Virus record (IMG/VR): IMGVR_UViG_3300009154_000049
Source: an uncultured virus (IMG/VR IMGVR_UViG_3300009154_000049)
Taxonomy: Duplodnaviria > Heunggongvirae > Uroviricota > Caudoviricetes
Direction: 5' to 3' (one strand)
Length of the DNA stretch: 64,000 nucleotides
Shown: in pieces, positions 1 through 64,000 of the stretch
Layout of the letters: every line of letters starts with the position of its first letter
Numbering within the stretch: the first letter of the stretch is position 1
The notes under the pieces: generated by a model
What the model was told of the DNA's origin: nothing
The model's input: only the letters and a program-made list of their open reading frames with translations
The model's database searches: none
Program-made: the position numbers and the translations under genes

Positions 1-2
1 AT

Positions 3-85
3 GCTGAGTTGGCACAGTGGCGACTGCACCGCTTTTGTAAGGCGGAACACAAACATCGGGGGTTCGAGTCCCTCACTCAGCACCA
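3..85 (+). tRNA. tRNA-Thr(TGT) with enlarged 12-nt variable loop
   Basis: Acceptor GCTGAGT/ACTCAGC, anticodon arm CCGCT-TTTGTAA-GGCGG, GGTTCGAGTCC T arm, encoded ACCA. Confidence 0.85.
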
Positions 86-107
86 TAACACGGACAGGAA
101 ACACAGG

Positions 108-266
108 GTGAAGCGTCTGTGGTATATCTGGGCCAAGAGCCTGGGTGAGAAAGCCAGCGATGATCCCAGCATCGCTGACAGAGTAGCAGTGGTTAGATCA
201 GTGATAGTGCTGAGCTATCTGCTCACCAACCTGTTCATCATCGCCGGTGTGATAAGGCACTGGTAG
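108..266 (+). CDS. small membrane protein of a common phage family (WAKSLGEKA...RHW)
   Basis: GTG start after a purine-rich RBS; 52 aa with one hydrophobic segment. The ORF-track extension to position 9 overlaps the tRNA. Confidence 0.7.
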   Translation: MKRLWYIWAKSLGEKASDDPSIADRVAVVRSVIVLSYLLTNLFIIAGVIRHW

Positions 267-277
267 ACAATTCATAT

Positions 278-355
278 CGGGGCGTGGCTCAGCCTGGTTA
301 GAGCGCTGGTCTGGGGGACCAGAGGTCGTGAGTTCGAATCTCGCCGCCCCGACCA
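278..355 (+). tRNA. tRNA-Pro(GGG)
   Basis: CGGGGCG/CGCCCCG acceptor, CTGGT-CTGGGGG-ACCAG anticodon arm, TTCGAAT loop, ACCA. Confidence 0.95.
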
Positions 356-369
356 TTCACAGTGCTGTT

Positions 370-978
370 TCAGCGCGTGAAAAACAGATCGTTTTGGAAT
401 ATCTCGCAGCAGCGCCAACCCTGAGATTCGATCATTGATATGCAGTCTCGGGGTGATTCTACGCTCAGCAGCCTGGTTGGCATCTTTGCCCACGGCATGC
501 GGCGCGCTATCTCAAAGCTGAGTCCTTCCGCGTCGATGGTCACGAAGTCAATCTCCATGCCTATCTGCTTGATCAGATTCTTTGAAGTGAGGCAGGGAAC
601 ATCCGTTTGATATAGATTGGATAGCTCAGACTCATACCACCAATCGCTGCGTATGCTGCTCTTGCGGCTTGGACCATTAGGGCCATGTGGATCCTGCTTG
701 TCATAAATGGTAACGGTGTCTCCCTGATATTCTGGGCGCACTATAGCAGCCTGAATGATGGTGCAGCGTTCCATGACACCGCGAGATTCGTAAAGCTGGC
801 GCATGCTACGGCAGTTGGCTTCGTGTGGTTCTACCAGCACAGCATGCCATCCTGATTCTATGAGATTAAGCGTTTGACTCTGTGCCAGTCCGTCATGGGC
901 TCCGATTTCCAAGCATCGGCCCACTTGCGACCCGAAGAAATCACGTATCCAGGTATCTTGCCCATGTGAACAATACAT
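370..978 (-). CDS. FkbM-family methyltransferase
   Basis: YSHGQD start, LEIGAHDG motif I, VLVEP, IDFVTIDAEG. Confidence 0.85.
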   Translation of the reverse strand: MYCSHGQDTWIRDFFGSQVGRCLEIGAHDGLAQSQTLNLIESGWHAVLVEPHEANCRSMRQLYESRGVMERCTIIQAAIVRPEYQGDTVTIYDKQDPHGPNGPSRKSSIRSDWWYESELSNLYQTDVPCLTSKNLIKQIGMEIDFVTIDAEGLSFEIARRMPWAKMPTRLLSVESPRDCISMIESQGWRCCEIFQNDLFFTR

Positions 979-991
979 GGATTACTTATCA

Positions 992-1067
992 GCCCAAGTA
1001 TCCCAATGGCAGAGGAGGCTGTTTCAAAAACAGTCAGTTGGGGGTTCGAGTCCCTCCTTGGGCACCA
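992..1067 (+). tRNA. tRNA-Leu(CAA), short variable arm
   Basis: GCCCAAG/CTTGGGC acceptor, GCTGT-TTCAAAA-ACAGT arm, 5-nt variable loop, ACCA. Confidence 0.85.
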
Positions 1068-1071
1068 TCAT

Positions 1072-1147
1072 GCTCTCTTGGTGAAACTGGATATCACAGG
1101 AGTCTACGAAACTCCAGTTCCAAGTTCGAAGCTTGGGGAGAGCGCCA
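1072..1147 (+). tRNA. tRNA-Arg(ACG)
   Basis: GCTCTCT/GGAGAGC acceptor, GGAGT-CTACGAA-ACTCC arm, CCAAG-TTCGAAG-CTTGG T arm, GCCA. Confidence 0.92.
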
Positions 1148-1167
1148 AAAGTTTTTCACTATACCCG

Positions 1168-1195
1168 TTGACAACGATCACAGCGGTGTTATAGT
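1168..1195 (+). promoter_or_regulatory. sigma70-type promoter driving the large ncRNA
   Basis: TTGACA-N16-TATAGT with TG extension; the -10 box ends 9 nt before the ncRNA 5' closing strand. Confidence 0.8.
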
Positions 1196-1204
1196 AATTC
1201 TATA

Positions 1205-2097
1205 GACGCTGAGCACGGCAACGTTCACAGCGCAGAAATTGGGGGCTTGGCCTCAATAGGATAAGCGCAGTGATGCGCCCAAAGCTGGAATGCTCACATA
1301 CCAGCGCTGTGCGAACAGTCCATCTAAGCAAGCCTGCTCACCCTGGAAACAGGGCCTTAGCTCATCAAACGGCTGAGGTAACAATGAAGCTGGTGTTGTG
1401 GAGAGAACGGATGTTCAAGCGCCCGCAAGGGTAACGCAGGCGTCCGGAGAGTAACAGGTGGTGCTGACCTCACAACAGACCAACCAGCCAACTGGTATGA
1501 GAAAGGGTAGTGTTCGTGTCCGAGCTTCGCAGGCAAGGGCTAGAGCGCAGTATGCGTGGTGATTGGTGCGCCCGAGGAGGAGCGCGTCAGTTGTCGCAAA
1601 ATACCACGGAGTAGCCGGCAGGTGAAAGGTATGCGGCGTGTTGTATTGAGTGGGGCAAAACTCCATTCAGCAGCTGAAGTAGCACGTCGTTGTGGGTTTG
1701 CACATAGCTCATTTGGTAGAGCAATCCTAGCATAAAGGATCGGTAGTGGGTTCAATTCCCTCTGTTGAAAAACGCAAAGTCTACTTCGGTTGGATGTGTA
1801 AGATGTCAAACGCTTGGGGCGCAAGCTAACCAAGTCCAGAGAAAGCTCGCAAGGCCTATCTGGTTCATACATGGGGGTTCGTAACGACTTAGCGGTCGTG
1901 AATAGCTCGCAAGGCTAACGGGATGGATTGTGTGGAGTAGCATCCAGCGACAGGTCTACTGCCTGACCTTATAAACGGCGACATTGTCTATGGACCCAGT
2001 GACTGGTCACAGCACAGGGTGGATGTCGGGAGAAAGCGGCTCGCAAGGCCAGTGATAATGCCCGAGGCATAGATGTAAGACGTGTAATCTCAGCGTC
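1205..2097 (+). ncRNA. large structured ncRNA, probable GOLLD-class RNA (~893 nt)
   Basis: No credible ORF; 5' GACGCTGAG (1205-1213) is the exact reverse complement of 3' CTCAGCGTC (2089-2097); many GNRA-capped hairpins; internal tRNA-like domain; own promoter and downstream hairpin; located in a phage tRNA cluster. GOLLD assignment rests on size, context and architecture, not a covariance-model search. Confidence 0.8.
1698..1770 (+). pseudogene. tRNA-like domain (CAT anticodon) embedded in the large ncRNA
   Basis: TA-GCTC-ATTTGGTA-GAGC D arm, ATCCT-AGCATAA-AGGAT anticodon arm, GGGTTCAATTCCC T arm; mismatched acceptor stem, no CCA. Confidence 0.8.
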
Positions 2098-2102
2098 CGC
2101 AA

Positions 2103-2133
2103 AGTGGCTCTAATGGGGCCATTTCTGCTTTTT
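2103..2133 (+). terminator. hairpin plus T-rich tail after the ncRNA (terminator or processing site)
   Basis: AGTGGCTC-TAATG-GGGCCATT then TCTGCTTTTT. Confidence 0.55.
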
Positions 2134-2217
2134 GGAGGTATGCGAGCAAGGTGCTCAAGCGGTCTTGAAAACCGCGCCACCGCAAGGTTGATGGTTCGAT
2201 TCCTTGTACCTCCGCCA
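2134..2217 (+). tRNA. tRNA-Ser(TGA)
   Basis: GGAGGTA/TACCTCC acceptor, GCGGT-CTTGAAA-ACCGC arm, long variable arm with GCAA loop, GCCA; compact D arm and weak T stem. Confidence 0.8.
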
Positions 2218-2220
2218 AGT

Positions 2221-2295
2221 TGGGGAATAGTTAAACTGGTATAACTGCGGATTCTGACTCCGCCATTCGAGGTTCGAACCCTTGTTCCCCAGCCA
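2221..2295 (+). tRNA. tRNA-Gln(CTG)
   Basis: TGGGGAA/TTCCCCA acceptor, GCGGA-TTCTGAC-TCCGC arm, GCCA. Confidence 0.93.
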
Positions 2296-2314
2296 ACCTT
2301 TTCAAACACATCAT

Positions 2315-2390
2315 TGGGGAATGGCGCAATTGGTGGCGCAGGGGACTTTGAATCCCAAGGCTGTAGGTTCGAGTCCTACTTCCCCAGCCA
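2315..2390 (+). tRNA. tRNA-Gln(TTG)
   Basis: TGGGGAA/TTCCCCA acceptor, CTTTGAA loop, GTAGG-TTCGAGT-CCTAC T arm, GCCA. Confidence 0.93.
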
Positions 2391-2532
2391 CATGCTCTAA
2401 TCCGTGTGAGCCATAACCAAAACGCATGTGTCCGCGCAGCACGCAACACAGTCATGCGCTGCACACAGTTGTGTTGTGCACCGCAAGGTGATATATATGA
2501 GAGAAGGCACTTGCCAAACACACAGAGGACAC

Positions 2533-2742
2533 ATGGACATGATAATCACGATGATCAACAAGCAGATAGTCAAGATCAACGACTGGTGCAGGGTCAACCG
2601 CACGGTCAACGAGCTCAGCAGGCTCAGCAACAGGGAGCTAGCTGATCTGGGCATGAGCCGTTGCGACATCTATCGCATCGCCAAGCAGAGCGTGAACAAG
2701 CAACGCGATCATGAGGATCGCAGAGCAACCTATCACATCTGA
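2533..2742 (+). CDS. DUF1127 (YjiS-like) small protein
   Basis: RTVNELSRLSNRELADLGMSRCDI matches the DUF1127 pattern L..LsDr.L.DiGl.R.di; GAGGA RBS. Confidence 0.85.
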   Translation: MDMIITMINKQIVKINDWCRVNRTVNELSRLSNRELADLGMSRCDIYRIAKQSVNKQRDHEDRRATYHI

Positions 2743-2769
2743 TCCCAGTCAAAAATTAATCAAACCAAA

Positions 2770-2794
2770 CAGCAGGGGCCAAAAGCCCCTGCTG
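2770..2794. terminator. strong GC hairpin after the DUF1127 gene
   Basis: CAGCAGGGGC-CAAAA-GCCCCTGCTG, 10-bp perfect stem. Confidence 0.65.
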
Positions 2795-2805
2795 TCGCAT
2801 CTCAC

Positions 2806-2881
2806 AGACCCATAGCTCAGCAGGTAGAGCTCCTGACTTTTAATCAGGGTGTCGCCGGTTCGAACCCGGCTGGGTCTACCA
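2806..2881 (+). tRNA. tRNA-Lys(TTT)
   Basis: AGACCCA/TGGGTCT acceptor, CCTGA-CTTTTAA-TCAGG arm, ACCA. Confidence 0.95.
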
Positions 2882-2886
2882 ACTGA

Positions 2887-2962
2887 GCCCACGTAGCCCA
2901 AAGGCAGAGGCAGGAGACTTAAAATCTCCTCAGTGAGAGTTCGAGTCTCTCCGTGGGTACCA
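2887..2962 (+). tRNA. tRNA-Leu(TAA), short variable arm
   Basis: GCCCACG/CGTGGGT acceptor, GGAGA-CTTAAAA-TCTCC arm, 5-nt variable loop, ACCA. Confidence 0.88.
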
Positions 2963-2963
2963 C

Positions 2964-2991
2964 TAGACACAGCTGCGATTGGCGCTATAAT
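2964..2991 (+). promoter_or_regulatory. sigma70-type promoter
   Basis: TAGACA-N16-TATAAT. Confidence 0.7.
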
Positions 2992-3000
2992 CGTGGCTAA

Positions 3001-3077
3001 GTCCACGTGGCTCAACAGGATAGAGCGGCGGTTTCCTAAACCGCAGGTTGGGTGTTCGAGTCACCCCGTGGACGCCA
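3001..3077 (+). tRNA. tRNA-Arg(CCT)
   Basis: GTCCACG/CGTGGAC acceptor, GCGGT-TTCCTAA-ACCGC arm, GCCA. Confidence 0.95.
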
Positions 3078-3094
3078 AATTAGAGGACCGCAAA

Positions 3095-3709
3095 ATGATA
3101 AGCACCGTAGCCAGCACCGCACTCGTGCTAGTCAGGGAAGGTTTCGAGAGCGTGCTGCTGACCAGCATGATTGCCGCTGCCTTGCCAGAGCACCATAGGC
3201 GCAGCATCAACATCAACTTCCTGGTCACGTGGTGCATCACGCTGATCGCGGGATGGTTTGCCGTGGACATCATATGGCCCTATATCGAACATATAGAGCA
3301 TGTGATGATGATCGTGACTGCGCTGGTGCTGCTCTACATATTCTTCAACAGCAGGGCCATCTTCCAGCATGCCAAGGCCCATGCCGACCAAGTCAGAGAC
3401 GGCAGCATCTGGACAGTGCAGCTCACGGTGTTTTTGATCTGCCTGCGCGAAGCCTTGGAATCCACGGTGTTCCTGGGCAGCGAGATACATTCTGACCCTG
3501 CTGGCGTAGTGCAGGGGTTGCTGCTGGGACTGCCTGCCATGCTGCTGCTGATTTGGTCCGTGTCCCTGGCCAACAAGACGACCAAGAGCCTGATCAATCG
3601 CATCATGTTTCGCTACGTAGGCTACGCGCTGCTGGCCATGGCCATCTATTACCTGTTCCATGGCATGACCGAGCTGGCCGAGCAGGCATTTGGCATCAAC
3701 CTGCTCTAG
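3095..3709 (+). CDS. FTR1/EfeU-family iron permease
   Basis: Two RExxE motifs (REGFE, REALE), multiple hydrophobic helices, GAGGA RBS before ATG 3095. Confidence 0.85.
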   Translation: MISTVASTALVLVREGFESVLLTSMIAAALPEHHRRSININFLVTWCITLIAGWFAVDIIWPYIEHIEHVMMIVTALVLLYIFFNSRAIFQHAKAHADQVRDGSIWTVQLTVFLICLREALESTVFLGSEIHSDPAGVVQGLLLGLPAMLLLIWSVSLANKTTKSLINRIMFRYVGYALLAMAIYYLFHGMTELAEQAFGINLL

Positions 3710-3734
3710 ACAAGCGCACCTTGCGCGGTATAAT
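3707..3734 (+). promoter_or_regulatory. sigma70-type promoter
   Basis: TAGACA-N16-TATAAT. Confidence 0.7.
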
Positions 3735-3769
3735 GTATCAGACTGACAACCACCATAAGGAGCTAGCAC

Positions 3770-3985
3770 ATGGCTAAATCGCCAAAGAAAACTGTAAAGA
3801 CCCTGAGCGACAAGCTGACCAAGATCAACGACAGCTTCACAGTAAACCTCTATGATAACGGCTTCATGGTAGAAGCAGGTGGTCGCGATGACAACGACGA
3901 GTGGATCACTGCCAAGATCATGGTCTCCACTATCGAAGATCTGGTCACTGTGATCCGCGAAGCAGCGGACATGGAACGCAGCTGA
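3770..3985 (+). CDS. hypothetical phage protein (71 aa)
   Basis: AAGGAG RBS, promoter upstream, coupled TGATG junction to the next gene. Confidence 0.8.
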   Translation: MAKSPKKTVKTLSDKLTKINDSFTVNLYDNGFMVEAGGRDDNDEWITAKIMVSTIEDLVTVIREAADMERS

Positions 3986-4404
3986 TGTTGGAATGCCTGA
4001 TCCTGGGTGACAGCATAGCAGCAGGTATCTCAGCCGCGAGGCCTGAGTGCGTGAGCATGGTCAAACCTGGGATCAACAGCAGGGATTGGTGGCAGCACAA
4101 TGGCCACCGTCCATTGATAGACATGATGGAATACCACACCGTGGTTATCAGCCTGGGCACCAATGATCTCAGCTTGGTACCCAGCTTTAGCTATCTTGAG
4201 CTGGTGCGCAACAAGATCAGAGCAGACAGGGTGCTGTGGATAGTGCCACAGCCAAGGTTTAACGAAGCACGCACCGCAGTGCTGTCCGTGGCTGATCAGT
4301 TCAGGGACGGCATCATAGAGATACCATCCAAGGATCTTGCCAAGGATCAGATACATCCCACTGCTAGCGGGTATAAATCATTGGCAGCAGAGACCAAGCG
4401 ATAA
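3985..4404 (+). CDS. SGNH/GDSL hydrolase
   Basis: Blocks ILGDSIA, SLGTND and DQIHP. Confidence 0.85.
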   Translation: MLECLILGDSIAAGISAARPECVSMVKPGINSRDWWQHNGHRPLIDMMEYHTVVISLGTNDLSLVPSFSYLELVRNKIRADRVLWIVPQPRFNEARTAVLSVADQFRDGIIEIPSKDLAKDQIHPTASGYKSLAAETKR

Positions 4405-4478
4405 GCTCTCATAGTATAAAAGTATTACACCGTATTGGTAATGCGGAAACGCAGGGGCGGTACCTGCTGGGAGCACCA
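4405..4478 (+). tRNA. tRNA-Thr(GGT) with non-canonical D and T loops
   Basis: GCTCTCA/TGGGAGC acceptor, CCGTA-TTGGTAA-TGCGG arm, T stem GCAGG/CCTGC with loop GGCGGTA, D loop lacks GG, ACCA. Confidence 0.8.
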
Positions 4479-4553
4479 TAAACAGCTGAGAATTACTACA
4501 CTAATATGACGCTGACCATGGTATAAGTACGGCAAAGCATCAGGGAGAAGGCT

Positions 4554-5609
4554 TTGGCCAAGGTACTGTTCATACTCAAGCGCAGAGAAGACTACAACGC
4601 AGTCACACACAATCATGTTGGACTCAGCACCGGACTGTTCAATTCAGCCAGCTTCGTGGACCAAATGCTCGCAGACGGCGGCATTGACAGCAAGCTGGTG
4701 GTAGTCACAGACAACAATGACATCGACAGAGAAGTCACAGCCTATCAACCTTCCCACGTGATCATAGAAGCGCTCTGGGTAGTGCCCAGCAAGTTTGCGG
4801 TGCTGCAGCGCCTACACCCTGCTGTGACATGGATCATACGACTGCACAGCGACATGCCCTTCATGGCCATGGAAGGCATGGCCATGGACTGGCTCTGCGA
4901 CTACAGCAGCTTTGCCAACGTGGTAATAGCCTGCAACGCACCCCGCATGCTGCGAGAAGTCTCAGACATCATAGCCACGCGCAACCGTTGGACTGTTCAA
5001 CAGACCAGAGACAGGGTGATATACCTGCCCAACTACTATCCCGAAGGCCACAAGACCAAACAGTTTGACCATCGCAAGCCCAGCCTGGACATCAGCTGCT
5101 TTGGCGCAGTGCGTCCATTGAAAAATCATCTGCTGCAGGCCATAGCCGCGCTGGAGTTTGCCAACCGCATGGGCAAGAAGCTGCGGTTCCACATCAACAG
5201 TGGCAGGATCGAGGGCAAGGGCGAGCCCATCATGCGTAACCTGCAGAACCTCTTTGAACAGCTGCATCCCACAGGCCACAGGCTGATCGCACATGATTGG
5301 ACACCCAGAGACAGGTTCCTAGAGCTGTGTGCCAGCATGGATCTAGGCATGCAGGTCAGCTTCAGTGAAACATTCAACATCGTGGGAGCTGATCTGATCA
5401 GCCAAGGCGTGCCTCTGGTGGGCAGTGCTGAGATACCCTGGGGTGTAGGGCTGTTTGCTGCTGATCCAACCAGCAGTGCTGACATGGTGCGCAAGCTGCA
5501 CCTCAGCTGGGAGCTGCCTTGGCTCAACACTCGCTGGCAGCAGCACAGGCTCAGCAGCTATGGTCGTGAGACTCAGCGCCTGTGGCAGAGATATTTCACT
5601 GCTAAATAA
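4554..5609 (+). CDS. GT-B (GT4-like) glycosyltransferase
   Basis: ISCFGAVRPLKN and SFSETFNIVGADLISQGVPLV resemble the GT-B donor-binding region; TTG start. Confidence 0.7.
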   Translation: MAKVLFILKRREDYNAVTHNHVGLSTGLFNSASFVDQMLADGGIDSKLVVVTDNNDIDREVTAYQPSHVIIEALWVVPSKFAVLQRLHPAVTWIIRLHSDMPFMAMEGMAMDWLCDYSSFANVVIACNAPRMLREVSDIIATRNRWTVQQTRDRVIYLPNYYPEGHKTKQFDHRKPSLDISCFGAVRPLKNHLLQAIAALEFANRMGKKLRFHINSGRIEGKGEPIMRNLQNLFEQLHPTGHRLIAHDWTPRDRFLELCASMDLGMQVSFSETFNIVGADLISQGVPLVGSAEIPWGVGLFAADPTSSADMVRKLHLSWELPWLNTRWQQHRLSSYGRETQRLWQRYFTAK

Positions 5610-5613
5610 TCAC

Positions 5614-5823
5614 ATGAGCAAGCACAAACATTCAGTCAAGAGCCATATATGGCGCGGCGGTATCCTCACCGTGTTCGAAGAGTTCTTTGACAGCTTGGAA
5701 CATGCTCTGCACTACAGCAGGCAGACTGGCGCTCAGACCACCAAGATCTATCACGTGGACAGCGGTGAGCTGGTTCACAGCGCATCCAGCACAGGGCCCA
5801 GCGCCTCAGAGACCTACGCCTGA
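5614..5823 (+). CDS. hypothetical protein (69 aa)
   Basis: ATG 5 nt after a TAAATA box; genome-typical codons. Confidence 0.65.
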   Translation: MSKHKHSVKSHIWRGGILTVFEEFFDSLEHALHYSRQTGAQTTKIYHVDSGELVHSASSTGPSASETYA

Positions 5824-5870
5824 AAGCACACATTGCGTCACTGACTGCATAAATACAGCAGAGGTGAACT

Positions 5871-6296
5871 ATGAACGTGAACGAAAAAGGTGTAACAGGT
5901 TTAATAGAAGTTATCAGGGATCTAAACCGTAAAGGCTACGAATGCTTTACGCCTTTTAATGATTTCAGCGCCGTTGATTTGATAGTAGTGAATAAAGATT
6001 ATCAAGTTAGACGCTTACAGGTCAAATATAGAGCATTTGATAAAGTAGATCAGATACATTTAGAACTTTTTAGTATAGTAAACGGTAAAAAAATTCCAAT
6101 AAATCGCACAGCAATAGATGCTTATGCTATCTATATTCCAGATGTAGATTGTGTTTGCTATTATCCAATATGCGATATAGCTGCGGATAAAAAAAGCTTT
6201 ATTGTGCGAAAATCACAGGGCAAGAAGACAATAAACGTTGACAAAAAGCCAGCTCCAGTATATAGTGAGTTATTAGACGAGATGAGATTGTGGTAA
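5871..6296 (+). CDS. free-standing PD-(D/E)XK endonuclease (I-Ssp6803I/PDDEXK_5-like homing endonuclease)
   Basis: KG..G...(E)..P....S.VDLIV....RLQVKY pattern; visibly AT-rich relative to flanks; stop codon abuts tRNA-Ser. Confidence 0.75.
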   Translation: MNVNEKGVTGLIEVIRDLNRKGYECFTPFNDFSAVDLIVVNKDYQVRRLQVKYRAFDKVDQIHLELFSIVNGKKIPINRTAIDAYAIYIPDVDCVCYYPICDIAADKKSFIVRKSQGKKTINVDKKPAPVYSELLDEMRLW

Positions 6297-6384
6297 GGAG
6301 TCCGGGCAGGACGGTAATGCAGCGGCTTGCTAAGCCGTACAACCCGTGAGGGTTGACAGGGTTCGATTCCCTGGGGCTCCGCCA
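6297..6384 (+). tRNA. tRNA-Ser(GCT)
   Basis: GGAGTCC/GGGCTCC acceptor, GCGGC-TTGCTAA-GCCGT arm, long variable arm AACCCGTGAGGGTT, GCCA. Confidence 0.92.
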
Positions 6385-6397
6385 AAACTCGTTAGTT

Positions 6398-6423
6398 GGG
6401 TTCGAATCCCTCCCTCACCGCCA
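6398..6423 (+). pseudogene. 3' fragment of a second tRNA (Ser-like)
   Basis: GGGTTCGAATCCCTCCCTCACCGCCA = T loop + acceptor 3' strand + CCA with no 5' half. Confidence 0.75.
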
Positions 6424-6466
6424 AAATTCCCAGAGATTTCAACATGAGATTACCGTAAAATAGCTG

Positions 6467-6494
6467 TTGACAGCTTGCTCTTACGTGCTATAAC
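6467..6494 (+). promoter_or_regulatory. sigma70-type promoter followed by a structured leader
   Basis: TTGACA-N16-TATAAC; leader hairpins GGGCA-ATCG-TGCCC and TAACCC-ACT-GGGTTA. Confidence 0.75.
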
Positions 6495-6571
6495 TGTAGT
6501 CATGGCGAGGGCAATCGTGCCCAGGGCCATACTGGATAACCCACTGGGTTAGAGCAAACGGAGAGACTGAA

Positions 6572-7678
6572 ATGGCCCGCAACGCAGGTCGCGCAACACC
6601 GCACAATGGGATTGCTACTTTCATGAAAAAGTTCAGCAAACCTTTCTCATTAGACGCCAGCTACATTGACACTGAGGACATGAGCCTCAACTATGCCGAT
6701 GGTCTGATCCCCATGGCTGACATCGCAGCAGCAGTAGATGCCGCAATCGGTACTTGGCAAGGCAGGGTCAAGACAGCCTTCCAGATGATGAATCTCACAC
6801 CAAGATTTGAGTTGGTCAGCAAGGACGTCATCTACACGCATCCAGCTTTCAACCGCGATACCAGCCCAAACCACTGCCTCAAGATTGAAAAGTCCTGGTA
6901 CGATCAGTTTGCCACCACTGGACTGGGGCTGAAGATGCCTGACAAGTATGGCAACATCGTGCTCAATTGCGACAGCACTCACACTGGTGCCAATCGCATT
7001 CGCCAGGGCATTACAGAACTGCCATTTTGGTTGGCTGACATCCCAGACATGGGAACCCGCGAGGCCACGCTCAAGGAAGGATTGTTCATCGCTGGTCATA
7101 TGTTCCTCAACATCAACGTTATCAACAAGCGCGGCTGTGACGTGTTTGATCAGCACAAGATCAAGGTAGCATGCGGCATCTACCCCGCGCATCTCATCGA
7201 CGCCCGTGTGCGCAAGACCGCAGCTTTTGTCAAACGCAGCGGCATGAAGATCACCAATGCCATCCACAATCTCAACGAAGTCTATGAGACCTTTGCCTTG
7301 GACAAAGGCAGCAACGATCCAGGCAGGTTGTTGGAGATCGTGCTGAAATGGCATGTGCGTAACTTCCTTCACCAAAGCATCGACGGTTGTCTCTGCACAA
7401 GCTTTGCTATGGTGCTGCAGGACAATGAGCTGGATGATATCACCTGGACCGAAGCTGAGATGGATCAGGTGGCCACACTGTTGCGCAGCCGCTATAAGAA
7501 AGCTCGAGATGCGCAGCTGGCCATCAAGGAAGCCTGCCTCCAGGGCAAGAACCCTGGAGAAACTGAGCTGGCTCCGAACTGGGTTGTCAGCAACGGCATC
7601 AAGCGTTTGGTGTCCACGAACCTGCAGCTGTCTGTGGGCAAGGACAAGATCAGAAACTGGGACTCGGCATTGTCATGA
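6572..7678 (+). CDS. hypothetical protein, possible ParB/Srx-like N-terminal domain
   Basis: FNRD...IVLNCDSTHT resembles the YQR...iDGQHR/T ParB-like motif (weak); GGAGAG RBS. Confidence 0.5.
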   Translation: MARNAGRATPHNGIATFMKKFSKPFSLDASYIDTEDMSLNYADGLIPMADIAAAVDAAIGTWQGRVKTAFQMMNLTPRFELVSKDVIYTHPAFNRDTSPNHCLKIEKSWYDQFATTGLGLKMPDKYGNIVLNCDSTHTGANRIRQGITELPFWLADIPDMGTREATLKEGLFIAGHMFLNINVINKRGCDVFDQHKIKVACGIYPAHLIDARVRKTAAFVKRSGMKITNAIHNLNEVYETFALDKGSNDPGRLLEIVLKWHVRNFLHQSIDGCLCTSFAMVLQDNELDDITWTEAEMDQVATLLRSRYKKARDAQLAIKEACLQGKNPGETELAPNWVVSNGIKRLVSTNLQLSVGKDKIRNWDSALS

Positions 7679-8061
7679 ACTGGCTTTACACGCTCACACC
7701 ACCACTGGGTACGGCCAACAAGTTTGGCATCAGCGGCAGCATCAGAGGACGGCTTGGAAAGTACCAGCTGCCGTATGGTCCAACCTGGGAGGCAGCGTTC
7801 AGTTGGTTGGCTGGTCATGAAGATCCCAAGGTCATCAGCTGGATGGAAGACAGCATCAAAGGACATTTCCGTAACCATCGCTGGGGCATTGGCCCTGGCA
7901 TGACGGAATGGCTGGAAGACGTCACTGCTGAGCAGATCAGAGACTACGTGATGCTGGTCAATGCGGATCTTGATCTTGGTATCAAAGAGTATGGATTTGC
8001 TCAGTGGAATGCCCTGCGATTGGCACACGAGTTCCCTGATGATCATGGGCAAGACGATTAA
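7675..8061 (+). CDS. GIY-YIG/T5orf172-like protein
   Basis: WLY...KFGIS....RL..YQ...E pattern; ATGA overlap with the upstream gene. Confidence 0.55.
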   Translation: MNWLYTLTPPLGTANKFGISGSIRGRLGKYQLPYGPTWEAAFSWLAGHEDPKVISWMEDSIKGHFRNHRWGIGPGMTEWLEDVTAEQIRDYVMLVNADLDLGIKEYGFAQWNALRLAHEFPDDHGQDD

Positions 8062-8108
8062 CGATTTTGTCATCTAACCCTAGATAAATATCCAGTGGTC
8101 ACCATGCT

Positions 8109-8306
8109 ATGCCAGAAACAGGTCCAAGACCTTATGAGATACTGCAGTACGACTCGCGCCACGGCAAGAGGTACTACACGGTGACCCGCGGAGGGCGATT
8201 GATCCTCCGCACGCGCGATCTGCGCCAAGTTGAATACTATCAACAGGCTAACGCACAGGCTCGTGCTGGTTCTCTTGCCAGCACAGGCAAAACCGATGGG
8301 GGATAG
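8109..8306 (+). CDS. hypothetical protein (65 aa)
   Basis: Follows a TAAATA box; fills the gap before the RNase H-like gene. Confidence 0.55.
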   Translation: MPETGPRPYEILQYDSRHGKRYYTVTRGGRLILRTRDLRQVEYYQQANAQARAGSLASTGKTDGG

Positions 8307-8307
8307 C

Positions 8308-8793
8308 ATGCTACCAAGAGAGATCGACATACAGGAAATAGCCACTTTCGTTGAGAGCTGCGGACCAAACACACGCCTCTACATTGGCTGTGACAGCGAG
8401 CGATTCATACACAAGGGCCGTTGGCATGCGGACTATACCCTGGCCGTGGTGGTTCACAAGAATGGCAACAACGGCTGCAAGATCTTTGGCTGCGCAGATC
8501 GTGAGATCGACTATGACCAGCGCAAGGACCGTCCACAGCTGCGGCTGATGAACGAGGTCTATCGCGTGAGCAACCTCTACCTGCAGCTGATCGAAGCCAT
8601 GCCCAATCGCGAGATCGAAGTGCATTTGGACATCAATCCCGACGAGAGGCACGGCAGCAGCTGCGTGATACAGCAGGCCATAGGGTACATACGAGGCACC
8701 TGCAACGTCATACCCTTCGTCAAGCCTGATGCGTTTGCTGCCAGCGTGGCTGCTGATAGGCTCAAGGACGTGAGATCAAGGTTGGTGGCCTGA
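8308..8793 (+). CDS. RNase H-like YkuK/DUF458 family protein
   Basis: YIGCDS, RLMNEV, EVHLDIN, KP.AFAAS.AAD motifs. Confidence 0.85.
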   Translation: MLPREIDIQEIATFVESCGPNTRLYIGCDSERFIHKGRWHADYTLAVVVHKNGNNGCKIFGCADREIDYDQRKDRPQLRLMNEVYRVSNLYLQLIEAMPNREIEVHLDINPDERHGSSCVIQQAIGYIRGTCNVIPFVKPDAFAASVAADRLKDVRSRLVA

Positions 8794-10902
8794 GGCCACC
8801 AACATCTCTGCGAACATGCCACTGCGGCGAGGCTTTGAGCCCCAATAGCCCTGTCCATGCCACTGGACGTGGAAGCTGAGATCCAAGTTCTTGATCTCTT
8901 CATGCTGGGCCATGATGCGTGCCCAGTCATCAGGATTGAAACCTTCAGCAGGGTCGTTGAGATCAGGCCTAGCCAGTCGCCGAGCTCTGATGGCGCTGTT
9001 GCTGTTGTTGCGGCCAAAATCTATGGCACACCAAGGTTGGTCTGGTGTCTTGTGAGGTATGCCTGCAGTGTAAGGCGGTTGCTGATAGCCTATGTCAAAG
9101 TCTGCTGTCCACGAACCCTGGGCATTGATGTCGAACCTGTACACGGCCGTGATGGGGCAGGCCACGTTGTCTCCAAACTCTGCCAGATCCCAGGCAGGAT
9201 CAAACCTTATCTCTGCAGTGTAGGCACCGCGAGTGCGCCACAACATGCGCAGCAGTGGCCAGATCTCGTTGGCCACGCTGTTGGCAATCACGCCCTGATC
9301 TGTGTGTATGATGTCATAGTTAAACTGCTCATACTCAATGATGTTCAGCCTCTGAGGATCCGCCAGCACTATGTCATAGCATTGGCGCAGATTGTGCCTG
9401 GTGTTCTTGGCGATGTCCAAGTCAGTGACCAAGTGGTCCAGGAACATGCTGAAGGTCTTGACTCGCAGGAACTTGTTGAGCTTGCTCATGCGCAGGTCCT
9501 TGGTGATCCATGATCCCAGATAGTACTCTGTCATGAGATTGTGCTTGGTGAGGTTCTGTCCCACGATGCTGTCCACGCCCACGTTGTAGCCCTGGCCCGG
9601 GCTGATGTCCGTGATACGGTGGTTCCTGTTGCGCCATATCATGGTCATGGTGTCGGCAAAGTCTTGGTAGCCTTCCTCGGGATAGGCCACTATCCAGTTG
9701 GTATAGGCTTCCAAACCAACCGCAGCACCATCCCTGAAGTTCTGTTCCATCTCTGCCACGGTGGTGCCCTTGTCCATGGCATCCAGCACTCGCTGGCTGC
9801 CGCTCTCGCAACCATAGTTCAGCGCCACGCAGCCGCTGGCTGCCAAGTCTTTGTAGTAGTCTAGGTCCATGCGGCCATCACAGCGAGCATAGCCTGTCCA
9901 GTGTATGGTCATGCCGCTGGCTATGATGCCCCTGCAGAAGGCTCGCAGCTCACGGATGTTGCCGTTGACCAAGCTGTCGATAAACCAAAAGGCATCTATG
10001 CCATGGTTGTCATAGAGATGCGCCACTTCCTTGAGTATGCTGCTGCTCTGCCTCTGACGGTACAGATAGAAATGCGTCTCTTCGCAGAAGGTGCACTTGG
10101 CAGTGCAGCCTCGGCTGAGCTCAGTGTTGACGCCGTTGGGTATGCTGTAGAGGCTGAGGTCAAAGAAGCTGTAGTCAGGTATGGGCAGCTTGTCCAAGTC
10201 AATGCGTTGGTCTCTGGGCTGGCGCATGATCATGGGCGTGTCATGCACCACACCCTGTTCCAGTTCATCCAACAGGTTCAGCAATGGTGTCTCGCCCTCG
10301 CCGTTGACCACGTAGTCATACTCGGGTTCTGGCTGGTAGTAGCTGTAGTGAGTGCTGCTGCCTCCCACCACGATCTTGATCTCGGGCCAGCGCCGCTTGA
10401 TCTCAGAGCTCAGCCAGCGAGTAGGTGCCAGGTTGCAGTAGTAGATGGTGAAGCCTATGACATCTGGTTTCAGTTGACCAATATTCTCCAGCGTCTCGGC
10501 TAACAGAGGCAACATGTGCTGATGTAGGTCGTTGAAGTACTGTGGGGCTATCCAATGCCAATCTCGCATGCCATCCCAGGGGTCATAGTCTATGCCGGGC
10601 CAACCCTGGAGATAGCGGTTGCGGGCCTGAGCGTTGATGTCCCAGATGTGAGTGTCGTAGCCTGCGGCCTTGGTCACTGATCCCAGACGTGCCAGGTTAT
10701 AGGGCGGGAAGCGATGTGCCCATTCAGGCAACAGCATCAGCAACAGCTTGGTTTTCCTAGTGGCAGCCTTGACTTCAACGGGTGTGAGGTTCTTCTGCGC
10801 ATGGGGTTTGGCCCAGGGTTCGATGGCACGCAGCATGGCCAGATGCCGATCTCCCGTGGGCTGCACTGTGGATTTCTTGTCTATCTTGCCAAACTGTTTC
10901 AT
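8776..10902 (-). CDS. cobalamin-dependent radical SAM enzyme
   Basis: N-terminal B12-binding-type domain (PPYNLARL...PDVIGFT...IVVGG), SRGCTAKCTFC CxxxCxxC motif, G.ESGS. Confidence 0.9.
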   Translation of the reverse strand: MKQFGKIDKKSTVQPTGDRHLAMLRAIEPWAKPHAQKNLTPVEVKAATRKTKLLLMLLPEWAHRFPPYNLARLGSVTKAAGYDTHIWDINAQARNRYLQGWPGIDYDPWDGMRDWHWIAPQYFNDLHQHMLPLLAETLENIGQLKPDVIGFTIYYCNLAPTRWLSSEIKRRWPEIKIVVGGSSTHYSYYQPEPEYDYVVNGEGETPLLNLLDELEQGVVHDTPMIMRQPRDQRIDLDKLPIPDYSFFDLSLYSIPNGVNTELSRGCTAKCTFCEETHFYLYRQRQSSSILKEVAHLYDNHGIDAFWFIDSLVNGNIRELRAFCRGIIASGMTIHWTGYARCDGRMDLDYYKDLAASGCVALNYGCESGSQRVLDAMDKGTTVAEMEQNFRDGAAVGLEAYTNWIVAYPEEGYQDFADTMTMIWRNRNHRITDISPGQGYNVGVDSIVGQNLTKHNLMTEYYLGSWITKDLRMSKLNKFLRVKTFSMFLDHLVTDLDIAKNTRHNLRQCYDIVLADPQRLNIIEYEQFNYDIIHTDQGVIANSVANEIWPLLRMLWRTRGAYTAEIRFDPAWDLAEFGDNVACPITAVYRFDINAQGSWTADFDIGYQQPPYTAGIPHKTPDQPWCAIDFGRNNSNSAIRARRLARPDLNDPAEGFNPDDWARIMAQHEEIKNLDLSFHVQWHGQGYWGSKPRRSGMFAEMLVASGHQP

Positions 10903-11030
10903 CAGTGATTTTGCTTTCAGCTGGGTCGCAACTAATAATGCACTATGTTGGTTTTTTCAGGCTGTTTCAAGATACATATTGTGTGACAGCTGCTGGCTTG
11001 GACAATCAGCACAATTACGGGAAAGTGACC

Positions 11031-11678
11031 ATGCAGGAAAAATACGATGAACTGGTAGCAATGATCAAGCCGCTGACCACGGACATACCAGGACTCAAGT
11101 GGTTTCCCAGCCTAGAACCAGACGTCAGCAATGACCAGGACCAGCCATTGAACAACTATTGGATCAGCCTGGAGGAAGTCAGCGACGGCAACCTCGACGT
11201 GGTACGTCAAACAGTCTCAGAGCTGGGCACCAATCTAGCAGCAGCTCTGGAGATTGGCGTGAACCGCAACGGTGATCGCAGCATGAGCAGGATCATCATG
11301 GATCATCGCCCGCCGCTCAGCTACTACATGGGCATTGACATCGAAGACAAGAGCTATCTCAACGACGAGAGCGCCAACACTTGGACCATGCAGATCAGCA
11401 GCGCAGAACGTGCCAAGATATCAGATCGCCTCAAGCAGCTGGGAATCGGCAACTTGGATCTGATCATGATCGACGGCTGGCACTCAGTGAACATGTGTGT
11501 CAACGATTGGCAGTTCACAGAACGACTGAGCGATCACGGCATAGTGCTGCTGCATGACACCAACACTCACCCAGGCTGCGTGGCACTGTTTGAAGCAGTG
11601 GATGAACGCCTGTGGATCAAGCAGAGGTTCTGCCTCGAGCACGACTTTGGAATCGCAACATTCAGGAAGAGGATCTAA
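11031..11678 (+). CDS. class I SAM-dependent methyltransferase (Methyltransf_24-like)
   Basis: LEIGV, GID, DLIMIDGWH, G.VLLHDT motifs. Confidence 0.8.
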   Translation: MQEKYDELVAMIKPLTTDIPGLKWFPSLEPDVSNDQDQPLNNYWISLEEVSDGNLDVVRQTVSELGTNLAAALEIGVNRNGDRSMSRIIMDHRPPLSYYMGIDIEDKSYLNDESANTWTMQISSAERAKISDRLKQLGIGNLDLIMIDGWHSVNMCVNDWQFTERLSDHGIVLLHDTNTHPGCVALFEAVDERLWIKQRFCLEHDFGIATFRKRI

Positions 11679-12457
11679 TGGCTATCACAGAAGCGCTGCT
11701 GCGCAGCCCAATCGGTTACAACATGAACGTGTTGGCAGAAAGGCTGAACCATGTCAGGGACGTGGTTGACCTAGACAGCTGGCGCACAATATTTGACATA
11801 GGCGCCATGGATGGCTGGGAAGGCACCAACTTTGCCAAGGTTTTTACCGAAGCACGCATATTCGCATTTGAAGCCAGCAAGGACAACTGCGAGCGCTGCA
11901 CCAAGACCTACATGGCACAGCCCTATGCCACTCGCAGCAGGATAGGACTCAGCAACATCGCGCTCACAGACGTCACGGGACCCATGAAGTTCTGGGCAGT
12001 GGATGAAGCTGTGGCCATGGCTGCCAAGGACAAGGTAAACTGGGGCATGGGCAGCATGCTCAAGCTCACAGATCCCGACATGTGGCCCTGGGAGCACAAC
12101 GCACAGAAGGAAGTGGAAGTCCAAGGCTATCGCTTGGATGACTACTGTGTGGCTGCCAAGATCGATCGCGTGGATGCCATCTGGATGGACGTGCAGGGTG
12201 CTGAGCTGAAAGTGCTGCAGGGCGCTGGCGCTCGCTTGGCAGACGTGCAGGTCATATTCACCGAAGCAGGCGTGGAAGCCTACTACGAGGGCCACATGCT
12301 CAAGCCAGAGCTGGATCAGTTCTTGGCCAGCCAGGGATTCACAGAGCTGGAATCTGCGCGCCAACAGGCGCATCGCTACGAAGTCAATGCTATATACGTT
12401 AACGATCGATTCGTGCGCAAGGTTGACAGCGCGCCAGTCGAGACCGTAGCATCTTAA
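11678..12457 (+). CDS. FkbM-family methyltransferase
   Basis: FDIGA.DG, FAFEA, RLDDY, WMDVQGAE..VL.G; TAATG coupling. Confidence 0.9.
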   Translation: MAITEALLRSPIGYNMNVLAERLNHVRDVVDLDSWRTIFDIGAMDGWEGTNFAKVFTEARIFAFEASKDNCERCTKTYMAQPYATRSRIGLSNIALTDVTGPMKFWAVDEAVAMAAKDKVNWGMGSMLKLTDPDMWPWEHNAQKEVEVQGYRLDDYCVAAKIDRVDAIWMDVQGAELKVLQGAGARLADVQVIFTEAGVEAYYEGHMLKPELDQFLASQGFTELESARQQAHRYEVNAIYVNDRFVRKVDSAPVETVAS

Positions 12458-12482
12458 CAACGATCTAGGAGGATCAAGAAAT

Positions 12483-12842
12483 ATGTTGAAATGGTTAAAG
12501 TCGCTGTTCGGGGTCGTGGAGACCAAGGTCGAGACAGCAGTGGTTGCAGAGGCCAAAGCCGTGGCAGCCAAGGTAGAGACCACAGCGGCTGCTGCGGTTT
12601 CAAAGATTGAACAAGAAGCCAAGGCAGAAGCTGCCGTGGTCAAGGACAAGGTCGCTGAAGCTGTGGATCGCATGGTCCCACGCTATGACGCAGCTGTGGA
12701 AGCGGTTGAGAAAGCCGCAGAAGCTGTCGAAGCAGTGGTCACAGCCAAGGCACCGCGCAAACCGCGTGTGCCCAAGGCAGACAAGCCTGCAAAGGCCAAC
12801 AAAGAACCAAAACCACCAAAGGCCAATAAAACCAAGGACTGA
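12483..12842 (+). CDS. Ala/Glu/Lys-rich low-complexity protein with a basic Lys/Pro tail
   Basis: AGGAGG RBS, amphipathic N-terminus MLKWLKSLFG, terminator downstream. Confidence 0.8.
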   Translation: MLKWLKSLFGVVETKVETAVVAEAKAVAAKVETTAAAAVSKIEQEAKAEAAVVKDKVAEAVDRMVPRYDAAVEAVEKAAEAVEAVVTAKAPRKPRVPKADKPAKANKEPKPPKANKTKD

Positions 12843-12870
12843 TCTGCTTGAAACAGATCAGCTGGTAAAC

Positions 12871-12899
12871 ACCGCGCTGTGAAAACAGCGCGGTTTTTT
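12871..12899 (+). terminator. rho-independent terminator
   Basis: ACCGCGCTGT-GAAA-ACAGCGCGGT followed by a T tract. Confidence 0.9.
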
Positions 12900-12903
12900 G
12901 TGG

Positions 12904-12931
12904 TTGACAGACCTCTAGCTCGTGCTATTCT
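12904..12931 (+). promoter_or_regulatory. sigma70-type (early) promoter
   Basis: TTGACA-N16-TATTCT with the -10 box preceded by TGC. Confidence 0.75.
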
Positions 12932-12966
12932 AGACTATATCCGCAAGAACAAGAGGAGATCCGAGC

Positions 12967-13218
12967 ATGGACGCTCGCAACTGGAGACTGATCAAGATGT
13001 TTGCTGCCAATGTGGGCTGGCTAGTGGCTGTGGTGCTGGGCACAGCCAGCTGGGCCCTGACCCTCTATTGGCTGCCCCAACCCTGGAGCGCGATCCTGGG
13101 CTTCTCGCTGCCTGTGCTGTTCCTGTTGAATCTCTGCTGGGATCAGGCCAAGTACCGCCTAGAACGGCAGGAAATGCTGGAAAAAAGGATTGCGGATCAA
13201 CTGGTTAACAGCGACTGA
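12967..13218 (+). CDS. small two-helix membrane protein
   Basis: GAGGAG RBS, two hydrophobic segments. Confidence 0.75.
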   Translation: MDARNWRLIKMFAANVGWLVAVVLGTASWALTLYWLPQPWSAILGFSLPVLFLLNLCWDQAKYRLERQEMLEKRIADQLVNSD

Positions 13219-13224
13219 AAGTGG

Positions 13225-13252
13225 TTGACAACTCGCTATAGCGTGCTATTGT
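13225..13252 (+). promoter_or_regulatory. sigma70-type (early) promoter
   Basis: TTGACA-N16-TATTGT with the -10 box preceded by TGC. Confidence 0.75.
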
Positions 13253-13276
13253 AAGATATGAAATGAGGAGCAGGCA

Positions 13277-13363
13277 ATGAGCGATGTGATCCAAGCGATG
13301 CTGATAGGAACTAGCGTTGGTCTTGCCCTTGCTGTCGCGCTTAACCTTTACATCTACCGCTGA
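13277..13363 (+). CDS. 28-aa single-pass membrane peptide (not in ORF track)
   Basis: GAGGAG RBS directly after a promoter; MSDVIQAMLIGTSVGLALAVALNLYIYR. Confidence 0.6.
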   Translation: MSDVIQAMLIGTSVGLALAVALNLYIYR

Positions 13364-13373
13364 GGAGCAGCAC

Positions 13374-13601
13374 ATGGACTCACAGATCAAGCGCAACACG
13401 GTTCACACTCGCAAGAACACCACGCTGGCAGCTTGGACCCACATGCTGACTGCTTGCCTAGCAGGCACAGGCATAATGCCCACACCGCTGGGATTGCTGC
13501 ATGCCTACGAGGGCGAAGACACACCGGGGAACTATGCTGATCAGCTGATTCGCAGGGGGCGGCGACGCAAGAACGTGGTAGGTCCAGCAGCCATAGATTG
13601 A
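13374..13601 (+). CDS. hypothetical protein (75 aa)
   Basis: GAGGAG RBS before ATG 13374. Confidence 0.6.
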   Translation: MDSQIKRNTVHTRKNTTLAAWTHMLTACLAGTGIMPTPLGLLHAYEGEDTPGNYADQLIRRGRRRKNVVGPAAID

Positions 13602-13625
13602 CAGCACCCATAGTCATGCTAGTTT
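13598..13625 (+). promoter_or_regulatory. sigma70-type (early) promoter
   Basis: TTGACA-N16-TAGTTT with the -10 box preceded by TGC. Confidence 0.65.
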
Positions 13626-13650
13626 GACACACAATCAAGGAGCAGCACAC

Positions 13651-14061
13651 ATGGCATACATCAACCAGGAGCGCAAGGCCCAGATCGCTGCCAAGGTCAA
13701 GCCCATCCTCAAGCGCTATGGCATCAAAGGCACCTTGGCAGTGCGCAATCACATGACCTTGGTCTTGAACATCCACAATGGTGTGATCGACTTCATCAGC
13801 AACAGCAACGAGACCTGCGCCCGTGATCCCTACCAGGTGGCCCAAGGAGGGCAGCCCAGCCGGGACTACGTGGATGTCAATCCCTATCACTATGACAAGC
13901 ATTTCGATGGTGCTGCCAAGCAATTCCTGCAGGAAGTGATGGGTGCGCTCAACGATGGCAACCACGATCGCAGCGACATCCAAACTGATCACTTTGACGT
14001 GGGTTGGTACGTGGATGTCAACATCGGCCGTTGGAACAAGCCCTACAAGCTGGCAGACTGA
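13651..14061 (+). CDS. conserved phage hypothetical protein (MAYINQERK...VNIGRWNKPY)
   Basis: AAGGAG RBS; family recognised from memory as common in large phages. Confidence 0.8.
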   Translation: MAYINQERKAQIAAKVKPILKRYGIKGTLAVRNHMTLVLNIHNGVIDFISNSNETCARDPYQVAQGGQPSRDYVDVNPYHYDKHFDGAAKQFLQEVMGALNDGNHDRSDIQTDHFDVGWYVDVNIGRWNKPYKLAD

Positions 14062-14071
14062 GGAGGAACCC

Positions 14072-14458
14072 ATGGGATTGGACATGTTTCTGGAAGGTCG
14101 TAGGCACATCTGGGACAATGCTGAGACAGAAGAAGGCTTTGCGGTCAAGAGCAAGACCTACGAGCTGGCATACTGGCGCAAGCATCCCAATCTCCATGGT
14201 TACATCGTCAAGAACTATGCCAAGGACGGCATCGATAACTGTGAACCTGTGGAGCTGGATCAGGATGCGCTGATTGCCATCATGTCAGCTGTGCGCGAGT
14301 ATCAACTGCCTCAGACCTCTGGGTTCTTCTTTGGTAGCAGCCGAGAAAGCACGGAGCAACGCGACCATGATCTAGCAGTGCTGACCAGGGCGCTGTTCTG
14401 GCTACAGAACGAGAGCAAGGACGATTGGCGTACAGTGATCTACCAGGCCAGTTGGTAA
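14072..14458 (+). CDS. conserved phage hypothetical protein (MGLD...YWRK.P.LHG...YQASW)
   Basis: GAGGAGG RBS; recognisable family motifs. Confidence 0.8.
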   Translation: MGLDMFLEGRRHIWDNAETEEGFAVKSKTYELAYWRKHPNLHGYIVKNYAKDGIDNCEPVELDQDALIAIMSAVREYQLPQTSGFFFGSSRESTEQRDHDLAVLTRALFWLQNESKDDWRTVIYQASW

Positions 14459-14471
14459 GAGGAACAAGATC

Positions 14472-15485
14472 ATGCGCAAGCTAGCAACTGTACGTAGGAT
14501 CGATGCTATCCAACCAATCCCTGATGCTTATGCCATCGAATGCGCAGTGGTAGGCGGTTGGAAAGTTGTAGTTAAGCGAAGTGAGTTCGCAGTAGGCGAT
14601 CTTGCTGTGTACCTTGAGATCGATTCTTGGGTACCGCATGAACTTGCTCCGTTCTTGTCGAAAGGTTCTGAACCTCGTGAATACAACGGTGTGAAAGGTG
14701 AACGTCTTCGCACTGTAAAATTGCGTGGGCAAATTAGCCAAGGATTGCTGTTGCCTTTGACTTGTATTCAGATTGATACTACGTGGGATGCTATTGAAGG
14801 TTGGGATGTTACTGGCATCCTTGGTATCCAAAAGTGGGAACCTCCAATCCCTGCACAGCTGGGTGGACAGGTCAAAGGCAACTTCCCCGGCAGCATCCCC
14901 AAGACAGATCAGGAGCGCATCCAGAATCTCAGTGGCAAACTGGATGATTGGAAATCACGTGGTTACCACTGGGAGGTCACTGAGAAGCTGGATGGTACCA
15001 GCATGACAGTGTTCTTGGAGCGCGATGGACAATTCGGAGTGTGTGGACGCAACTGGGATCTTGCCGAGACCGATGACAACAGCCTGTGGCGTGCTGCCCG
15101 AGCGAATGATCTAGAAAGCAAGCTGCGCGATCTGGGCAAGGCCATCGCCATCCAGGGTGAGCTGATCGGCGAAGGCATCCAAGGCAATGCCTACCGTATC
15201 AAGGGGCAGCAGTTCTGGGTCTACGATGTCTACGATATCAGTGACACTCGCTATTGGTCGGCCATGGAGCGCCAACGGCTCATAGGCTATCTCGGTCTCA
15301 ACCACGTGCCTCTGATCGATGCAAGCGAGCTGGATGCTGATGTCCCCACTCTGCTGCAGTGGGCTGAGGGCAAGAGCCAGCTGTGCGGCACCACTGAGCG
15401 CGAGGGCTTGGTCTACAAGTGCATGGAAGATCCGGAGATCAGCTTCAAGGCCATCAGCAACAAGTTCCTGCTAAAGAATGGTTGA
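14472..15485 (+). CDS. RNA ligase (ATP), DRB0094/Rnl5-type
   Basis: N-terminal OB domain (MRKLATV...EIDS...KLRGQISQGL), TEKLDGTS motif I, QGEL.G, REGLVYK, FKAISN. Confidence 0.93.
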   Translation: MRKLATVRRIDAIQPIPDAYAIECAVVGGWKVVVKRSEFAVGDLAVYLEIDSWVPHELAPFLSKGSEPREYNGVKGERLRTVKLRGQISQGLLLPLTCIQIDTTWDAIEGWDVTGILGIQKWEPPIPAQLGGQVKGNFPGSIPKTDQERIQNLSGKLDDWKSRGYHWEVTEKLDGTSMTVFLERDGQFGVCGRNWDLAETDDNSLWRAARANDLESKLRDLGKAIAIQGELIGEGIQGNAYRIKGQQFWVYDVYDISDTRYWSAMERQRLIGYLGLNHVPLIDASELDADVPTLLQWAEGKSQLCGTTEREGLVYKCMEDPEISFKAISNKFLLKNG

Positions 15486-15509
15486 CAGCTGCGCTAGGTG
15501 TGCTATTGT
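15482..15509 (+). promoter_or_regulatory. sigma70-type (early) promoter
   Basis: TTGACA-N16-TATTGT with the -10 box preceded by TGC. Confidence 0.75.
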
Positions 15510-15535
15510 GTATTGGTAGGCACGAGGAGCTAGTC

Positions 15536-15601
15536 ATGGACACTGTAACATACACTGTAACAGACGACGACTATCAGATTCCTTATGTGAGCGAGCGCTA
15601 G
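15536..15601 (+). CDS. 21-aa acidic peptide
   Basis: GAGGAG RBS after a promoter; MDTVTYTVTDDDYQIPYVSER. Confidence 0.45.
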   Translation: MDTVTYTVTDDDYQIPYVSER

Positions 15602-15610
15602 GAGCCAACG

Positions 15611-15805
15611 ATGACCGTAGACCAGATCCGCACAGCACTGGACCACATGGAAAGCAACTATGCGCTGGCCATGGACGCAGGTGATCATGATCTCGCTGCT
15701 GACTTCTACACCAAGATCCGCTATCTGTGGAAGCAGCTGGTAGCCGAGGTTGGAGATCCCTACACCACAGAAGCTGACATCCGTTATTTCGAGGGCCTAG
15801 CATAA
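15611..15805 (+). CDS. hypothetical protein (64 aa)
   Basis: AGGAG RBS, TAATG coupling to the next gene. Confidence 0.75.
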   Translation: MTVDQIRTALDHMESNYALAMDAGDHDLAADFYTKIRYLWKQLVAEVGDPYTTEADIRYFEGLA

Positions 15806-16218
15806 TGACCATGAGCCTTGTGGGACCCTATCTCACTACCACACGCTACGGCGGCAAGAAGAAGCGCAAGCTGCCCAACACAGCCAGCCTCAGAGAAGCC
15901 ACTGCCAAGCATGAAGCATGGCTCAAGAAGCAGGGGCTGCATCCAGAGCAGCGCGAGCTCAAGCGTGCATTCACAGGCAAGGCCAAGATAGAACTGCCCA
16001 ACTACAAGGTCGAGAGCAAGTACCAGCTCAGCAACGGTATCGGCAACGGATTCAAGCAGGGCGTGCTGGCTAACCTGCACAAGGAAAGCAAGGAAGTGCA
16101 GCAGCAGATCCTGGACAAGGCCAGCCGCTGCATGCCACTGTTCAACAAGGGTGGCTATCAGTACGCTACCGACGACACTGACATGACAATGGTGGGCAGC
16201 AAGAGCCGGAGAGGTTGA
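15805..16218 (+). CDS. basic hypothetical phage protein (P.FNKGGYQY motif)
   Basis: Operon position; motif recognised from T4-like phage hypothetical proteins. Confidence 0.75.
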   Translation: MTMSLVGPYLTTTRYGGKKKRKLPNTASLREATAKHEAWLKKQGLHPEQRELKRAFTGKAKIELPNYKVESKYQLSNGIGNGFKQGVLANLHKESKEVQQQILDKASRCMPLFNKGGYQYATDDTDMTMVGSKSRRG

Positions 16219-16451
16219 GCATGCGCAAGCACATCACCTGGGGCAAGACGTTCGCAGTGCTGATGGCACTGCTATGGGGTGCCATACTCTATCAAGCCCT
16301 GCAGCCCTACCAACCTCAGGATGACAGCGATGCCGTTGGCTACAACAGCCACATGAACGTGTTCACCGACAGTCTCACTGGCTGCCAGTATCTCCATCGA
16401 GGATCGCTCACGCCTCGCATGGATCGCACGGGCAAGCAGGTATGTAAATGA
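16215..16451 (+). CDS. small membrane-anchored protein (TD..TGCQYL....LTPR.D..G...C family)
   Basis: N-terminal TM helix and conserved motif. Confidence 0.75.
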   Translation: MSMRKHITWGKTFAVLMALLWGAILYQALQPYQPQDDSDAVGYNSHMNVFTDSLTGCQYLHRGSLTPRMDRTGKQVCK

Positions 16452-16570
16452 CCACCATGGGTGCGATCATAGAAGCTGCCTACGACCTAAGCCTGGGACT
16501 GACCTTGGTATGCGCCATCACTGCGGTGGGATTGGTCACAGTGGTGGCATTTTTGGTGGTCAAGAGATGA
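16448..16570 (+). CDS. 40-aa membrane peptide (not in ORF track)
   Basis: ATGA overlaps at both ends; hydrophobic C-terminal half. Confidence 0.6.
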   Translation: MTTMGAIIEAAYDLSLGLTLVCAITAVGLVTVVAFLVVKR

Positions 16571-16926
16571 GCAGCTTCGTGAACAGAGATCCTGGCGTGC
16601 ACATTGTCTACGAGATAGATCTGCCAGAGAATCCCCGCAGGGATTTCACGGTAGAAGAAAAGATGTTGCTGCGCCCCATAGCAGAAACGCTGGCCATGCT
16701 GGAAGGCAATGCTTTCTTCAGCATGAGTCTAGACAATGAACCCGAATGGTATGAGCAGTATCTGCCTGAAGCCTGGGAACTGTGGCACAGCAATGGCGGA
16801 CTTGCGGGTTGGGCTGGACTGACCAGCTGGGGTCGAGAACACGTCATGCGTGAGCACAATCCTGCCGTCAAGGAAGTCTGGCAGCAGTATCAGACCATGG
16901 TGAGGTTATCACACCATGAAGGTTAG
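16567..16926 (+). CDS. hypothetical protein
   Basis: ATGA coupling; C-terminal NPAV.E.W.QY motif. Confidence 0.7.
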   Translation: MSSFVNRDPGVHIVYEIDLPENPRRDFTVEEKMLLRPIAETLAMLEGNAFFSMSLDNEPEWYEQYLPEAWELWHSNGGLAGWAGLTSWGREHVMREHNPAVKEVWQQYQTMVRLSHHEG

Positions 16927-17206
16927 GATCTTTGGCTCTGAGATATTTGAAAGCAAGTGGGTGCCCCGGCCCCGAGGCTGGATCGCACACAGGTTCCTCT
17001 GTGATGGTCAGGTAGCTGTGCATGACGTGTGGTATGATCAGGGCTGGCAGCATGCCGTGGCCTTTGACCACAAGACCGTGGAGAGACCCGTGCTGCTGGA
17101 TTGGCTGCAGACGCATGCTCCCAACGCACACATCACTCATCCCAGTGGTGCGGTGCTGTTCATGGATCCTGTCAAGGCCCTGCAGTTCCAAAGGGGGTTT
17201 GGATGA
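16916..17206 (+). CDS. hypothetical protein
   Basis: GAGG RBS, overlap-coupled operon. Confidence 0.65.
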   Translation: MKVRIFGSEIFESKWVPRPRGWIAHRFLCDGQVAVHDVWYDQGWQHAVAFDHKTVERPVLLDWLQTHAPNAHITHPSGAVLFMDPVKALQFQRGFG

Positions 17207-17430
17207 CCACAGTGCAGATCAAACCCTATCAACGCTTGGCCTGGTTTGCCAGCGCTGTGCTGATAGCCAGCGCTGTGGCTGCCAGCAGGAATCTCTATCC
17301 GTGGTTCATCTACGGTTTCTTGTTCAGCAACCTGCTCTGGGTGTTGATCGGCGTGCTTTGGCGCGAAAAGAGCTTAATAGTGATGAACACGGTGCTGACC
17401 ATAATCTACATCATCGGACTGCTCACCTAG
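17203..17430 (+). CDS. small three-helix membrane protein
   Basis: NLYPW...W...G.LWREKSLIVMN pattern. Confidence 0.7.
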   Translation: MTTVQIKPYQRLAWFASAVLIASAVAASRNLYPWFIYGFLFSNLLWVLIGVLWREKSLIVMNTVLTIIYIIGLLT

Positions 17431-17441
17431 GAGGATTGTAA

Positions 17442-17669
17442 ATGCCAGAGATTTCCACACGCGACCTCGGTCAACGCAGCATCAAGGTCAAGAACACTCG
17501 CAATGACGCCGTGGTTGATGCCACACTAGACAAGGTCAGCCATGATGGCAAGAGCATCACTGTGATCATAGCCAAGAACAAGATACAGATGAATCGCCTG
17601 CCAGGCAAGCCAGGATTCTGGGTGACCAACGCCCTGGGCATGGAATTAACTTGTTACTACGTGCCCTGA
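17442..17669 (+). CDS. hypothetical protein (75 aa)
   Basis: AGGAGG RBS. Confidence 0.75.
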   Translation: MPEISTRDLGQRSIKVKNTRNDAVVDATLDKVSHDGKSITVIIAKNKIQMNRLPGKPGFWVTNALGMELTCYYVP

Positions 17670-17711
17670 GACCAAATAAATAGTGATGTATACCAAACAG
17701 GGAAACATCAC

Positions 17712-18542
17712 ATGAAGAAGCTATTAGCAGCCTTGCTGCTTCTCGTGATCCCAACAGCAGCATTTGCCTGGGACCAGAAACCAAACCAACCGATCACGGT
17801 GTGCGCAGCACAGGTACCCTATGGCGTGCCAGTGCTTGAGAAGCCTAACACTGTGCTAGAATGCCACAGCGGCTATGCCCTGCAGCATGACAACTCAGCC
17901 AAGATAGCGGCCTGGGTGGCCTACACGCTAACACCAGCGCATGCCATTGGCTGCGTGCCTCGCACCAATGCCTTCGTGTCTGACAGCATCCTTGGTGCCA
18001 ACAGCGCCAAGCCCAGTGACTACGCAGGTTCAGGCTACGATCAGGGACACTTGGCTCCGGACGGTGACATGAGCTGGGACACGCAGGTAGAGTTCGAATC
18101 ATTCCTGATGTCAAACATGAGCCCACAGCTGCCCAATCTCAACCGTGGCATTTGGAAGGCACTGGAAAGCGACGTGCGTGCCTGGGCCTATGGCAATGGC
18201 CACAGCCTCACGGTATACGCTGGCAACATCTACACGGTGGGCAAGAGCAAGACCATCGGCAGCGGCGTGGTAGTACCAGACTTCCTCTACAAGATCGTCA
18301 TAGACGACAGCACGCACCAGGTGCTGGCATTCACGTTCCCACAGGTTGACAAGCAGGAAATCGATCTTCCCAGGCACTTGGTCAGCATAGCTACCATAGA
18401 AGCAGCCACGGGCATCAGCTTCCCTGTACCACAGGGCACTGACAAGACCAAGCCTGCCACAGCGGTTTGGCCGGTGGATCTCAAGAAGACCGCAGATGCC
18501 AAGAAAGCTGCCTGCAAGGGCGCACCCGGCACTGACGACTGA
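17712..18542 (+). CDS. secreted DNA/RNA non-specific endonuclease (NucA-type His-Me finger)
   Basis: Signal peptide MKKLLAALLLL..AFA; YDQGHLAP (DRGH-like); SNMSPQ...LNRG.W..LE. Confidence 0.92.
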   Translation: MKKLLAALLLLVIPTAAFAWDQKPNQPITVCAAQVPYGVPVLEKPNTVLECHSGYALQHDNSAKIAAWVAYTLTPAHAIGCVPRTNAFVSDSILGANSAKPSDYAGSGYDQGHLAPDGDMSWDTQVEFESFLMSNMSPQLPNLNRGIWKALESDVRAWAYGNGHSLTVYAGNIYTVGKSKTIGSGVVVPDFLYKIVIDDSTHQVLAFTFPQVDKQEIDLPRHLVSIATIEAATGISFPVPQGTDKTKPATAVWPVDLKKTADAKKAACKGAPGTDD

Positions 18543-18600
18543 GACAGGTGTTCTCCGTGACGCCAAAGCCACGATAAGGGTGGTACACGGATTGAGGAGG

Positions 18601-18626
18601 GCGCCGGAGAGATCCGGCGCTTTTTT
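18601..18626 (+). terminator. rho-independent terminator
   Basis: GCGCCGGA-GAGA-TCCGGCGC-TTTTTT. Confidence 0.9.
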
Positions 18627-18665
18627 GTGGCTGATCGTTGGTCAGATCATGTGCTAAATATCGCT

Positions 18666-19271
18666 ATGAAATTCCTATTGGTAGACGGAACACTGAAGTC
18701 ACAGGGCGGCAACACCAGTCAACTGTGCGACATGACCGTGGCTGAGATTCGATCACAAGGCCACCACGCAGAGATCATCAAGCTCACAGACGTGGATTAC
18801 ACTCCGGGCACGGAGTACACAGCCAACGGTGAGGAAGATGGTATGACTGCGGTGATCAAGCAGCTGCTCAGGGCCGATACCATACTGTTTGCCACGCCCA
18901 TATGGTGGAACAACCACAGCAGCCTCACACAGGCACTGGTTGAGCGCTTGGATGGCATAGATCAATGGAGCATCACCAGCCATGTCTATCCATTCATGGG
19001 CAAGACCTTTGGCTGCTTGGTCAGTGGTGCTGAAGATGGTGTGCAGCACATCTGGGGTAACTTGGACCAGTTCATGAACAGCCTTGGCTGTGTGATACCT
19101 CCCATGGGAAATGCCAGCACCTATGCCCAGGGCCCAGACATGCTCAAGGATGCACAGCTCAGGGACGACCTAGCCAGGCTGGTGATGAACCATGTGATGT
19201 TGCTGGAGATCATGCCCGATCGAGCAGCACTGATGAAGCTGCAGGCTAAATACCCACATCACGGAGCTTGA
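18666..19271 (+). CDS. flavodoxin-like NAD(P)H-dependent FMN reductase
   Basis: DGTLK...GNT, ADTILFATPIWW, ERLD, G.EDG.QH. Confidence 0.85.
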   Translation: MKFLLVDGTLKSQGGNTSQLCDMTVAEIRSQGHHAEIIKLTDVDYTPGTEYTANGEEDGMTAVIKQLLRADTILFATPIWWNNHSSLTQALVERLDGIDQWSITSHVYPFMGKTFGCLVSGAEDGVQHIWGNLDQFMNSLGCVIPPMGNASTYAQGPDMLKDAQLRDDLARLVMNHVMLLEIMPDRAALMKLQAKYPHHGA

Positions 19272-19273
19272 AA

Positions 19274-19717
19274 ATGAATCTCGTAGACGGCATGAAGGTG
19301 TTCCTCGCCTCAAACTTCACACTGTATCTCAAGACACACGGTGCGCATTGGAACGTCACGGGCATGTTCTTCCAGAGCCTGCATGCTCTGTTTGAAGAGC
19401 AATACACTGACTTACAAGAGCAGACAGATGCCATTGCTGAGAAGATACGCGAGCTTGACCACTTTGCCCCCGCCAGCTTAGCTGCTTACCAGAAGATGAG
19501 CGTGATCGATGACTTTGACGGCGTCATGGATGCCAAGGGCTACCTGGAGCGACTGCTGCAGGACAACGAACGCATGATCATGTTCCTCAACAAGCTGTTT
19601 GCTATCGCTGAGTCAGAAAACAACCAAGCCATCATGAACTACATTGCCGAGCGCTTGGACCAGCATGCTAAGAACCGTTGGAAGCTGCGCACCAGCCTCA
19701 ACGCATATCAGGGCTGA
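19274..19717 (+). CDS. dps: Dps / DNA starvation protection ferritin-like protein
   Basis: HWNVTG..F..LH.LFEEQY.....D.IAE.IR ferroxidase signature; C-terminal H.K..W.L. Confidence 0.93.
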   Translation: MNLVDGMKVFLASNFTLYLKTHGAHWNVTGMFFQSLHALFEEQYTDLQEQTDAIAEKIRELDHFAPASLAAYQKMSVIDDFDGVMDAKGYLERLLQDNERMIMFLNKLFAIAESENNQAIMNYIAERLDQHAKNRWKLRTSLNAYQG

Positions 19718-19754
19718 TCTAGACGTAGTCTGGGTACTGCTGTATAATCAGCAC

Positions 19755-20099
19755 ATGAGCATCCAGGACAAGTACCCCATCAAGTTTCTCTGCCACTATG
19801 AGCCCATGGACAAGGTCTGGGGATGGATACTGCCACATCAGCAAGAGTCACCAAAAAATCCCTACAGCGGCGACTATCGCGGACCTCATGTGTCTTATGC
19901 GTTCTGGGCAGTGGTTGGCAAGACCATCACAGTCAAAACCCATTCTTACTACAACAAGGGCAGCATGCACGGCCTGGAGAAGCGCAAGATCACTAATAAG
20001 TATGTGGAAATACCCGTGGATGAGATGCTTGAGCGTTGGCCCGGTTTCTGGGATCAGCTAGAGCAGGCCATCATATTCCACAAGCTCAGCGAGGGATGA
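19755..20099 (+). CDS. hypothetical protein (DKVWG..., WGR-like)
   Basis: Preceded by TAGACG-N17-TATAAT (19720-19748), near-leaderless ATG. Confidence 0.7.
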   Translation: MSIQDKYPIKFLCHYEPMDKVWGWILPHQQESPKNPYSGDYRGPHVSYAFWAVVGKTITVKTHSYYNKGSMHGLEKRKITNKYVEIPVDEMLERWPGFWDQLEQAIIFHKLSEG

Positions 20100-20458
20100 A
20101 CATGAGATCGGTGGTTGAAGTCACTGACGCTGCCAAGCAGCACATCGCTACCATACTGGCCAACAACACAGGCAAGCATCTGCGGGTCAGCATCAATGAT
20201 CGAGGCTGCAGCGGACACAAGTATCAGTATGATCTCTGCGACTGGGACCAGCGTGGCAGATTTGACGAAGTCATCGACTGGCCCGGCGGTAGGTTGGTCA
20301 TAGACAGCCTAAGCGTACTGGGACTGGTGGGCAGCGTGCTTGATCTCAGCCAGACGCAGTTCGAGACGCAGCTGGTCTGGCAGAATCCCATGGCAGTCAA
20401 TGCCTGTGGCTGCGGTGAAAGCTTCCAGCTTGCTTCGGATCTGCGTCATGGCAGCTAG
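20096..20458 (+). CDS. HesB/IscA-family A-type Fe-S carrier
   Basis: TDAA, GCSG.KY, NP....CGCGESF. Confidence 0.9.
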   Translation: MNMRSVVEVTDAAKQHIATILANNTGKHLRVSINDRGCSGHKYQYDLCDWDQRGRFDEVIDWPGGRLVIDSLSVLGLVGSVLDLSQTQFETQLVWQNPMAVNACGCGESFQLASDLRHGS

Positions 20459-21008
20459 GATAGCTTGGACCACTAAGCTGTTGTACAGTCGCTACACTCA
20501 TGTGACGCAGATAGCCTGTGATCCCAGCGATGATCACAAGGCATGGGCCAATCGCAATCTGCGCAGCAAGTTCCGTACCTACAGCGAATACAGCAACAGG
20601 TCGCGCCAGAGCATGAGCTTCTATACCACCAGAGAGGATCAAGACCTGCTGTTAGAAGAATACCAAGACAGGGTGCTGATGGTGAGGCAACCTTTTGATG
20701 ACGAAGCAGAGAGGCTGCTGATCAGCGGCGTGGAGATCAACCTCAGGGAAAGGCTCTACTACAACCGCTACAGATACAGCGTGAGGTTCTACTGCAGGAA
20801 TGGTTCCGGCACAGTGCTTGCTGACTGGGTCAAGAATACCCTGGGCACCGACAGCCGACAGCTGAGGCTGGGTCGAGGACACCATTTCCCCATACTCTAT
20901 CTCAGAGATGAATCAGACATGGTCATGGTGCGCATGATCGAACCTGCCACAGTGGTAGGCGTGGTAAGGGCATGGACCTACGAGGAGCTGCCACAGCAGC
21001 TACCATAA
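20448..21008 (+). CDS. hypothetical protein with two similar halves (KLLYSRY / RLYYNRY)
   Basis: ATG overlaps the IscA gene end; internal repeat. Confidence 0.7.
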   Translation: MAARIAWTTKLLYSRYTHVTQIACDPSDDHKAWANRNLRSKFRTYSEYSNRSRQSMSFYTTREDQDLLLEEYQDRVLMVRQPFDDEAERLLISGVEINLRERLYYNRYRYSVRFYCRNGSGTVLADWVKNTLGTDSRQLRLGRGHHFPILYLRDESDMVMVRMIEPATVVGVVRAWTYEELPQQLP

Positions 21009-21038
21009 ATATCCCGCCAAACCACAGCCGGGATCACC

Positions 21039-23828
21039 ATGCACACACCTCCAGTCTGGATCACGCCAAGCAATCTCGGTGTATACAGCGCGACCTACAG
21101 CTTCAACATTGACCCCATAGTTGTAGAGTTCAATGCTCACTCAGGCAACACCGTGTCTCAGATCAACGGCGCCTTGCCATCGGGCCTGGCATGGTTGACC
21201 GTGGGCAGCAATGTGGAAGTCTACGGAGAGAGCACTGCCACGCTGGTGGTCAGCAGAAGCACGATAACATGGCGAGTGACTGATCCCTACGGCTCGGTGG
21301 CAGATCGCACCTACAGTCTTCAGATCAACCCTGTGGCAGTGCCGCCAGACTGGGTTGGACAGCCCACCTTCCTCGGCTATGCTGCCAGTGCCACCACCAG
21401 CACCTATAATGTCACAGCACACACCACTGGCACGCTGCCCATAACCTACAGCATAGCTGCTTTTGCCCCACCTGCTGGCATCTCTATCAATGGTACCACG
21501 GGCCAGATAACCTATGCTGCTCCCAGCATCACAGCTGATCAGACCACTGCCTTCACGCTGCGAGCCACCACTGGGTCTCTGTACAGCGACTTGGCCGTTA
21601 CCATAGATCTCTTGACAGTGCCGCATGCTCCTGCCTGGGTAACCAAGAGTGGTCTGCTGGAGCTGGTGTCAGCTGGATCCTTCGTGGAGCTGGCACTAGA
21701 GGCCTATGACAGCAGCGGCGGCGACGTCAGCTATTCTCTGGTCAACAGCACACCATCATTCCCTTTTGAACTGACCAGCACAGGGCTGATATATGGCATG
21801 GTTCCCACTGTGTACGTGATCACGGTTTATCAGTTCACGGTCAGCGCAGCTAGCAACAGTGGCAGCACTTCAAGGACCTTTGATATCATAGCCAGCCCGG
21901 TCAGTCCCAGCAACACGCTGTATTGGGTCAGTCCCAGTGACATGGGCACGCATCAGGATGCACAGTTCATCGTGCTGGACTGCGCAGCCAACAGCACACG
22001 CGGTGGCATTAGGTACAGCTTGGTAGGGGGCATCTTGCCCAGAGGCATGGTCCTTGACCGCAGCAATGGGCAGATCAGCGGTTTCTTGGAGTACCAGACT
22101 CGCACTCGCAGCTATGAGTTCGACATCATAGCGCAGGACAGCGTGCAGACCATCACTCGCCAGTTCAGGCTCACGGTCACGCAGAGCACGCAGTACCAGA
22201 GCATGGACCTAACCATACCCGTGGAAGGCCCACTCAAGGATGCCTACTACAACTACATAGGCGACACGGTTGATCCTCGCTGGGTTCCCAACAGCCAGAC
22301 CACGCCTACCAGCGTGCTGTATCCGCCGTTCGTGCAGCTGATCACTGGCCTTAACTATGCCATCGACGATCCAGCCATGGCCATGTACTGGGGCAATCTA
22401 AATCTCAACACCACCGAGCTGATGATAGGCACAGCCACCAACGTCAACGTGAGCCCCAGCAGCACGCTGTTCTACAGCCCCATACTGGACGCAGATGCTG
22501 GTGCAGCACGGCAGTATGCGCAGGCTGACAACGTGGTCACAGCTGCAACAGGCACGGTAACGGTAGCACAGGGCACTGTCAGCGTGATAGTGGCCCCTGG
22601 CAGCGCGCCGTGGTTGGCCAGCGCCAAGAGCGGTACAGCTGTGAGATTGACATTGGTTGGTTCCCCCAACATCTGGCTGCAGGGACCGATCACAAGCTAC
22701 GGACCGCGCGGCATCACCATGGTCATAGCTGCTACCATGGTCAGCGGCAGCGGCACCTATTCCAACTGGCAGCTGGGACTGGCATTAACCTATCCACCCA
22801 GCTTGGTCAACATCAGGAACGATCTCATAGCAGGGCTGGGCTGGGTCAACGATGGCCAAGGCCAGGGTGCACAGCTGTTGGCCTTGGTAGATCCAACCAC
22901 CACAGCGGTCATAGGAGCGGCCATAGTCAATCCAGGCCTTGGCTATCTCTACGGGCCAAAGCTTAACGTGCTGGGCACAGGCAACGGCGCTGTGCTGGGA
23001 GCAAATCTGACCATCATCACTGCCAACGTGGCAGTGGGCGGCACAGGGTGGCAGCCGGGTGATCAGATACTGCTGCCACAACCTGCGGTGTCGCCGGCAC
23101 AGCTCAGGGTAAGCAACGTTGATGCACAGGGCAGCATCACAGAGCTGAGCATCACCGACGGCGGCGAGTATTCCAGCTGGCCAGCCGGTGTTACACTGCT
23201 GACCAATGACCAGGGACAGCCTGCTGTGGTAGAGATCAAGCTGGGGCTGGGTAACACTTGGATCCAGAGCAGCGGCAATGGCTATGCGGTGGGAACCACG
23301 GTTATAGCCACAGGCGGCAGCGAACAGCTGCCACAGTGGCAGAGCAGCTGGGAACCAGTGCTGACCCTGGGCACTGTGTATCAACCCTACGGCGCGTTGG
23401 TGGTGGGCAACACCACACCCGACACCGCAGCTCAGCTGTGGTACAGGAGGTGGCCACTGCAGCACGTGATCCTCGAACTACAGGGCATCAACTGGACCGG
23501 AGACACCACGCTGGACCAGAGCTTTACCAGCTTCGACGGTGGTACCACGTTCTTCACCGAATGGCTGGAACCCAGAGATACCATACTGGATCAGGATCTC
23601 ACGCTGTTCAACCAGGGCAACACCAGGTTTGATGATGACTTTGCTGCTTGGCAGCAGCTGGCTTACTATGCCTGGGGTCTCACGCGATTTGACAGCGATT
23701 TCACCATATTTGATCTCTATGCCACTGATTTCGATGATGGGGCCATACCCACACAGAGCGTGACGCAGCTGCGCAGGCTGATCAGGGTAGTCACGCAGCA
23801 GATCTCTGGACACAACGTGGTGGCATAG
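21039..23828 (+). CDS. virion structural protein with tandem Ig-like (He_PIG-type) domains, probable baseplate wedge
   Basis: Repeated P.W.T..G.LG / G.LP.G..L..G.I.G units; C-terminal T.FD repeats; TAAATA box upstream. Confidence 0.75.
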
Positions 23829-23862
23829 CTCCGATAAATACTCCACACAACAGTGGCGAGCC

Positions 23863-26016
<2,154 letters not shown>

Positions 26017-26053
26017 TTGAGCCGATAAATACTGCCTAGCATAGGATCGCATC

Positions 26054-27346
26054 ATGGCCATAGGCAGTCTAGTCAATCCAAACTATCCCGTACCTGGTAT
26101 AGACCAGAGCAGCAAAGGATTCAGGGACAATTTCTCCGCGATCAAGGTAGAGATTGAAAACCTGCAGAGCAAGAACATAGTGCTGGTTGGTGATGCCTCT
26201 GGCAATGCCATCATCGACGGCGGCACAGGCGATGTTGTGATCAACACCGTGATAGCTGTGGCCAATGCCGCAGCTGGCGGAGTCAACTACAGCGTGCAGT
26301 ACAACGCGCTGGGCGTGGTATCAGGCGACACTGCGCTGCAGTATGACTATGACACGCAGACGCTGATCATAGACGTGACCATGCCCGATACCAACTATGC
26401 CTTGGACACCAACGCCACCAAGATACACAATTTTCTGGCCATTCAGGGCGATTTCAACGAAGCAGCGCTTAACATCACTGGGGTGGATGCTGGCTATCCC
26501 ACGGTGAGCCTCAGCAGCACCAACAACAGCAGCGTTGGGCAAGCCAACCTCAACATAGCCAACGCAGACAGCATCACTGCTGACACGCTGAACATACAGT
26601 TCAATGGCATCAATGCCGCGCAGTTCAATCTCAACGGCCTAGCAGTGGGTGCTTTGTCTCAGGCAGCAGCTGGTGGTCCCAGTGGTTATCTCGAGGTATA
26701 TGCAGACGGCCAGGCCGACATAGGCAACTTCTACAGCATCTATCCCAACAGCGACAACGGCGTGAGGCTAGAGACTGCTGATGCCAACAGCACAGTAGGT
26801 GTTGTCCTGCAGCAGACCGCATCAGATTGGGTAGCAGGTATGCGCATAGGGCAGACAGGCAACCTCACGCTGCACACAGGACTCAACAACGATGCTAATC
26901 TAGATGACAGCAGCATAGTGGTCTTGGTGGATAAGAGCGGGCGCATGGGCATAGGCATCACAGAGCCGCAATCACGCTTGGATGTGGACGGTGGTATCCA
27001 GTGGAACCTGCCAAACACTGCCAATGCTGCCCCGGTGTCAGTTGGCGTGATAGGTGTGGCTATTGATTCTTGGTCGCTGTTGGACTATCGCTCTGCTGAC
27101 TATACTGTGCAGGTCATCAACAGCGTGGGAGATGTGGAGATCACCAAGCTGTTGGTCATGCATCAGGATGGTGACGACTATCAGCTGATCTATGCCAATC
27201 TCAACAGCACCAACACCAATCCCATGGGGCCGCCCACCCTGGGCACGATACTGGCTGCCAACGATGGCAGCATGATGCAGCTGATCTACAGCGGCAACGC
27301 CGCAGGCAACACGGTAAAGGTCGACGCGACCTACATAACATTGTGA
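26054..27346 (+). CDS. virion structural/fibre protein
   Basis: N-terminal YPVPG.DQSS.GFRDNF domain paralogous to 23863; G.MGIG..P.S.LDV.G fibre motif; YRSA.Y.VQ C-terminal domain. Confidence 0.8.
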   Translation: MAIGSLVNPNYPVPGIDQSSKGFRDNFSAIKVEIENLQSKNIVLVGDASGNAIIDGGTGDVVINTVIAVANAAAGGVNYSVQYNALGVVSGDTALQYDYDTQTLIIDVTMPDTNYALDTNATKIHNFLAIQGDFNEAALNITGVDAGYPTVSLSSTNNSSVGQANLNIANADSITADTLNIQFNGINAAQFNLNGLAVGALSQAAAGGPSGYLEVYADGQADIGNFYSIYPNSDNGVRLETADANSTVGVVLQQTASDWVAGMRIGQTGNLTLHTGLNNDANLDDSSIVVLVDKSGRMGIGITEPQSRLDVDGGIQWNLPNTANAAPVSVGVIGVAIDSWSLLDYRSADYTVQVINSVGDVEITKLLVMHQDGDDYQLIYANLNSTNTNPMGPPTLGTILAANDGSMMQLIYSGNAAGNTVKVDATYITL

Positions 27347-27355
27347 GGACATGAC

Positions 27356-27688
27356 ATGACCACTACCACGCCACAGATATTCGGACAGGCCAAACCAGTA
27401 GCCAACATACAGACCAATCTGCTCACAGTGGCCAACGACAAGCAGGCACAGATCAGCTTGTTCGTCTGCAACCAAGGCAGCACGGCAGACAGCTTCAGCA
27501 TAGAACTGCTGCCCAGCGGTGACAGCCCAGACCCCAGTAGATACATAGCTTACAACACACCCATACTGGCCAACGGCGTGTTTGCCGTGGCAGGCGTGGC
27601 ACTGAACAGCGGTGACAGCGTGTTGGTCAGCACCACCCAGGGTAACTGCAGCATCACTGCCACTGGGTTCAGCGTAAACCCTGGCTAA
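27356..27688 (+). CDS. small beta-rich virion protein
   Basis: GAGGA RBS; beta-sandwich-like composition in a structural operon. Confidence 0.75.
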   Translation: MTTTTPQIFGQAKPVANIQTNLLTVANDKQAQISLFVCNQGSTADSFSIELLPSGDSPDPSRYIAYNTPILANGVFAVAGVALNSGDSVLVSTTQGNCSITATGFSVNPG

Positions 27689-27753
27689 ATCGGCTTTTTA
27701 CACCCCAGATCGCGCTGTGACCCGGTAAATATCTGCGCAGGGAGGCGGCTGAT

Positions 27754-28035
27754 ATGGCCAACAACATCATAAAATTCCCACGGGCTCGCAAGCGGCGCAA
27801 GCAGCTTACAGACGTTTTAGTGGACAGATTGACCAGCACAGAGACGCATGTGAGCCTGGGCAGAGTGCCATTTACCTGCGCAGAGTGTGCCAACACAGCC
27901 AGCTTTGATTTCACCAACGTGATATTCAAGAACGTGACCTTCTACTGCGCAGACTGTGGGCATGGTTACAAGGTCAGCAACCCCATGTTTGCTGAACCAA
28001 CTGTCAAGGTACGCATAATAAATCAGCGTGGTTGA
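27754..28035 (+). CDS. zinc-ribbon protein
   Basis: CAEC and CADC pairs; GGAGG RBS. Confidence 0.75.
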   Translation: MANNIIKFPRARKRRKQLTDVLVDRLTSTETHVSLGRVPFTCAECANTASFDFTNVIFKNVTFYCADCGHGYKVSNPMFAEPTVKVRIINQRG

Positions 28036-28066
28036 TGACAGCAGCATTTGCCAGTAACATACACAC

Positions 28067-28312
28067 ATGAATGAACATCCATTAACAGACGACCTAACCA
28101 AGCTCAGCCACGAAGATCTAGAAAAGAAGCTCACGCAGCTCAACAGTCGCTGGTATGCGGCCAAGCGCATGGGCATGGACCAGCAGGTTCTTGGACAGCT
28201 TGACATGCTTCTTCAGGGCCTTGAATACGAGAAACAGCGTCGCAACCAACAGCTTGATCAAGTCAGCGGTGTGGTGATTGACACGGATGCCACAGATGCC
28301 AAAGCGAGCTGA
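28067..28312 (+). CDS. coiled-coil hypothetical protein
   Basis: HPL..DL..LS.EDL..K...L..R pattern. Confidence 0.75.
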   Translation: MNEHPLTDDLTKLSHEDLEKKLTQLNSRWYAAKRMGMDQQVLGQLDMLLQGLEYEKQRRNQQLDQVSGVVIDTDATDAKAS

Positions 28313-28958
28313 GGGCATGGTCGGTACCACGCTTAGCAGCAGCCATAGGTTCATGCGCGTCATGGACAGCAGCCTGCAGATCATAGAATGCCACTTTGAC
28401 TTCAACCTGGACGTGGTCAGCGGTTGCCCCAAGGACAAGCAGGCAGAGCTGATCACTCGCCAGAAGTTTTGGTTGGACAACTGCCTCGAAGGCTGCATAG
28501 CTGTGCCCTGTGACAGAGATGCCGGATCAGAATGGTTGGACAAGCTCAACAATCTGCTTATGTTCTCGCCAGCAGATCCCAATGATTTCCTGCTGCACAT
28601 GCTGGTGCATGCCAAGCTGCAGGCCATAGGTTCTGGCATGGTCAACATCAGCGGCAGCCACATGACCACTGATCACAGCAACGGATTTGGCATGTGGTTT
28701 GACGGCGATCCCAACGAGATACTGCCCAGCCAAAAGGATTGGATGGGCGAGCGCTGTTACTTCCCATTACCATGGTGGCATCGGGCAGATGCAGGCATGA
28801 TAGACGTGATCTGTGGTCCAGAAGATGACATCACAGCAAAACCAGGCATAATAATGGATTGGTACACTCTGATCAAGCCCATGGAAACCGTGGAGACAAA
28901 GTCAGCGGAGATCATACGCCCCAACTTCAAACTCAGGCTGGTTACCACGGATGATTGA
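28287..28958 (+). CDS. conserved hypothetical protein (start uncertain)
   Basis: Long ORF coupled to the DnaE fragment; PWW.R.D motif. Confidence 0.7.
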   Translation: MPQMPKRAEGMVGTTLSSSHRFMRVMDSSLQIIECHFDFNLDVVSGCPKDKQAELITRQKFWLDNCLEGCIAVPCDRDAGSEWLDKLNNLLMFSPADPNDFLLHMLVHAKLQAIGSGMVNISGSHMTTDHSNGFGMWFDGDPNEILPSQKDWMGERCYFPLPWWHRADAGMIDVICGPEDDITAKPGIIMDWYTLIKPMETVETKSAEIIRPNFKLRLVTTDD

Positions 28959-29469
28959 CCTAGGCAACAGATGGATCGCAGGCGATGGCACGGTGATACT
29001 CAGCACTGATGGTGCTGTGGAAGCTCTGTATGCTGGCAGCGATCTGGATGGCTGTGTGATAGAACCGCACGAAGATGCGGATCTCTATGAGCACAGCATC
29101 AAGCTGTTGGACATGGATCTACCAAAGCTGATCACTGATCCGCAGCAGCTAAGCCAGCAGGCATGGTATGATCGTTGGCAGACACCCTCACGCTACGCTG
29201 AGCTTGATGTGCTGAGCTATTGCTTGGACAGATGCCACGATGACGATCAGCGCGAGCGAGTCTGCGAAGAGATGCTGCTGTTTGAAGCACGCGACATGCT
29301 GCCAGTGCTGCGTCACTTGATCTACATTGTTGACCATCTGAGATCCAAGAATGTGGTCTGGGGCGTTGGACGAGGCAGCAGCGTGAGCAGCTACGTGCTG
29401 TTCCTCATAGGCATCAACAGGATAGATCCAATCAAATTCAATCTTGATGTCAGCGAATTCCTGAAGTAA
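28951..29469 (+). CDS. stand-alone DNA polymerase III alpha (DnaE)-like fragment, 172 aa
   Basis: R..EE..L......VD..R...V.WGVGRGSS.SSYVLFLIGI..IDP.KF.L matches the start of the DnaE palm; ORF ends before the catalytic PD.D. Confidence 0.85.
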   Translation: MIDLGNRWIAGDGTVILSTDGAVEALYAGSDLDGCVIEPHEDADLYEHSIKLLDMDLPKLITDPQQLSQQAWYDRWQTPSRYAELDVLSYCLDRCHDDDQRERVCEEMLLFEARDMLPVLRHLIYIVDHLRSKNVVWGVGRGSSVSSYVLFLIGINRIDPIKFNLDVSEFLK

Positions 29470-29495
29470 ATATGTGATGATATCAGGAGATACAC

Positions 29496-29855
29496 ATGGC
29501 TAGCAAGCACATGAGCATGAGGGGCGAGATAATCGACATGGAGCGTCTGCGCCAGGTACACGGTGATCAGCGCGCGGTTGGCAATGCCAGCCTCAACGCC
29601 CGTGGCGACAAGCTGGGACCAAACGGCGTGGTCCTCAAGACCCAGGAACAGATCGAAGCAGAATGGGCAGCAGCACGCGCCAAGAACGCGCCAAAGCCCG
29701 TGGACATCAAGGGTCCAGACAAGCTGGAGCAGGCCTTGGCCGCGCTGGCTCCCAAGCAGAAACCAGTGTTGATGAGCGACGATCAAGACTTTGATCCCAG
29801 TCCCAGCAAGCCCGCAGCAGCTGTGCCTCGCAGGCGCGTGGTAGACACTGACTGA
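29496..29855 (+). CDS. hypothetical protein (SMRG..IDM..L....AVGN...NARGD.LG family)
   Basis: AGGAG RBS, TAAATA box. Confidence 0.8.
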   Translation: MASKHMSMRGEIIDMERLRQVHGDQRAVGNASLNARGDKLGPNGVVLKTQEQIEAEWAAARAKNAPKPVDIKGPDKLEQALAALAPKQKPVLMSDDQDFDPSPSKPAAAVPRRRVVDTD

Positions 29856-30187
29856 TGGCTGCTGTGGAATTCAACACCCTTGAACCAGTGCGCGGCACCG
29901 TGCTGGTACACAACATCGAACAAGGTGAGCGCCGCACCAAGAACGGCATCATCGTGCTGGATGACAACGGCAAGGAACGCGGCATCAGAGAGCGCTGGGC
30001 TCAGGTGTGGATGAAGCATCCAGAGATTGACGAAGTGGAAGTGGGCGACTGGGTGCTGATCAAGCATGGTCGCTGGACACGCGGCATCGATGTGATAGGC
30101 CCAGATGGTGTCAAAGTCACCATACGCAAGGTAGACTGGCCGGGCGCGGTCATAGTGGGCTGCAGTGACTGTCCCATAGAGACTTGA
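29855..30187 (+). CDS. groES: GroES-like co-chaperonin
   Basis: LEPV...VLV....GE..T.NGII mobile loop, V.VGD.VL. Confidence 0.85.
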   Translation: MAAVEFNTLEPVRGTVLVHNIEQGERRTKNGIIVLDDNGKERGIRERWAQVWMKHPEIDEVEVGDWVLIKHGRWTRGIDVIGPDGVKVTIRKVDWPGAVIVGCSDCPIET

Positions 30188-30246
30188 TGCCTTGACTGTG
30201 ACCTGCTGTCGTGTTACACTAACTGGTAGCATGGAGAACAGCGAAC

Positions 30247-31182
30247 ATGGCAAGAGATACTAAGCTCTGGGTAGAAAAATATCGTCCATCCAGCATCAAG
30301 GACTATGTGTGGGTCAACGATGCCCAGCGGTCACAGGTTGAAGGCTGGATAGCTGACAAGAACATACCCAATCTCTTGCTGAGCGGTGGTCCTGGCATCG
30401 GCAAGACCACGCTGGCCAAGTGCCTGTTCCACGAGCTTGGCGTGGATGACATGGACATCAAGTACATCAACGCCAGCCAGAACACTGGCATCGACTATCT
30501 GCGCAGCTTGACTGGATTCGTGGAAACCATGCCCATGGGCGAGTTCAGATATGTGCTGCTGGATGAGGCAGACTATCTCAGTCCAAACGCACAGGCCATG
30601 CTGCGCAACATGATGGAAGAATACAGCAACATCTGCCGTTGGATACTGACCTGTAACTATCCCAACAAGGTGATACCAGCGCTGCATTCAAGGACGCAGG
30701 GCTTCCATATCGAGCATCTAGACCGTGAGCTGTTCGTAGAGCGCATCGCTACGATCTTGATCGCAGAGGGCGTTGATCTCACTGCGGAAAATCTGGAGAT
30801 CCTGGATGAATACAGCACTGCTACCTATCCAGATCTGCGCAAGTGCATCAACCTGCTACAGCAGAACTGTGCTGATGGTCAGCTCAAGCGTCCTGCCAAG
30901 GGCGGTGGCCAGGGCACCATGGATTACATGATTGCTGCCATCAACCTTTTCAAGCAGGGCAAGATACATGAAGCTCGCAAGATCGTGTGTGCCAACGCCC
31001 GCACAGAGGACTATGAAGAGATCTACAAGCTGTTGTATCGCAACTTGGATTGGTGGGGCAAGACTGAGGACAAGCAGAACGCCGCCGTCGTGATCATTGC
31101 CAACAGGCTCAAAGACCACGCATTGGTCAGTGATGCTGAAATCAACATTGCAGCTTGCTTGATTGAACTGGCCAGCCTATGA
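30247..31182 (+). CDS. clamp loader AAA+ subunit (T4 gp44 / RFC-small-like)
   Basis: WVEKYRP, GGPGIGKT Walker A, LLDEAD Walker B, ALHSR, DLRK.IN.LQ. Confidence 0.95.
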   Translation: MARDTKLWVEKYRPSSIKDYVWVNDAQRSQVEGWIADKNIPNLLLSGGPGIGKTTLAKCLFHELGVDDMDIKYINASQNTGIDYLRSLTGFVETMPMGEFRYVLLDEADYLSPNAQAMLRNMMEEYSNICRWILTCNYPNKVIPALHSRTQGFHIEHLDRELFVERIATILIAEGVDLTAENLEILDEYSTATYPDLRKCINLLQQNCADGQLKRPAKGGGQGTMDYMIAAINLFKQGKIHEARKIVCANARTEDYEEIYKLLYRNLDWWGKTEDKQNAAVVIIANRLKDHALVSDAEINIAACLIELASL

Positions 31183-31617
31183 TTGCGGCCAGTTCAGCGT
31201 GGTAACCACGCTGATCAGATCTTCCACCACTGCGACGTTGTTGATGCTGTCCTTGGCTTGGCTGGCATAGGCTCTGACATTGCTGCGCATTGCTGAGACT
31301 GAGTCTGGCACTGCTACGTTGGCTTCCATCTTGCGCACCACGTACCAATCAGTGGGCTGTAGCATGCTGTAAGCCGTCTGATCAATCTGTTGCGTCCATT
31401 GTGTCTTCAGCTGATCCACGTCTTTGGCCGTGCCATTGTTGTCAGCATCTACCCAGTAGAATCTATCGTCAGGTCTGATCTTCTCTGCTATCTCGATGAT
31501 GCCAATGGCTTCTTTCTCTTCTGGGCTGCTGGTGCGCAACCAAGTTGCTGGATACTGCAGTTCTCCGTGCGTGAATGGTAGGTCTATCTGCAGCACTTTA
31601 CCGTCTAATATGAACAT
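31177..31617 (-). CDS. tail fibre assembly chaperone-like protein
   Basis: YP..WL, D.RFYW, L..TDWYV.RK.E, terminal WP. Confidence 0.75.
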   Translation of the reverse strand: MFILDGKVLQIDLPFTHGELQYPATWLRTSSPEEKEAIGIIEIAEKIRPDDRFYWVDADNNGTAKDVDQLKTQWTQQIDQTAYSMLQPTDWYVVRKMEANVAVPDSVSAMRSNVRAYASQAKDSINNVAVVEDLISVVTTLNWPQS

Positions 31618-31628
31618 CTTTGTTCTCC

Positions 31629-33353
31629 CTATCTTGCCAACGCATACTTGAACGGGTTCTCCGCGAAAGCTGTGTATATGTATGTTGCACTACTGGTGTT
31701 GTTACCTGACGATGACGTGCGCAATTTGAATCCATTGCTGAGTATGTCTATCAATGTGGTCGATCCTTCTGCGCTGTTCACGTTGGGATTGAGATAGGGT
31801 CCGTCAACATTGTAGGTTGACCTAGCAGTGTCAAATATGTTCCAGTATGAACTTTCTGTAGCCGATTTGTACATGATCCATCGCGGACGGAAGCCAGTGT
31901 ACACAAACGGCCCGTCAGTGCTGCCATTGCCAGTGTATGAACCAAAGGCACTGTAACCTGATACTGGGGTCCAACAGTATGCGATGTAGCTGTTGGCAGC
32001 AAGGTTTACCAATCCTCCTGGTCCTACCGTGAACACAGCGCTGCTTGGTGCTGTGTTGTTCCACACGTTCGCGTCTGCACTCTGTGAGTTTGTGAGATCA
32101 AGCAGCATCTTGTAATTCCACGGGCTGCTACCATTGTTAACACCCGCGTGACCAACAGGCCAATCCTGTAGTCCCGGTGACAGGCTCCTAATGATGATCA
32201 TGCTGGGTGCAACACCTAGCCCATGACCAATGGTAGCACCAGGTGAACCATTGCCAGTGTAGCTGACTATGCTGAATCCAGCTGTGGGGTTGGCGCTAAC
32301 AGCCGACGTGATGCTTCCACTGCCATTGACTATCGTGTTGCCTTGACCGGCACTCCATCCCCATAACACGTATGTGTTGCCTGCCACGTTGGTGTTAGCA
32401 TCATTGGCCAGCACTAGGCCATACTTGCTCCAGTTGTAGGCGCCGCCAGAACCGTACTGCGGATTGCTAGTGTCGCTGCTGTTGTAAAGGCCAGGTCCGC
32501 GCACAGTGTCCATGAGCATGTTGTTGGTGGCATTGCTCCTGCTCTTGATCCAAGTAAGGTCAGGATAGGTATTGCCATTGCCCCACCAATTGCCATAGCT
32601 TGTTGCGGTGAAAGTGTTGAGCGCACCAAAACCAGTTGGCGGCGTGTAGGCCCAAGACAGCTGGCCAAAGTTCACGTTCATGGTGTTGTTGAATAGATCC
32701 AAATATGGATAGAGCGTGAGGCTGCTGGCCACGGTCATGGTTGGGTTAGCACCGGTGCTGGGATTGCCAGTGGTGCCACCAGCAGAATCATACCAGCTGT
32801 TGTTGACGCCTAACCACAGATTGCCAGTGGCCGTGTCATAGGCTACTTGCAGCACGGCACCGGCAGCAAACGCGCCAATGCTTGCTATCTGCGACCCGTT
32901 GAAATAGAGGAATCCGACGCTGGAAGCATATATGGCATAGGCCCCGGCGACGGCGCCTGGATATTGCGTCAAGCTGGCAGCTATGGTGGCTATGCCTATG
33001 GCAGCTGCTATGCCGCCAGCGGTTGCCGAGGTTATGGTGCCTTCAAAATAGAATTTGCCAGAAGTAGGAAATGTTTGAGTACCGCGCAATCCCTGGTGGG
33101 CGCTGTTGTTGTTAACAAAGGTCAGAGAACCATTTGTGATCGACCCGTAAACCACCGTAGCAGCCACACTGAGCACGCTCCAATTGGCAGCTGTGTTGCT
33201 GCTGTCAGCTGGCACGTCAGGCATGATGTCATAGGTCAGGGTTGAGCTGGTCATGCCCACGTTGTTCACGAACCAATTGTTGTTGTTACCGCTGTAGTCA
33301 ATGCTGACGTTGGCCTGGAACGGCGTAGCAGCTATGATGTTAGGAACAGCCAT
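31629..33353 (-). CDS. fibre/receptor-binding protein with SPRY/ConA-like and C-terminal beta domains
   Basis: SGKFYFE SPRY-like block; PDL.WIK.R; GFSIV.YTGNG...HGLG..P; GFRP.W; terminal AFAE.PFK. Confidence 0.8.
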   Translation of the reverse strand: MAVPNIIAATPFQANVSIDYSGNNNNWFVNNVGMTSSTLTYDIMPDVPADSSNTAANWSVLSVAATVVYGSITNGSLTFVNNNSAHQGLRGTQTFPTSGKFYFEGTITSATAGGIAAAIGIATIAASLTQYPGAVAGAYAIYASSVGFLYFNGSQIASIGAFAAGAVLQVAYDTATGNLWLGVNNSWYDSAGGTTGNPSTGANPTMTVASSLTLYPYLDLFNNTMNVNFGQLSWAYTPPTGFGALNTFTATSYGNWWGNGNTYPDLTWIKSRSNATNNMLMDTVRGPGLYNSSDTSNPQYGSGGAYNWSKYGLVLANDANTNVAGNTYVLWGWSAGQGNTIVNGSGSITSAVSANPTAGFSIVSYTGNGSPGATIGHGLGVAPSMIIIRSLSPGLQDWPVGHAGVNNGSSPWNYKMLLDLTNSQSADANVWNNTAPSSAVFTVGPGGLVNLAANSYIAYCWTPVSGYSAFGSYTGNGSTDGPFVYTGFRPRWIMYKSATESSYWNIFDTARSTYNVDGPYLNPNVNSAEGSTTLIDILSNGFKLRTSSSGNNTSSATYIYTAFAENPFKYALAR

Positions 33354-33402
33354 ATTGGATCTCCATCTGCGACTGGCTGCTGTTATTTACTGTCATGGCC
33401 GA

Positions 33403-36400
33403 TCACTGATCTGCTGTGTTGGTAGCAGGGAATGCACGACCGCCGCCCCAGATTATGCGCACAGCACCGGGACCGCCAGGACCGCCGCCAAAGCTGGTTC
33501 CAGATCCGCCGCCGCCGCCACCGTAGGTACCACCGTATATCAGGTTGCTCTGGCTGGTGCTGCTGTAGGGTTCTCCAGGAGAGCCGTTGCCGCCACCAGA
33601 ACCACCATTGCCGCCTGAATAACCATTGCCAGTGGCTGCGCCACTGGCACCTTGGCCAAAGATACCCACGCCGCCACCACCGGGTTGACCATACGTGCTG
33701 CTGTAGTATCCGCCAGCGCTGCCGCCTCCGCCCGCAGGTGCTGCTGTGCCGTTTGATTGCGAGTTAGCCGCGTCGCCGCCGTTGCCTGTGTAGCCGCCTG
33801 CGCCGCCGCCTGCATAGTTCCAAGCACCGTTGTATGCGCCATCACCGCCGCGGCCACCCCCGTCACCAACCCAGCCGCCTCCGTAGCCACCGCCAGCAGA
33901 AGTAGAATGCGATCCTCCCTGGCCGCCGCCATAGCCTGCCACGGTGGCCGTGCTGATGAAATAGCTGGTGCCCCCAGCAGCAGCAGCGCTGGTAGCATTG
34001 CCTTGCGCTATACCTCCAGCACCAACCACCACCGTGTAGCTCTGCCCTGGCACCACGGATATGCTGTTCCTCCATCCGAGGCCACCACCACCACCGCCGC
34101 CACCGCTCCATGTCAAGCTACCGCCACCGCCGCCGCCCACTGCCACCACGCTCACGCTGGTCACTCCGGCCGGAGGCACGAAGGTGAAGCTGTAGGAGTT
34201 GGTGCCGCTGTTATAAACACCGCCGGCAGTGTTAATAGTGTACAGCTGCTGCAGACCAAGTGCGTTCAAGGTCAGCGCATAGGTACCTGGGATAGAAGTC
34301 AGCGGGCTGGTCTGTGGTATAAAATTGCTAGTGTAAACGGCATAACCCAGCACGATGCGGAAGTTGCTGATTTGTCCAGTGAAATAAGCCGCAAATGTAC
34401 CAGTTATACCTCCCACAAAGTATTGCGTGGGGCTGTTGGGCCACCATGGGTAGACGGTGCTGGCTGATGCCACACCATCCACATACAGCGTGGTAACCTG
34501 TCCCTGCCGCACCAATGCTATGTGCTGCCACACGTTTAGCTTCATGGAACTATTCACGGTGGTTGTGTTGAATGCGAAAGGCGATCCACCAAACAGGTTC
34601 AGTGCAAAGTTAGTGCTGGCACTGGGTATCAATCCCCAGGTATTGCCGTTGCTAGTCGTGTTCATCAGCAGCACCGTGTTGGGCACGGCAGTGAGCGCAG
34701 CGTTGGTCTGTGGTGTGAAGTTGGATCCATACATGCTGATACCATTCACAAATCGCACGTTGGTTATGTACCCGTTGAAGAAAGGACTGGCGTTAGAGTC
34801 CCAGCGACGTCCAACGTACAAGGTATTTTGTATGGCTGCTGTGGTCCAAGCACCTGTGGCACTGCCTATCTGTGAGCCATTGAGGAACAACCTTGCGGTT
34901 GTCCCATCATAGCTCAGTGCCACGTGGCTCCAGGTCCTTAGCGTGAGGTTGGTAGTGGTCTGTATCACCGTCTGCCAGGCTGAACCATTGTACCATCCAG
35001 CACTGAGATTTGAACCACTGACTCCGGCAGCAAGGTTGTTAAGGAAAGCTATGGTAAATGGAATATTTCCAGATGAAGGCCAAGCCGCAGCTATCAGAGC
35101 ACTGCCACTGGGAGTAGATACAGGATATGCCCAGCATTCAATGGTAAATGGGGTGTTGGCAGTTGCTAATTGGAATGCTGACACCGTGGTCACGTTGAAG
35201 TTGGCTGAACTGCCGTCCAGATAGGCACTGCCGCCAAAGTTCACAGGGCTATAAGGGCTAGACGGATCGAATACCAAAGAACCATTTATGGTCAGGGACT
35301 GGGCATAGTTGCTGCTGTCTGCGATATAAGCGCCTGCACTACCAACGTTCATAAGCAGCACCGTTTGTGTGCTGTTTACAATCAGCAGTGCTGCAGTTGG
35401 CGGCACAAACCAAGGTGTAGTGTAGAGCGCAGTGCCGTTAACAATGCGCAGATTGGTCATATAACCGTTGAAATAGTAGCTGCTGGGCAGCTGCTGACCT
35501 ATGACAAACTGCGTGGTAGGCACGTTGTTTAGAGTTGAGGTGTATGCTGTGCTGCCCACGTTCACACCGTTCACAAACAGCGTGATGACATTGTTATAGC
35601 GAACCAAGGCCACATGTTGCCACTGCCTCAACGTGAGCACTGTTGATCCAGTCAAAGTAGTGTTAGCCGACCCATTGTTGAGAATAGCTTCGAGATTGCC
35701 GCTGGTGTTGATCCTTATCTGCCAGCAGCTCTGTGCGTTGTCACCAGGCCCGCCGATCACACCCCAGACGCTGGCTAGGTATTGATAGGCAGTGATGTTC
35801 AGAGGATAGATCCAAGCTTCCACAGTGAAGTTGCCATTGCCAAACAGGAAGTTACCCGTGCTGCTGTTGCTCTGTAAGCTGGTATTGGTACCATTGAAGT
35901 ATAAGCTGCCACCCTGGGTACTAGCACCATATGGTGAAAACTGGCTCCAAGCCGGAGTGCCAGACACTGTGACCGTGTTATTGGAGTTGCTGATATCAGC
36001 TCCCAGTGCCTGCCCTGGCTGGAAGACCATGTAGCGGGCATTGTTGCTGTTGACATTGGTGCTGTAATACCAACCTTCCACAGTGAAGTTGTTCTGAGAC
36101 AGGTTGAGATTGGGATCCGCAGAGTTATTGGTTATGTAGGTGGTGCTGCCATCAAAGCTGCCAGCATAACTAGATGTGACATTGCCTGTGAATGGCAGTC
36201 TATATCCATTGATCCCATAGGTTCCGATGTAGGGTATAGGCACCCATTGACCGTCTGTGTTGGTGGTACCGAACGCTGAAGGTAGCAGCTGCTGGCCATC
36301 CACGAAGTTGACCTCGCTGATGTAACCGTCATAGAACTGACCAGTGTAACCACCGATCTGATGTCCCACTGTGTTGTTGGCAAACAGAGATTGGTACTGT

Positions 36401-39099
36401 GAGGGATAAGAAGCTTGTATGAAGCTGGTTACTTGCTGACCGTTCACATAGAATTGAACTCTGTTGCTGGTCACAGCCTGTGTGGTGTCTATGGCCCATA
36501 CCAGATGATACCATTGGCTGACATCACGCAGCACAGCATTGGATAAAATCTGACCTGATGTGTTCACGCCTGCGGTATAACTGAGATACATGTTGTCGTT
36601 TTGAAATCCCACATAGAGCCATGGTGCAGTGGGATATCCAGCGGTGAGCAGCGCATAACTGGCACTGCTGCTGATAGTTCCGCGTTTGACCCACGCACTG
36701 AAAGTCCAAGTATTTGTGTTGCTGGCTGTGAATGGTGTGCGATTAAGATAGCCCGAATTGCCGCTTCTCAAACGTAGGCTGTTTACTGGTGCCAGCGTGA
36801 GGGCTGTGCGCTTGGGTAGCTGTCCCAGACCAGGAGGTGTGCTGCTGCCACCGCTGAAGGTTATGGCATTAACTGCCACGTTGCCTGCAGGGATTGTAGG
36901 GCTGGCAAGGTTGTATGTATTGAGTGTATCAAATCCACTGGGCAGCGAGTAGACAAATGGTCGCTGGCCAAAATTCACTGAACCACTGCTGTTGGCACCA
37001 GACGTCCACGTCCCCATGATGAAATACAAAGGTCCAACCCATACCATACCGGTCACGGTGGCATTCAGCACACCGTTCCTATAGAAATAGATGTTTGCAT
37101 TATCAAGATCAACTGCTATGCCGTAGATATCATTGATGTTGATGGCACCGCTTGGACCCGTGACAGTGCCTGATGTCTTCTCCACAGCTAATGGGGCGCC
37201 ATATGCACCAATGTCCCAGTAGTAGGTTGGGTATGCTGATAGCGACATACCAGCATTACCGTTGCCCCAGACTCCGGCTATCATGTTTGGTGTAGTCGCT
37301 GTGAATTCGGCATAGTATTTTCCAGAGGTCATACCTATAGTTGAATAGAATGCCAATGCTGCACCGGTCGATGTCCAATCTAAATTACCGTTAATCAAGG
37401 TATAGGTTGATCCGCTGATCAGTACCCTTTGTAATGGATTGAGCGTGGCATAGTTGGCAGTCGAACCGTTGGCCAGTGTTGGACTGTCCAGCATGCTATC
37501 GTATGTGGTGCTGGAGCCAGACGTGGTATACTGCAGGATCACTATGCCACTGCCACCTGCGCTGGCGCTGCTGTTGGCGCTGCGCCCCTGCGCCCCGCCA
37601 CCACCGCCGGTATTAGTTGTGCCTGCTGTGCTGGCTACATAGGTAACTGACGTAGAAGCATTGCTGACTGCCGCTCCAGATCCGCCGCCGCCTAGACCAC
37701 CAGCACCTACCACAGCAGTGCCCTGATCCCACTGTGAACCGCCACCACCGCCACCGCCATAATACGCACCGGTACCAGATATGTAGCTGACCACACCATT
37801 GCCACCGGTGCCGCCGCTGTAGGCATTGACTGGACCAACTCCAGCTTGGCTCGCGCCGCCACCTCCGCCGCCTGCTCGCTGTGTATAAACGCCAGCTACT
37901 TCCAGACCAGGACCACCTCCTGCAAAACCCTGTCCTGTGGTGCCAGCACCGCCGCTTGATCCAACGACTATGCTGTTTTCGCCACCACCACCGCCACCAC
38001 CTGAACCACCGCTGTTGCCGTTGGGCAAGCCACTGGCAGTGAGCTGTCCTGCTCCGCCCCCGCCGCCCAGTGCTATGATGTTGTTGCCAAACTGGCTGTT
38101 GCCGCCGTTACCACCATTAGATGGATCGCTCTGTGCTGATCCGCCTGCTCCAACGGTAACCGTGTAGCTCTGTCCAGGGACCACTGGCACGTTACCTTGT
38201 AACACGCCTCCACCACCACCACCGCCGCCGTTGTGGTTACCACCGGCGCCGCCACCTGCTACCACGAGATAGTTCACGCTGGTCACCCCTGCTGGTGCCG
38301 TCCATGAGGTAGTTCCGGTGCTGGTGAAGCTGGTGATGGTGGTGGCTGTGGCCAAGCTGATGTTGGTCGTGGCCCAGAAGTTGCCGTTACCACTGAAATC
38401 CCTGCCCAGACCAGTGTTGGATAACAGCGTGAGGCCGCTGGTGTCAGTGAAGGGCAGATAGAAACCGTTGTTACCATAAGTGCCGATGTATTTGTTAGCA
38501 CCCCACACGCCTGTGGTGGGATTGAAGTTACCAAACGCAAATGGTGTGAGCTGTTGTCCGTCAACGAAGTTGACTTCGGCCATGTACCCATCAAAGTCTT
38601 CGCTGGTATTGTAACCTAGAAAATTCGTGCCCGCAGCATTGATGCTGGTGTTATAGTTCTGCGAAGGATAGGTTGATGTACTGAATGATGTGATTTGTAA
38701 ACCATTAACATATATCTTTACCCTGTTACTAGCAGTAGCCTGCGAGGTATCAACTGCCACAACGAAATGATACCATGCACTGGGATCTCGGAATACCTGC
38801 GTAGTGACCAAGTTACCACTAGATGCTCCATTAAATAACATTTGAAAAACGTCATTGTTAAATCTGAATGCCTCGTCGCCGTTGGTCAGGCTGGCCATGA
38901 TCCTATAATAGCCCGAGGCTAAACTACCGCGCTTGATCCACCCACTCCAGGTCCATATCTTGTTGTTGGTTGGCGTGCCAAACGTCCTAGTTAGATAACC
39001 GGTGGCGGACTGCCTTAATCTCAGGCTGCGATTGATGCTGTAAGCGCCTGTGGTGCCTGTGGCTATCATGCCACCGGATATGTCTGCTCCATATCCCAT
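33403..39099 (-). CDS. giant multi-LamG/ConA lectin and glycine-rich fibre protein (1898 aa)
   Basis: Several FT.E.W...W.H.A.V...L(F/Y)VNG LamG blocks, two VV.GGG glycine-rich domains, one SPRY-like block. Confidence 0.85.
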   Translation of the reverse strand: MGYGADISGGMIATGTTGAYSINRSLRLRQSATGYLTRTFGTPTNNKIWTWSGWIKRGSLASGYYRIMASLTNGDEAFRFNNDVFQMLFNGASSGNLVTTQVFRDPSAWYHFVVAVDTSQATASNRVKIYVNGLQITSFSTSTYPSQNYNTSINAAGTNFLGYNTSEDFDGYMAEVNFVDGQQLTPFAFGNFNPTTGVWGANKYIGTYGNNGFYLPFTDTSGLTLLSNTGLGRDFSGNGNFWATTNISLATATTITSFTSTGTTSWTAPAGVTSVNYLVVAGGGAGGNHNGGGGGGGGVLQGNVPVVPGQSYTVTVGAGGSAQSDPSNGGNGGNSQFGNNIIALGGGGGAGQLTASGLPNGNSGGSGGGGGGGENSIVVGSSGGAGTTGQGFAGGGPGLEVAGVYTQRAGGGGGGASQAGVGPVNAYSGGTGGNGVVSYISGTGAYYGGGGGGGSQWDQGTAVVGAGGLGGGGSGAAVSNASTSVTYVASTAGTTNTGGGGGAQGRSANSSASAGGSGIVILQYTTSGSSTTYDSMLDSPTLANGSTANYATLNPLQRVLISGSTYTLINGNLDWTSTGAALAFYSTIGMTSGKYYAEFTATTPNMIAGVWGNGNAGMSLSAYPTYYWDIGAYGAPLAVEKTSGTVTGPSGAININDIYGIAVDLDNANIYFYRNGVLNATVTGMVWVGPLYFIMGTWTSGANSSGSVNFGQRPFVYSLPSGFDTLNTYNLASPTIPAGNVAVNAITFSGGSSTPPGLGQLPKRTALTLAPVNSLRLRSGNSGYLNRTPFTASNTNTWTFSAWVKRGTISSSASYALLTAGYPTAPWLYVGFQNDNMYLSYTAGVNTSGQILSNAVLRDVSQWYHLVWAIDTTQAVTSNRVQFYVNGQQVTSFIQASYPSQYQSLFANNTVGHQIGGYTGQFYDGYISEVNFVDGQQLLPSAFGTTNTDGQWVPIPYIGTYGINGYRLPFTGNVTSSYAGSFDGSTTYITNNSADPNLNLSQNNFTVEGWYYSTNVNSNNARYMVFQPGQALGADISNSNNTVTVSGTPAWSQFSPYGASTQGGSLYFNGTNTSLQSNSSTGNFLFGNGNFTVEAWIYPLNITAYQYLASVWGVIGGPGDNAQSCWQIRINTSGNLEAILNNGSANTTLTGSTVLTLRQWQHVALVRYNNVITLFVNGVNVGSTAYTSTLNNVPTTQFVIGQQLPSSYYFNGYMTNLRIVNGTALYTTPWFVPPTAALLIVNSTQTVLLMNVGSAGAYIADSSNYAQSLTINGSLVFDPSSPYSPVNFGGSAYLDGSSANFNVTTVSAFQLATANTPFTIECWAYPVSTPSGSALIAAAWPSSGNIPFTIAFLNNLAAGVSGSNLSAGWYNGSAWQTVIQTTTNLTLRTWSHVALSYDGTTARLFLNGSQIGSATGAWTTAAIQNTLYVGRRWDSNASPFFNGYITNVRFVNGISMYGSNFTPQTNAALTAVPNTVLLMNTTSNGNTWGLIPSASTNFALNLFGGSPFAFNTTTVNSSMKLNVWQHIALVRQGQVTTLYVDGVASASTVYPWWPNSPTQYFVGGITGTFAAYFTGQISNFRIVLGYAVYTSNFIPQTSPLTSIPGTYALTLNALGLQQLYTINTAGGVYNSGTNSYSFTFVPPAGVTSVSVVAVGGGGGGSLTWSGGGGGGGGLGWRNSISVVPGQSYTVVVGAGGIAQGNATSAAAAGGTSYFISTATVAGYGGGQGGSHSTSAGGGYGGGWVGDGGGRGGDGAYNGAWNYAGGGAGGYTGNGGDAANSQSNGTAAPAGGGGSAGGYYSSTYGQPGGGGVGIFGQGASGAATGNGYSGGNGGSGGGNGSPGEPYSSTSQSNLIYGGTYGGGGGGSGTSFGGGPGGPGAVRIIWGGGRAFPATNTADQ

Positions 39100-39107
39100 G
39101 GCTTACC

Positions 39108-42100
39108 TCACGCTATGTTCAGCACGGCATTCACCGTGATGCTGGAAGCTGTCCTCACAGTATAAAACAGCGCATCCACTGCGTTGGCCGTGGTGGTCAG
39201 CGTGGGTGTGACACCGCCTGGGAACCTCCACCAGCTGCCATATGTCAGCGTCCTCGAACCAGTGCTGTCCTGTCCCACATACACCACGCCGCTCTGTCCT
39301 GGTATTACTGTCTGCGGATTGGCCAGCACACCGTTACCGCCTAACGTAATCGCAAAGTTATTGGCTATGCTGAAATTGGGCGTCATGGTGGTGGCATAGT
39401 TGATGGTGCTGATCACGCTGGCACCGCTGCCGTTTAGATAGAAGGTGGTCAGTGGCAGCTGTGTGCCGATGCCCACGTTGCCCACGCCATTGATGATCAT
39501 TGGCTCGAAGTAAGTCTCAGAACCCTGTGCGCCGCCCACGTTCCAGAACTGCAATCCGCCGCCCTGCGTGGCCTGTATGGCAGCACCGCCGTTGTTGCCC
39601 ACCAGCATCTGTATGCCAGCACCGCTGTACACGCCTGCTATGGTACCACCAGGATTGGCAATGCTCAGTGCTATAGCACCATCACGCGGCAGAGTTGACG
39701 TACCTATCAGCAGGTTGCTGTTGGCAGTCCAAGTGGGTCCACCCGTGCTGAGCTTGACAGGAGTCACAGATCCGTCTGGTGGTATGGCAGTGCCTGTGCT
39801 GTAGGTGTTGACCACTATTTCAATGGCAGTACCCACTGGTGGTGGCTGCGTGAAAGTGATGTTGGTACCTGTCCAGGTGTAGGTATTCTTCCTCTGATAC
39901 ACGCCCTGTAGGTAGATGTTGGTGTTCAACGTGGTGGTAGCTGTGTAGTTGCCTGTGGGGAACACAGAGGTCACGCCATCACCAGTGTAATCAAACACAC
40001 TCACAGCACTCGGTACAGATGTTAAGCTGCTGCCATCGGCAAAGTTCAGCGCGCCTGTGAGCGTCACGCTGCTGGTGTTGACGTTGCCCACGGTGATGTT
40101 GCCTGCGGCAGTGATCGTACCACCAGTGGTTATGCTGCCAGCTGCTGCGATAGCGCCTTGTACCTGTAGCCTGTTGCCGGCAGTGATGCTGTTGGTGCCT
40201 ATGCCCACGTTGCCGCTGGCATCTATCCTAGCACGTTCCAACCCCGCAGTGCTGAATGCCATGGTGTTGGTGCCAGGGCTGTACATACCTGTTGTGCTGT
40301 TGTTGAGCCAGGTATATCCAGGGCGTGCTGCGCTGTCGCTCTGGCTGCCCTGTATCTGCGTGGCTGCAGCACCTGCGAAGAAGTTGGCACCTATGGTTAG
40401 ATTGCCATTCACATCCCAGACTGGTCCACCTGTGCTGAGGCTGTTGGGAACCACAGAACCTGCGTTGGGAACTATCACGCCTGTGGTGTAGGTGTTTACC
40501 AGTATTTCAATAGCAGTGCCAACAGGTGGCGCCTGTGTAAACTGTATGGTGCTGCCCGTCCACGTGTAGGTGTTCTTGCGCTGATACACACCCTGTAGGT
40601 AGATGTTGGTGTTTAGCGTGCTGGTTGCACTGTAGTTACCAGTGGCAAAACTGGTGGTCACTCCATCGCCAGTGTAGTCAAATACACTGATGCCCTGTGC
40701 CACAGAAGTGAGGCTGCTGCCGTCGCTGAAGTTGATCCCGCTGCTGACATTTAGCGTGGTCACTGCTGTGTTGCTCAGAGTGGTAAAGCCACTGCTGCGT
40801 ATGTTGCCAGTTACTGTGAGATTGCCCGTGACCTTGACGTTGCCGCCTGCGTCCCAGCTGGGCCCGCCATTGCTTAGCTTGGCAGGTGTCACTGACAGAT
40901 CATTGGGCACACCTATGCTGAATGTGGCACTGCTGACCAAGATCTCCACAGCAGTGCCAACTGGCGGTGGGGTGGTGAACACGATGTTGCTGCCCACCCA
41001 GCTGTATTGGTTCTTGCGCTGATAGACACCCTGCACATACACGCTGGTGCTGATGGTCAGACCACTGTAGTTGCCTGTGGCAAAGCTAGTCGTTAAACCG
41101 TCGCCTGTGTAGTCAAACAGGCTGGTGCTAGTAGCTCCGCTGGTGAGGCTGCTGCCGTCGCTGAAGTTGATGGCGTTGCTCACAGTGACTGTGCTGGCTA
41201 GGAGGTTGCTGATGCTGACATTGCCCATGGTGACCCATGCGCCCATGATCTGCAGATTGCCGCCTACCGTGACGTTGCCGCTCACGTAGGCATTGCCCTG
41301 CACTGCTAATATGTTGCTGGTACCAGTGGTTAGAGTGCCTATACCCACGTTGCCGTTTGGACCAACTGTCAAGGCACCTTGGCCGTTGGCAGCTATGATC
41401 ACGGTGTTGCCTGTGGATCCCAGGAAGAGGCCGTTGCCGGTCACAGTGGCCCCAGGTACTAATTGATAGCTTTCAGCTGTTACATTGCCTGACACTGTGA
41501 GGTTACCAGTGGCGTCCCAGGCTGGTCCACCAGTGCTGAGGCTGGTGGGAGTCACTGATCCAGTGGCAGGTATGTTCACGCTGTTGGCGTTGGTGTTGAC
41601 CACGATTTCGATGGCAGCACCCACTGGCGGGGCAGCAGCAAAGGTTATGTTGGTTCCAGTCCAAGAGTAGGTGCTCTTCCTCTGATACACACCCTGAATG
41701 TAGATGTTGGTGTTCACGCTGGTAGTGGCCACCAGCGGGTAGGTGCTAAACACGGTGGCAGCACCGTTGCCTATGTAGTCAAACACTGTGACGTTGTTTG
41801 GTGCGCTGGCCAGCGTGCTTCCGTCTGCGAAGGTCAGCGTTCCTGCTAAGGTCAGTGCTGTGGTGCTGACATTGCCTGCGACCAGATTGCCAGAGACTGC
41901 CAAGTTGCCATTTGGATACCACGTGGGTCCACCAAGGCTAAGCTTGCTGGGTGTGACAGATCCATCGTTGGGCAGTATGATGCCTGTGGCATAGGTGTTG
42001 AGCACCAATTCTATGGCTGTGCCGCTAGGTGGTGCGCTGAGGAACTGCAGCTGCGTGCCAGTCCAGGTGTAGGTGTTCTTCCTCTGATACACGCCCTGTA

Positions 42101-43283
42101 GGTACACGTTGGTGTTGAGTGTGCTAGTAGCTGTGTAGTTACCGGTGCTGAAGCTAGTAGTAACACCGTCGCCGGTATAGTCTATGACAGTGATAGCGCT
42201 GGTCACGCTGGTTAAGCTACTGCCATCACTGAAGAAAATTCCGCCAGATCCCATGTTTAGCGTGCTGGCTACCACGTTGCCCATGACAGTCTTGCCGCTC
42301 ACAGTGAGGTTGTTGCCCACCGTGAGATTGCTGGTTACCTTGACGTTGCCGCCGGCGTCCCAGCTGGGTCCACCGGTGCTGAGGCTCACAGGATACACCG
42401 AACCGGCCTGCGGAGTGATCACGCCCGTGGTGTAGGTGTTGAGATTGATTTCAATGGCTGTGCCCAGTGGTGGCGCCACGCTGAATATGATGTTGGTACC
42501 TGTCCAGCTATATGTGCCTTTGCGCTGATACACCCCCTGCAGGTACACGTTGGTAGCATAGGTGCTGGTCGCGCTGTAGGGCGCTGTGCTGAAGGTGGTC
42601 TGGTTGCCATCACCTGTGTAGTCAAATATCTGCACAGCATTGCTGGCTGAGGTAATGCTGCTGCCATCGCTGAACACCACAGCATTGCTAACTGTAACTG
42701 TCTTGCTGTTGAGATTGGCCACGTTGGCATTGCCAGTTACTGTGATGTTGCTGTTGATCAGCACGTTGGCATTGAACGTGGCACCAGTGGTGGTGACAAG
42801 ATTGCCAAACACTAATAGGTTACCGCCCTGATCCCAGCTGGGTCCACCAGTGCTGAGACTGCTGGGCGTCACAGATCCGCCTGCTGGCACGTTGATCTGG
42901 CTCACGAAGGTGTTGATTATGATCTCTATGGCAGTGCCCACAGGTGGCGCTTGGCCAAACACTATGTTGCTGCCAACCCAGTTGTACTGGTTCTTTCTCT
43001 GATACACGCCCTGTATGTAGACGTTGGTCTGAGCAGTGGTTCCGCTGTAGTTGCCGGTGGCAAATGATGTCTGCACGCCGTTGCCTGTGTAGTCAAACAC
43101 TGCCAACGCATTAGTAGCACTGGTGATGCTGCTGCCATCGCTGAAGTATAGTGCCCCACTTAGTATGGTGTTTACAGCGCTGACGTTGCCACTGGCTGAG
43201 ACATTGCCACCCGTGAGCTGGCCGCTCGTGATGAGATTGGCCGTAGCGCTGAACATAGAGCCGGGTAGGAAATCAGTCATCAA
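39108..43283 (-). CDS. fibre protein with seven copies of a ~90-aa module (1391 aa)
   Basis: 7x (F/I)DY.G.G..T.F.T..Y...N.Y.QGVYQRK..Y.W...PP.G.AIE; C-terminal QD.TGSRTL..G..W.F.GG..P.L domain. Confidence 0.85.
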   Translation of the reverse strand: MMTDFLPGSMFSATANLITSGQLTGGNVSASGNVSAVNTILSGALYFSDGSSITSATNALAVFDYTGNGVQTSFATGNYSGTTAQTNVYIQGVYQRKNQYNWVGSNIVFGQAPPVGTAIEIIINTFVSQINVPAGGSVTPSSLSTGGPSWDQGGNLLVFGNLVTTTGATFNANVLINSNITVTGNANVANLNSKTVTVSNAVVFSDGSSITSASNAVQIFDYTGDGNQTTFSTAPYSATSTYATNVYLQGVYQRKGTYSWTGTNIIFSVAPPLGTAIEINLNTYTTGVITPQAGSVYPVSLSTGGPSWDAGGNVKVTSNLTVGNNLTVSGKTVMGNVVASTLNMGSGGIFFSDGSSLTSVTSAITVIDYTGDGVTTSFSTGNYTATSTLNTNVYLQGVYQRKNTYTWTGTQLQFLSAPPSGTAIELVLNTYATGIILPNDGSVTPSKLSLGGPTWYPNGNLAVSGNLVAGNVSTTALTLAGTLTFADGSTLASAPNNVTVFDYIGNGAATVFSTYPLVATTSVNTNIYIQGVYQRKSTYSWTGTNITFAAAPPVGAAIEIVVNTNANSVNIPATGSVTPTSLSTGGPAWDATGNLTVSGNVTAESYQLVPGATVTGNGLFLGSTGNTVIIAANGQGALTVGPNGNVGIGTLTTGTSNILAVQGNAYVSGNVTVGGNLQIMGAWVTMGNVSISNLLASTVTVSNAINFSDGSSLTSGATSTSLFDYTGDGLTTSFATGNYSGLTISTSVYVQGVYQRKNQYSWVGSNIVFTTPPPVGTAVEILVSSATFSIGVPNDLSVTPAKLSNGGPSWDAGGNVKVTGNLTVTGNIRSSGFTTLSNTAVTTLNVSSGINFSDGSSLTSVAQGISVFDYTGDGVTTSFATGNYSATSTLNTNIYLQGVYQRKNTYTWTGSTIQFTQAPPVGTAIEILVNTYTTGVIVPNAGSVVPNSLSTGGPVWDVNGNLTIGANFFAGAAATQIQGSQSDSAARPGYTWLNNSTTGMYSPGTNTMAFSTAGLERARIDASGNVGIGTNSITAGNRLQVQGAIAAAGSITTGGTITAAGNITVGNVNTSSVTLTGALNFADGSSLTSVPSAVSVFDYTGDGVTSVFPTGNYTATTTLNTNIYLQGVYQRKNTYTWTGTNITFTQPPPVGTAIEIVVNTYSTGTAIPPDGSVTPVKLSTGGPTWTANSNLLIGTSTLPRDGAIALSIANPGGTIAGVYSGAGIQMLVGNNGGAAIQATQGGGLQFWNVGGAQGSETYFEPMIINGVGNVGIGTQLPLTTFYLNGSGASVISTINYATTMTPNFSIANNFAITLGGNGVLANPQTVIPGQSGVVYVGQDSTGSRTLTYGSWWRFPGGVTPTLTTTANAVDALFYTVRTASSITVNAVLNIA

Positions 43284-43356
43284 TCACTCCGTTGGAGGCT
43301 GGCCAGAGCACAGCTGGTAATATTTAGCTGGAGGGCAAGGTCAGCTGATCATGAAG

Positions 43357-43383
43357 ATGCCCTGGACTTGGGATCCAGGGCAT
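43357..43383. terminator. 10-bp hairpin downstream of gene 43407-44075
   Basis: ATGCCCTGGA-CTTGGGA-TCCAGGGCAT. Confidence 0.55.
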
Positions 43384-43406
43384 GATGTCGATAAAGCATT
43401 TTATGA

Positions 43407-44075
43407 TTAGACTGGGAGCTCTTCCCAGGTTAGGTAGATGCTGAACACTGCGCTGGTACCGTTAGCATAGGTGCAGAGTCCGATCATGCTGCCCGGCACA
43501 ACGATCAAGTCGCCCTGGAAGTCTTCTGTGAACGTCTGTATCTGACCTGCTACTGTAGCTGCTGACGTAGGACCACCTGCTGTGCGGAAAGCCACACCCG
43601 TAGCCGCTTGACCAGTTAGCGCCTGGTTGTTGTATATGCGTGCCACGCTGCCTGCTGCACTGTTGCTGTTCGTGCTGATGGTTGAGCCAATGATGTTGGT
43701 GTTACTAGTGAATGGCACTGCTGATATGCTGCTTGGGCTTGCGAATGTGTTCCACAGCAATGGACCAGTTGGCGTACCGCTGGTGTATGCCTGTGTCATG
43801 CGCACCAGCGATATGTTCTTGCCAGAACCAGCTGGATTGTAGATGCCCACGATCGGTGCTGCCGGAGTACCCGAAGACGTTGCTGTGGTCATCGCGTTGG
43901 TCTGCGTGATACCGTTCGTGAAAAAGCTGAACATGTTCAAGCGATAGTTGGTCTCGTAGTTCTTGCCGTGCAGCTGGCTTACGATGAGATCCGCCTGCTG
44001 CCCTGCACGCAAGTTTGGTAGAGAGCCAACACCATATGATGTACTGGGTGCGCCTACCTGTCCTTGGATCTGCAT
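43407..44075 (-). CDS. virion structural protein, paralogue A
   Basis: MQIQGQVGAP...HG..YETNYR...WEELPV; AGGAG RBS. Confidence 0.8.
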   Translation of the reverse strand: MQIQGQVGAPSTSYGVGSLPNLRAGQQADLIVSQLHGKNYETNYRLNMFSFFTNGITQTNAMTTATSSGTPAAPIVGIYNPAGSGKNISLVRMTQAYTSGTPTGPLLWNTFASPSSISAVPFTSNTNIIGSTISTNSNSAAGSVARIYNNQALTGQAATGVAFRTAGGPTSAATVAGQIQTFTEDFQGDLIVVPGSMIGLCTYANGTSAVFSIYLTWEELPV

Positions 44076-44087
44076 TGTGTACTCTCC

Positions 44088-44537
44088 TTATGCTACGGTA
44101 TAGTTGCCTGGATTATCCAGGAGATCGATTCTCATTTGATCGATGTCGTTGTCGTTGATACCAGCCATCTGTCCGATCAGCCTGTTTAACAGCTTGAGTT
44201 CGGTAAGCATCTGGTTGGTTGATTCACCTGTCAGCTGAAGCTGGCCGCCAAGTTCTGCGGCAAAATTGTTTTCGTAACCGGGCGCAGCATCGTAGTAGAT
44301 GTTGAGCAAGTCGCCGGGCGCATATGACGTTGTGTTGTATGCCAGCGTGATCACGTTGTTGTTGTTGCTTACCGCAGTGAGGCCCAGACCCTGTGCACCT
44401 GCGATGTAAATGGGCTGGTTGCGCGTGACGTTGATCACAGCGTAGAGCTTGTTGTATTGGAAGTTAGGCCACTGGCTGAAATCCAACGTCTGCGCTGTTG
44501 GGTTAAACGTGGGTTTGAAATTGAGTAACTGCTTCAT
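44088..44537 (-). CDS. virion structural protein (149 aa)
   Basis: TF.P......I.VT.N..IY N-terminus similar to 57916-61215. Confidence 0.75.
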   Translation of the reverse strand: MKQLLNFKPTFNPTAQTLDFSQWPNFQYNKLYAVINVTRNQPIYIAGAQGLGLTAVSNNNNVITLAYNTTSYAPGDLLNIYYDAAPGYENNFAAELGGQLQLTGESTNQMLTELKLLNRLIGQMAGINDNDIDQMRIDLLDNPGNYTVA

Positions 44538-44546
44538 GTCTTTCCC

Positions 44547-44822
44547 TTATAGCGCTAGTTGGTACGTGAGTACCGTGTTCAGTGTGGGCATGGCCACGTT
44601 GGCTTGGAATATCTGTCCAGTGTTCACGTAGAGGTTGCCATTGACATCAATGTAGGCCTGCTGTGAGCTGTTGGTAGCTATGGCTAGGTTGCTGCCCTGT
44701 AGGTACAACCCGTTGGTTGGTAGGCTGTTGCCAGTGACCGACACATTGGCTGCGATAACACCGCCGGTGGTGCCGATCTGTATGTTGCCTGCCAACATAT
44801 CGCCAATGATAAAATCAACCAT
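44547..44822 (-). CDS. short fibre-like protein (91 aa)
   Basis: MVDF start, C-terminal LNTVLTYQLAL; TAAATA box upstream. Confidence 0.75.
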   Translation of the reverse strand: MVDFIIGDMLAGNIQIGTTGGVIAANVSVTGNSLPTNGLYLQGSNLAIATNSSQQAYIDVNGNLYVNTGQIFQANVAMPTLNTVLTYQLAL

Positions 44823-44911
44823 CTCTGTCCTGCTCCATGCGCTGCATGCTTGTATTTATTTGACCCACATCGTTAGCTGTGAGGTCTCTGCCTATCACTA
44901 GCTCGGTAAAT

Positions 44912-44939
44912 GAGACCAGGATGATTAGATCCTGGTCTC
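44912..44939. terminator. 11-bp hairpin downstream of gene 44966-45604
   Basis: GAGACCAGGAT-GATTAG-ATCCTGGTCTC. Confidence 0.6.
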
Positions 44940-44965
44940 GAATACAGATGCTAGCTACTACTGTA

Positions 44966-45604
44966 TTAGACTGGAATTTCTTCCCATTCTACGAAGCAGC
45001 TGATCACGTGTGAAGTACCAGCAGCAGTCGCAGCAAGCGCAACCATGCTACCTGGGGTAACAAGCAAGTCGCCTGCGAGTTCTTCGCTGTAGGTTAGGAT
45101 CACGCCGGTAGCAGCAATGGCAGCTGAGCCGCCTGCTGTACGGAATGCCACACCAGCTGTAGAACCAGTCAATGCTGTGTTGTTGAAGATACGTGTAACA
45201 GAACCCTGCTGAGCAAGGTTGAAGTTGCTGTATGCTGCAGCAAACGAAGCAGTGATGTTCTGTGGGTTAGGAATGGTGTTCCAGAGCAGCGGGCCACCTG
45301 GTGTACCAGAAGTGGTAGCTTGTTGGACACGAACGATTGAAACGTTCTTACCAGAACCAGCTGGGTTGTAGATGCCGATGATCGCGGTACCAGTACCTGA
45401 AGCAATCGGTGAAGCATGAGTGGAAGCAACGGTCAGCGCGTTGATGAACGTGCTGAAGAGCGCACCACGATAGTTTGTTTCGTAGTAACGACCATGGACT
45501 TCGCTGACGATCACGTCACCGAGCTGTCCCTGGCGGATCGGAGGTGTAGTACCTGCCGGAATTGACTGTGCCTGTGGAGCACCAACTTGACCTTGGATTA
45601 GCAT
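44966..45604 (-). CDS. virion structural protein, paralogue B
   Basis: MLIQGQVGAP...HGRYYETNYR...WEEIPV; AAAGGAGA RBS, TAAATA box. Confidence 0.85.
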   Translation of the reverse strand: MLIQGQVGAPQAQSIPAGTTPPIRQGQLGDVIVSEVHGRYYETNYRGALFSTFINALTVASTHASPIASGTGTAIIGIYNPAGSGKNVSIVRVQQATTSGTPGGPLLWNTIPNPQNITASFAAAYSNFNLAQQGSVTRIFNNTALTGSTAGVAFRTAGGSAAIAATGVILTYSEELAGDLLVTPGSMVALAATAAGTSHVISCFVEWEEIPV

Positions 45605-45677
45605 CTGTTTCTCCTTTGAAGTGAGTAGCTATCAACTCTATTTATGCCGCACGACCTACTGTGCCGCATGTTATTCG

Positions 45678-46604
45678 TTATAGTGCTAGATTATAGGTCA
45701 GCACCTGTATGAGACTGGCCATCTGTTGGCCATTGTTGAAGATGTTACCGTTGTTCACGTTGACATTGCCTTGTACCTGCAGCGGGCTGCTGGGATTGGC
45801 AGTGCCTATGCCCACATTACCCGAACTGTCTATCCTCAATCTCTCTGTGCCGCCTGTGCTCAGTGCCAACACGCTAGACGCTGGACTGAACATGCCAGTG
45901 CTGGTCTTGCCTGCCCAACTGAACCCAGGTGCGGCTGCTGAATCTGTGAGATTGCTCAGCAGCTGTCCCACACTATTTACTGAGATCTGGTTGGTGGCGT
46001 TGGTGACCAAACTGATGGTGTTGGTACCCGTGAGATATAACCCAGGACTGCCCAACGGTACCTGTGTGGTCAGTTGGTAGCTTTCTGCGTAAACATTGCC
46101 ACTGATGGTCACGTTGCCACTGCTGTCCCAGCTGGGACCACCCTGGCTCATGCTGGCTGGGTACACTGACGCAGCTGCTGGCACGTTGATGGGTGTAGCC
46201 AAGCTCTGTATCATGATCTCCACGTTGACTTGGTTTGGTGGAGGATTGTTGAACACTATGTTGGTGCCGGTCCAGGTATACTGGTTCTTGCGCTGATAGA
46301 GACCGCCCATGTACACGTTGGTATCAAGCACTGTGGTAGCATAATAGTTGCCTGTGCTGAAAGTGGTTGTGCTGCCGTTGCCCACGTAGTCAAACAGTGC
46401 CAAGCCGCTGCTGGCAGTGGTCAGCTGCGTGCCGTCGCTGAATATGATGGCATTGCTGACCTGCACGTTGCTGGCCACCACGTAGCCGTACTGCGCGAGG
46501 ATGTTGCCTGCCACAGACAGATTGCTGGTGAAAGCACTGATGGTCACGTTGGGGCTGTTGGTGTTCAGCGCTACGTTGGCTATGTTGAATGCGTTTGATG
46601 CCAT
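45678..46604 (-). CDS. fibre protein with one repeat module
   Basis: One YQRK module, ERLRI.S.GNVGIGT, C-terminal VLTYNLAL. Confidence 0.8.
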   Translation of the reverse strand: MASNAFNIANVALNTNSPNVTISAFTSNLSVAGNILAQYGYVVASNVQVSNAIIFSDGTQLTTASSGLALFDYVGNGSTTTFSTGNYYATTVLDTNVYMGGLYQRKNQYTWTGTNIVFNNPPPNQVNVEIMIQSLATPINVPAAASVYPASMSQGGPSWDSSGNVTISGNVYAESYQLTTQVPLGSPGLYLTGTNTISLVTNATNQISVNSVGQLLSNLTDSAAAPGFSWAGKTSTGMFSPASSVLALSTGGTERLRIDSSGNVGIGTANPSSPLQVQGNVNVNNGNIFNNGQQMASLIQVLTYNLAL

Positions 46605-46624
46605 GGCCACTTATTTATTGGTGG

Positions 46625-47629
46625 TCACAGTGCCAGCTGATATGTTAACACCGTGTTGAGATTGGGAACTATGGTGCCGCCCTGGTACAGAGTGCCTGTG
46701 ACGCTGGCATTGCCCTGGACCGTGAGCAGGTTGCTGGTGCTGGTGGTGCCTATGCCCACGTTGCCGTTGTTGTCTATGCGTATGCGCTCCAGCCCCAGCG
46801 TGCCAAATGCCAGCTGACCGTTGCTGGGATGGCTCATGCCAGTGTTGTAGTCTCCAACCCAGGCGAATCCAGGAGTCACAGCATTGTCGGTGATTGGAGC
46901 CAGCAGCTGCGTGCCAGCGTTGCCGACCAATATGCTGTAGTTAGCAGTGATATTGCCAGTGCTGGCCACGGTCATCCTGGCAGTGCTGTTGGTGACCAGG
47001 CTCAGAGTGTTGGCAGCAGTGAGGAACAGTCCCGTGCCAGTGATCGGTACCACTGTGGTCAGCTGATAGCTCTCGGCAGTGACGTTGCCTGCGATGGCCA
47101 CGTTGCCCGTGGCATCCCAGCTGGGACCCCCAGTGCTGAGGCTGCTGGGAATCACAGAACCTGTGCTGGGTGTGGCTATGGCATAGGTCAGGGTGTTGAC
47201 CTGTATCTCCACGTTGACGCCGTTGGGCGGGGGGTTGTTGAAGATGATGTTGGTTCCCACCCAGCTGTATTGGCTCTTGCGCTGGTACAACCCGCCCATG
47301 TACACGTTGGTGTTGATGGTGCTGCTGCCGTAGTAGTTGCCTGTGCTGAAGGTGGTGGTGATCCCGTCGCCAGTGTAGTCAAACAGAGTGAGAGCGGCAG
47401 CGTTGCTGATGATGCTGCTGCCATCGCTGAAGTTGATGGCGTCTCCCACGTTGACGTTGAAGCTGCTGATGTTGTTGGTCACAGTGACGTTGTTGCTGAC
47501 AGAGATGTTGTTGGCATTCATGTAGTTCACGGTGCTGACGTTGCCGCTAAACACCGCCACGTTGACGTTGCTGCCGCCTCCGGCGCTGAGAGCTAGGTTC
47601 GCGAGATTGAATGCTTGTGTCACTGCCAT
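46625..47629 (-). CDS. fibre protein with one repeat module (paralogue of 45678)
   Basis: Same architecture; C-terminal LNTVLTYQLAL. Confidence 0.8.
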   Translation of the reverse strand: MAVTQAFNLANLALSAGGGSNVNVAVFSGNVSTVNYMNANNISVSNNVTVTNNISSFNVNVGDAINFSDGSSIISNAAALTLFDYTGDGITTTFSTGNYYGSSTINTNVYMGGLYQRKSQYSWVGTNIIFNNPPPNGVNVEIQVNTLTYAIATPSTGSVIPSSLSTGGPSWDATGNVAIAGNVTAESYQLTTVVPITGTGLFLTAANTLSLVTNSTARMTVASTGNITANYSILVGNAGTQLLAPITDNAVTPGFAWVGDYNTGMSHPSNGQLAFGTLGLERIRIDNNGNVGIGTTSTSNLLTVQGNASVTGTLYQGGTIVPNLNTVLTYQLAL

Positions 47630-47711
47630 GGCAGTGTATTTACCGTGAGCCGAACCAGTTGGCTAGGTCTTGTGCTATGATCTCTATGAGGCAAAATAGG
47701 TCACTCATTTG

Positions 47712-50201
47712 TCATAGCTCCGCATCCACGGTCCACTGACCGATGTATTCGTTGTTGGTAGTACCACCATTGCTGCTGGCATAACCATTGTTGCTGCCAG
47801 TCACGGTGGTCACTGCTAGATCACTGCCAGCACTGTTGTTACGTATGTTACCGCTGGCACCTGTGGTCGAATAGAAAGTTATGGTACCGTTGACGATGCG
47901 CTTGGTTACCTTGAAGAACGCCGGATAGCGCACCAAACTGCTGCTGACTATGAGACTGAACGCATTGGTAGAAGTCACTGAACCTGGATTGACCGTGGTG
48001 TCATAGCTTTTTTCGTAATACCTCTGGCACAGTGCCAATTCCTGACCATACAGCCTACGCTCAAAGGTGGTGCGTGCCGAGCCTGCCTCTAGCTGTACGC
48101 CGGTTATATAGAAGCTATCATCCGCGCCAGCAGTGCCGCTGGGTGTGAAGTAGAACACTGTTGCCAACTCTAGCACGTTTGAGGCAAGAGTGGCAGTGAA
48201 TGTGTACCTGGTCCATGTGGTAGTGATTGCCTGCGTGGTGGCCAAAGGAGATGCGGCACCTAGCCAACTGCCAAGGGCAGCTCCGCTACCACCTTGATCT
48301 GCCACGGTTCCTGTGTTGATGCCCACGGATAGCAGGCTACCAGCAGCAGAAAAATTAGCTCCAGCTTTGGCCCAGAAACTCAGCGTGACAGTCTGCCCAG
48401 CCAAGTCATACATGTTTGCGCTTTCCACTGTCTGATACACATAGATTGGACTCGTGCTAGTACCAGCAAAAGGACGTTGGACCTGCAGGCTGTAGGGGAA
48501 CAGAGACCCTGCTGTGGTGGGCACGCTGGCTGATTGTGCAGCTGCCATCGGGTTCACGGTAACAAATGCCCACCTGTCAGCGATGAAAGTGTTGTTTGCG
48601 TTGACCGGAGCAGAGTATGTGGTACCTCTCTGCCATAACTGCATGCCACCATTGATGATGCGATTGCGCAGGAAGCTGCTGCCCATGATCACGGTACCAG
48701 CAACGTTGACGTTGCCTGCCACGTCCAGCAGCTGCACTGGCGTGCTGGATCCGATGCCCACGTTGCCTTGGCTGGTGATGCGCAGCTTCTCCGTTGGAGC
48801 GAAGTTGATGGTGGTGCTGGTCATGAATATGAGGTTGCCAGTGGGATACTGCCCCGACACCCTGGGACCCACGCTGGCCGCGATTATGGCGCTGCTGTAG
48901 AGATTGGTGCTGTTGGGCGTGAGCCCACCAAAGTTGATCTGTGCGAAGTTCTCAGCAGTCTGGTCAGTGTTGAACACTGCCAGCGCAGCTGTGCTGGCAC
49001 CAGCGGTGGTGCTTGAGCTGGCAGCAACTGCTACCAATGGTCGTCCAGATGCCTGACCGTCATACACCGTGGTAACCGTGGTGCCGATGCCCACATTGCC
49101 TGTGCTGGTGATGCGCATCCTCTCTGACGCGGGGTAGGCAGTGCCGTTCACACCAAATGCCATGTAGTTGCTGGTATTGTCGTAGTAGATGCGACCAGCC
49201 TCTGTGAGCGCCTTGCTCCATACCACAGATCCGCTGGTCAGCGCATCCAGCTGCAGATAGGCGCTGCGGTTTGGTGCTGACACGTACAGTGATGCGTTGT
49301 CGGACGCAGTGCCTGTGTTCAGCGGATTAACTATGCTGATGTTGCCAATTGGTAAAGCAGTGCCTATGCCCAGTCGCTTGTTGGAGTTGTCCCAGAAGAA
49401 GTTGCTACCGTCGCCGGTGAATGAGTTGCTGGCTCCGGCGAACTGTATGGTACCAGCCACACCGCTGCTCAAAAACACAGCTGCTGCAGTGGTCTGTCGC
49501 GTACCATCTGGGAATATCACGCCGCTGCCCGTGGTAGCCGTGTTGGCTATGACCACGTTGCCCCAAACCACGATGTTGCTGCTGGTGGTGGTGGTCCAGG
49601 TGCCTGCGGCGCTAGTGCCTATGCCCAGCTTGCCTGCGATCCAGCTACCGCCGCTGCCACCCACTACTAGGTTGCTGCCCACAGTGACGTTGCCCTGCGG
49701 ATCCCAGCTGGGTCCACCGCTGCTCAGAGCCACGGGTGCCACCGAGCCATTGGCTGGCACGCTCATGCTGTTCACGTTGTTTACTAGCACGATTTCTATG
49801 GCTGTGCCAGGAGGAGGTGGGGTAGTGAATATGATGTTGCTGCCTACCCAGCTGTATTGGTTCTTCCTCTGATACACGCCCTGTATGTACACGTTGGTAC
49901 CGATGGTCACGCCCTGGTAGTTGCCAGTGCTGAAGCTGGTCGTAACCCCGTCGCCCGTGTAATCAAACACGCTGAAGCCGTTGCCGGCCGAAGTCATGCT
50001 GCTGCCGTCACTCCAATACAGCGCTCCGCTGAGCACGGCATTGACCGTGACCACGTTGCTGGTGCTGCGCACCGCGCCTGCTACGTCCAAGGTAAAGGCT
50101 GGGTTGGCGCTGCCGATGCCCACGTTGCCCACCGTGTTGAAGCTCATGGCCACGTTGGGCGCACTGGGATTCTGTATGTTGATTACCTTGAGGAAGCTCA
50201 T
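47712..50201 (-). CDS. tail fibre protein with C-terminal carbohydrate-binding-type domain
   Basis: RNRIING.M.LWQRGT...DRW...ITGVQLE.G...T.FE.R.YG.ELALCQRYY; terminal DAEL. Confidence 0.85.
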   Translation of the reverse strand: MSFLKVINIQNPSAPNVAMSFNTVGNVGIGSANPAFTLDVAGAVRSTSNVVTVNAVLSGALYWSDGSSMTSAGNGFSVFDYTGDGVTTSFSTGNYQGVTIGTNVYIQGVYQRKNQYSWVGSNIIFTTPPPPGTAIEIVLVNNVNSMSVPANGSVAPVALSSGGPSWDPQGNVTVGSNLVVGGSGGSWIAGKLGIGTSAAGTWTTTTSSNIVVWGNVVIANTATTGSGVIFPDGTRQTTAAAVFLSSGVAGTIQFAGASNSFTGDGSNFFWDNSNKRLGIGTALPIGNISIVNPLNTGTASDNASLYVSAPNRSAYLQLDALTSGSVVWSKALTEAGRIYYDNTSNYMAFGVNGTAYPASERMRITSTGNVGIGTTVTTVYDGQASGRPLVAVAASSSTTAGASTAALAVFNTDQTAENFAQINFGGLTPNSTNLYSSAIIAASVGPRVSGQYPTGNLIFMTSTTINFAPTEKLRITSQGNVGIGSSTPVQLLDVAGNVNVAGTVIMGSSFLRNRIINGGMQLWQRGTTYSAPVNANNTFIADRWAFVTVNPMAAAQSASVPTTAGSLFPYSLQVQRPFAGTSTSPIYVYQTVESANMYDLAGQTVTLSFWAKAGANFSAAGSLLSVGINTGTVADQGGSGAALGSWLGAASPLATTQAITTTWTRYTFTATLASNVLELATVFYFTPSGTAGADDSFYITGVQLEAGSARTTFERRLYGQELALCQRYYEKSYDTTVNPGSVTSTNAFSLIVSSSLVRYPAFFKVTKRIVNGTITFYSTTGASGNIRNNSAGSDLAVTTVTGSNNGYASSNGGTTNNEYIGQWTVDAEL

Positions 50202-50242
50202 CGATCACCACGGTTCATGCTGGATATTTAGCGACGGCAAAC

Positions 50243-50650
50243 TCAGTAGTTGTAGTGTTCTTCAACTATGATGATGCCTGCAGTGCCAGCCGCACCCGCG
50301 TGTGTTCCGCCCGCGCCTGCTGTGCCCCCAGCGCCCACAGCATAGGCATAGGTTGCTGCAGGGGACGATATCAGCTTTTCCAAATATCCGCCTCCACCGC
50401 CACCTTCGCCAAAGCTGCCAGACACCCATGCACCAGGCGCTGCACCTGCGCCATAGCCCTGACCCGAACTGCCGGCTGATGTGTTGGTACCATTACCTCC
50501 CAGCCCCAGCATAGACGATCCACCACTGACACCGGCTTGATTGGCGTTTGACGCACCGTTAGTGATATTGCCAAAGGCAGTTTGTCCACTTATGTTGATG
50601 TCTCCGCCAGTTGCGGTGCCGCCGCCGCTGCCTGATATCTGTATGGTCAT
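50243..50650 (-). CDS. partial glycine-rich fibre-tip domain (135 aa)
   Basis: GG.ATGGDINI.G...G.IIVEE.Y resembles part of the Gly-rich domain; ATGA overlap. Confidence 0.6.
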   Translation of the reverse strand: MTIQISGSGGGTATGGDINISGQTAFGNITNGASNANQAGVSGGSSMLGLGGNGTNTSAGSSGQGYGAGAAPGAWVSGSFGEGGGGGGYLEKLISSPAATYAYAVGAGGTAGAGGTHAGAAGTAGIIIVEEHYNY

Positions 50651-50949
50651 GGTGTGATATCCTTGCTGGCCAGCGCAGCTATCTGTGACTGTATCGCAGA
50701 CAACTGTGCCTGCAGATCAGCTAGGCTTGGCTGCGGTTGTGCTGTTGGTGCAGGCTGTGGGTTGGGATCTGTGAACGTGTTGTCGCTGTTGTGTGTCCAA
50801 CCGATGCTCACGGGATGCTCTGCATCTAACACCACGACCGTGTGATCTAGAGGCCACGTGTCGCCATCTTGCCACACTATGATGTTCTCTACTATGCCAA
50901 GGCTGTTGACCAATGCTGCTTTCTGACCAGTGATTGAAATCGTCATCAC
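50647..50949 (-). CDS. fibre assembly chaperone-like protein
   Basis: AA.V...G.VENIIVW...IGW......F..P then coiled-coil tail. Confidence 0.7.
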   Translation of the reverse strand: MMTISITGQKAALVNSLGIVENIIVWQDGDTWPLDHTVVVLDAEHPVSIGWTHNSDNTFTDPNPQPAPTAQPQPSLADLQAQLSAIQSQIAALASKDITP

Positions 50950-52046
50950 GAATACTCCGTAACTCTTATCATGCCCTGTGCGCCACTGGATCCAGTACCG
51001 CCGCTGCCATATCCACCGCCTGATCCACCACCACCGTATAGTCCTCCAGTGATGCCTGCACCAGTGCTGGGGCTGGCTGCTCCACCTCCAAACATGCTGT
51101 TGCCGCCAGATCCACCGTGCATGTAGTTGCCACCATAGCCGCTGCCTGTGGCACCACCGCCGCTGCCAGCTATGTTTATGTCTCCGTTGGTTCCTGTTCC
51201 ACCAACACCTGGCACGCCGTCTCCGCTGTTAGCAGCACTACCGTTACCGCCCCCAGTACCGCTAGTAGCTGTGATCGTGGTCGCACTGACCGTGAAAGTG
51301 GTGCTGCCACCAGTAGCAGCCTGCGTGCCGCCAGTGCCTATGCTGTAGGTGTAGGATGTGTTGCCAGTGACAGTGAAGTATTTTGCAGCATAGCCTCCAC
51401 CGCCACCACCACCACCTGCGCCAGATGCTACGGCGCCACCACCACCACCTGCGCCCACACACTCAACGAACATGTGCGTGGTACTAGCCTGCGTGGTGAA
51501 AGATGTACCGCTGGTGAGGTAGGTTATCTTGATCAATGACCCGCTAACCGACCCACTATAGGCCACCGTTTGGTAGCTACCATCGGCGAACTTGATGCCG
51601 GTGCCTGAGGTACCAACCTGTATGTTGCCACCGTAGACGCTGAGCTGGTTACCTGCTGCAACAGTGGTAGTGGCTATGCCCACGTTACCCGTGCTGGTTA
51701 TCCTCAGGCGCTCCGTGTTGTTGGTAGCAAAGGCCAGCGTGTTGGCTGCGGTGAGATAGAGACCGTTGAGAGGCGCGGTTCCCACCGCGCTGAAGTTGAA
51801 AGACGTGGCAAACTGCGCGTTGTTCAGCGTTGGCGTGTTCAGGGTGGTCCCTGCCAGGGTGGCACCGTTCCACGTGGCATTGTTGATGGTAGCACCGCTG
51901 ATCAGCGCGTTGTTCAGCGTGGCACCGTTCTGCGTGACCAGCGTGTCCGTGACAGATGGCAGCGTCAGCGTGTTGTTGCTGCTCACAGCCGGCACTGCCA
52001 GGATCACGTATCCGCTGGTGTCTCCGTTGATCTTCACATAGGCCAT
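50946..52046 (-). CDS. fibre protein with glycine-rich tip
   Basis: I.GDTSG.V.L.VPA N-terminus, GNVGI motif, VE.VGAGGGG...G.IRVTEY. Confidence 0.8.
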   Translation of the reverse strand: MAYVKINGDTSGYVILAVPAVSSNNTLTLPSVTDTLVTQNGATLNNALISGATINNATWNGATLAGTTLNTPTLNNAQFATSFNFSAVGTAPLNGLYLTAANTLAFATNNTERLRITSTGNVGIATTTVAAGNQLSVYGGNIQVGTSGTGIKFADGSYQTVAYSGSVSGSLIKITYLTSGTSFTTQASTTHMFVECVGAGGGGGAVASGAGGGGGGGGYAAKYFTVTGNTSYTYSIGTGGTQAATGGSTTFTVSATTITATSGTGGGNGSAANSGDGVPGVGGTGTNGDINIAGSGGGATGSGYGGNYMHGGSGGNSMFGGGAASPSTGAGITGGLYGGGGSGGGYGSGGTGSSGAQGMIRVTEYS

Positions 52047-52047
52047 G

Positions 52048-53340
52048 TCACACTATGCTCCAGTAGCTGCCGCTGCTGACCGTGACGGTCACGCCGGGAT
52101 TGATGGTTATTGGACCAAAGGTCCCGCTGTTGTAACCGCTGGGAACCGTGTAGTTGGCAGTGATGGTGTTGCCGTTGGTCCAGAAGGTCTGATCAGTGCC
52201 GCCTCCAGTGGCGCCTCCGAGACCACCCCACTGGGTACCATTGTAGCCCTCGAAGTAGCCAAGGCTGCTGTTGAAGCGCAGCAGCCCAGTGGCAGCAGCA
52301 GGTCGCTGTGCTGTGCTGCCCACCGGCAGCAGCGCAGCATCTGTCTTGAATATGCTCATCGCGTAGGGAGGCAGTGCTGTGGTACCTATGCCAAGGTTGC
52401 CACCGAATATGCCTCCGCTGACCGTGCTGACGTTGCCACCTGCTGTCATGCCTCCACCTGCGATGAGGTTACCAGTGGCATCCCAGCTGGGTCCACCAGT
52501 GCTGAGACTGCCGGGTGTCACTGATCCTGCTGCGGGTATTACCGTGGTGGTGCTGAGATTGCTGATCACTATCTCGATGGCAGTGCCCAGAGGTGGTGGC
52601 GAGTTGAATATGATGCTGCTGCCCACCCAGCTGTAGGTGTTCTTGCGCTGGTACACGCCCTGGAGATACACGTTGGTGTTGACCACGCTGGTTGCCGAAT
52701 AGTTGCCTGTGGCAAATGTGGTCGTGCTGCCATTGCCTGTGTAGTCAAACACGGAGGTGCCCAGGGCACCCGTGGTGATGCTGCTGCCATCGCTGAAGTT
52801 GATGGCACCGCCGAGGTTGACGTTGCCACCCACGGTGATGTTGCCAGTGGCACGCATGCTGCCAGTGACATCCAGCTTGAACACGGGTTGGCTAGTGCCT
52901 ATGCCCAGATTGCCATTGATGTCCAAGCGCATGTTTTCCGTGCCACTGGTCTGGAAAACCAAGGGCAGATAAGGACTGTTATCGCTCCTGTCTGAGGCCA
53001 GTCGCACGTTGCTTTGGTTTGATTCCAGGGTAGCAAAGCTGCTGGACAGCACGTTGCTGTTGCTGTAGGCTAGGAAGCTGCTCACAGTGCCGCCGCTGTT
53101 GGGGTGCGTGCCTATCAGCGCGTTACCATTGTATGTGGTAGTGGTGATGAAGGCACGCAGCAGAGGATTGGCATTGCTGAAGTCAGCTTCGAAGCTGCTG
53201 GCAGTGCTGTTCATTATGAGATTGCCCAGATTATCCACGCTGAGCTGCGTGGCACCGCTGGTGGTCACGTTGAAGGCAGAAGCCGTGCTCTTGACGTAGA
53301 GCGCCACCGTGCTGAGGTTCTGTGCTGGTGAATTGGCCAT
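52048..53340 (-). CDS. fibre/adaptor protein with one repeat module
   Basis: LPVG.TAQRP...G.LRFN...FEGY.G..WG; C-terminal GPITI..GVTVTV.SGS.W.IV. Confidence 0.8.
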   Translation of the reverse strand: MANSPAQNLSTVALYVKSTASAFNVTTSGATQLSVDNLGNLIMNSTASSFEADFSNANPLLRAFITTTTYNGNALIGTHPNSGGTVSSFLAYSNSNVLSSSFATLESNQSNVRLASDRSDNSPYLPLVFQTSGTENMRLDINGNLGIGTSQPVFKLDVTGSMRATGNITVGGNVNLGGAINFSDGSSITTGALGTSVFDYTGNGSTTTFATGNYSATSVVNTNVYLQGVYQRKNTYSWVGSSIIFNSPPPLGTAIEIVISNLSTTTVIPAAGSVTPGSLSTGGPSWDATGNLIAGGGMTAGGNVSTVSGGIFGGNLGIGTTALPPYAMSIFKTDAALLPVGSTAQRPAAATGLLRFNSSLGYFEGYNGTQWGGLGGATGGGTDQTFWTNGNTITANYTVPSGYNSGTFGPITINPGVTVTVSSGSYWSIV

Positions 53341-53410
53341 GCTGCTTCCGGTAATAGTGCGCTGTATTTACCTATGCTAGGGCTTGGATCCTGCTGGCTT
53401 CATGACTGCG

Positions 53411-53743
53411 TCAGGGTTTTGGATATTTGTCCTTGATTGCCAAGCAGGCATCTATGTATGCCTGGATCTGCTCAGTATCCCCCTTGACAATGCCATCCAG
53501 ATAGTCCCTGAAGTCCGGATATTCTGCTGCGCGCTGTGCCTTGTAGGAAACCGCAGCATCGGCTGCAATCTTGGCTGCCCAGGCAGCATCAAGCTGTGCT
53601 TGGGTTGGCTGCGGACCCAGCTTGGCATCCCATTTCAACACCTGATCTGGCTGGCTTTCTGGCTGACCAGTCATGTAATCTCCGGGGCCATGAGATATAT
53701 TGGCCTGTGCCAGATATGCTAGGATTTGATCGTTCAGAGCCAT
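53411..53743 (-). CDS. XkdW-like / tail fibre assembly protein
   Basis: W...LGP.PT..QL; Y...R..EYP....LD.......IK.KYPKP. Confidence 0.75.
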   Translation of the reverse strand: MALNDQILAYLAQANISHGPGDYMTGQPESQPDQVLKWDAKLGPQPTQAQLDAAWAAKIAADAAVSYKAQRAAEYPDFRDYLDGIVKGDTEQIQAYIDACLAIKDKYPKP

Positions 53744-53754
53744 GTGTTCAGTCC

Positions 53755-54546
53755 TTATGAAGAGATGCTATACAAAGATGCTTGACCCGAAAAAGTTGTT
53801 GTTCCATTGAATTGAATTTTAATAGCGGTATAAGGTGTTGTACCCGTGTTATAACCATTGAAACTTGACCAATAACCAGCTGAACCGTTGTAGGTAAATG
53901 CTGTTCCATATATTTGTACAACACCCAAACTAGTAGCAAGATTAAAATTATCAATGGTAAAATTACCATTAACTCCATAACTGCCAGTATATGTTGTAAT
54001 ACCTGTGGTCATATAACTAGAACCTAAACTACCCCCATAAAATTGATTACTTCCATTATTGGGAGAATACCCAAAATATCCTCCATATCCGCTAGTCAAG
54101 TACGTTGGTCCAGAGCCTATCCCCAGCAAAAATCTCAAACCATCATTGGTCGATGGTTGTAAGTTTTCAACAAACATCAGGTATCTTATATAACCAGACA
54201 ATCCAGTCCACTGCAGAGCAGTTGTAGTGCCAGCTGTGGCGGTTTGCGTGGATATCAAAGTCATGGTCTGAGCGACCGCTGCGCTGGACATGAAGGAGCC
54301 GTCGCCAAACACCACGCCATAGCCTGCCGTGCTGATCTGTATGTTGCCACCTGTATGCACCGTGGGACCAAACACTGTCATTGACACATTGCTGTTGACG
54401 CTGCTGGTACCTATATTGTTGCCCACCGTGAGACCGCCATAGATGCTGCTGGTGCCTATGCCGACTCCACCGCCGCTGGTCCACAGCTGAGTGCCACCCA
54501 CTCGCAGACCGTCTTGGTCAAGCCACATCAGCTGGTTAGTGGTCAT
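53755..54546 (-). CDS. short fibre protein with AT-rich receptor-binding-type C-terminal domain
   Basis: L.QDGL.VG.TQL N-terminus; TLIST.T...terminal SG..SLY.I. Confidence 0.8.
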
Positions 54547-57365
54547 CGTTCCTGCTCCAACTGTGCTATCCTGGCCTGCAGGTCTTCGATCTGTGCCTGC
54601 TGTTCTTTTACAGCTTCTATCAGCAGTGCAGTCAGTTTCTCATACTGAACAGTTAGGTAGTTCTCACCGCTCTTACTGCCAGTGCTGCTGTTGATATCAA
54701 GATCAAACGGCGCTGGTCGCACTGCTTCGGGTAGCACTGCCTGCACTTCCTGCGCTATCACACCCACATCGTGCATCTGAGTCGGTTCGAAACCAAGGTC
54801 CTTGACCATGGGTTTCCAATCAAAAGTCACACCTCTGAGGCTGAGTACCTTGCGCAGAGCATTGGGTATCTGTACCAAGTTTTCCTTGAGCCTATTGTCC
54901 GAGCTATAAGCTGTGATTTCGTTTGTTGCGCTAAATGCTCCAGTGTCTGCGAAGGTAAACAGGACGCTGTTATAAGCGTTATTGATTATCTCTATGCCAC
55001 CACTTTGGTTGATTCGTATGAACTTAGTAGGTGTGGTAGCACTCGCATAGGTGTTGGTCAGCGTAAAAATGCCAGCATAGACGGCACCGCCATATGTATT
55101 ATTGTTGGATATAGTCATGGCCGATGCGCCGCTGCTGCCGCCGTTGGTGCTGTTTATGGTAGCAAACGTCACGTTGCTGCTGGTGCTAACGGCCTGGCCT
55201 ATGCTGATGGTGCCTGTGGTGGTTATGGGACTAGGGCTCAGCGTAACGCCTGTGCCTGCGGCAAGGTTGGTTACTGTGCCGCCGCCGCTGGGGCCAGTTG
55301 GACCTGTGGTAACTGACGTGGGACCAGTTGGACCAGTAACCGTGCTGGTAGCGCCAGTTGGACCAGTTGGACCAGTAACCGTGCTGGTAGCGCCGGTGGG
55401 TCCAGTATATCCAGTTGGACCAGTAACCGTGCTGGTAGCGCCAGTTGGACCAGTGTATCCAGTGTAGCCAGTATAACCTGTAGGACCAGTTGGTCCTCCG
55501 TTTGGTCCTGTGGGACCTGTGGGAGATGCAGTGCTGGTGATGAATATGCTGCCAGGACTGTTGGTTATGCTGATACCCGAGCCTGCTGTCAGGGTGCTGA
55601 GAGTGTAGTTGGTACCATTGCCTATCAGCAGCTGACCACTGGTAGGCACGGTGTTCAAACCAGTACCACCACTGCCCACTGGCAAGGGATTGGTCATTGT
55701 GACCACGCCGTTGCTGTTGATGCGCTGTGCTTCTGCGTAAACCTCTGAGCCAATGCCGCCAGTGAAGTAGCCAAACTTCAGTCCACCACCCGTGAGTGCG
55801 ACTATGTTGCCACCACCTGCTGCGCCACCCGATACCAGTTCCAAGCCGCCGCCTGTGCTGGCAAATACGGTCAGTGCTGTGTTGGTGTTGTTGCTGGGTG
55901 TGAACGTGCCTATGCCCACTGCGCCCTGTATGCTGGCGCCGTTGGTGTTGGAGGTCAGCGGCGCTGTGCCTACGTAGCTGTTGCCAACCACCAAACCGCC
56001 GTTGATCTCCATGGTGTTCTGTGGTTGCGTGACAGCGTTTATGCCCACGCGATAGTTAGTGCTGACATAGCTCCATGCTATAGCCGGAGAGGTCGCCGCG
56101 CTGTCGCCCCTGCGCAGATAGCCAATGCTCTGTGGTATCGTTGGATCATAGCCCAGCACAGCACCAAAGCTGATCACGTTGCCCACGGTGATCTCTTGGC
56201 GTGCTGCGTTGCCTGGCCTGCTGTTAAACAGCACATAATCTGAGCCATAGAGGCTGAACTGATAGGCAGGCGTAGCTGTGCCTATGCCCAAGCGCTTGTT
56301 GGAGTTGTCCCAGACGAAGCTGCTGCCGTCACCTGTGAAAGTGTTGCTGGTTCCAGCTACCTGTATGGTGCTGATGGGACCATAGCTCTGGCTGCTACCG
56401 CTGCCGGTGCTTGCTGTGGTCTGCCTAGTACCATCAGGGAAGATGATGCCGCTGCTGGTGCTGGCCGTGTTGCTGATCACAACGTTGCCCCAGACCCAGA
56501 GGTTGCTGCTGTTTGTCGTGGTAGCGATTCCCACACCGCTGCTGGTTCCGATTCCCAGAGCACCAAAGAATGTGCTGACTCTGCCACCGACGTTGATGTT
56601 GCCACCAATGCCGGCTCCGCCATTGATCAGCAGGGCCCCAGTGGTGCTGCCAGTGCTGGTCGTGCTATTGCCTATGAATAGGTTTCCAACCAACACTGGT
56701 CCGCTGAGATAGCTGGCCACGTTGGTGTTTGAATACACGGTACCAGTGCTGGCAGTGATGAGGAAACTGCCGTCGGAAAAGTAGATGCCGCTTTGCCCCA
56801 GCGTGTTCTTGAGGATCACGTTGCCATAGAGACTGCTGCTGCCATAGACAGCAAACACATTGGACAGGCCCAGGGTGCTGCTAGTACCTATGCCGAGGTT
56901 ACCACCTATGGTGCTGTTGGTGCTTACTGACACGTTGAAATTGCCAGTGACACTGGCATTCCCAGCTATGGTCACATTACCAGTGACACCGACATTACCA
57001 TTTACAGCGACATTGCCTGATATCGCAGCACCATTGGTGACTGATATGCCCTGCCTGAAGTTGGCAGACACGTTGGCATCAAATCCATACAGAGGTGTGG
57101 TAGTACCTATGCCCACGTTGCCGGCAAAGATCGCAGTGTTGGACACGGTAATGCCCCGCCTGAAGTTGGCAGACACGTTGGCATCAAATCCATACAGAGG
57201 TGTGGTAGTACCTATTCCCACGTTGCCAGTGGTGCTGGCCAGCACCACCATGCTGCCGCTGGCAGTGACCGTGCCGCTGTTGCCAGTGACCATGACCTGG
57301 TTAGGTGGATACTGCGTGTTGTTGTCCGTGCTGGCCATGCCAGGAAACGGGACGAAATCAACCAA
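54543..57365 (-). CDS. tail fibre with short collagen segment and C-terminal Peptidase S74 intramolecular chaperone
   Basis: SD.RLKEN...RGVTF.W...[12 protein letters not shown]...V.YEKL..LLIEA.KE; probable TTG start at 57365 after GGAG. Confidence 0.9.
57053..57227. repeat. ~70-nt direct repeat, 105-nt period
   Basis: GCCTGAAGTTGGCAGACACGTTGGCATCAAATCCATACAGAGGTGTGGTAGTACCTAT(G/T)CCCACGTTGCC at 57053 and 57158. Confidence 0.9.
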
Positions 57366-57453
57366 GGTACGGCTCCTCAAGAATGCTTGATATTTATCCG
57401 TGGTCTTGGCAACTATCCAATCGCCATGTATACTGTGGCCAGGGAGACATCAC

Positions 57454-57915
57454 ATGCACATACACCAAGTCATGACAGCTGCCAGCTATAGGATGGTCGA
57501 GGGTCGCGACTGGCTCTGGGACTTTTTAGGCAAGGATTGCCGAGAGATACTGTTTGAAAGCTGGGGTCTGCACGACAGCAACGAACACTTTCCTGTGAGC
57601 ACTGTGTTCCACTGCAGCACCGGCGATGTCCGACAGCTCACGGTAGAGACCAAAGACGGTGCGTGGCGATGGATGTCACAGCAGTGCCATGCTGGTTACA
57701 TCCTAGCCTGTGCGGATCTGGGTGAGCAGCCTTGGCAGGAAAAAGGCATAACCTGGGTCACAGACCCTGTTGAGATCGTCGACATGATCGCAGCTGCCCT
57801 ACATCCAGATCGTAGGCCCGATGATGCCGACGAGAGCTATCGCTGGAGCAGCAGCGGTGACATGATAGTAGAGCGCGACGATGGCACCGGCTGGGTCAGC
57901 GTCAACCCAGATTGA
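57454..57915 (+). CDS. hypothetical protein, lone + strand gene in the fibre array
   Basis: GGGAGA RBS; TTGGCA-N17-TATACT upstream (57406-57434). Confidence 0.75.
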   Translation: MHIHQVMTAASYRMVEGRDWLWDFLGKDCREILFESWGLHDSNEHFPVSTVFHCSTGDVRQLTVETKDGAWRWMSQQCHAGYILACADLGEQPWQEKGITWVTDPVEIVDMIAAALHPDRRPDDADESYRWSSSGDMIVERDDGTGWVSVNPD

Positions 57916-60900
57916 TCAAGCCTGGGCTTCTGTCCAGCTCAGTCGTGCCTGTATGTTCTTGGATCCAACGTCGATGTTCTGCGCCACAACAGTGAGAACG
58001 TCCGGTCCGTCTGGATATACCTGCTGACCAGCGATGTTGTTGGTTCCGCCGCCTAGTATTGAGTTACCAAGATCGCGCACGATGGTCAGATCCTGCTGTG
58101 TAACCGCATAGGTGGTACCACCTGCTGTGGCAGCGAAGAACGCGAAGATGTTCTCACCACCCACGATGGTGGTGCCGATGGGATGATATGCCACCTGCGC
58201 CAAGCTGGAACCGCCAACACCTTGGAACGTGCTGGTCGTTGGTGCTTGGATCACACCATTCAGCACCAGAGTCATGAGGAACAGACCGTTGCTGGCCAAG
58301 TCAACTTCAAACGGGCTCAGCTGCATGTGGTTAATGATTTCTTTGGTACCAAGCGGGCCTGTGATGCCGCCCTGCACTGATGGTCCTATGCGAATGCTCA
58401 ACAACGCCGCACGCTGGTTCTGACCCACGCTGAGTGCGCTGACCATGCCCGCGATGAACACGAATGATTTATCGTTGTCAAACTTACCATCCATGATCAC
58501 AGATGTTCCCCAGTGCGCGATGCTTGGCGTGAAGAACGGTGCGTGCTGTTGTATGCCTATGGGTAATGTAGCAGCATAGGTATGTGTGGTATTGGCATTG
58601 GCCATCTGCAGCGTGGTCAGCGTTATGCTGTTGGTCGCAGTGGGTGCTTGGTTCAGCGTGATGGTGTTGGGTGAACCATAGGTTATCTTCTGTATGTAGG
58701 TATTGCTGGGTATGCCCGTGCCCGTCACATACATGCCTGCCTGTATGCTGGCATTGTAGAGGCTGGTGCTAGTGGTGATGTTGGCATTGCCGCTGGTCGT
58801 GCTCACGCTGGCCACAGTACCAGCTGTCTGCCCTCTGGTGGTAACGTTGAAGCTGGTGGCTGTCTTGCTGTCATAGCTGACATATTCTGGATTGTTGTAG
58901 TCCTTGATCACCAATATGCCGTTGGTAGGGAATGCTGCGGTGTTGGCCACGTTCAGAGTGGTGGCACTAGCGGCAAATGTGCTGGTCAGCTGCGTCTCAG
59001 GCACTTCGTTGTTGACCTCATAGTGGCCTGGCAGGTTACCTGAGCGCATGTAGGATAGGTACTGCACGTTGTTGTGCTGCAGCTTGTGAGCATAGTAGAT
59101 GTTACCGTCAACGGTACGCACTCCCCAGCGCACGAAGCCTGCGCCATACCAGCTGTAGTCCACGTACCACATCTGTATCTTGGTTAGATCTATGACATAT
59201 CCACTTGGACCAGTGCCATCCAGCTTGTCAATGTTGAACGTGTTCTGCGCAATGCGCAGATCCTGCACCTTGCTGACCTGTGCCTGGCTGATGCTGGCAC
59301 CGCGATAGGGCGGGCTGATGGTCATTGAAGTGTTGCTGAGTATCTGCAGCACGCGATAGGTCTGACCACGTATGACTATGTAATCAAACGGTACCAACTG
59401 TGTGGCAAACTGCGTGGCAGCATTGTCACCAGTACCAGTGGTCAAGCCAGTTACCGTGCCGCTGCCCTGAGTGACGCTGACGTAACCAGTTATCTGTTGC
59501 GTGGCTGATCTGCGCACAGCATACAGCGTCTGCCCGTCAAATTCCCAGTAGATACCGTTCTGCTGTTCAAACAAGCCCATGCGCACCTTGCTGCCAAACC
59601 ATGCGTTTGGACCTATCTGAGGTATGCCTGCGCAGGTGGTGCTGCCCAGCGTCTGTTGCGCATACACATTCAAGGTATAAGCATCCGGTGTCTGCTGCAC
59701 AGTGTAATTGCCAGCATAACCACTAGTGATGCCATTGACACCAGTGCTGATGGCACTGTTGCTCACGTAGACGTTGGCACCAGCTGATAAGAAGTGCGGA
59801 GATTTGGTCTTGATGGTTATCACTGCACCCACACCTGTGTCGTTAGCTGTGATGGTGTCTGTGGGGATTGGTGGCTTGACAATGGTGCCAGTGCTGACCT
59901 GTATGCCTTTGCCTGATTGATAGCGGAAATATCTGCGCGTCTGGCGTATCACGCTGACATTGTGCGCAACTGGGTTGCCCGTGCTGAAGAACACGCCTCC
60001 GTCAAAAGCCCTGTGGCTGATCACGAGATCGTTGCGAGGTATCACGTTGGCCACGTTTGATCCAGTGGCTGGTATGGCATTCAGCGACACTTGGAAGCTG
60101 CTGTCGTTGGTATATCCTACCACCGTCCATGATCCGTTAAAGGTGCTTACGTTTGAGTTTGATACCAACACACCGTTGCCTACCTGCAGTCCGTGCGGCT
60201 GTGCCATGGTAAACGTCGCTGTGGTGCCACCCGAAGCGAATGTGATGTTGCCCGTGCTGCTGTTCAGTGCGTAGGCAGCACCGGTGTATAGGAACCCTGG
60301 GAACACGGTGGTCGCGCTGGGGTTGAATATGCTGCCAGTAGTGCCTGTGTAGGCATATCTGCTGGTGGCCACGAGACCGTTGCCGTATTGGTTGGTGTTG
60401 TCGATGTTGAACCAACCATTGGCGCCGGCAAAGTTGGTGTCAGCCACGTACATGGACTGTCCTGCCACGGGTAGCTGTTGGTTCATGAAGTTATAGGCGG
60501 CAGCGGGATTGATCTGATTGAGGGTGTTGGCTGCCAGGGTGAGGCTGGTGTCGCTGTTGATAACTGACACAGTACCCACTGGTGTGTAGCTGCTGGTGAA
60601 CAGGTAATAACCAACCTGCAGCTGCTGAGTGAACAGCGTGTTGGTTCCAACCACAGCGTTGGTACCACTTGAAACCAGTATGGTACCTGAGCCTGCTGTG
60701 AAGCCCACGTTCACTGTGAACACAGTGCTGGTGGCTGCGGCATTGATGTCGCTGACGTTCAGCGGATTGTTGACGTTGTAGTAAGCACCTGGCTTGTTGT
60801 TGGTCAGAGTTGTGAGTTCCCACTTGGTGGGCTGCAGTCCATATTCAAAGTCAGTGTCGATCAGTGCCTGTGGTTCTGATACTCTGCTCTTGCCAACTGG

Positions 60901-61215
60901 ATCAAGCTGTAATTCAGATGGTGCCACGTAATCATTTTGCTCATCAACCAGTATCTGCAGCTGATCAGTGCTCTTGAAGTTGCTGCCTGTGGTGTTGTAG
61001 GCCACCGTGATCAGCGTGTTCACGCTGCCTGGAGTGGTCACATAGTCATAGGCAAATGTAGCCAACAGATTCTGGTCGCTGAAATTATAGATGACAGTGT
61101 TGTTGGTCACGTCCGTGATCAGCAACAGCCTCTGCTGTGCTATGTAACCTGGCACGGTTATCAGCTTGGCAGCCGGGGTGAAAGTGTAGTATACCTGTGG
61201 TGTTACCCTACGCAT
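57916..61215 (-). CDS. large virion structural protein (1099 aa)
   Basis: DPVGK.RVS.PQALIDTDFEYGLQ.TKWE and RQTRRYFRYQSGKG motifs recognised from T4-like/jumbo phage virion proteins; AGGAG RBS. Confidence 0.85.
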   Translation of the reverse strand: MRRVTPQVYYTFTPAAKLITVPGYIAQQRLLLITDVTNNTVIYNFSDQNLLATFAYDYVTTPGSVNTLITVAYNTTGSNFKSTDQLQILVDEQNDYVAPSELQLDPVGKSRVSEPQALIDTDFEYGLQPTKWELTTLTNNKPGAYYNVNNPLNVSDINAAATSTVFTVNVGFTAGSGTILVSSGTNAVVGTNTLFTQQLQVGYYLFTSSYTPVGTVSVINSDTSLTLAANTLNQINPAAAYNFMNQQLPVAGQSMYVADTNFAGANGWFNIDNTNQYGNGLVATSRYAYTGTTGSIFNPSATTVFPGFLYTGAAYALNSSTGNITFASGGTTATFTMAQPHGLQVGNGVLVSNSNVSTFNGSWTVVGYTNDSSFQVSLNAIPATGSNVANVIPRNDLVISHRAFDGGVFFSTGNPVAHNVSVIRQTRRYFRYQSGKGIQVSTGTIVKPPIPTDTITANDTGVGAVITIKTKSPHFLSAGANVYVSNSAISTGVNGITSGYAGNYTVQQTPDAYTLNVYAQQTLGSTTCAGIPQIGPNAWFGSKVRMGLFEQQNGIYWEFDGQTLYAVRRSATQQITGYVSVTQGSGTVTGLTTGTGDNAATQFATQLVPFDYIVIRGQTYRVLQILSNTSMTISPPYRGASISQAQVSKVQDLRIAQNTFNIDKLDGTGPSGYVIDLTKIQMWYVDYSWYGAGFVRWGVRTVDGNIYYAHKLQHNNVQYLSYMRSGNLPGHYEVNNEVPETQLTSTFAASATTLNVANTAAFPTNGILVIKDYNNPEYVSYDSKTATSFNVTTRGQTAGTVASVSTTSGNANITTSTSLYNASIQAGMYVTGTGIPSNTYIQKITYGSPNTITLNQAPTATNSITLTTLQMANANTTHTYAATLPIGIQQHAPFFTPSIAHWGTSVIMDGKFDNDKSFVFIAGMVSALSVGQNQRAALLSIRIGPSVQGGITGPLGTKEIINHMQLSPFEVDLASNGLFLMTLVLNGVIQAPTTSTFQGVGGSSLAQVAYHPIGTTIVGGENIFAFFAATAGGTTYAVTQQDLTIVRDLGNSILGGGTNNIAGQQVYPDGPDVLTVVAQNIDVGSKNIQARLSWTEAQA

Positions 61216-61236
61216 CGTGCTCTCCTAACGCCCCCA

Positions 61237-64000
61237 TCAGTCTGCCATCGCCACGTTCAGCGCTTTGAATGGATATGTCACATTGTTGTTTATCGGCGTC
61301 ACATTTGTGAGGATGCGACCGCTGAAGTCCTGCTGCTGTGACGGAGCGCGGGCAAATGTTATGGTGTTTCCGTTGGTCAGCTTGTAACCCCTGTTGAATA
61401 TCGTCACTTCATTCAGATCCACTAAGTCAGGCAGCGTGATGAACGGTGCCAACACCGCGCCACCAACTGCGACCAGCAGCTGCTGAGGTGTTGCGATATT
61501 TATGTTAGTAGAACCAATGCTGAGATTGAAACTTGTGGTGATGCCATCAAAGGCCGTGCTGATGTCGTTGAGCACCAGCACCCTGTTGGCCGTGGTCTGG
61601 TAGGTGCCATCGGCAAACACCAGCGCAGCCCCTAGATTCACGTTGCCGGTCAGAGTGCTGGCCCCTGCGACGGCGAGGTTTCCGCCAGTGGTGAGATTGC
61701 CGCCAAAGCTGCCGAACCCGCCGAAGGCACCATATCCACCTATGCTGAGGTTGCCATTGAGGCTCTCCACTCCGCTGACAGTGAGGTTGCCACCCACGGT
61801 GAGGTTGTTGCCCACGCTGACGCTGCCTGCGAAGCTGGCACCATCTTGGCTCATAAGCATGCCTGAGCCGCCAGCTGGCTTGAAGATGTTGACGTTGCCG
61901 TAGAAGTTGCTGTTGCCCACCACCACGAAGGCTTGATTGTTGTTGCTGGTGCCTATGCCCACGTTGCCAGTGAATATGTCACCGCTCCTGCGCACAACAT
62001 CACCTATGGCAAAGGTCATGCTGCTGACGATCTCCACGTTGGCGCCAGCTGATAAACCGTTTACTAGATTGACAGTGTTGCCGTCAGTGGCCGTAAAGTC
62101 CGTGGCATAGACCAGCTTGATGCCGTTGACATAGACGTCAACATAGCCCGGCGCATATGGTCCGTTGCTGAGGAAGGAAGCTTGTCCTGCGCTGGCCACA
62201 TAGAGTGCCCTGCGCTGTGTGGCTAATCCACCCACGGTGCTGCCCTGCGTCCAACCCTGGAACTGCAGCACGCTGCCCACGTCTGGAGGCACTACAAACT
62301 GCACCGTGGTGCCATCTGTGGCAGTGAAATCGTAGTTGAGCAACAGCTTGACACCGTTGCTGTAGACGTCGAGATAGCCAGGTGTGTAGGTAAATCCTGT
62401 GTTGAACGTGGTGGTGTTTGCCACCTGCACGTTGTACACATAGTTGCCCTGTATCTGCGTGGTCCCACCACTGTTCCAGCCCTGCAGCTGCACTATGGAT
62501 CCCACCTGCGGCGCAGCAGCAAAGGTCACGGTGTTGCCGTCTGATGCCGTGAAGTCAAATCCTTGGACCAGTCGCACACCATTGAGGAACACGTTCAAGT
62601 AACCTGGAGCATAGTTGAATCCTGCTTCGTAGAGAGTGACGCTTGGCGCGGTTACTGCAAACACATTGTTGCCGCTTATGGCATAACCTGTGGGTGCGAT
62701 GGCCACGGTTATGGTCAGCTTTATCTCGACCCTGGCGTATTGAACTGCACCAGTGGACATAATTATGTTGGTGCCAACCCAGCTGTAGGTGCTGATCCTT
62801 TGGTACACCCCGTTGACAAAAACCTGCGTGAGGTTCAGACCTTGACCAGAGATGGTGTAGGGATAGACTGAGAACGTGGTCTGGCCTGCCGTGGCTGTGA
62901 AGGTAAAGGTCTGTATGGTGGTGTTTGCGCTTATCTGATTAACGCTGTTGAGGAAGGTACCATCAGCAAACACTATGCCATTGTTCTGTCCGGTGCTGTC
63001 TCCCACGTGAACGTTGCCCCACACATCCAGGGTGTAGGATGGGAAGCTGGTGCCTATGCCCACGCTGTTGGTGTTGGCAAAGTACACCAAGTTGTTGTTG
63101 CCGCCGAAGCTGCCATTGTTGTTGTACTGTATGCTGGTGTTTGAGCCGCCTGGTGAGCTACCACCTCCTCCGCCTCCCATGCTGGCAGTGTACTGATAGG
63201 TGCCATCAGGGAAATAGATACCTACATTGCTGCTAGTGCCAGTGCCGCGCAGCACGATGTTGCCATAGATGTTGCTGCTGCCGTACACGCTCATGACGTT
63301 GCCTGTGGCGCCAAGGCTGCTAGCAGTGCCTATGCCCACGTTACCAGCAAACGTGCTGGTGGTGGCTGGTCCAACATTGAGATTACCACCTATTCCTGCT
63401 CCGCCGGCCACTGTGAGTGCGCCTGTGGTTGATGAAGTGCTGGCCGTGGCATTGCTGATGCTGAGATTACCTATCTGCACAGGTCCGCTGAGATAGCTAG
63501 CAACGTTGGCATTGCTGTAGCTGCCACCACCACCTGCGGTGACCAGATAGGACCCGTCTGCGAAATAGATACCAGCAGTGCTACCTGCTGCTTTCTGTAT
63601 GACCAAGTTACCATACAGTGTTTCGGTGCCGTACACTGTAAACACATTGCTGCTCACACCGAGATTGCTGCTGGTACCGATGCCCACGGAGTTGGCAAAC
63701 AAGCTGCGTGATCCGCCCACGTTGATGTTGCCTGCGATACCCGCGCCGCCTGAGACTGTGAGCGCACCAGTTGCTGTGCTGATGCTAGAGTTGCTGCTGT
63801 TAATGCTTACATTTTGGCCAAACGCACCGTAGACGTTGCTGATCACAGCATTCATCGTGGCAGTGCCACTGGCCTGTATATAGGTGTTGCTGATCAGGCT
63901 GTTGACCTGTGATAACCCTGCGATGTTCAGATTGGCACCGTAGATATTGGCATTGCTGATCAGCTGATTGACTGTTGCTAAGCCAGTGGTGTTCAGCGTG
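61237..64000 (-). CDS. long fibre protein, 5'-partial (continues past the window edge)
   Basis: Frame stays open upstream of ATG 63855 to the window end (TLNTTGLATVNQLISN...); repeated V..NG..L...DFTA.DG units; DIS..FDG.T..F.L C-terminal domain. Confidence 0.85.
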   Translation of the reverse strand, partial: TLNTTGLATVNQLISNANIYGANLNIAGLSQVNSLISNTYIQASGTATMNAVISNVYGAFGQNVSINSSNSSISTATGALTVSGGAGIAGNINVGGSRSLFANSVGIGTSSNLGVSSNVFTVYGTETLYGNLVIQKAAGSTAGIYFADGSYLVTAGGGGSYSNANVASYLSGPVQIGNLSISNATASTSSTTGALTVAGGAGIGGNLNVGPATTSTFAGNVGIGTASSLGATGNVMSVYGSSNIYGNIVLRGTGTSSNVGIYFPDGTYQYTASMGGGGGGSSPGGSNTSIQYNNNGSFGGNNNLVYFANTNSVGIGTSFPSYTLDVWGNVHVGDSTGQNNGIVFADGTFLNSVNQISANTTIQTFTFTATAGQTTFSVYPYTISGQGLNLTQVFVNGVYQRISTYSWVGTNIIMSTGAVQYARVEIKLTITVAIAPTGYAISGNNVFAVTAPSVTLYEAGFNYAPGYLNVFLNGVRLVQGFDFTASDGNTVTFAAAPQVGSIVQLQGWNSGGTTQIQGNYVYNVQVANTTTFNTGFTYTPGYLDVYSNGVKLLLNYDFTATDGTTVQFVVPPDVGSVLQFQGWTQGSTVGGLATQRRALYVASAGQASFLSNGPYAPGYVDVYVNGIKLVYATDFTATDGNTVNLVNGLSAGANVEIVSSMTFAIGDVVRRSGDIFTGNVGIGTSNNNQAFVVVGNSNFYGNVNIFKPAGGSGMLMSQDGASFAGSVSVGNNLTVGGNLTVSGVESLNGNLSIGGYGAFGGFGSFGGNLTTGGNLAVAGASTLTGNVNLGAALVFADGTYQTTANRVLVLNDISTAFDGITTSFNLSIGSTNINIATPQQLLVAVGGAVLAPFITLPDLVDLNEVTIFNRGYKLTNGNTITFARAPSQQQDFSGRILTNVTPINNNVTYPFKALNVAMAD

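Follow-up and report, generated by a model that had tools for sequence, protein, structure and literature searches.

In one subfamily of phage GOLLD RNAs, selection appears to have kept a tRNA cloverleaf, its D/T elbow and about 4 bp of the acceptor helix and to have let the CCA end go, that is, to have preserved the shape of a tRNA and not a working tRNA; on the comparison of homologous sequences, we put this reading at roughly 90%. The copy described here lies in a window of 64,000 nucleotides (the whole stretch of DNA that was analysed, from the uncultured Caudoviricetes virus IMGVR_UViG_3300009154_000049). This unit is real and under selection and, on the features tested, it is not a functional tRNA. 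The window is phage DNA, since the 49 proteins scanned gave matches to families of tail, virion and clamp-loader proteins as well as to an RNA ligase. The features discussed below are as follows.

1168..1195, + strand: sigma-70-type promoter-like site upstream of GOLLD, 11/12 matches with an extended TG (consensus match only)
1202..2100, + strand: GOLLD RNA of about 850-900 nt with approximate ends, placed by the Rfam match and RNA contigs (5′ end inferred from the promoter-like site and the contigs)
1635..1690, + strand: hairpin conserved in GOLLD, bulged by 9 nt at 1674-1682, directly before the linker, from the Rfam alignment
1674..1789, + strand: predicted linker-closing pseudoknot helix, 1674-1682 with 1781-1789, which competes with a previously proposed outer helix
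1698..1770, + strand: tRNA-shaped domain with a broken acceptor stem, no CCA and the loop AG-CAT-AA; not chargeable as encoded
1701..1766, + strand: what is left of the acceptor helix: 4 bp across the family, 3 bp in the window copy (1702-1704/1763-1765)
1707..1722, + strand: D arm with G18-G19; 100% of cells paired in the family alignment, 4/4 pairs covarying
1724..1740, + strand: anticodon arm, with a loop (1729-1735) seldom found in the family, whose consensus is CU-NUU-AA
1746..1762, + strand: T arm with a UUCAA loop and one U·U mismatch in the window copy
2102..2131, + strand: terminator-like hairpin and T run past the GOLLD 3′ end (consensus match only)

GOLLD RNA and the unit in its linker

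The RNA that carries the unit belongs to the GOLLD family by its covariance model: positions 1633-2096 match RF02032 with 191.2 bits against a gathering threshold of 150. This Rfam model covers only the 3′ part of GOLLD, and the unit falls in its unstructured variable linker. The setting is also that of GOLLD, an RNA of about 800 nt within a phage tRNA array, with tRNAs flanking it on both sides and RNA contigs of 630-940 nt. The promoter-like site is the sole one in positions 1000-2900, where shuffled sequences average 1.1 sites, and together with the terminator-like site it brackets about 900 nt, both being consensus matches only. In lake metatranscriptomes, all 24 RNA runs listed contain at least half of the words of positions 1200-2300. 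Single RNA contigs span 1194-2137, 1248-2099, 1448-2075 and 1446-2080 and bridge the unit in 4 of the 4 runs examined, evidence that consists of contigs without strand, ends or levels and in which DNA carry-over is possible. Because these contigs bridge the unit, it is present within the long GOLLD RNA, and excision of a fraction is still compatible with them. The first-pass annotation had described the unit as grafted into a giant RNA. The large RNA stands, but it is a member of a known family, and the insert is an old, family-wide domain and not a local event.

Several other elements of the window touch on tRNA. A tRNA at 4405-4475 (+), with a GGT anticodon, unusual D and T loops and a CCA end, scored 47.1 bits with Rfam and was missed by ARAGORN. 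An RNA ligase (PF09414 with PF21189; phrog_968), possibly a tRNA-repair enzyme, is encoded at 14472-15482 (+). Small genes in or beside the tRNA array (2533-2739, 3095-3706 and 5871-6293, all +) encode a DUF1127 protein, an FTR1-like permease and a PD-(D/E)XK endonuclease that adjoins tRNA-Ser.

ARAGORN called a tRNA-Met(cat) at 1697-1771 of the window, and positions 1698-1770 matched Rfam RF00005 with 38.3 bits (gathering threshold 29), the lowest of the 11 Rfam tRNA matches in the window. The cloverleaf of a functional tRNA is present, including the D-loop GG and the TTC loop: the D stem (1707-1710/1719-1722) forms 4/4 pairs and the anticodon stem (1724-1728/1736-1740, letters ATCCT/AGGAT) forms 5/5; the D arm, anticodon arm and T loop are recognisable, as had been noted. 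The seven-pair acceptor stem of a functional bacterial tRNA is lacking, with 5/7 pairs formed and the two mismatches noted earlier located at G1700·G1767 and C1701·T1766. CCA is not encoded, as claimed, and since all other ARAGORN tRNAs in the window (11/11) end in CCA, its absence is specific to the unit. The loop at 1729-1735 indeed reads AG-CAT-AA, which places A32-G33 where functional tRNAs have Y32-U33. The earlier list of features was thus accurate for what it named, but it omitted the A at position 32 and a U·U mismatch at 1747:1761 in the T stem (the T loop being 1751-1757). Taken alone, the 93-nt sequence folds only modestly better than its shuffles (z -1.82).

Conservation of the cloverleaf and loss of the acceptor end

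So that tRNA features would not bias the choice, homologues were sought by a motif that lies upstream of the unit. We obtained at least 273 oriented loci, comprising 217 with a long linker, 10 with a short linker and 46 unassigned; the last consist of 39 without the upstream anchor of the parser, mostly chance motif matches though partly true GOLLDs (unit-bearing or not), and 7 without the 3′ anchor. The 217 long linkers gave 147 distinct sequences, and 146 after one mis-parsed locus (L135) was dropped; the family counts given here are samples among the matches listed. Two loci (L123 and L124) do not match the search motif and were inspected by eye. The GOLLD threshold was passed by 12 of 12 sampled homologue loci. 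The flanks of the homologous sequences share a median identity of 66% with those of the window. As controls, ordinary tRNAs from the same loci were processed with the same parser, which parsed 40 of 41. Covariation was assessed on 49 representatives (80% clustering) aligned by sequence only, and changes were counted on a flank tree with 105 tips carrying the unit, where recombination among GOLLDs inflates the counts. Exact motifs derived from the window matched 0 and 1 viral contigs, and a search of plasmids gave two weak matches, one with a similar unit. A Pseudomonas plasmid of 910 kb (CP136011.1; L395:1001-1190) has, where nothing is annotated, a GOLLD-like linker that resembles these and bears a Lys-type loop.

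Of the 14 D-, anticodon- and T-stem pairs, at least 13 form in all 146 distinct linkers among the matches listed (49/49 representatives), while the same parser finds this in 2 of 98 shuffled linkers. Every cloverleaf pair (18/18) shows compensatory change in the alignment of representatives. The cells of the alignment are paired at 96.3%, a value reached by 0 of 500 shuffles and set against 35-49% in slid registers. The shuffle control takes no account of relatedness, but its outcome is matched by the measures of pair type and by the slid control. Without prompting, RNAalifold returns a cloverleaf whose acceptor has 4 bp. The tertiary bases U8, A14, G18, G19, A21, U54, U55, C56 and A58 changed 0-8 times each on the 105-tip tree, whereas single stem positions changed up to 41 times. 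Decay of the D and T loops among homologues, named beforehand as what would speak against a tRNA-shaped domain, was therefore not seen.

The acceptor end has a different fate. Between 134 and 143 of the 146 units retain its inner pairs (4:69 to 7:66), and 69-84 retain its outer pairs (1:72 to 3:70). Seven Watson-Crick acceptor pairs occur in none of the 146 units versus 27 of 40 neighbouring tRNAs; with G·U allowed, the figures are 21/146 and 38/40. Acceptor G-C pairs average 1.0 in the units versus 4.8 in the neighbours, and CCA is encoded in 3/146 versus 38/40. ARAGORN nevertheless calls a tRNA in 118 of the 146 units. The proposal of a tRNA-shaped domain that keeps its elbow and has lost charging is thus supported across the family. 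One clade (L280, L282 and L365, and also L267, L373 and L386) has CCA or CCA-like letters and up to seven acceptor pairs; its anticodons are odd, TTA (stop) and GAT for example, and it is possibly nearer to the ancestral tRNA. One locus (L024) appears to retain only a Lys-like anticodon hairpin.

A model of the domain built from the units was applied to 80 loci selected through a 3′ GOLLD motif, not all of them confirmed GOLLDs, and 7 proved to have the domain. Because of this low share, and because short-linker relatives exist (10/273 and a few parser misses), the domain seems dispensable for GOLLD as a class, and by these comparisons it is confined to one subfamily. Short-linker GOLLDs of the same subfamily (L129, L188, L191, L260, L276 and L309; L264; L145 and L172) occur at three places on the unrooted flank tree, which fits repeated loss.

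The unit had also been placed on an imperfect outer helix, 1692-1700 with 1775-1784. This helix does form in the single-sequence fold of the window copy, but its 3′ strand pairs elsewhere in the family: the core 1676-1682/1781-1787 is paired at all seven positions in 146/146 homologues with compensatory changes, and the pair 1679:1784 occurs in four types, while the outer-helix pair 1692:1784 is G·A in 53/146. Since 1676-1682 sits in the bulge of the hairpin 1635-1690, the alternative pairing forms a pseudoknot that closes the linker. Only the inner part of the outer helix, about 1697-1701/1774-1778, is still possible, and it is too invariant for a covariation test.

Identity and possible exchange of the anticodon loop

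Among the matches listed, 136 units have seven-base loops, with the anticodons GTT (51), TTT (35), CTT (10), TCT (8), CAT (2) and 15 further triplets, stops included; in 10 of the 146 units the loop is not 7 nt. An NUU anticodon is present in 100/136 loops, U33 in 127/136 (40/40 in control tRNAs), U35 in 107/136, U36 in 123/136 and U36-A37-A38 in 110/136. Position 34 changed 35 times on the tree, and positions 33, 36, 37 and 38 changed 6-10 times each. The loss of decoding features that had been noted is accordingly true of the window copy but not of the family. The NUU-AA bias may come partly from ancestry, U-turn geometry and A/T-rich genomes. The AriB site U36AAU39 was found in 8/136 loops, and U39 in 11/146 units; the window copy has A39 and lacks the site. 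When a fixed pairing partner for the anticodon loop was sought elsewhere in GOLLD, none exceeded 50/120 sequences and the matches were driven by the commonest loop. For the 5′ flank of the unit, a pairing partner in 105/120 sequences consisted mostly of G·U pairs and overlapped an Rfam stem, and is not claimed.

A scan targeted at CAT returned 1 genuine unit in 108 matches listed, versus 29 in 119 for GTT, and both CAT loops of the 136 belong to the window's own lineage; a second, unrelated CAT unit (L466) likewise has G33. Initiator tRNA-fMet is marked by three G-C anticodon-stem pairs, 29-31/39-41, and the loop CU-CAU-AA. The units do not have this feature, as GGG at 29-31 occurs in 0/146. 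On these comparisons, the window's AG-CAT-AA is one local allele and uninformative about methionine.

The relatives nearest to the window have different loops. The Magneto and phiCbK copies show 8 differences in 913 nt, and the 7-nt loop accounts for 5 of these; phiCbK and BL57 show 51 differing positions, 1 in the loop. Between the window and its relative L353, 13 changes fall within the 17 nt of the anticodon arm and 3 in the remaining 305 nt, in a comparison drawn from linker-deduplicated pairs and thus biased toward differences. A later test without this bias used pairs picked on one flank at <3% divergence. The loop differed at 17/105 and 23/112 sites versus 5.7% and 4.5% in the other flank; sites inside one loop block are not independent, and such site statistics overstate the excess, which comes down to few block events (loop differences in 7 and 8 of 16 pairs), Magneto versus phiCbK being the clearest. 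At greater distances the loop mostly evolved no faster than the flank, and in the closest pairs the elbow bases differed at 0/144 and 3/144 sites. These observations are suggestive of an exchange of loop alleles between phages. phiCbK-like Caulobacter phages carry the domain (L121:1585-1677, L122:1585-1677 and L124:1585-1677), and in 18 GenBank records it is labelled tRNA-Lys (8) or tRNA-Gly (10).

Possible roles and relation to known systems

We propose that one GOLLD subfamily may have taken over an old tRNA gene and made it a permanent part. The role that we tentatively favour, at rather less than even odds, is that of an unchargeable mimic that would bind a host reader of Lys/Asn-type anticodon arms, most likely an anti-phage anticodon nuclease; a synthetase or a modifying enzyme would be the alternative partner. 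A GOLLD oligomer would display many copies of the mimic, and its loop alleles would be exchanged as phages meet differing host proteins. We infer that the anticodon arm is still read because U35 and U36 are kept beyond the need of geometry and the loop alleles seem to move between phages. PrrC cuts tRNA-Lys(UUU) (PMC10264068); the targets of AriB are Lys(UUU), Thr(UGU) and Asn(GUU), and AriB loses activity on a U39A substrate, its authors raising a possible inhibition by viral tRNAs (PMC12409363). The RNA ligase (PF09414) of the same phage counts for the mimic as well. Against it, the AriB site is found in few loops, and the window's own loop matches no target found. Moreover, the linker of solved GOLLD faces the cage interior (PMC12286853), so the bait would be hidden unless the cage opens. 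An extension of the mimic, that the subfamily is an RNA-only counter-defence device whose loop allele is swapped to match the tRNA-cutting defence of the host, strikes us as rather unlikely. If true, it would give GOLLD a first function, and phiCbK and Magneto, near-identical except in the loop, would be a natural experiment.

Ranking close behind the mimic is the possibility that the domain serves by shape alone, the L shape acting in folding, in processing (by RNase P or other elbow readers) or in ribosome docking of GOLLD, with U33, A37 and A38 kept for geometry and the loop changing by drift or by escape from cutting. We regard this reading as credible, since the elbow bases are the most conserved and the avoidance of U39 would fit escape from AriB-type cleavage, but loop geometry needs neither U35 nor U36, which are kept all the same. 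RNase P measures a 12-bp acceptor/T helix, longer than the 4+5 bp here, and the RNA contigs pass the unit unbroken. A pull-down of GOLLD with ribosomes is mentioned in PMC12286853, where the reference cited is an unrelated paper. Far less room is left for the remaining explanations, all of which fit poorly. One of them takes the unit for a stored working tRNA that leaves GOLLD by excision, receives its CCA from the host and serves in translation; storage was proposed in PMC12286853 and PMC12990946. This idea draws on the frequent ARAGORN calls, on the minority that close seven acceptor pairs with G·U, on three soil-type copies that retain CCA and on the compatibility of the contigs with partial excision. 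We nevertheless give it little credence: nothing constrains the outer acceptor pairs, hardly any unit has CCA though the neighbours encode it, some loops are not 7 nt, anticodons include stop-type and odd triplets, the window copy has A32-G33, and for a pseudo-tRNA in the GOLLD of Mycobacterium aubagnense no expression was detected (PMC6582537).

The role suggested by the first-pass annotation, a decoy for VapC-type nucleases that target tRNA-Met, can be set aside as very improbable. The window copy does carry CAT, as does the unrelated L466 with its G33, and VapC toxins are described as cutting tRNA-fMet in the anticodon stem-loop (PMC7180214). However, CAT is confined to 2 of the 136 loops, both in the window's lineage, the closest relatives differ in the loop, and no unit has the initiator-type stem. 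Just as improbable, and already largely refuted for the family by the comparative data, would be a neutral relic, a captured tRNA gene decaying in a tolerant linker. The unit has the lowest tRNA score in the window and extra mismatches, and the short-linker relatives indicate that the domain can be lost. Neutral decay would hardly leave compensatory changes at all 18 pairs and near-invariant tertiary bases in the face of such diverged flanks.

GOLLD RNA with a tRNA in its variable linker was reportedly seen in the studies of Weinberg 2009 and Morgado 2020. In the portion consulted, Kretsch et al. (2025; PMC12286853) likewise place tRNAs in this linker, read them as possibly stored and released, and establish the nanocage for other GOLLD members; a review, also available in part, mentions an embedded tRNA-Phe in GOLLD and the storage idea (PMC12990946). 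Our case resembles these published RNAs in family, slot, phage tRNA-array setting and length (>800 nt). Unlike in those RNAs, the insert here is a domain that its subfamily conserves, with an acceptor of 4 bp, no CCA and apparently exchangeable loops. In the GOLLD of M. aubagnense, an inner tRNA-like element was scored as pseudo (Behra et al., 2019; PMC6582537). From its description in the available text, it is alike in being a tRNA-like element inside GOLLD with no separate expression detected there, but it is a single case without comparative analysis. The tRNA-Lys of T5, set against PARIS/AriB, shares with our domain a phage-borne tRNA fold, an altered anticodon arm, an emphasis on Lys/Asn and a position 39 that is not U (PMC10264068 and PMC12409363); unlike the GOLLD domain, which has no acceptor end and stays in a large RNA, such T5-type resistant tRNAs are charged and restore translation.

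The slot and a pseudo-tRNA are already known; new are the anatomy seen across the family and the apparent exchange of loops. A literature search returned no account of a conserved short-acceptor, CCA-less GOLLD domain, though Weinberg 2009, Morgado 2020 or the supplementary files of PMC12286853 may hold one. Reuse of the tRNA shape without decoding has reported parallels in Y RNA, said to be a tRNA mimic that keeps the acceptor/T half without an anticodon arm, and in the yjdF riboswitch, said to have a tRNA-mimic domain. Compared with Y RNA, the GOLLD domain retains the anticodon arm and loses the acceptor end.

To our knowledge, GOLLD has solved cage structures and no known function. In this widespread subfamily the insert cannot be ordinary cargo, as the shape and much of the loop are selected and the amino-acid end is discarded. 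The GenBank calls of tRNA-Lys, tRNA-Gly and tRNA-Leu in the GOLLD linker slot are probably mis-annotations. The window's CAT copy alone is of little importance; the anatomy of the domain narrows the possible roles of GOLLD, and the cultured Caulobacter phages allow a direct test.

Follow-up and report, generated by a model that had tools for sequence, protein, structure and literature searches.

A GOLLD RNA gene with a tRNA-shaped insert in the tRNA cluster of an uncultured freshwater tailed phage

The window analysed here is a stretch of 64,000 nucleotides from an uncultured virus of the Caudoviricetes (IMG/VR record IMGVR_UViG_3300009154_000049), in whose first 6.4 kb ARAGORN places 12 tRNA genes, one of them within the match to a large structured RNA of the GOLLD family. 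The placement of a non-coding RNA inside a tRNA cluster, proposed in an earlier reading made from the letters alone (hereafter the sequence-only reading), is thus borne out. A PD-(D/E)XK nuclease is encoded within the cluster, and the window further encodes tail-fibre and virion proteins, an RNA ligase (14472-15485), an RNaseH-like protein, a clamp-loader ATPase, a radical-SAM/B12 protein and methyltransferases of the FkbM type. For the 1099-aa virion protein the nearest relatives are in T4-like Synechococcus phages (~40% identity), and for the clamp loader in the Pseudomonas jumbo phage PA5oct (52.6% identity), in whose genome no GOLLD was found, while a 5.6-kb block of tail-fibre-like genes (47712-53340) gave no match in a nucleotide search of GenBank phages. 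The host had been put down as a probable alphaproteobacterium, and cultured relatives of the RNA do infect Caulobacter and Mesorhizobium, but with these two proteins closest to the Synechococcus-phage T4-likes and PA5oct the attribution is no more than a possibility. The features of the locus are collected in Table 1.

Table 1. Features at and around the GOLLD gene (positions in the window).
Feature	Position	Strand	Basis or detail
Putative sigma-70-type promoter	1168..1195	+	TTGACA 1168-1173, N16, TG-TATAGT 1190-1195
Non-conserved 5' leader	1205..1237	+	Unalignable among homologues
GOLLD 5' domain, ~395 nt	1238..1632	+	Profile homology, covariation
GOLLD conserved 3' domain (P13/14 to P27)	1633..2097	+	Rfam RF02032
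tRNA-shaped module, called tRNA-Met, anticodon CAT 1731-1733	1697..1771	+	ARAGORN; Rfam tRNA 38.3 bits
P27 hairpin, loop L27 GUAAUCUCA	2079..2097	+	GACGU 2079-2083 pairs GCGUC 2093-2097
Terminator-like hairpin and T-rich tail	2102..2133	+	Directly before tRNA-Ser (2134-2217)

GOLLD is a protein-free RNA cage, larger than a ribosome. The gene at 1205-2097 is a member of this known family: the Rfam covariance model RF02032, which describes the conserved 3' domain alone, matches 1633-2096 on the plus strand at 191.2 bits against a cut-off of 150 (E 2.6e-52), and the match spans model positions 1-416 of 416 without truncation. Because of this score the RNA is assigned to GOLLD and not to a new class, which decides in favour of its first term the earlier wording of a "GOLLD-class or related new class" RNA. 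The cmscan alignment of the 3' domain contains few non-standard pairs, its loop L14 reads CAAAA, and the long-range 10-bp pairing is kept save at one position. At gathering scores Rfam found no ROOL anywhere in the window. A permissive rescan of 1100-2250, with E up to 1, found none either; it matched only GOLLD and tRNA types, and added a tRNA match at 1698-1770 which, at 38.3 bits, passes the Rfam tRNA cut-off of 29. A sub-threshold match of tRNA-Sec type falls on the neighbouring tRNA-Ser. The minimum-free-energy fold of the 893 nt reaches -331.6 kcal/mol (z -3.24), with none of 20 shuffles as good.

The gene appears to carry its own signals. The TTGACA-N16-TATAGT promoter of the sequence-only reading is found as described, with 11 of 12 consensus positions and a TG before the -10 element; a consensus scan of 1-7000 found 12 promoter-like sites against 6.3 +/- 2.4 in shuffles. 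By eye, the alignment gives a comparable layout in one homologue (L150), where a -35, a -10 and 5 nt precede TATAGACGCTGA. That the element in the window works as a promoter is suggested by its sequence. The downstream hairpin with a T-rich tail is likewise present: at 2102-2124, 10 pairs close a loop of 3, followed by the tail CTGCTTTTTG, and the hairpin folds at -16.1 kcal/mol, a value equalled by 4 of 200 shuffles. Together, a sigma-70-type promoter and a terminator-like hairpin would delimit the GOLLD gene.

Relatives of the RNA were sought at several depths. Against GenBank phages, blastn matches are limited to window positions 1609-1813 (68-73% identity, 17-20% of the query) and come from 18 records of phiCbK-group Caulobacter phages and from Mesorhizobium phage Cp1R7A-A1. 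The three phage relatives that were fetched carry GOLLD at 193.5, 169.4 and 165.3 bits (Rfam), exactly one per whole record, where the GenBank annotation is tRNA only. When the GOLLD and Caulobacter literature was searched and judged by title, no title on a phiCbK GOLLD was found. With members in phiCbK-like Caulobacter phages and in a Mesorhizobium phage, the clade offers a culturable phage-host pair for genetics. When viral, metagenome and genome contigs were scanned for motifs and the results filtered by nhmmer, at least 77 loci with a 3'-domain hit were obtained: a loose scan of viral contigs returned at least 119 stretches, with GOLLD in 16 of those listed, a tighter motif gave GOLLD in 34 of 64 loci, and the metagenome and genome scans in 25 among the 236 loci listed. 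One metagenome locus (L278) contains an exact 60-mer of the window, and closer relatives probably exist beyond the loci listed. The genome-contig matches listed include one Thalassospira contig and two contigs of Acidobacteriota MAGs, so that the clade spans more than one host group. Forty-three loci were complete with 520 nt upstream; after 13 sequences had been dropped at 97% identity or more, 31 were kept, the window included. Of the 30 members of this set scanned with Rfam (all but L159), 28 pass the GOLLD cut-off and two (L144, L015) fail. The single copy in the window adds little by itself; the value lies in the comparison set around it.

The RNA is present in lake metatranscriptomes. 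Seventeen studies of fresh or lake water have together yielded 20 public runs that contain the stretch; among these 20 runs, six are RNA libraries and five may be the source sample. RNA contigs of four runs, chosen because they contain this stretch, were compared with window positions 1-9000. In the first (X6) a 944-nt contig covers 1194-2137 at a depth of 13.6, with flanks at 0-6.2 (thin cover); in the second (X8) an 861-nt contig covers 1248-2099 at 39.5, with flanks at 0 except for about 1 near 7000; and in the other two (X16 and X18) a 628-nt contig covers 1448-2075 at 93.8 and 32.1 and belongs to a strain with six differences. The longest contig ends at 2137, and all of them cross both 1697 and 1771, the limits of the tRNA-shaped insert. 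Assembled contigs indicate presence and continuity, not ends, strand or level, and the parts of 1-9000 without contig cover count as a flank contrast only, not as silence; read in this way, the GOLLD RNA is present in lake RNA libraries, uncut, and well above its flanks. GOLLD is reported to rise during lysis in the available text of PMC12286853.

The insert lies in J13/15, a single-stranded linker that is the tRNA site in some GOLLDs (PMC12286853, available text) and that faces the cage lumen in cryo-EM models, according to the available parts of PMC12286853 and PMC12990946. The copy in the window retains the GG of the D-loop and the T-loop, while its acceptor stem has mismatches at 3-70 (G-G) and 4-69 (C-U) and so falls short of seven pairs. 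In tRNA anticodon loops a U at position 33 is near-universal; here the loop reads AGCAUAA, with G1730 at that position. Because the acceptor is defective, position 33 is a G and the module remains continuous with the rest of the RNA in environmental transcripts, it most likely serves as a tRNA mimic tethered to GOLLD, probably a pseudo-tRNA, rather than as a tRNA able to decode.

Inserts of this kind, tRNA-shaped but with a degraded acceptor end and an anticodon that varies, are the norm in the clade. Among loci with a GOLLD hit, ARAGORN at a relaxed threshold makes a tRNA-like call in 42 of 48 unique linkers; the other six, for example L007 (51 nt) and L149 (45 nt), gave no such call at that threshold. 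At the default threshold, 10 of the 38 embedded modules have an acceptor stem of at least 7 pairs; among distinct tRNAs flanking them in the same loci the figure is 113 of 131. The shape of the anticodon loop is mostly preserved (embedded against flanking): a loop of 7 nt in 33/38 against 131/131, U33 in 34/38 against 126/131, and R37 in 37/38 against 128/131. At least 15 amino-acid types are represented among the anticodons of the linker modules. Those of Leu and Ser type are found on bodies of 70-75 nt without a long variable arm, three anticodons read stop codons (two UUA, one UCA), and six modules have anticodon loops of 8 nt. Fourteen pairs of modules are at least 80% identical outside the loop; in the eight pairs with loops of equal length, 67 of 539 body positions have changed, compared with 31 of 56 in the loops, the compared pairs sharing ancestry and not being independent. 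The copies of Magneto and phiCbK give the sharpest case, with identical tRNA bodies and anticodon loops that differ at 5 of 7 positions, in GOLLDs that differ at 9 of 923 columns and within 5.2-kb loci 92.8% identical. The variability is uneven: the loops of L185 and L202 are the same, a single inserted base separates those of L306 and L378, and the loop window of the L231/L378 pair ranks 162 of 912. An anticodon loop free of constraint would vary too. Full acceptor stems with an encoded CCA are found in L185/L202, L231, L306 and L378.

It could be argued that the insert is instead the precursor of a genuine tRNA (Met or Ile2, anticodon CAU), which GOLLD, as a scaffold for storage or timing, would shield from RNase P/Z until the cage opens. 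The module does pass the Rfam tRNA cut-off with its D-loop GG and T-loop in place, release of a working tRNA is possible in those relatives with full acceptor stems and an encoded CCA, and a review proposes, in the part available, an "inhibited storage" of the embedded mycobacterial tRNA-Phe (PMC12990946). Against this stand the two acceptor mismatches and G33 of the window's own insert, the rarity of seven paired acceptor positions in embedded modules as compared with neighbouring tRNAs, the Leu and Ser anticodons on 72-74-nt bodies lacking a long variable arm together with the 8-nt loops, the RNA contigs that run uncut across the insert, and the mycobacterial pseudo-tRNA, which the available text of PMC6582537 gives as undetected as a separate RNA. 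A stored precursor is accordingly held to be unlikely.

The two ends of the gene raise a second question. The claim of a 9+9-nt complementarity is exact, GACGCTGAG (1205-1213) being the reverse complement of CTCAGCGTC (2089-2097). When the longest Watson-Crick complement was sought between the 60 nt before P1, the first hairpin of the 5' domain, and the 14 nt from CUCA onward, it measured 9 in the window, and when those 60 nt were shuffled, 3 of 1000 versions gave 9 or more. In L150, which is 68% identical overall to the window, it measures 7 (25 of 1000 shuffles). A complement of at least 7 nt is missing from 29 of the 31 homologues, where it is 6 or fewer, and present only in the window and L150, so that the view of the RNA as closed by a terminal helix does not hold as a family feature. 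The 3' arm, moreover, consists of the last four bases of loop L27 and the 3' strand of P27, and the end helix excludes P27, a conserved element of the known fold. Across the 31 homologues 94.2% of P27 cells pair and 60 carry a change in each strand, which none of 500 shuffles equalled; all 5 pairs show such two-sided changes, and L27 is described as drawing together seven regions of the core of the GOLLD 3' domain (PMC12286853, available text).

The end helix is real and above chance in this phage, and at most a feature of a small subclade. Could it nevertheless be a functional closing helix, for example a switch withholding L27 and P27 until the leader is displaced or removed? The rarity of a perfect 9-nt complement among shuffles, the seven end pairs retained in L150 and the inclusion of the helix in the minimum-free-energy fold all speak for such a role. 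It is nonetheless doubtful. The helix is missing from nearly all homologues, its 3' arm is already taken by the covarying P27, and the leader upstream of P1 is unalignable, several homologues passing, by eye, from a tRNA through ~20 nt straight into P1. The cage construct of a solved GOLLD, env-38, starts at the hairpin that matches the window's P1 and ends right after P27 (by eye, supplement text), so that the 9-nt leader complement falls outside it (by eye), and this leaderless RNA still forms cages. Because the arms of the window and L150 are nearly identical, they offer no compensatory change with which to test the helix. RNAduplex, run on leader against 3' tail with shuffles, is uninformative here, the window itself reaching no more than 0.125 because the tail took in the GC-rich terminator. 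The helix between leader and 3' end is placed outside the GOLLD family fold.

The 5' domain begins at the P1 hairpin (1240-1255) and closes with GAGUAGCC-loop-GGUGAAAGG. In the MAFFT alignment of the 31 sequences, conservation starts at UGGGG-GCUUGG-CCUCA (1240-1255) and continues with UAGGAUAAGC, a GNRA-capped hairpin and CCAAAG. A nhmmer profile made from the 5' halves of the window and L001, the Mesorhizobium phage, finds the domain in 9 loci, and it is homologous to its counterparts in the GOLLDs of uncultured phages, of phiCbK-like Caulobacter phages and of Cp1R7A-A1. Of the 29 pairs in the RNAalifold prediction, 24 show compensatory changes. The hairpins listed by the sequence-only reading (at 1265, 1307, 1341, 1422 and 1483) are all where it put them. 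In this alignment of homologues, which was not fitted to structure, these hairpins together with P1 and a helix at 1284 pair in 75.3% of cells, compared with 55.3% in shuffles, and change on both sides in 209 cells, compared with 83 (0 of 500 shuffles as high), while versions slid by 1-3 columns pair in 35-44%. Overall, then, they covary across the homologues, the hairpin at 1483 being the weak one. Taken singly, the helices pair in 92% of cells (1265), 77% (1284), 68-87% (1307) and 69-74% (1341); the 1422 helix reaches 97%, with many gaps. The 1483 hairpin, in which 42-57% of cells pair, was rejected as a family-wide element.

The published helices P1-P12 were compared with the 5' domain by eye, against the env-38 text. 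The opening resembles env-38 in its P1 hairpin and a UAGGAUAA motif, while the last hairpin of the domain has a GCAA-type tetraloop where env-38 has the loop of kissing bridge B4; because the tetraloop replaces that loop, the contacts of the cap may differ from those of env-38. A search for env-38 itself in viral contigs by means of its published reverse primer gave 0 hits.

These results bear on the remaining alternatives. That the RNA belongs to a new class merely resembling GOLLD might be suspected from a Rfam model limited to the 3' half and from blastn matches to GenBank phages over so small a part of the query, but the full-length model match exceeds the curated cut-off, the 5' domain is common to sequences that also pass it, and the opening is shared, by eye, with env-38, which makes a separate class very improbable. 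That the stretch encodes one or more small proteins, given minus-strand ORFs of up to 110 aa, has next to nothing in its favour, because the covarying RNA fully explains the region and the translated matches listed in homologues are mostly short, many with 1-4 stops. The longest ORFs inside measure 110 aa (1540-1872, minus strand) and 83 aa, in agreement with the earlier remark that the region holds no credible gene; five ORFs of the window compared by tblastn with 30 homologues gave 141 hits, and the 25 listed among these all concern the 110-aa ORF.

The reading preferred here, to which a probability of roughly 85% is given, is that of a GOLLD RNA gene in the tRNA cluster of an uncultured freshwater tailed phage, the product of which most likely forms a cage and carries what is probably a tethered tRNA mimic. 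By analogy with env-38, a 14-mer cage (PDB 9MEE), and with the 12-mer of Streptococcus agalactiae GOLLD (9L0R), both given in the available part of PMC12990946, the RNA most likely self-assembles without protein into a hollow homo-oligomeric cage of 10-14 copies, in which the ring would be built of 3' domains and capped by 5' domains, with the linker modules expected to face the lumen. The tRNA-shaped module is most likely a tethered mimic that keeps the shape of the elbow and of the anticodon loop. Regarding its function, a mimic engaging a host factor is favoured because the insert keeps the elbow and the anticodon arm, loses the acceptor and changes its anticodon quickly. The cage might then display a large number of tRNA-shaped baits to a host factor able to read elbow and anticodon arm; an anticodon nuclease would be one candidate, some other defence or translation factor that binds tRNA another. 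The specificity of the bait would lie in its fast-changing anticodon loop. This proposal is a tentative one, rated above the delayed release of a working tRNA. More speculative still is the idea that the J13/15 module is the working end of GOLLD as such, with its loop in an arms race with tRNA-targeting defences and the cage serving as a multivalent decoy; if it were true, the Magneto/phiCbK allele pair would make the arms-race reading directly testable in Caulobacter.

The RNA of the window is like the solved GOLLDs in its 3'-domain model match, the CAAAA of L14, the long-range 10-bp pairing, P27 and the sequence of its loop, a 5' domain of ~400 nt, a variable J13/15 linker and the setting in a phage tRNA cluster. 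It is unlike env-38 in its 33-nt leader complementary to the 3' end and in the pseudo-tRNA of its linker, where env-38 has a 42-nt disordered loop, and the loop sequences of the 5' domain differ as well (by eye only). Mycobacterial GOLLDs have a tRNA-like insert at the same linker site: they lie in tRNA arrays with a tRNA-Phe in J13/15 (Morgado 2020, as cited in the available part of PMC12990946), and the pseudo-tRNA inside one of them is, in the available text of PMC6582537, undetected as an RNA of its own. They differ from the present case in host phylum, in the CAU and G33 of the window's insert and in the window's putative promoter of its own. ROOL, too, is phage-borne, occurs near tRNAs and builds a cage whose inner linker is disordered (PMC12286853, available text), but the RNA of the window is set apart from it by the lack of a ROOL model match in 1100-2250 at E up to 1. 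The GOLLDs of phiCbK-like phages and Cp1R7A-A1, with 3' domains at 165-194 bits, bear an insert at the same site, annotated in GenBank as tRNA only, whose anticodon loops differ from that of the window and are of Leu, Lys or Gly type. Cp1R7A-A1 shares the 5'-domain motifs of the clade; for the phiCbK copies the alignment is poorer. A permuted tmRNA adjoins GOLLD on the other strand in phiCbK.

A full GOLLD RNA, scoring 165–169 bits with the Rfam model, is present in phiCbK-like Caulobacter phages, where it is adjoined on the other strand by a permuted tmRNA, as laid out in the table for two such loci, L002 and L003. At this GOLLD the GenBank entry consists of a tRNA-Lys or a tRNA-Gly and nothing more. 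Among 18 records of the phiCbK group the label is Lys in 8 and Gly in the other 10, a split that agrees with two alleles of the anticodon loop set in an identical tRNA body.

The tRNA-shaped modules embedded in the GOLLDs of three loci (L231, L306 and L378) have a near-identical body in which the acceptor stem is complete and CCA is encoded, and they carry three different anticodon loops. Some modules bear anticodons that read stop codons, namely UUA in L231 and L292 and UCA in L282, and in six loci (L054, L057, L151, L158, L184 and L378) the anticodon loop is 8 nt long. A GOLLD of the window's own clade (L071, 188.3 bits with Rfam) lies on a viral contig of 607,744 bases; its linker module gives no tRNA call at ARAGORN's default threshold and is called Asp (ATC) at a relaxed one.

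The contigs of two RNA runs contain a second strain that differs from the window at six positions (1574, 1582, 1649, 1675, 2007 and 2008), none of which (0/6) falls in the anticodon loop of the module. On one reading of the hairpin, A1649G would change an A-U pair to G-U, and the remaining five would be loop or internal-loop positions.

Features of the window and of two phiCbK-like loci
Feature	Coordinates	Strand	Evidence or remark
GOLLD/permuted-tmRNA pair, L002	1698-2017, 2526-3012	(-), (+)	opposite strands; intervals in order of position
GOLLD/permuted-tmRNA pair, L003	1699-2017, 2526-3012	(-), (+)	opposite strands; intervals in order of position
FkbM-type methyltransferase	370-978	-	
tRNA-Arg (ACG)	1072-1147		ARAGORN, not Rfam
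sigma-70-like promoter	2964-2991	+	11/12 positions, consensus scan
sigma-70-like promoter	3707-3734	+	11/12 positions, consensus scan
tRNA	4405-4475		Rfam (47.1 bits), not ARAGORN
PD-(D/E)XK endonuclease ORF, 141 aa	5871-6296		Pfam PF11645, E 2.4e-10; among tRNA genes
sigma-70-like promoter	6238-6266	+	11/12 positions, consensus scan
B12-binding radical-SAM protein, 708 aa	8776-10902	-	
FkbM-type methyltransferase	11612-12457	+	
RNA ligase	14472-15485		PHROG 968, E 1.3e-88; Pfam RNA_ligase and PHA02142 OB domain

ARAGORN and Rfam disagree at two tRNA sites of the window. Its tRNA region holds all three of the additional promoters, which suggests that this region is read by host polymerase as several transcription units. 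The PD-(D/E)XK ORF is possibly a homing-type nuclease. Phage RNA ligases can in general repair tRNAs cut by anticodon nucleases; the window's ligase gene lies 12 kb away from GOLLD.
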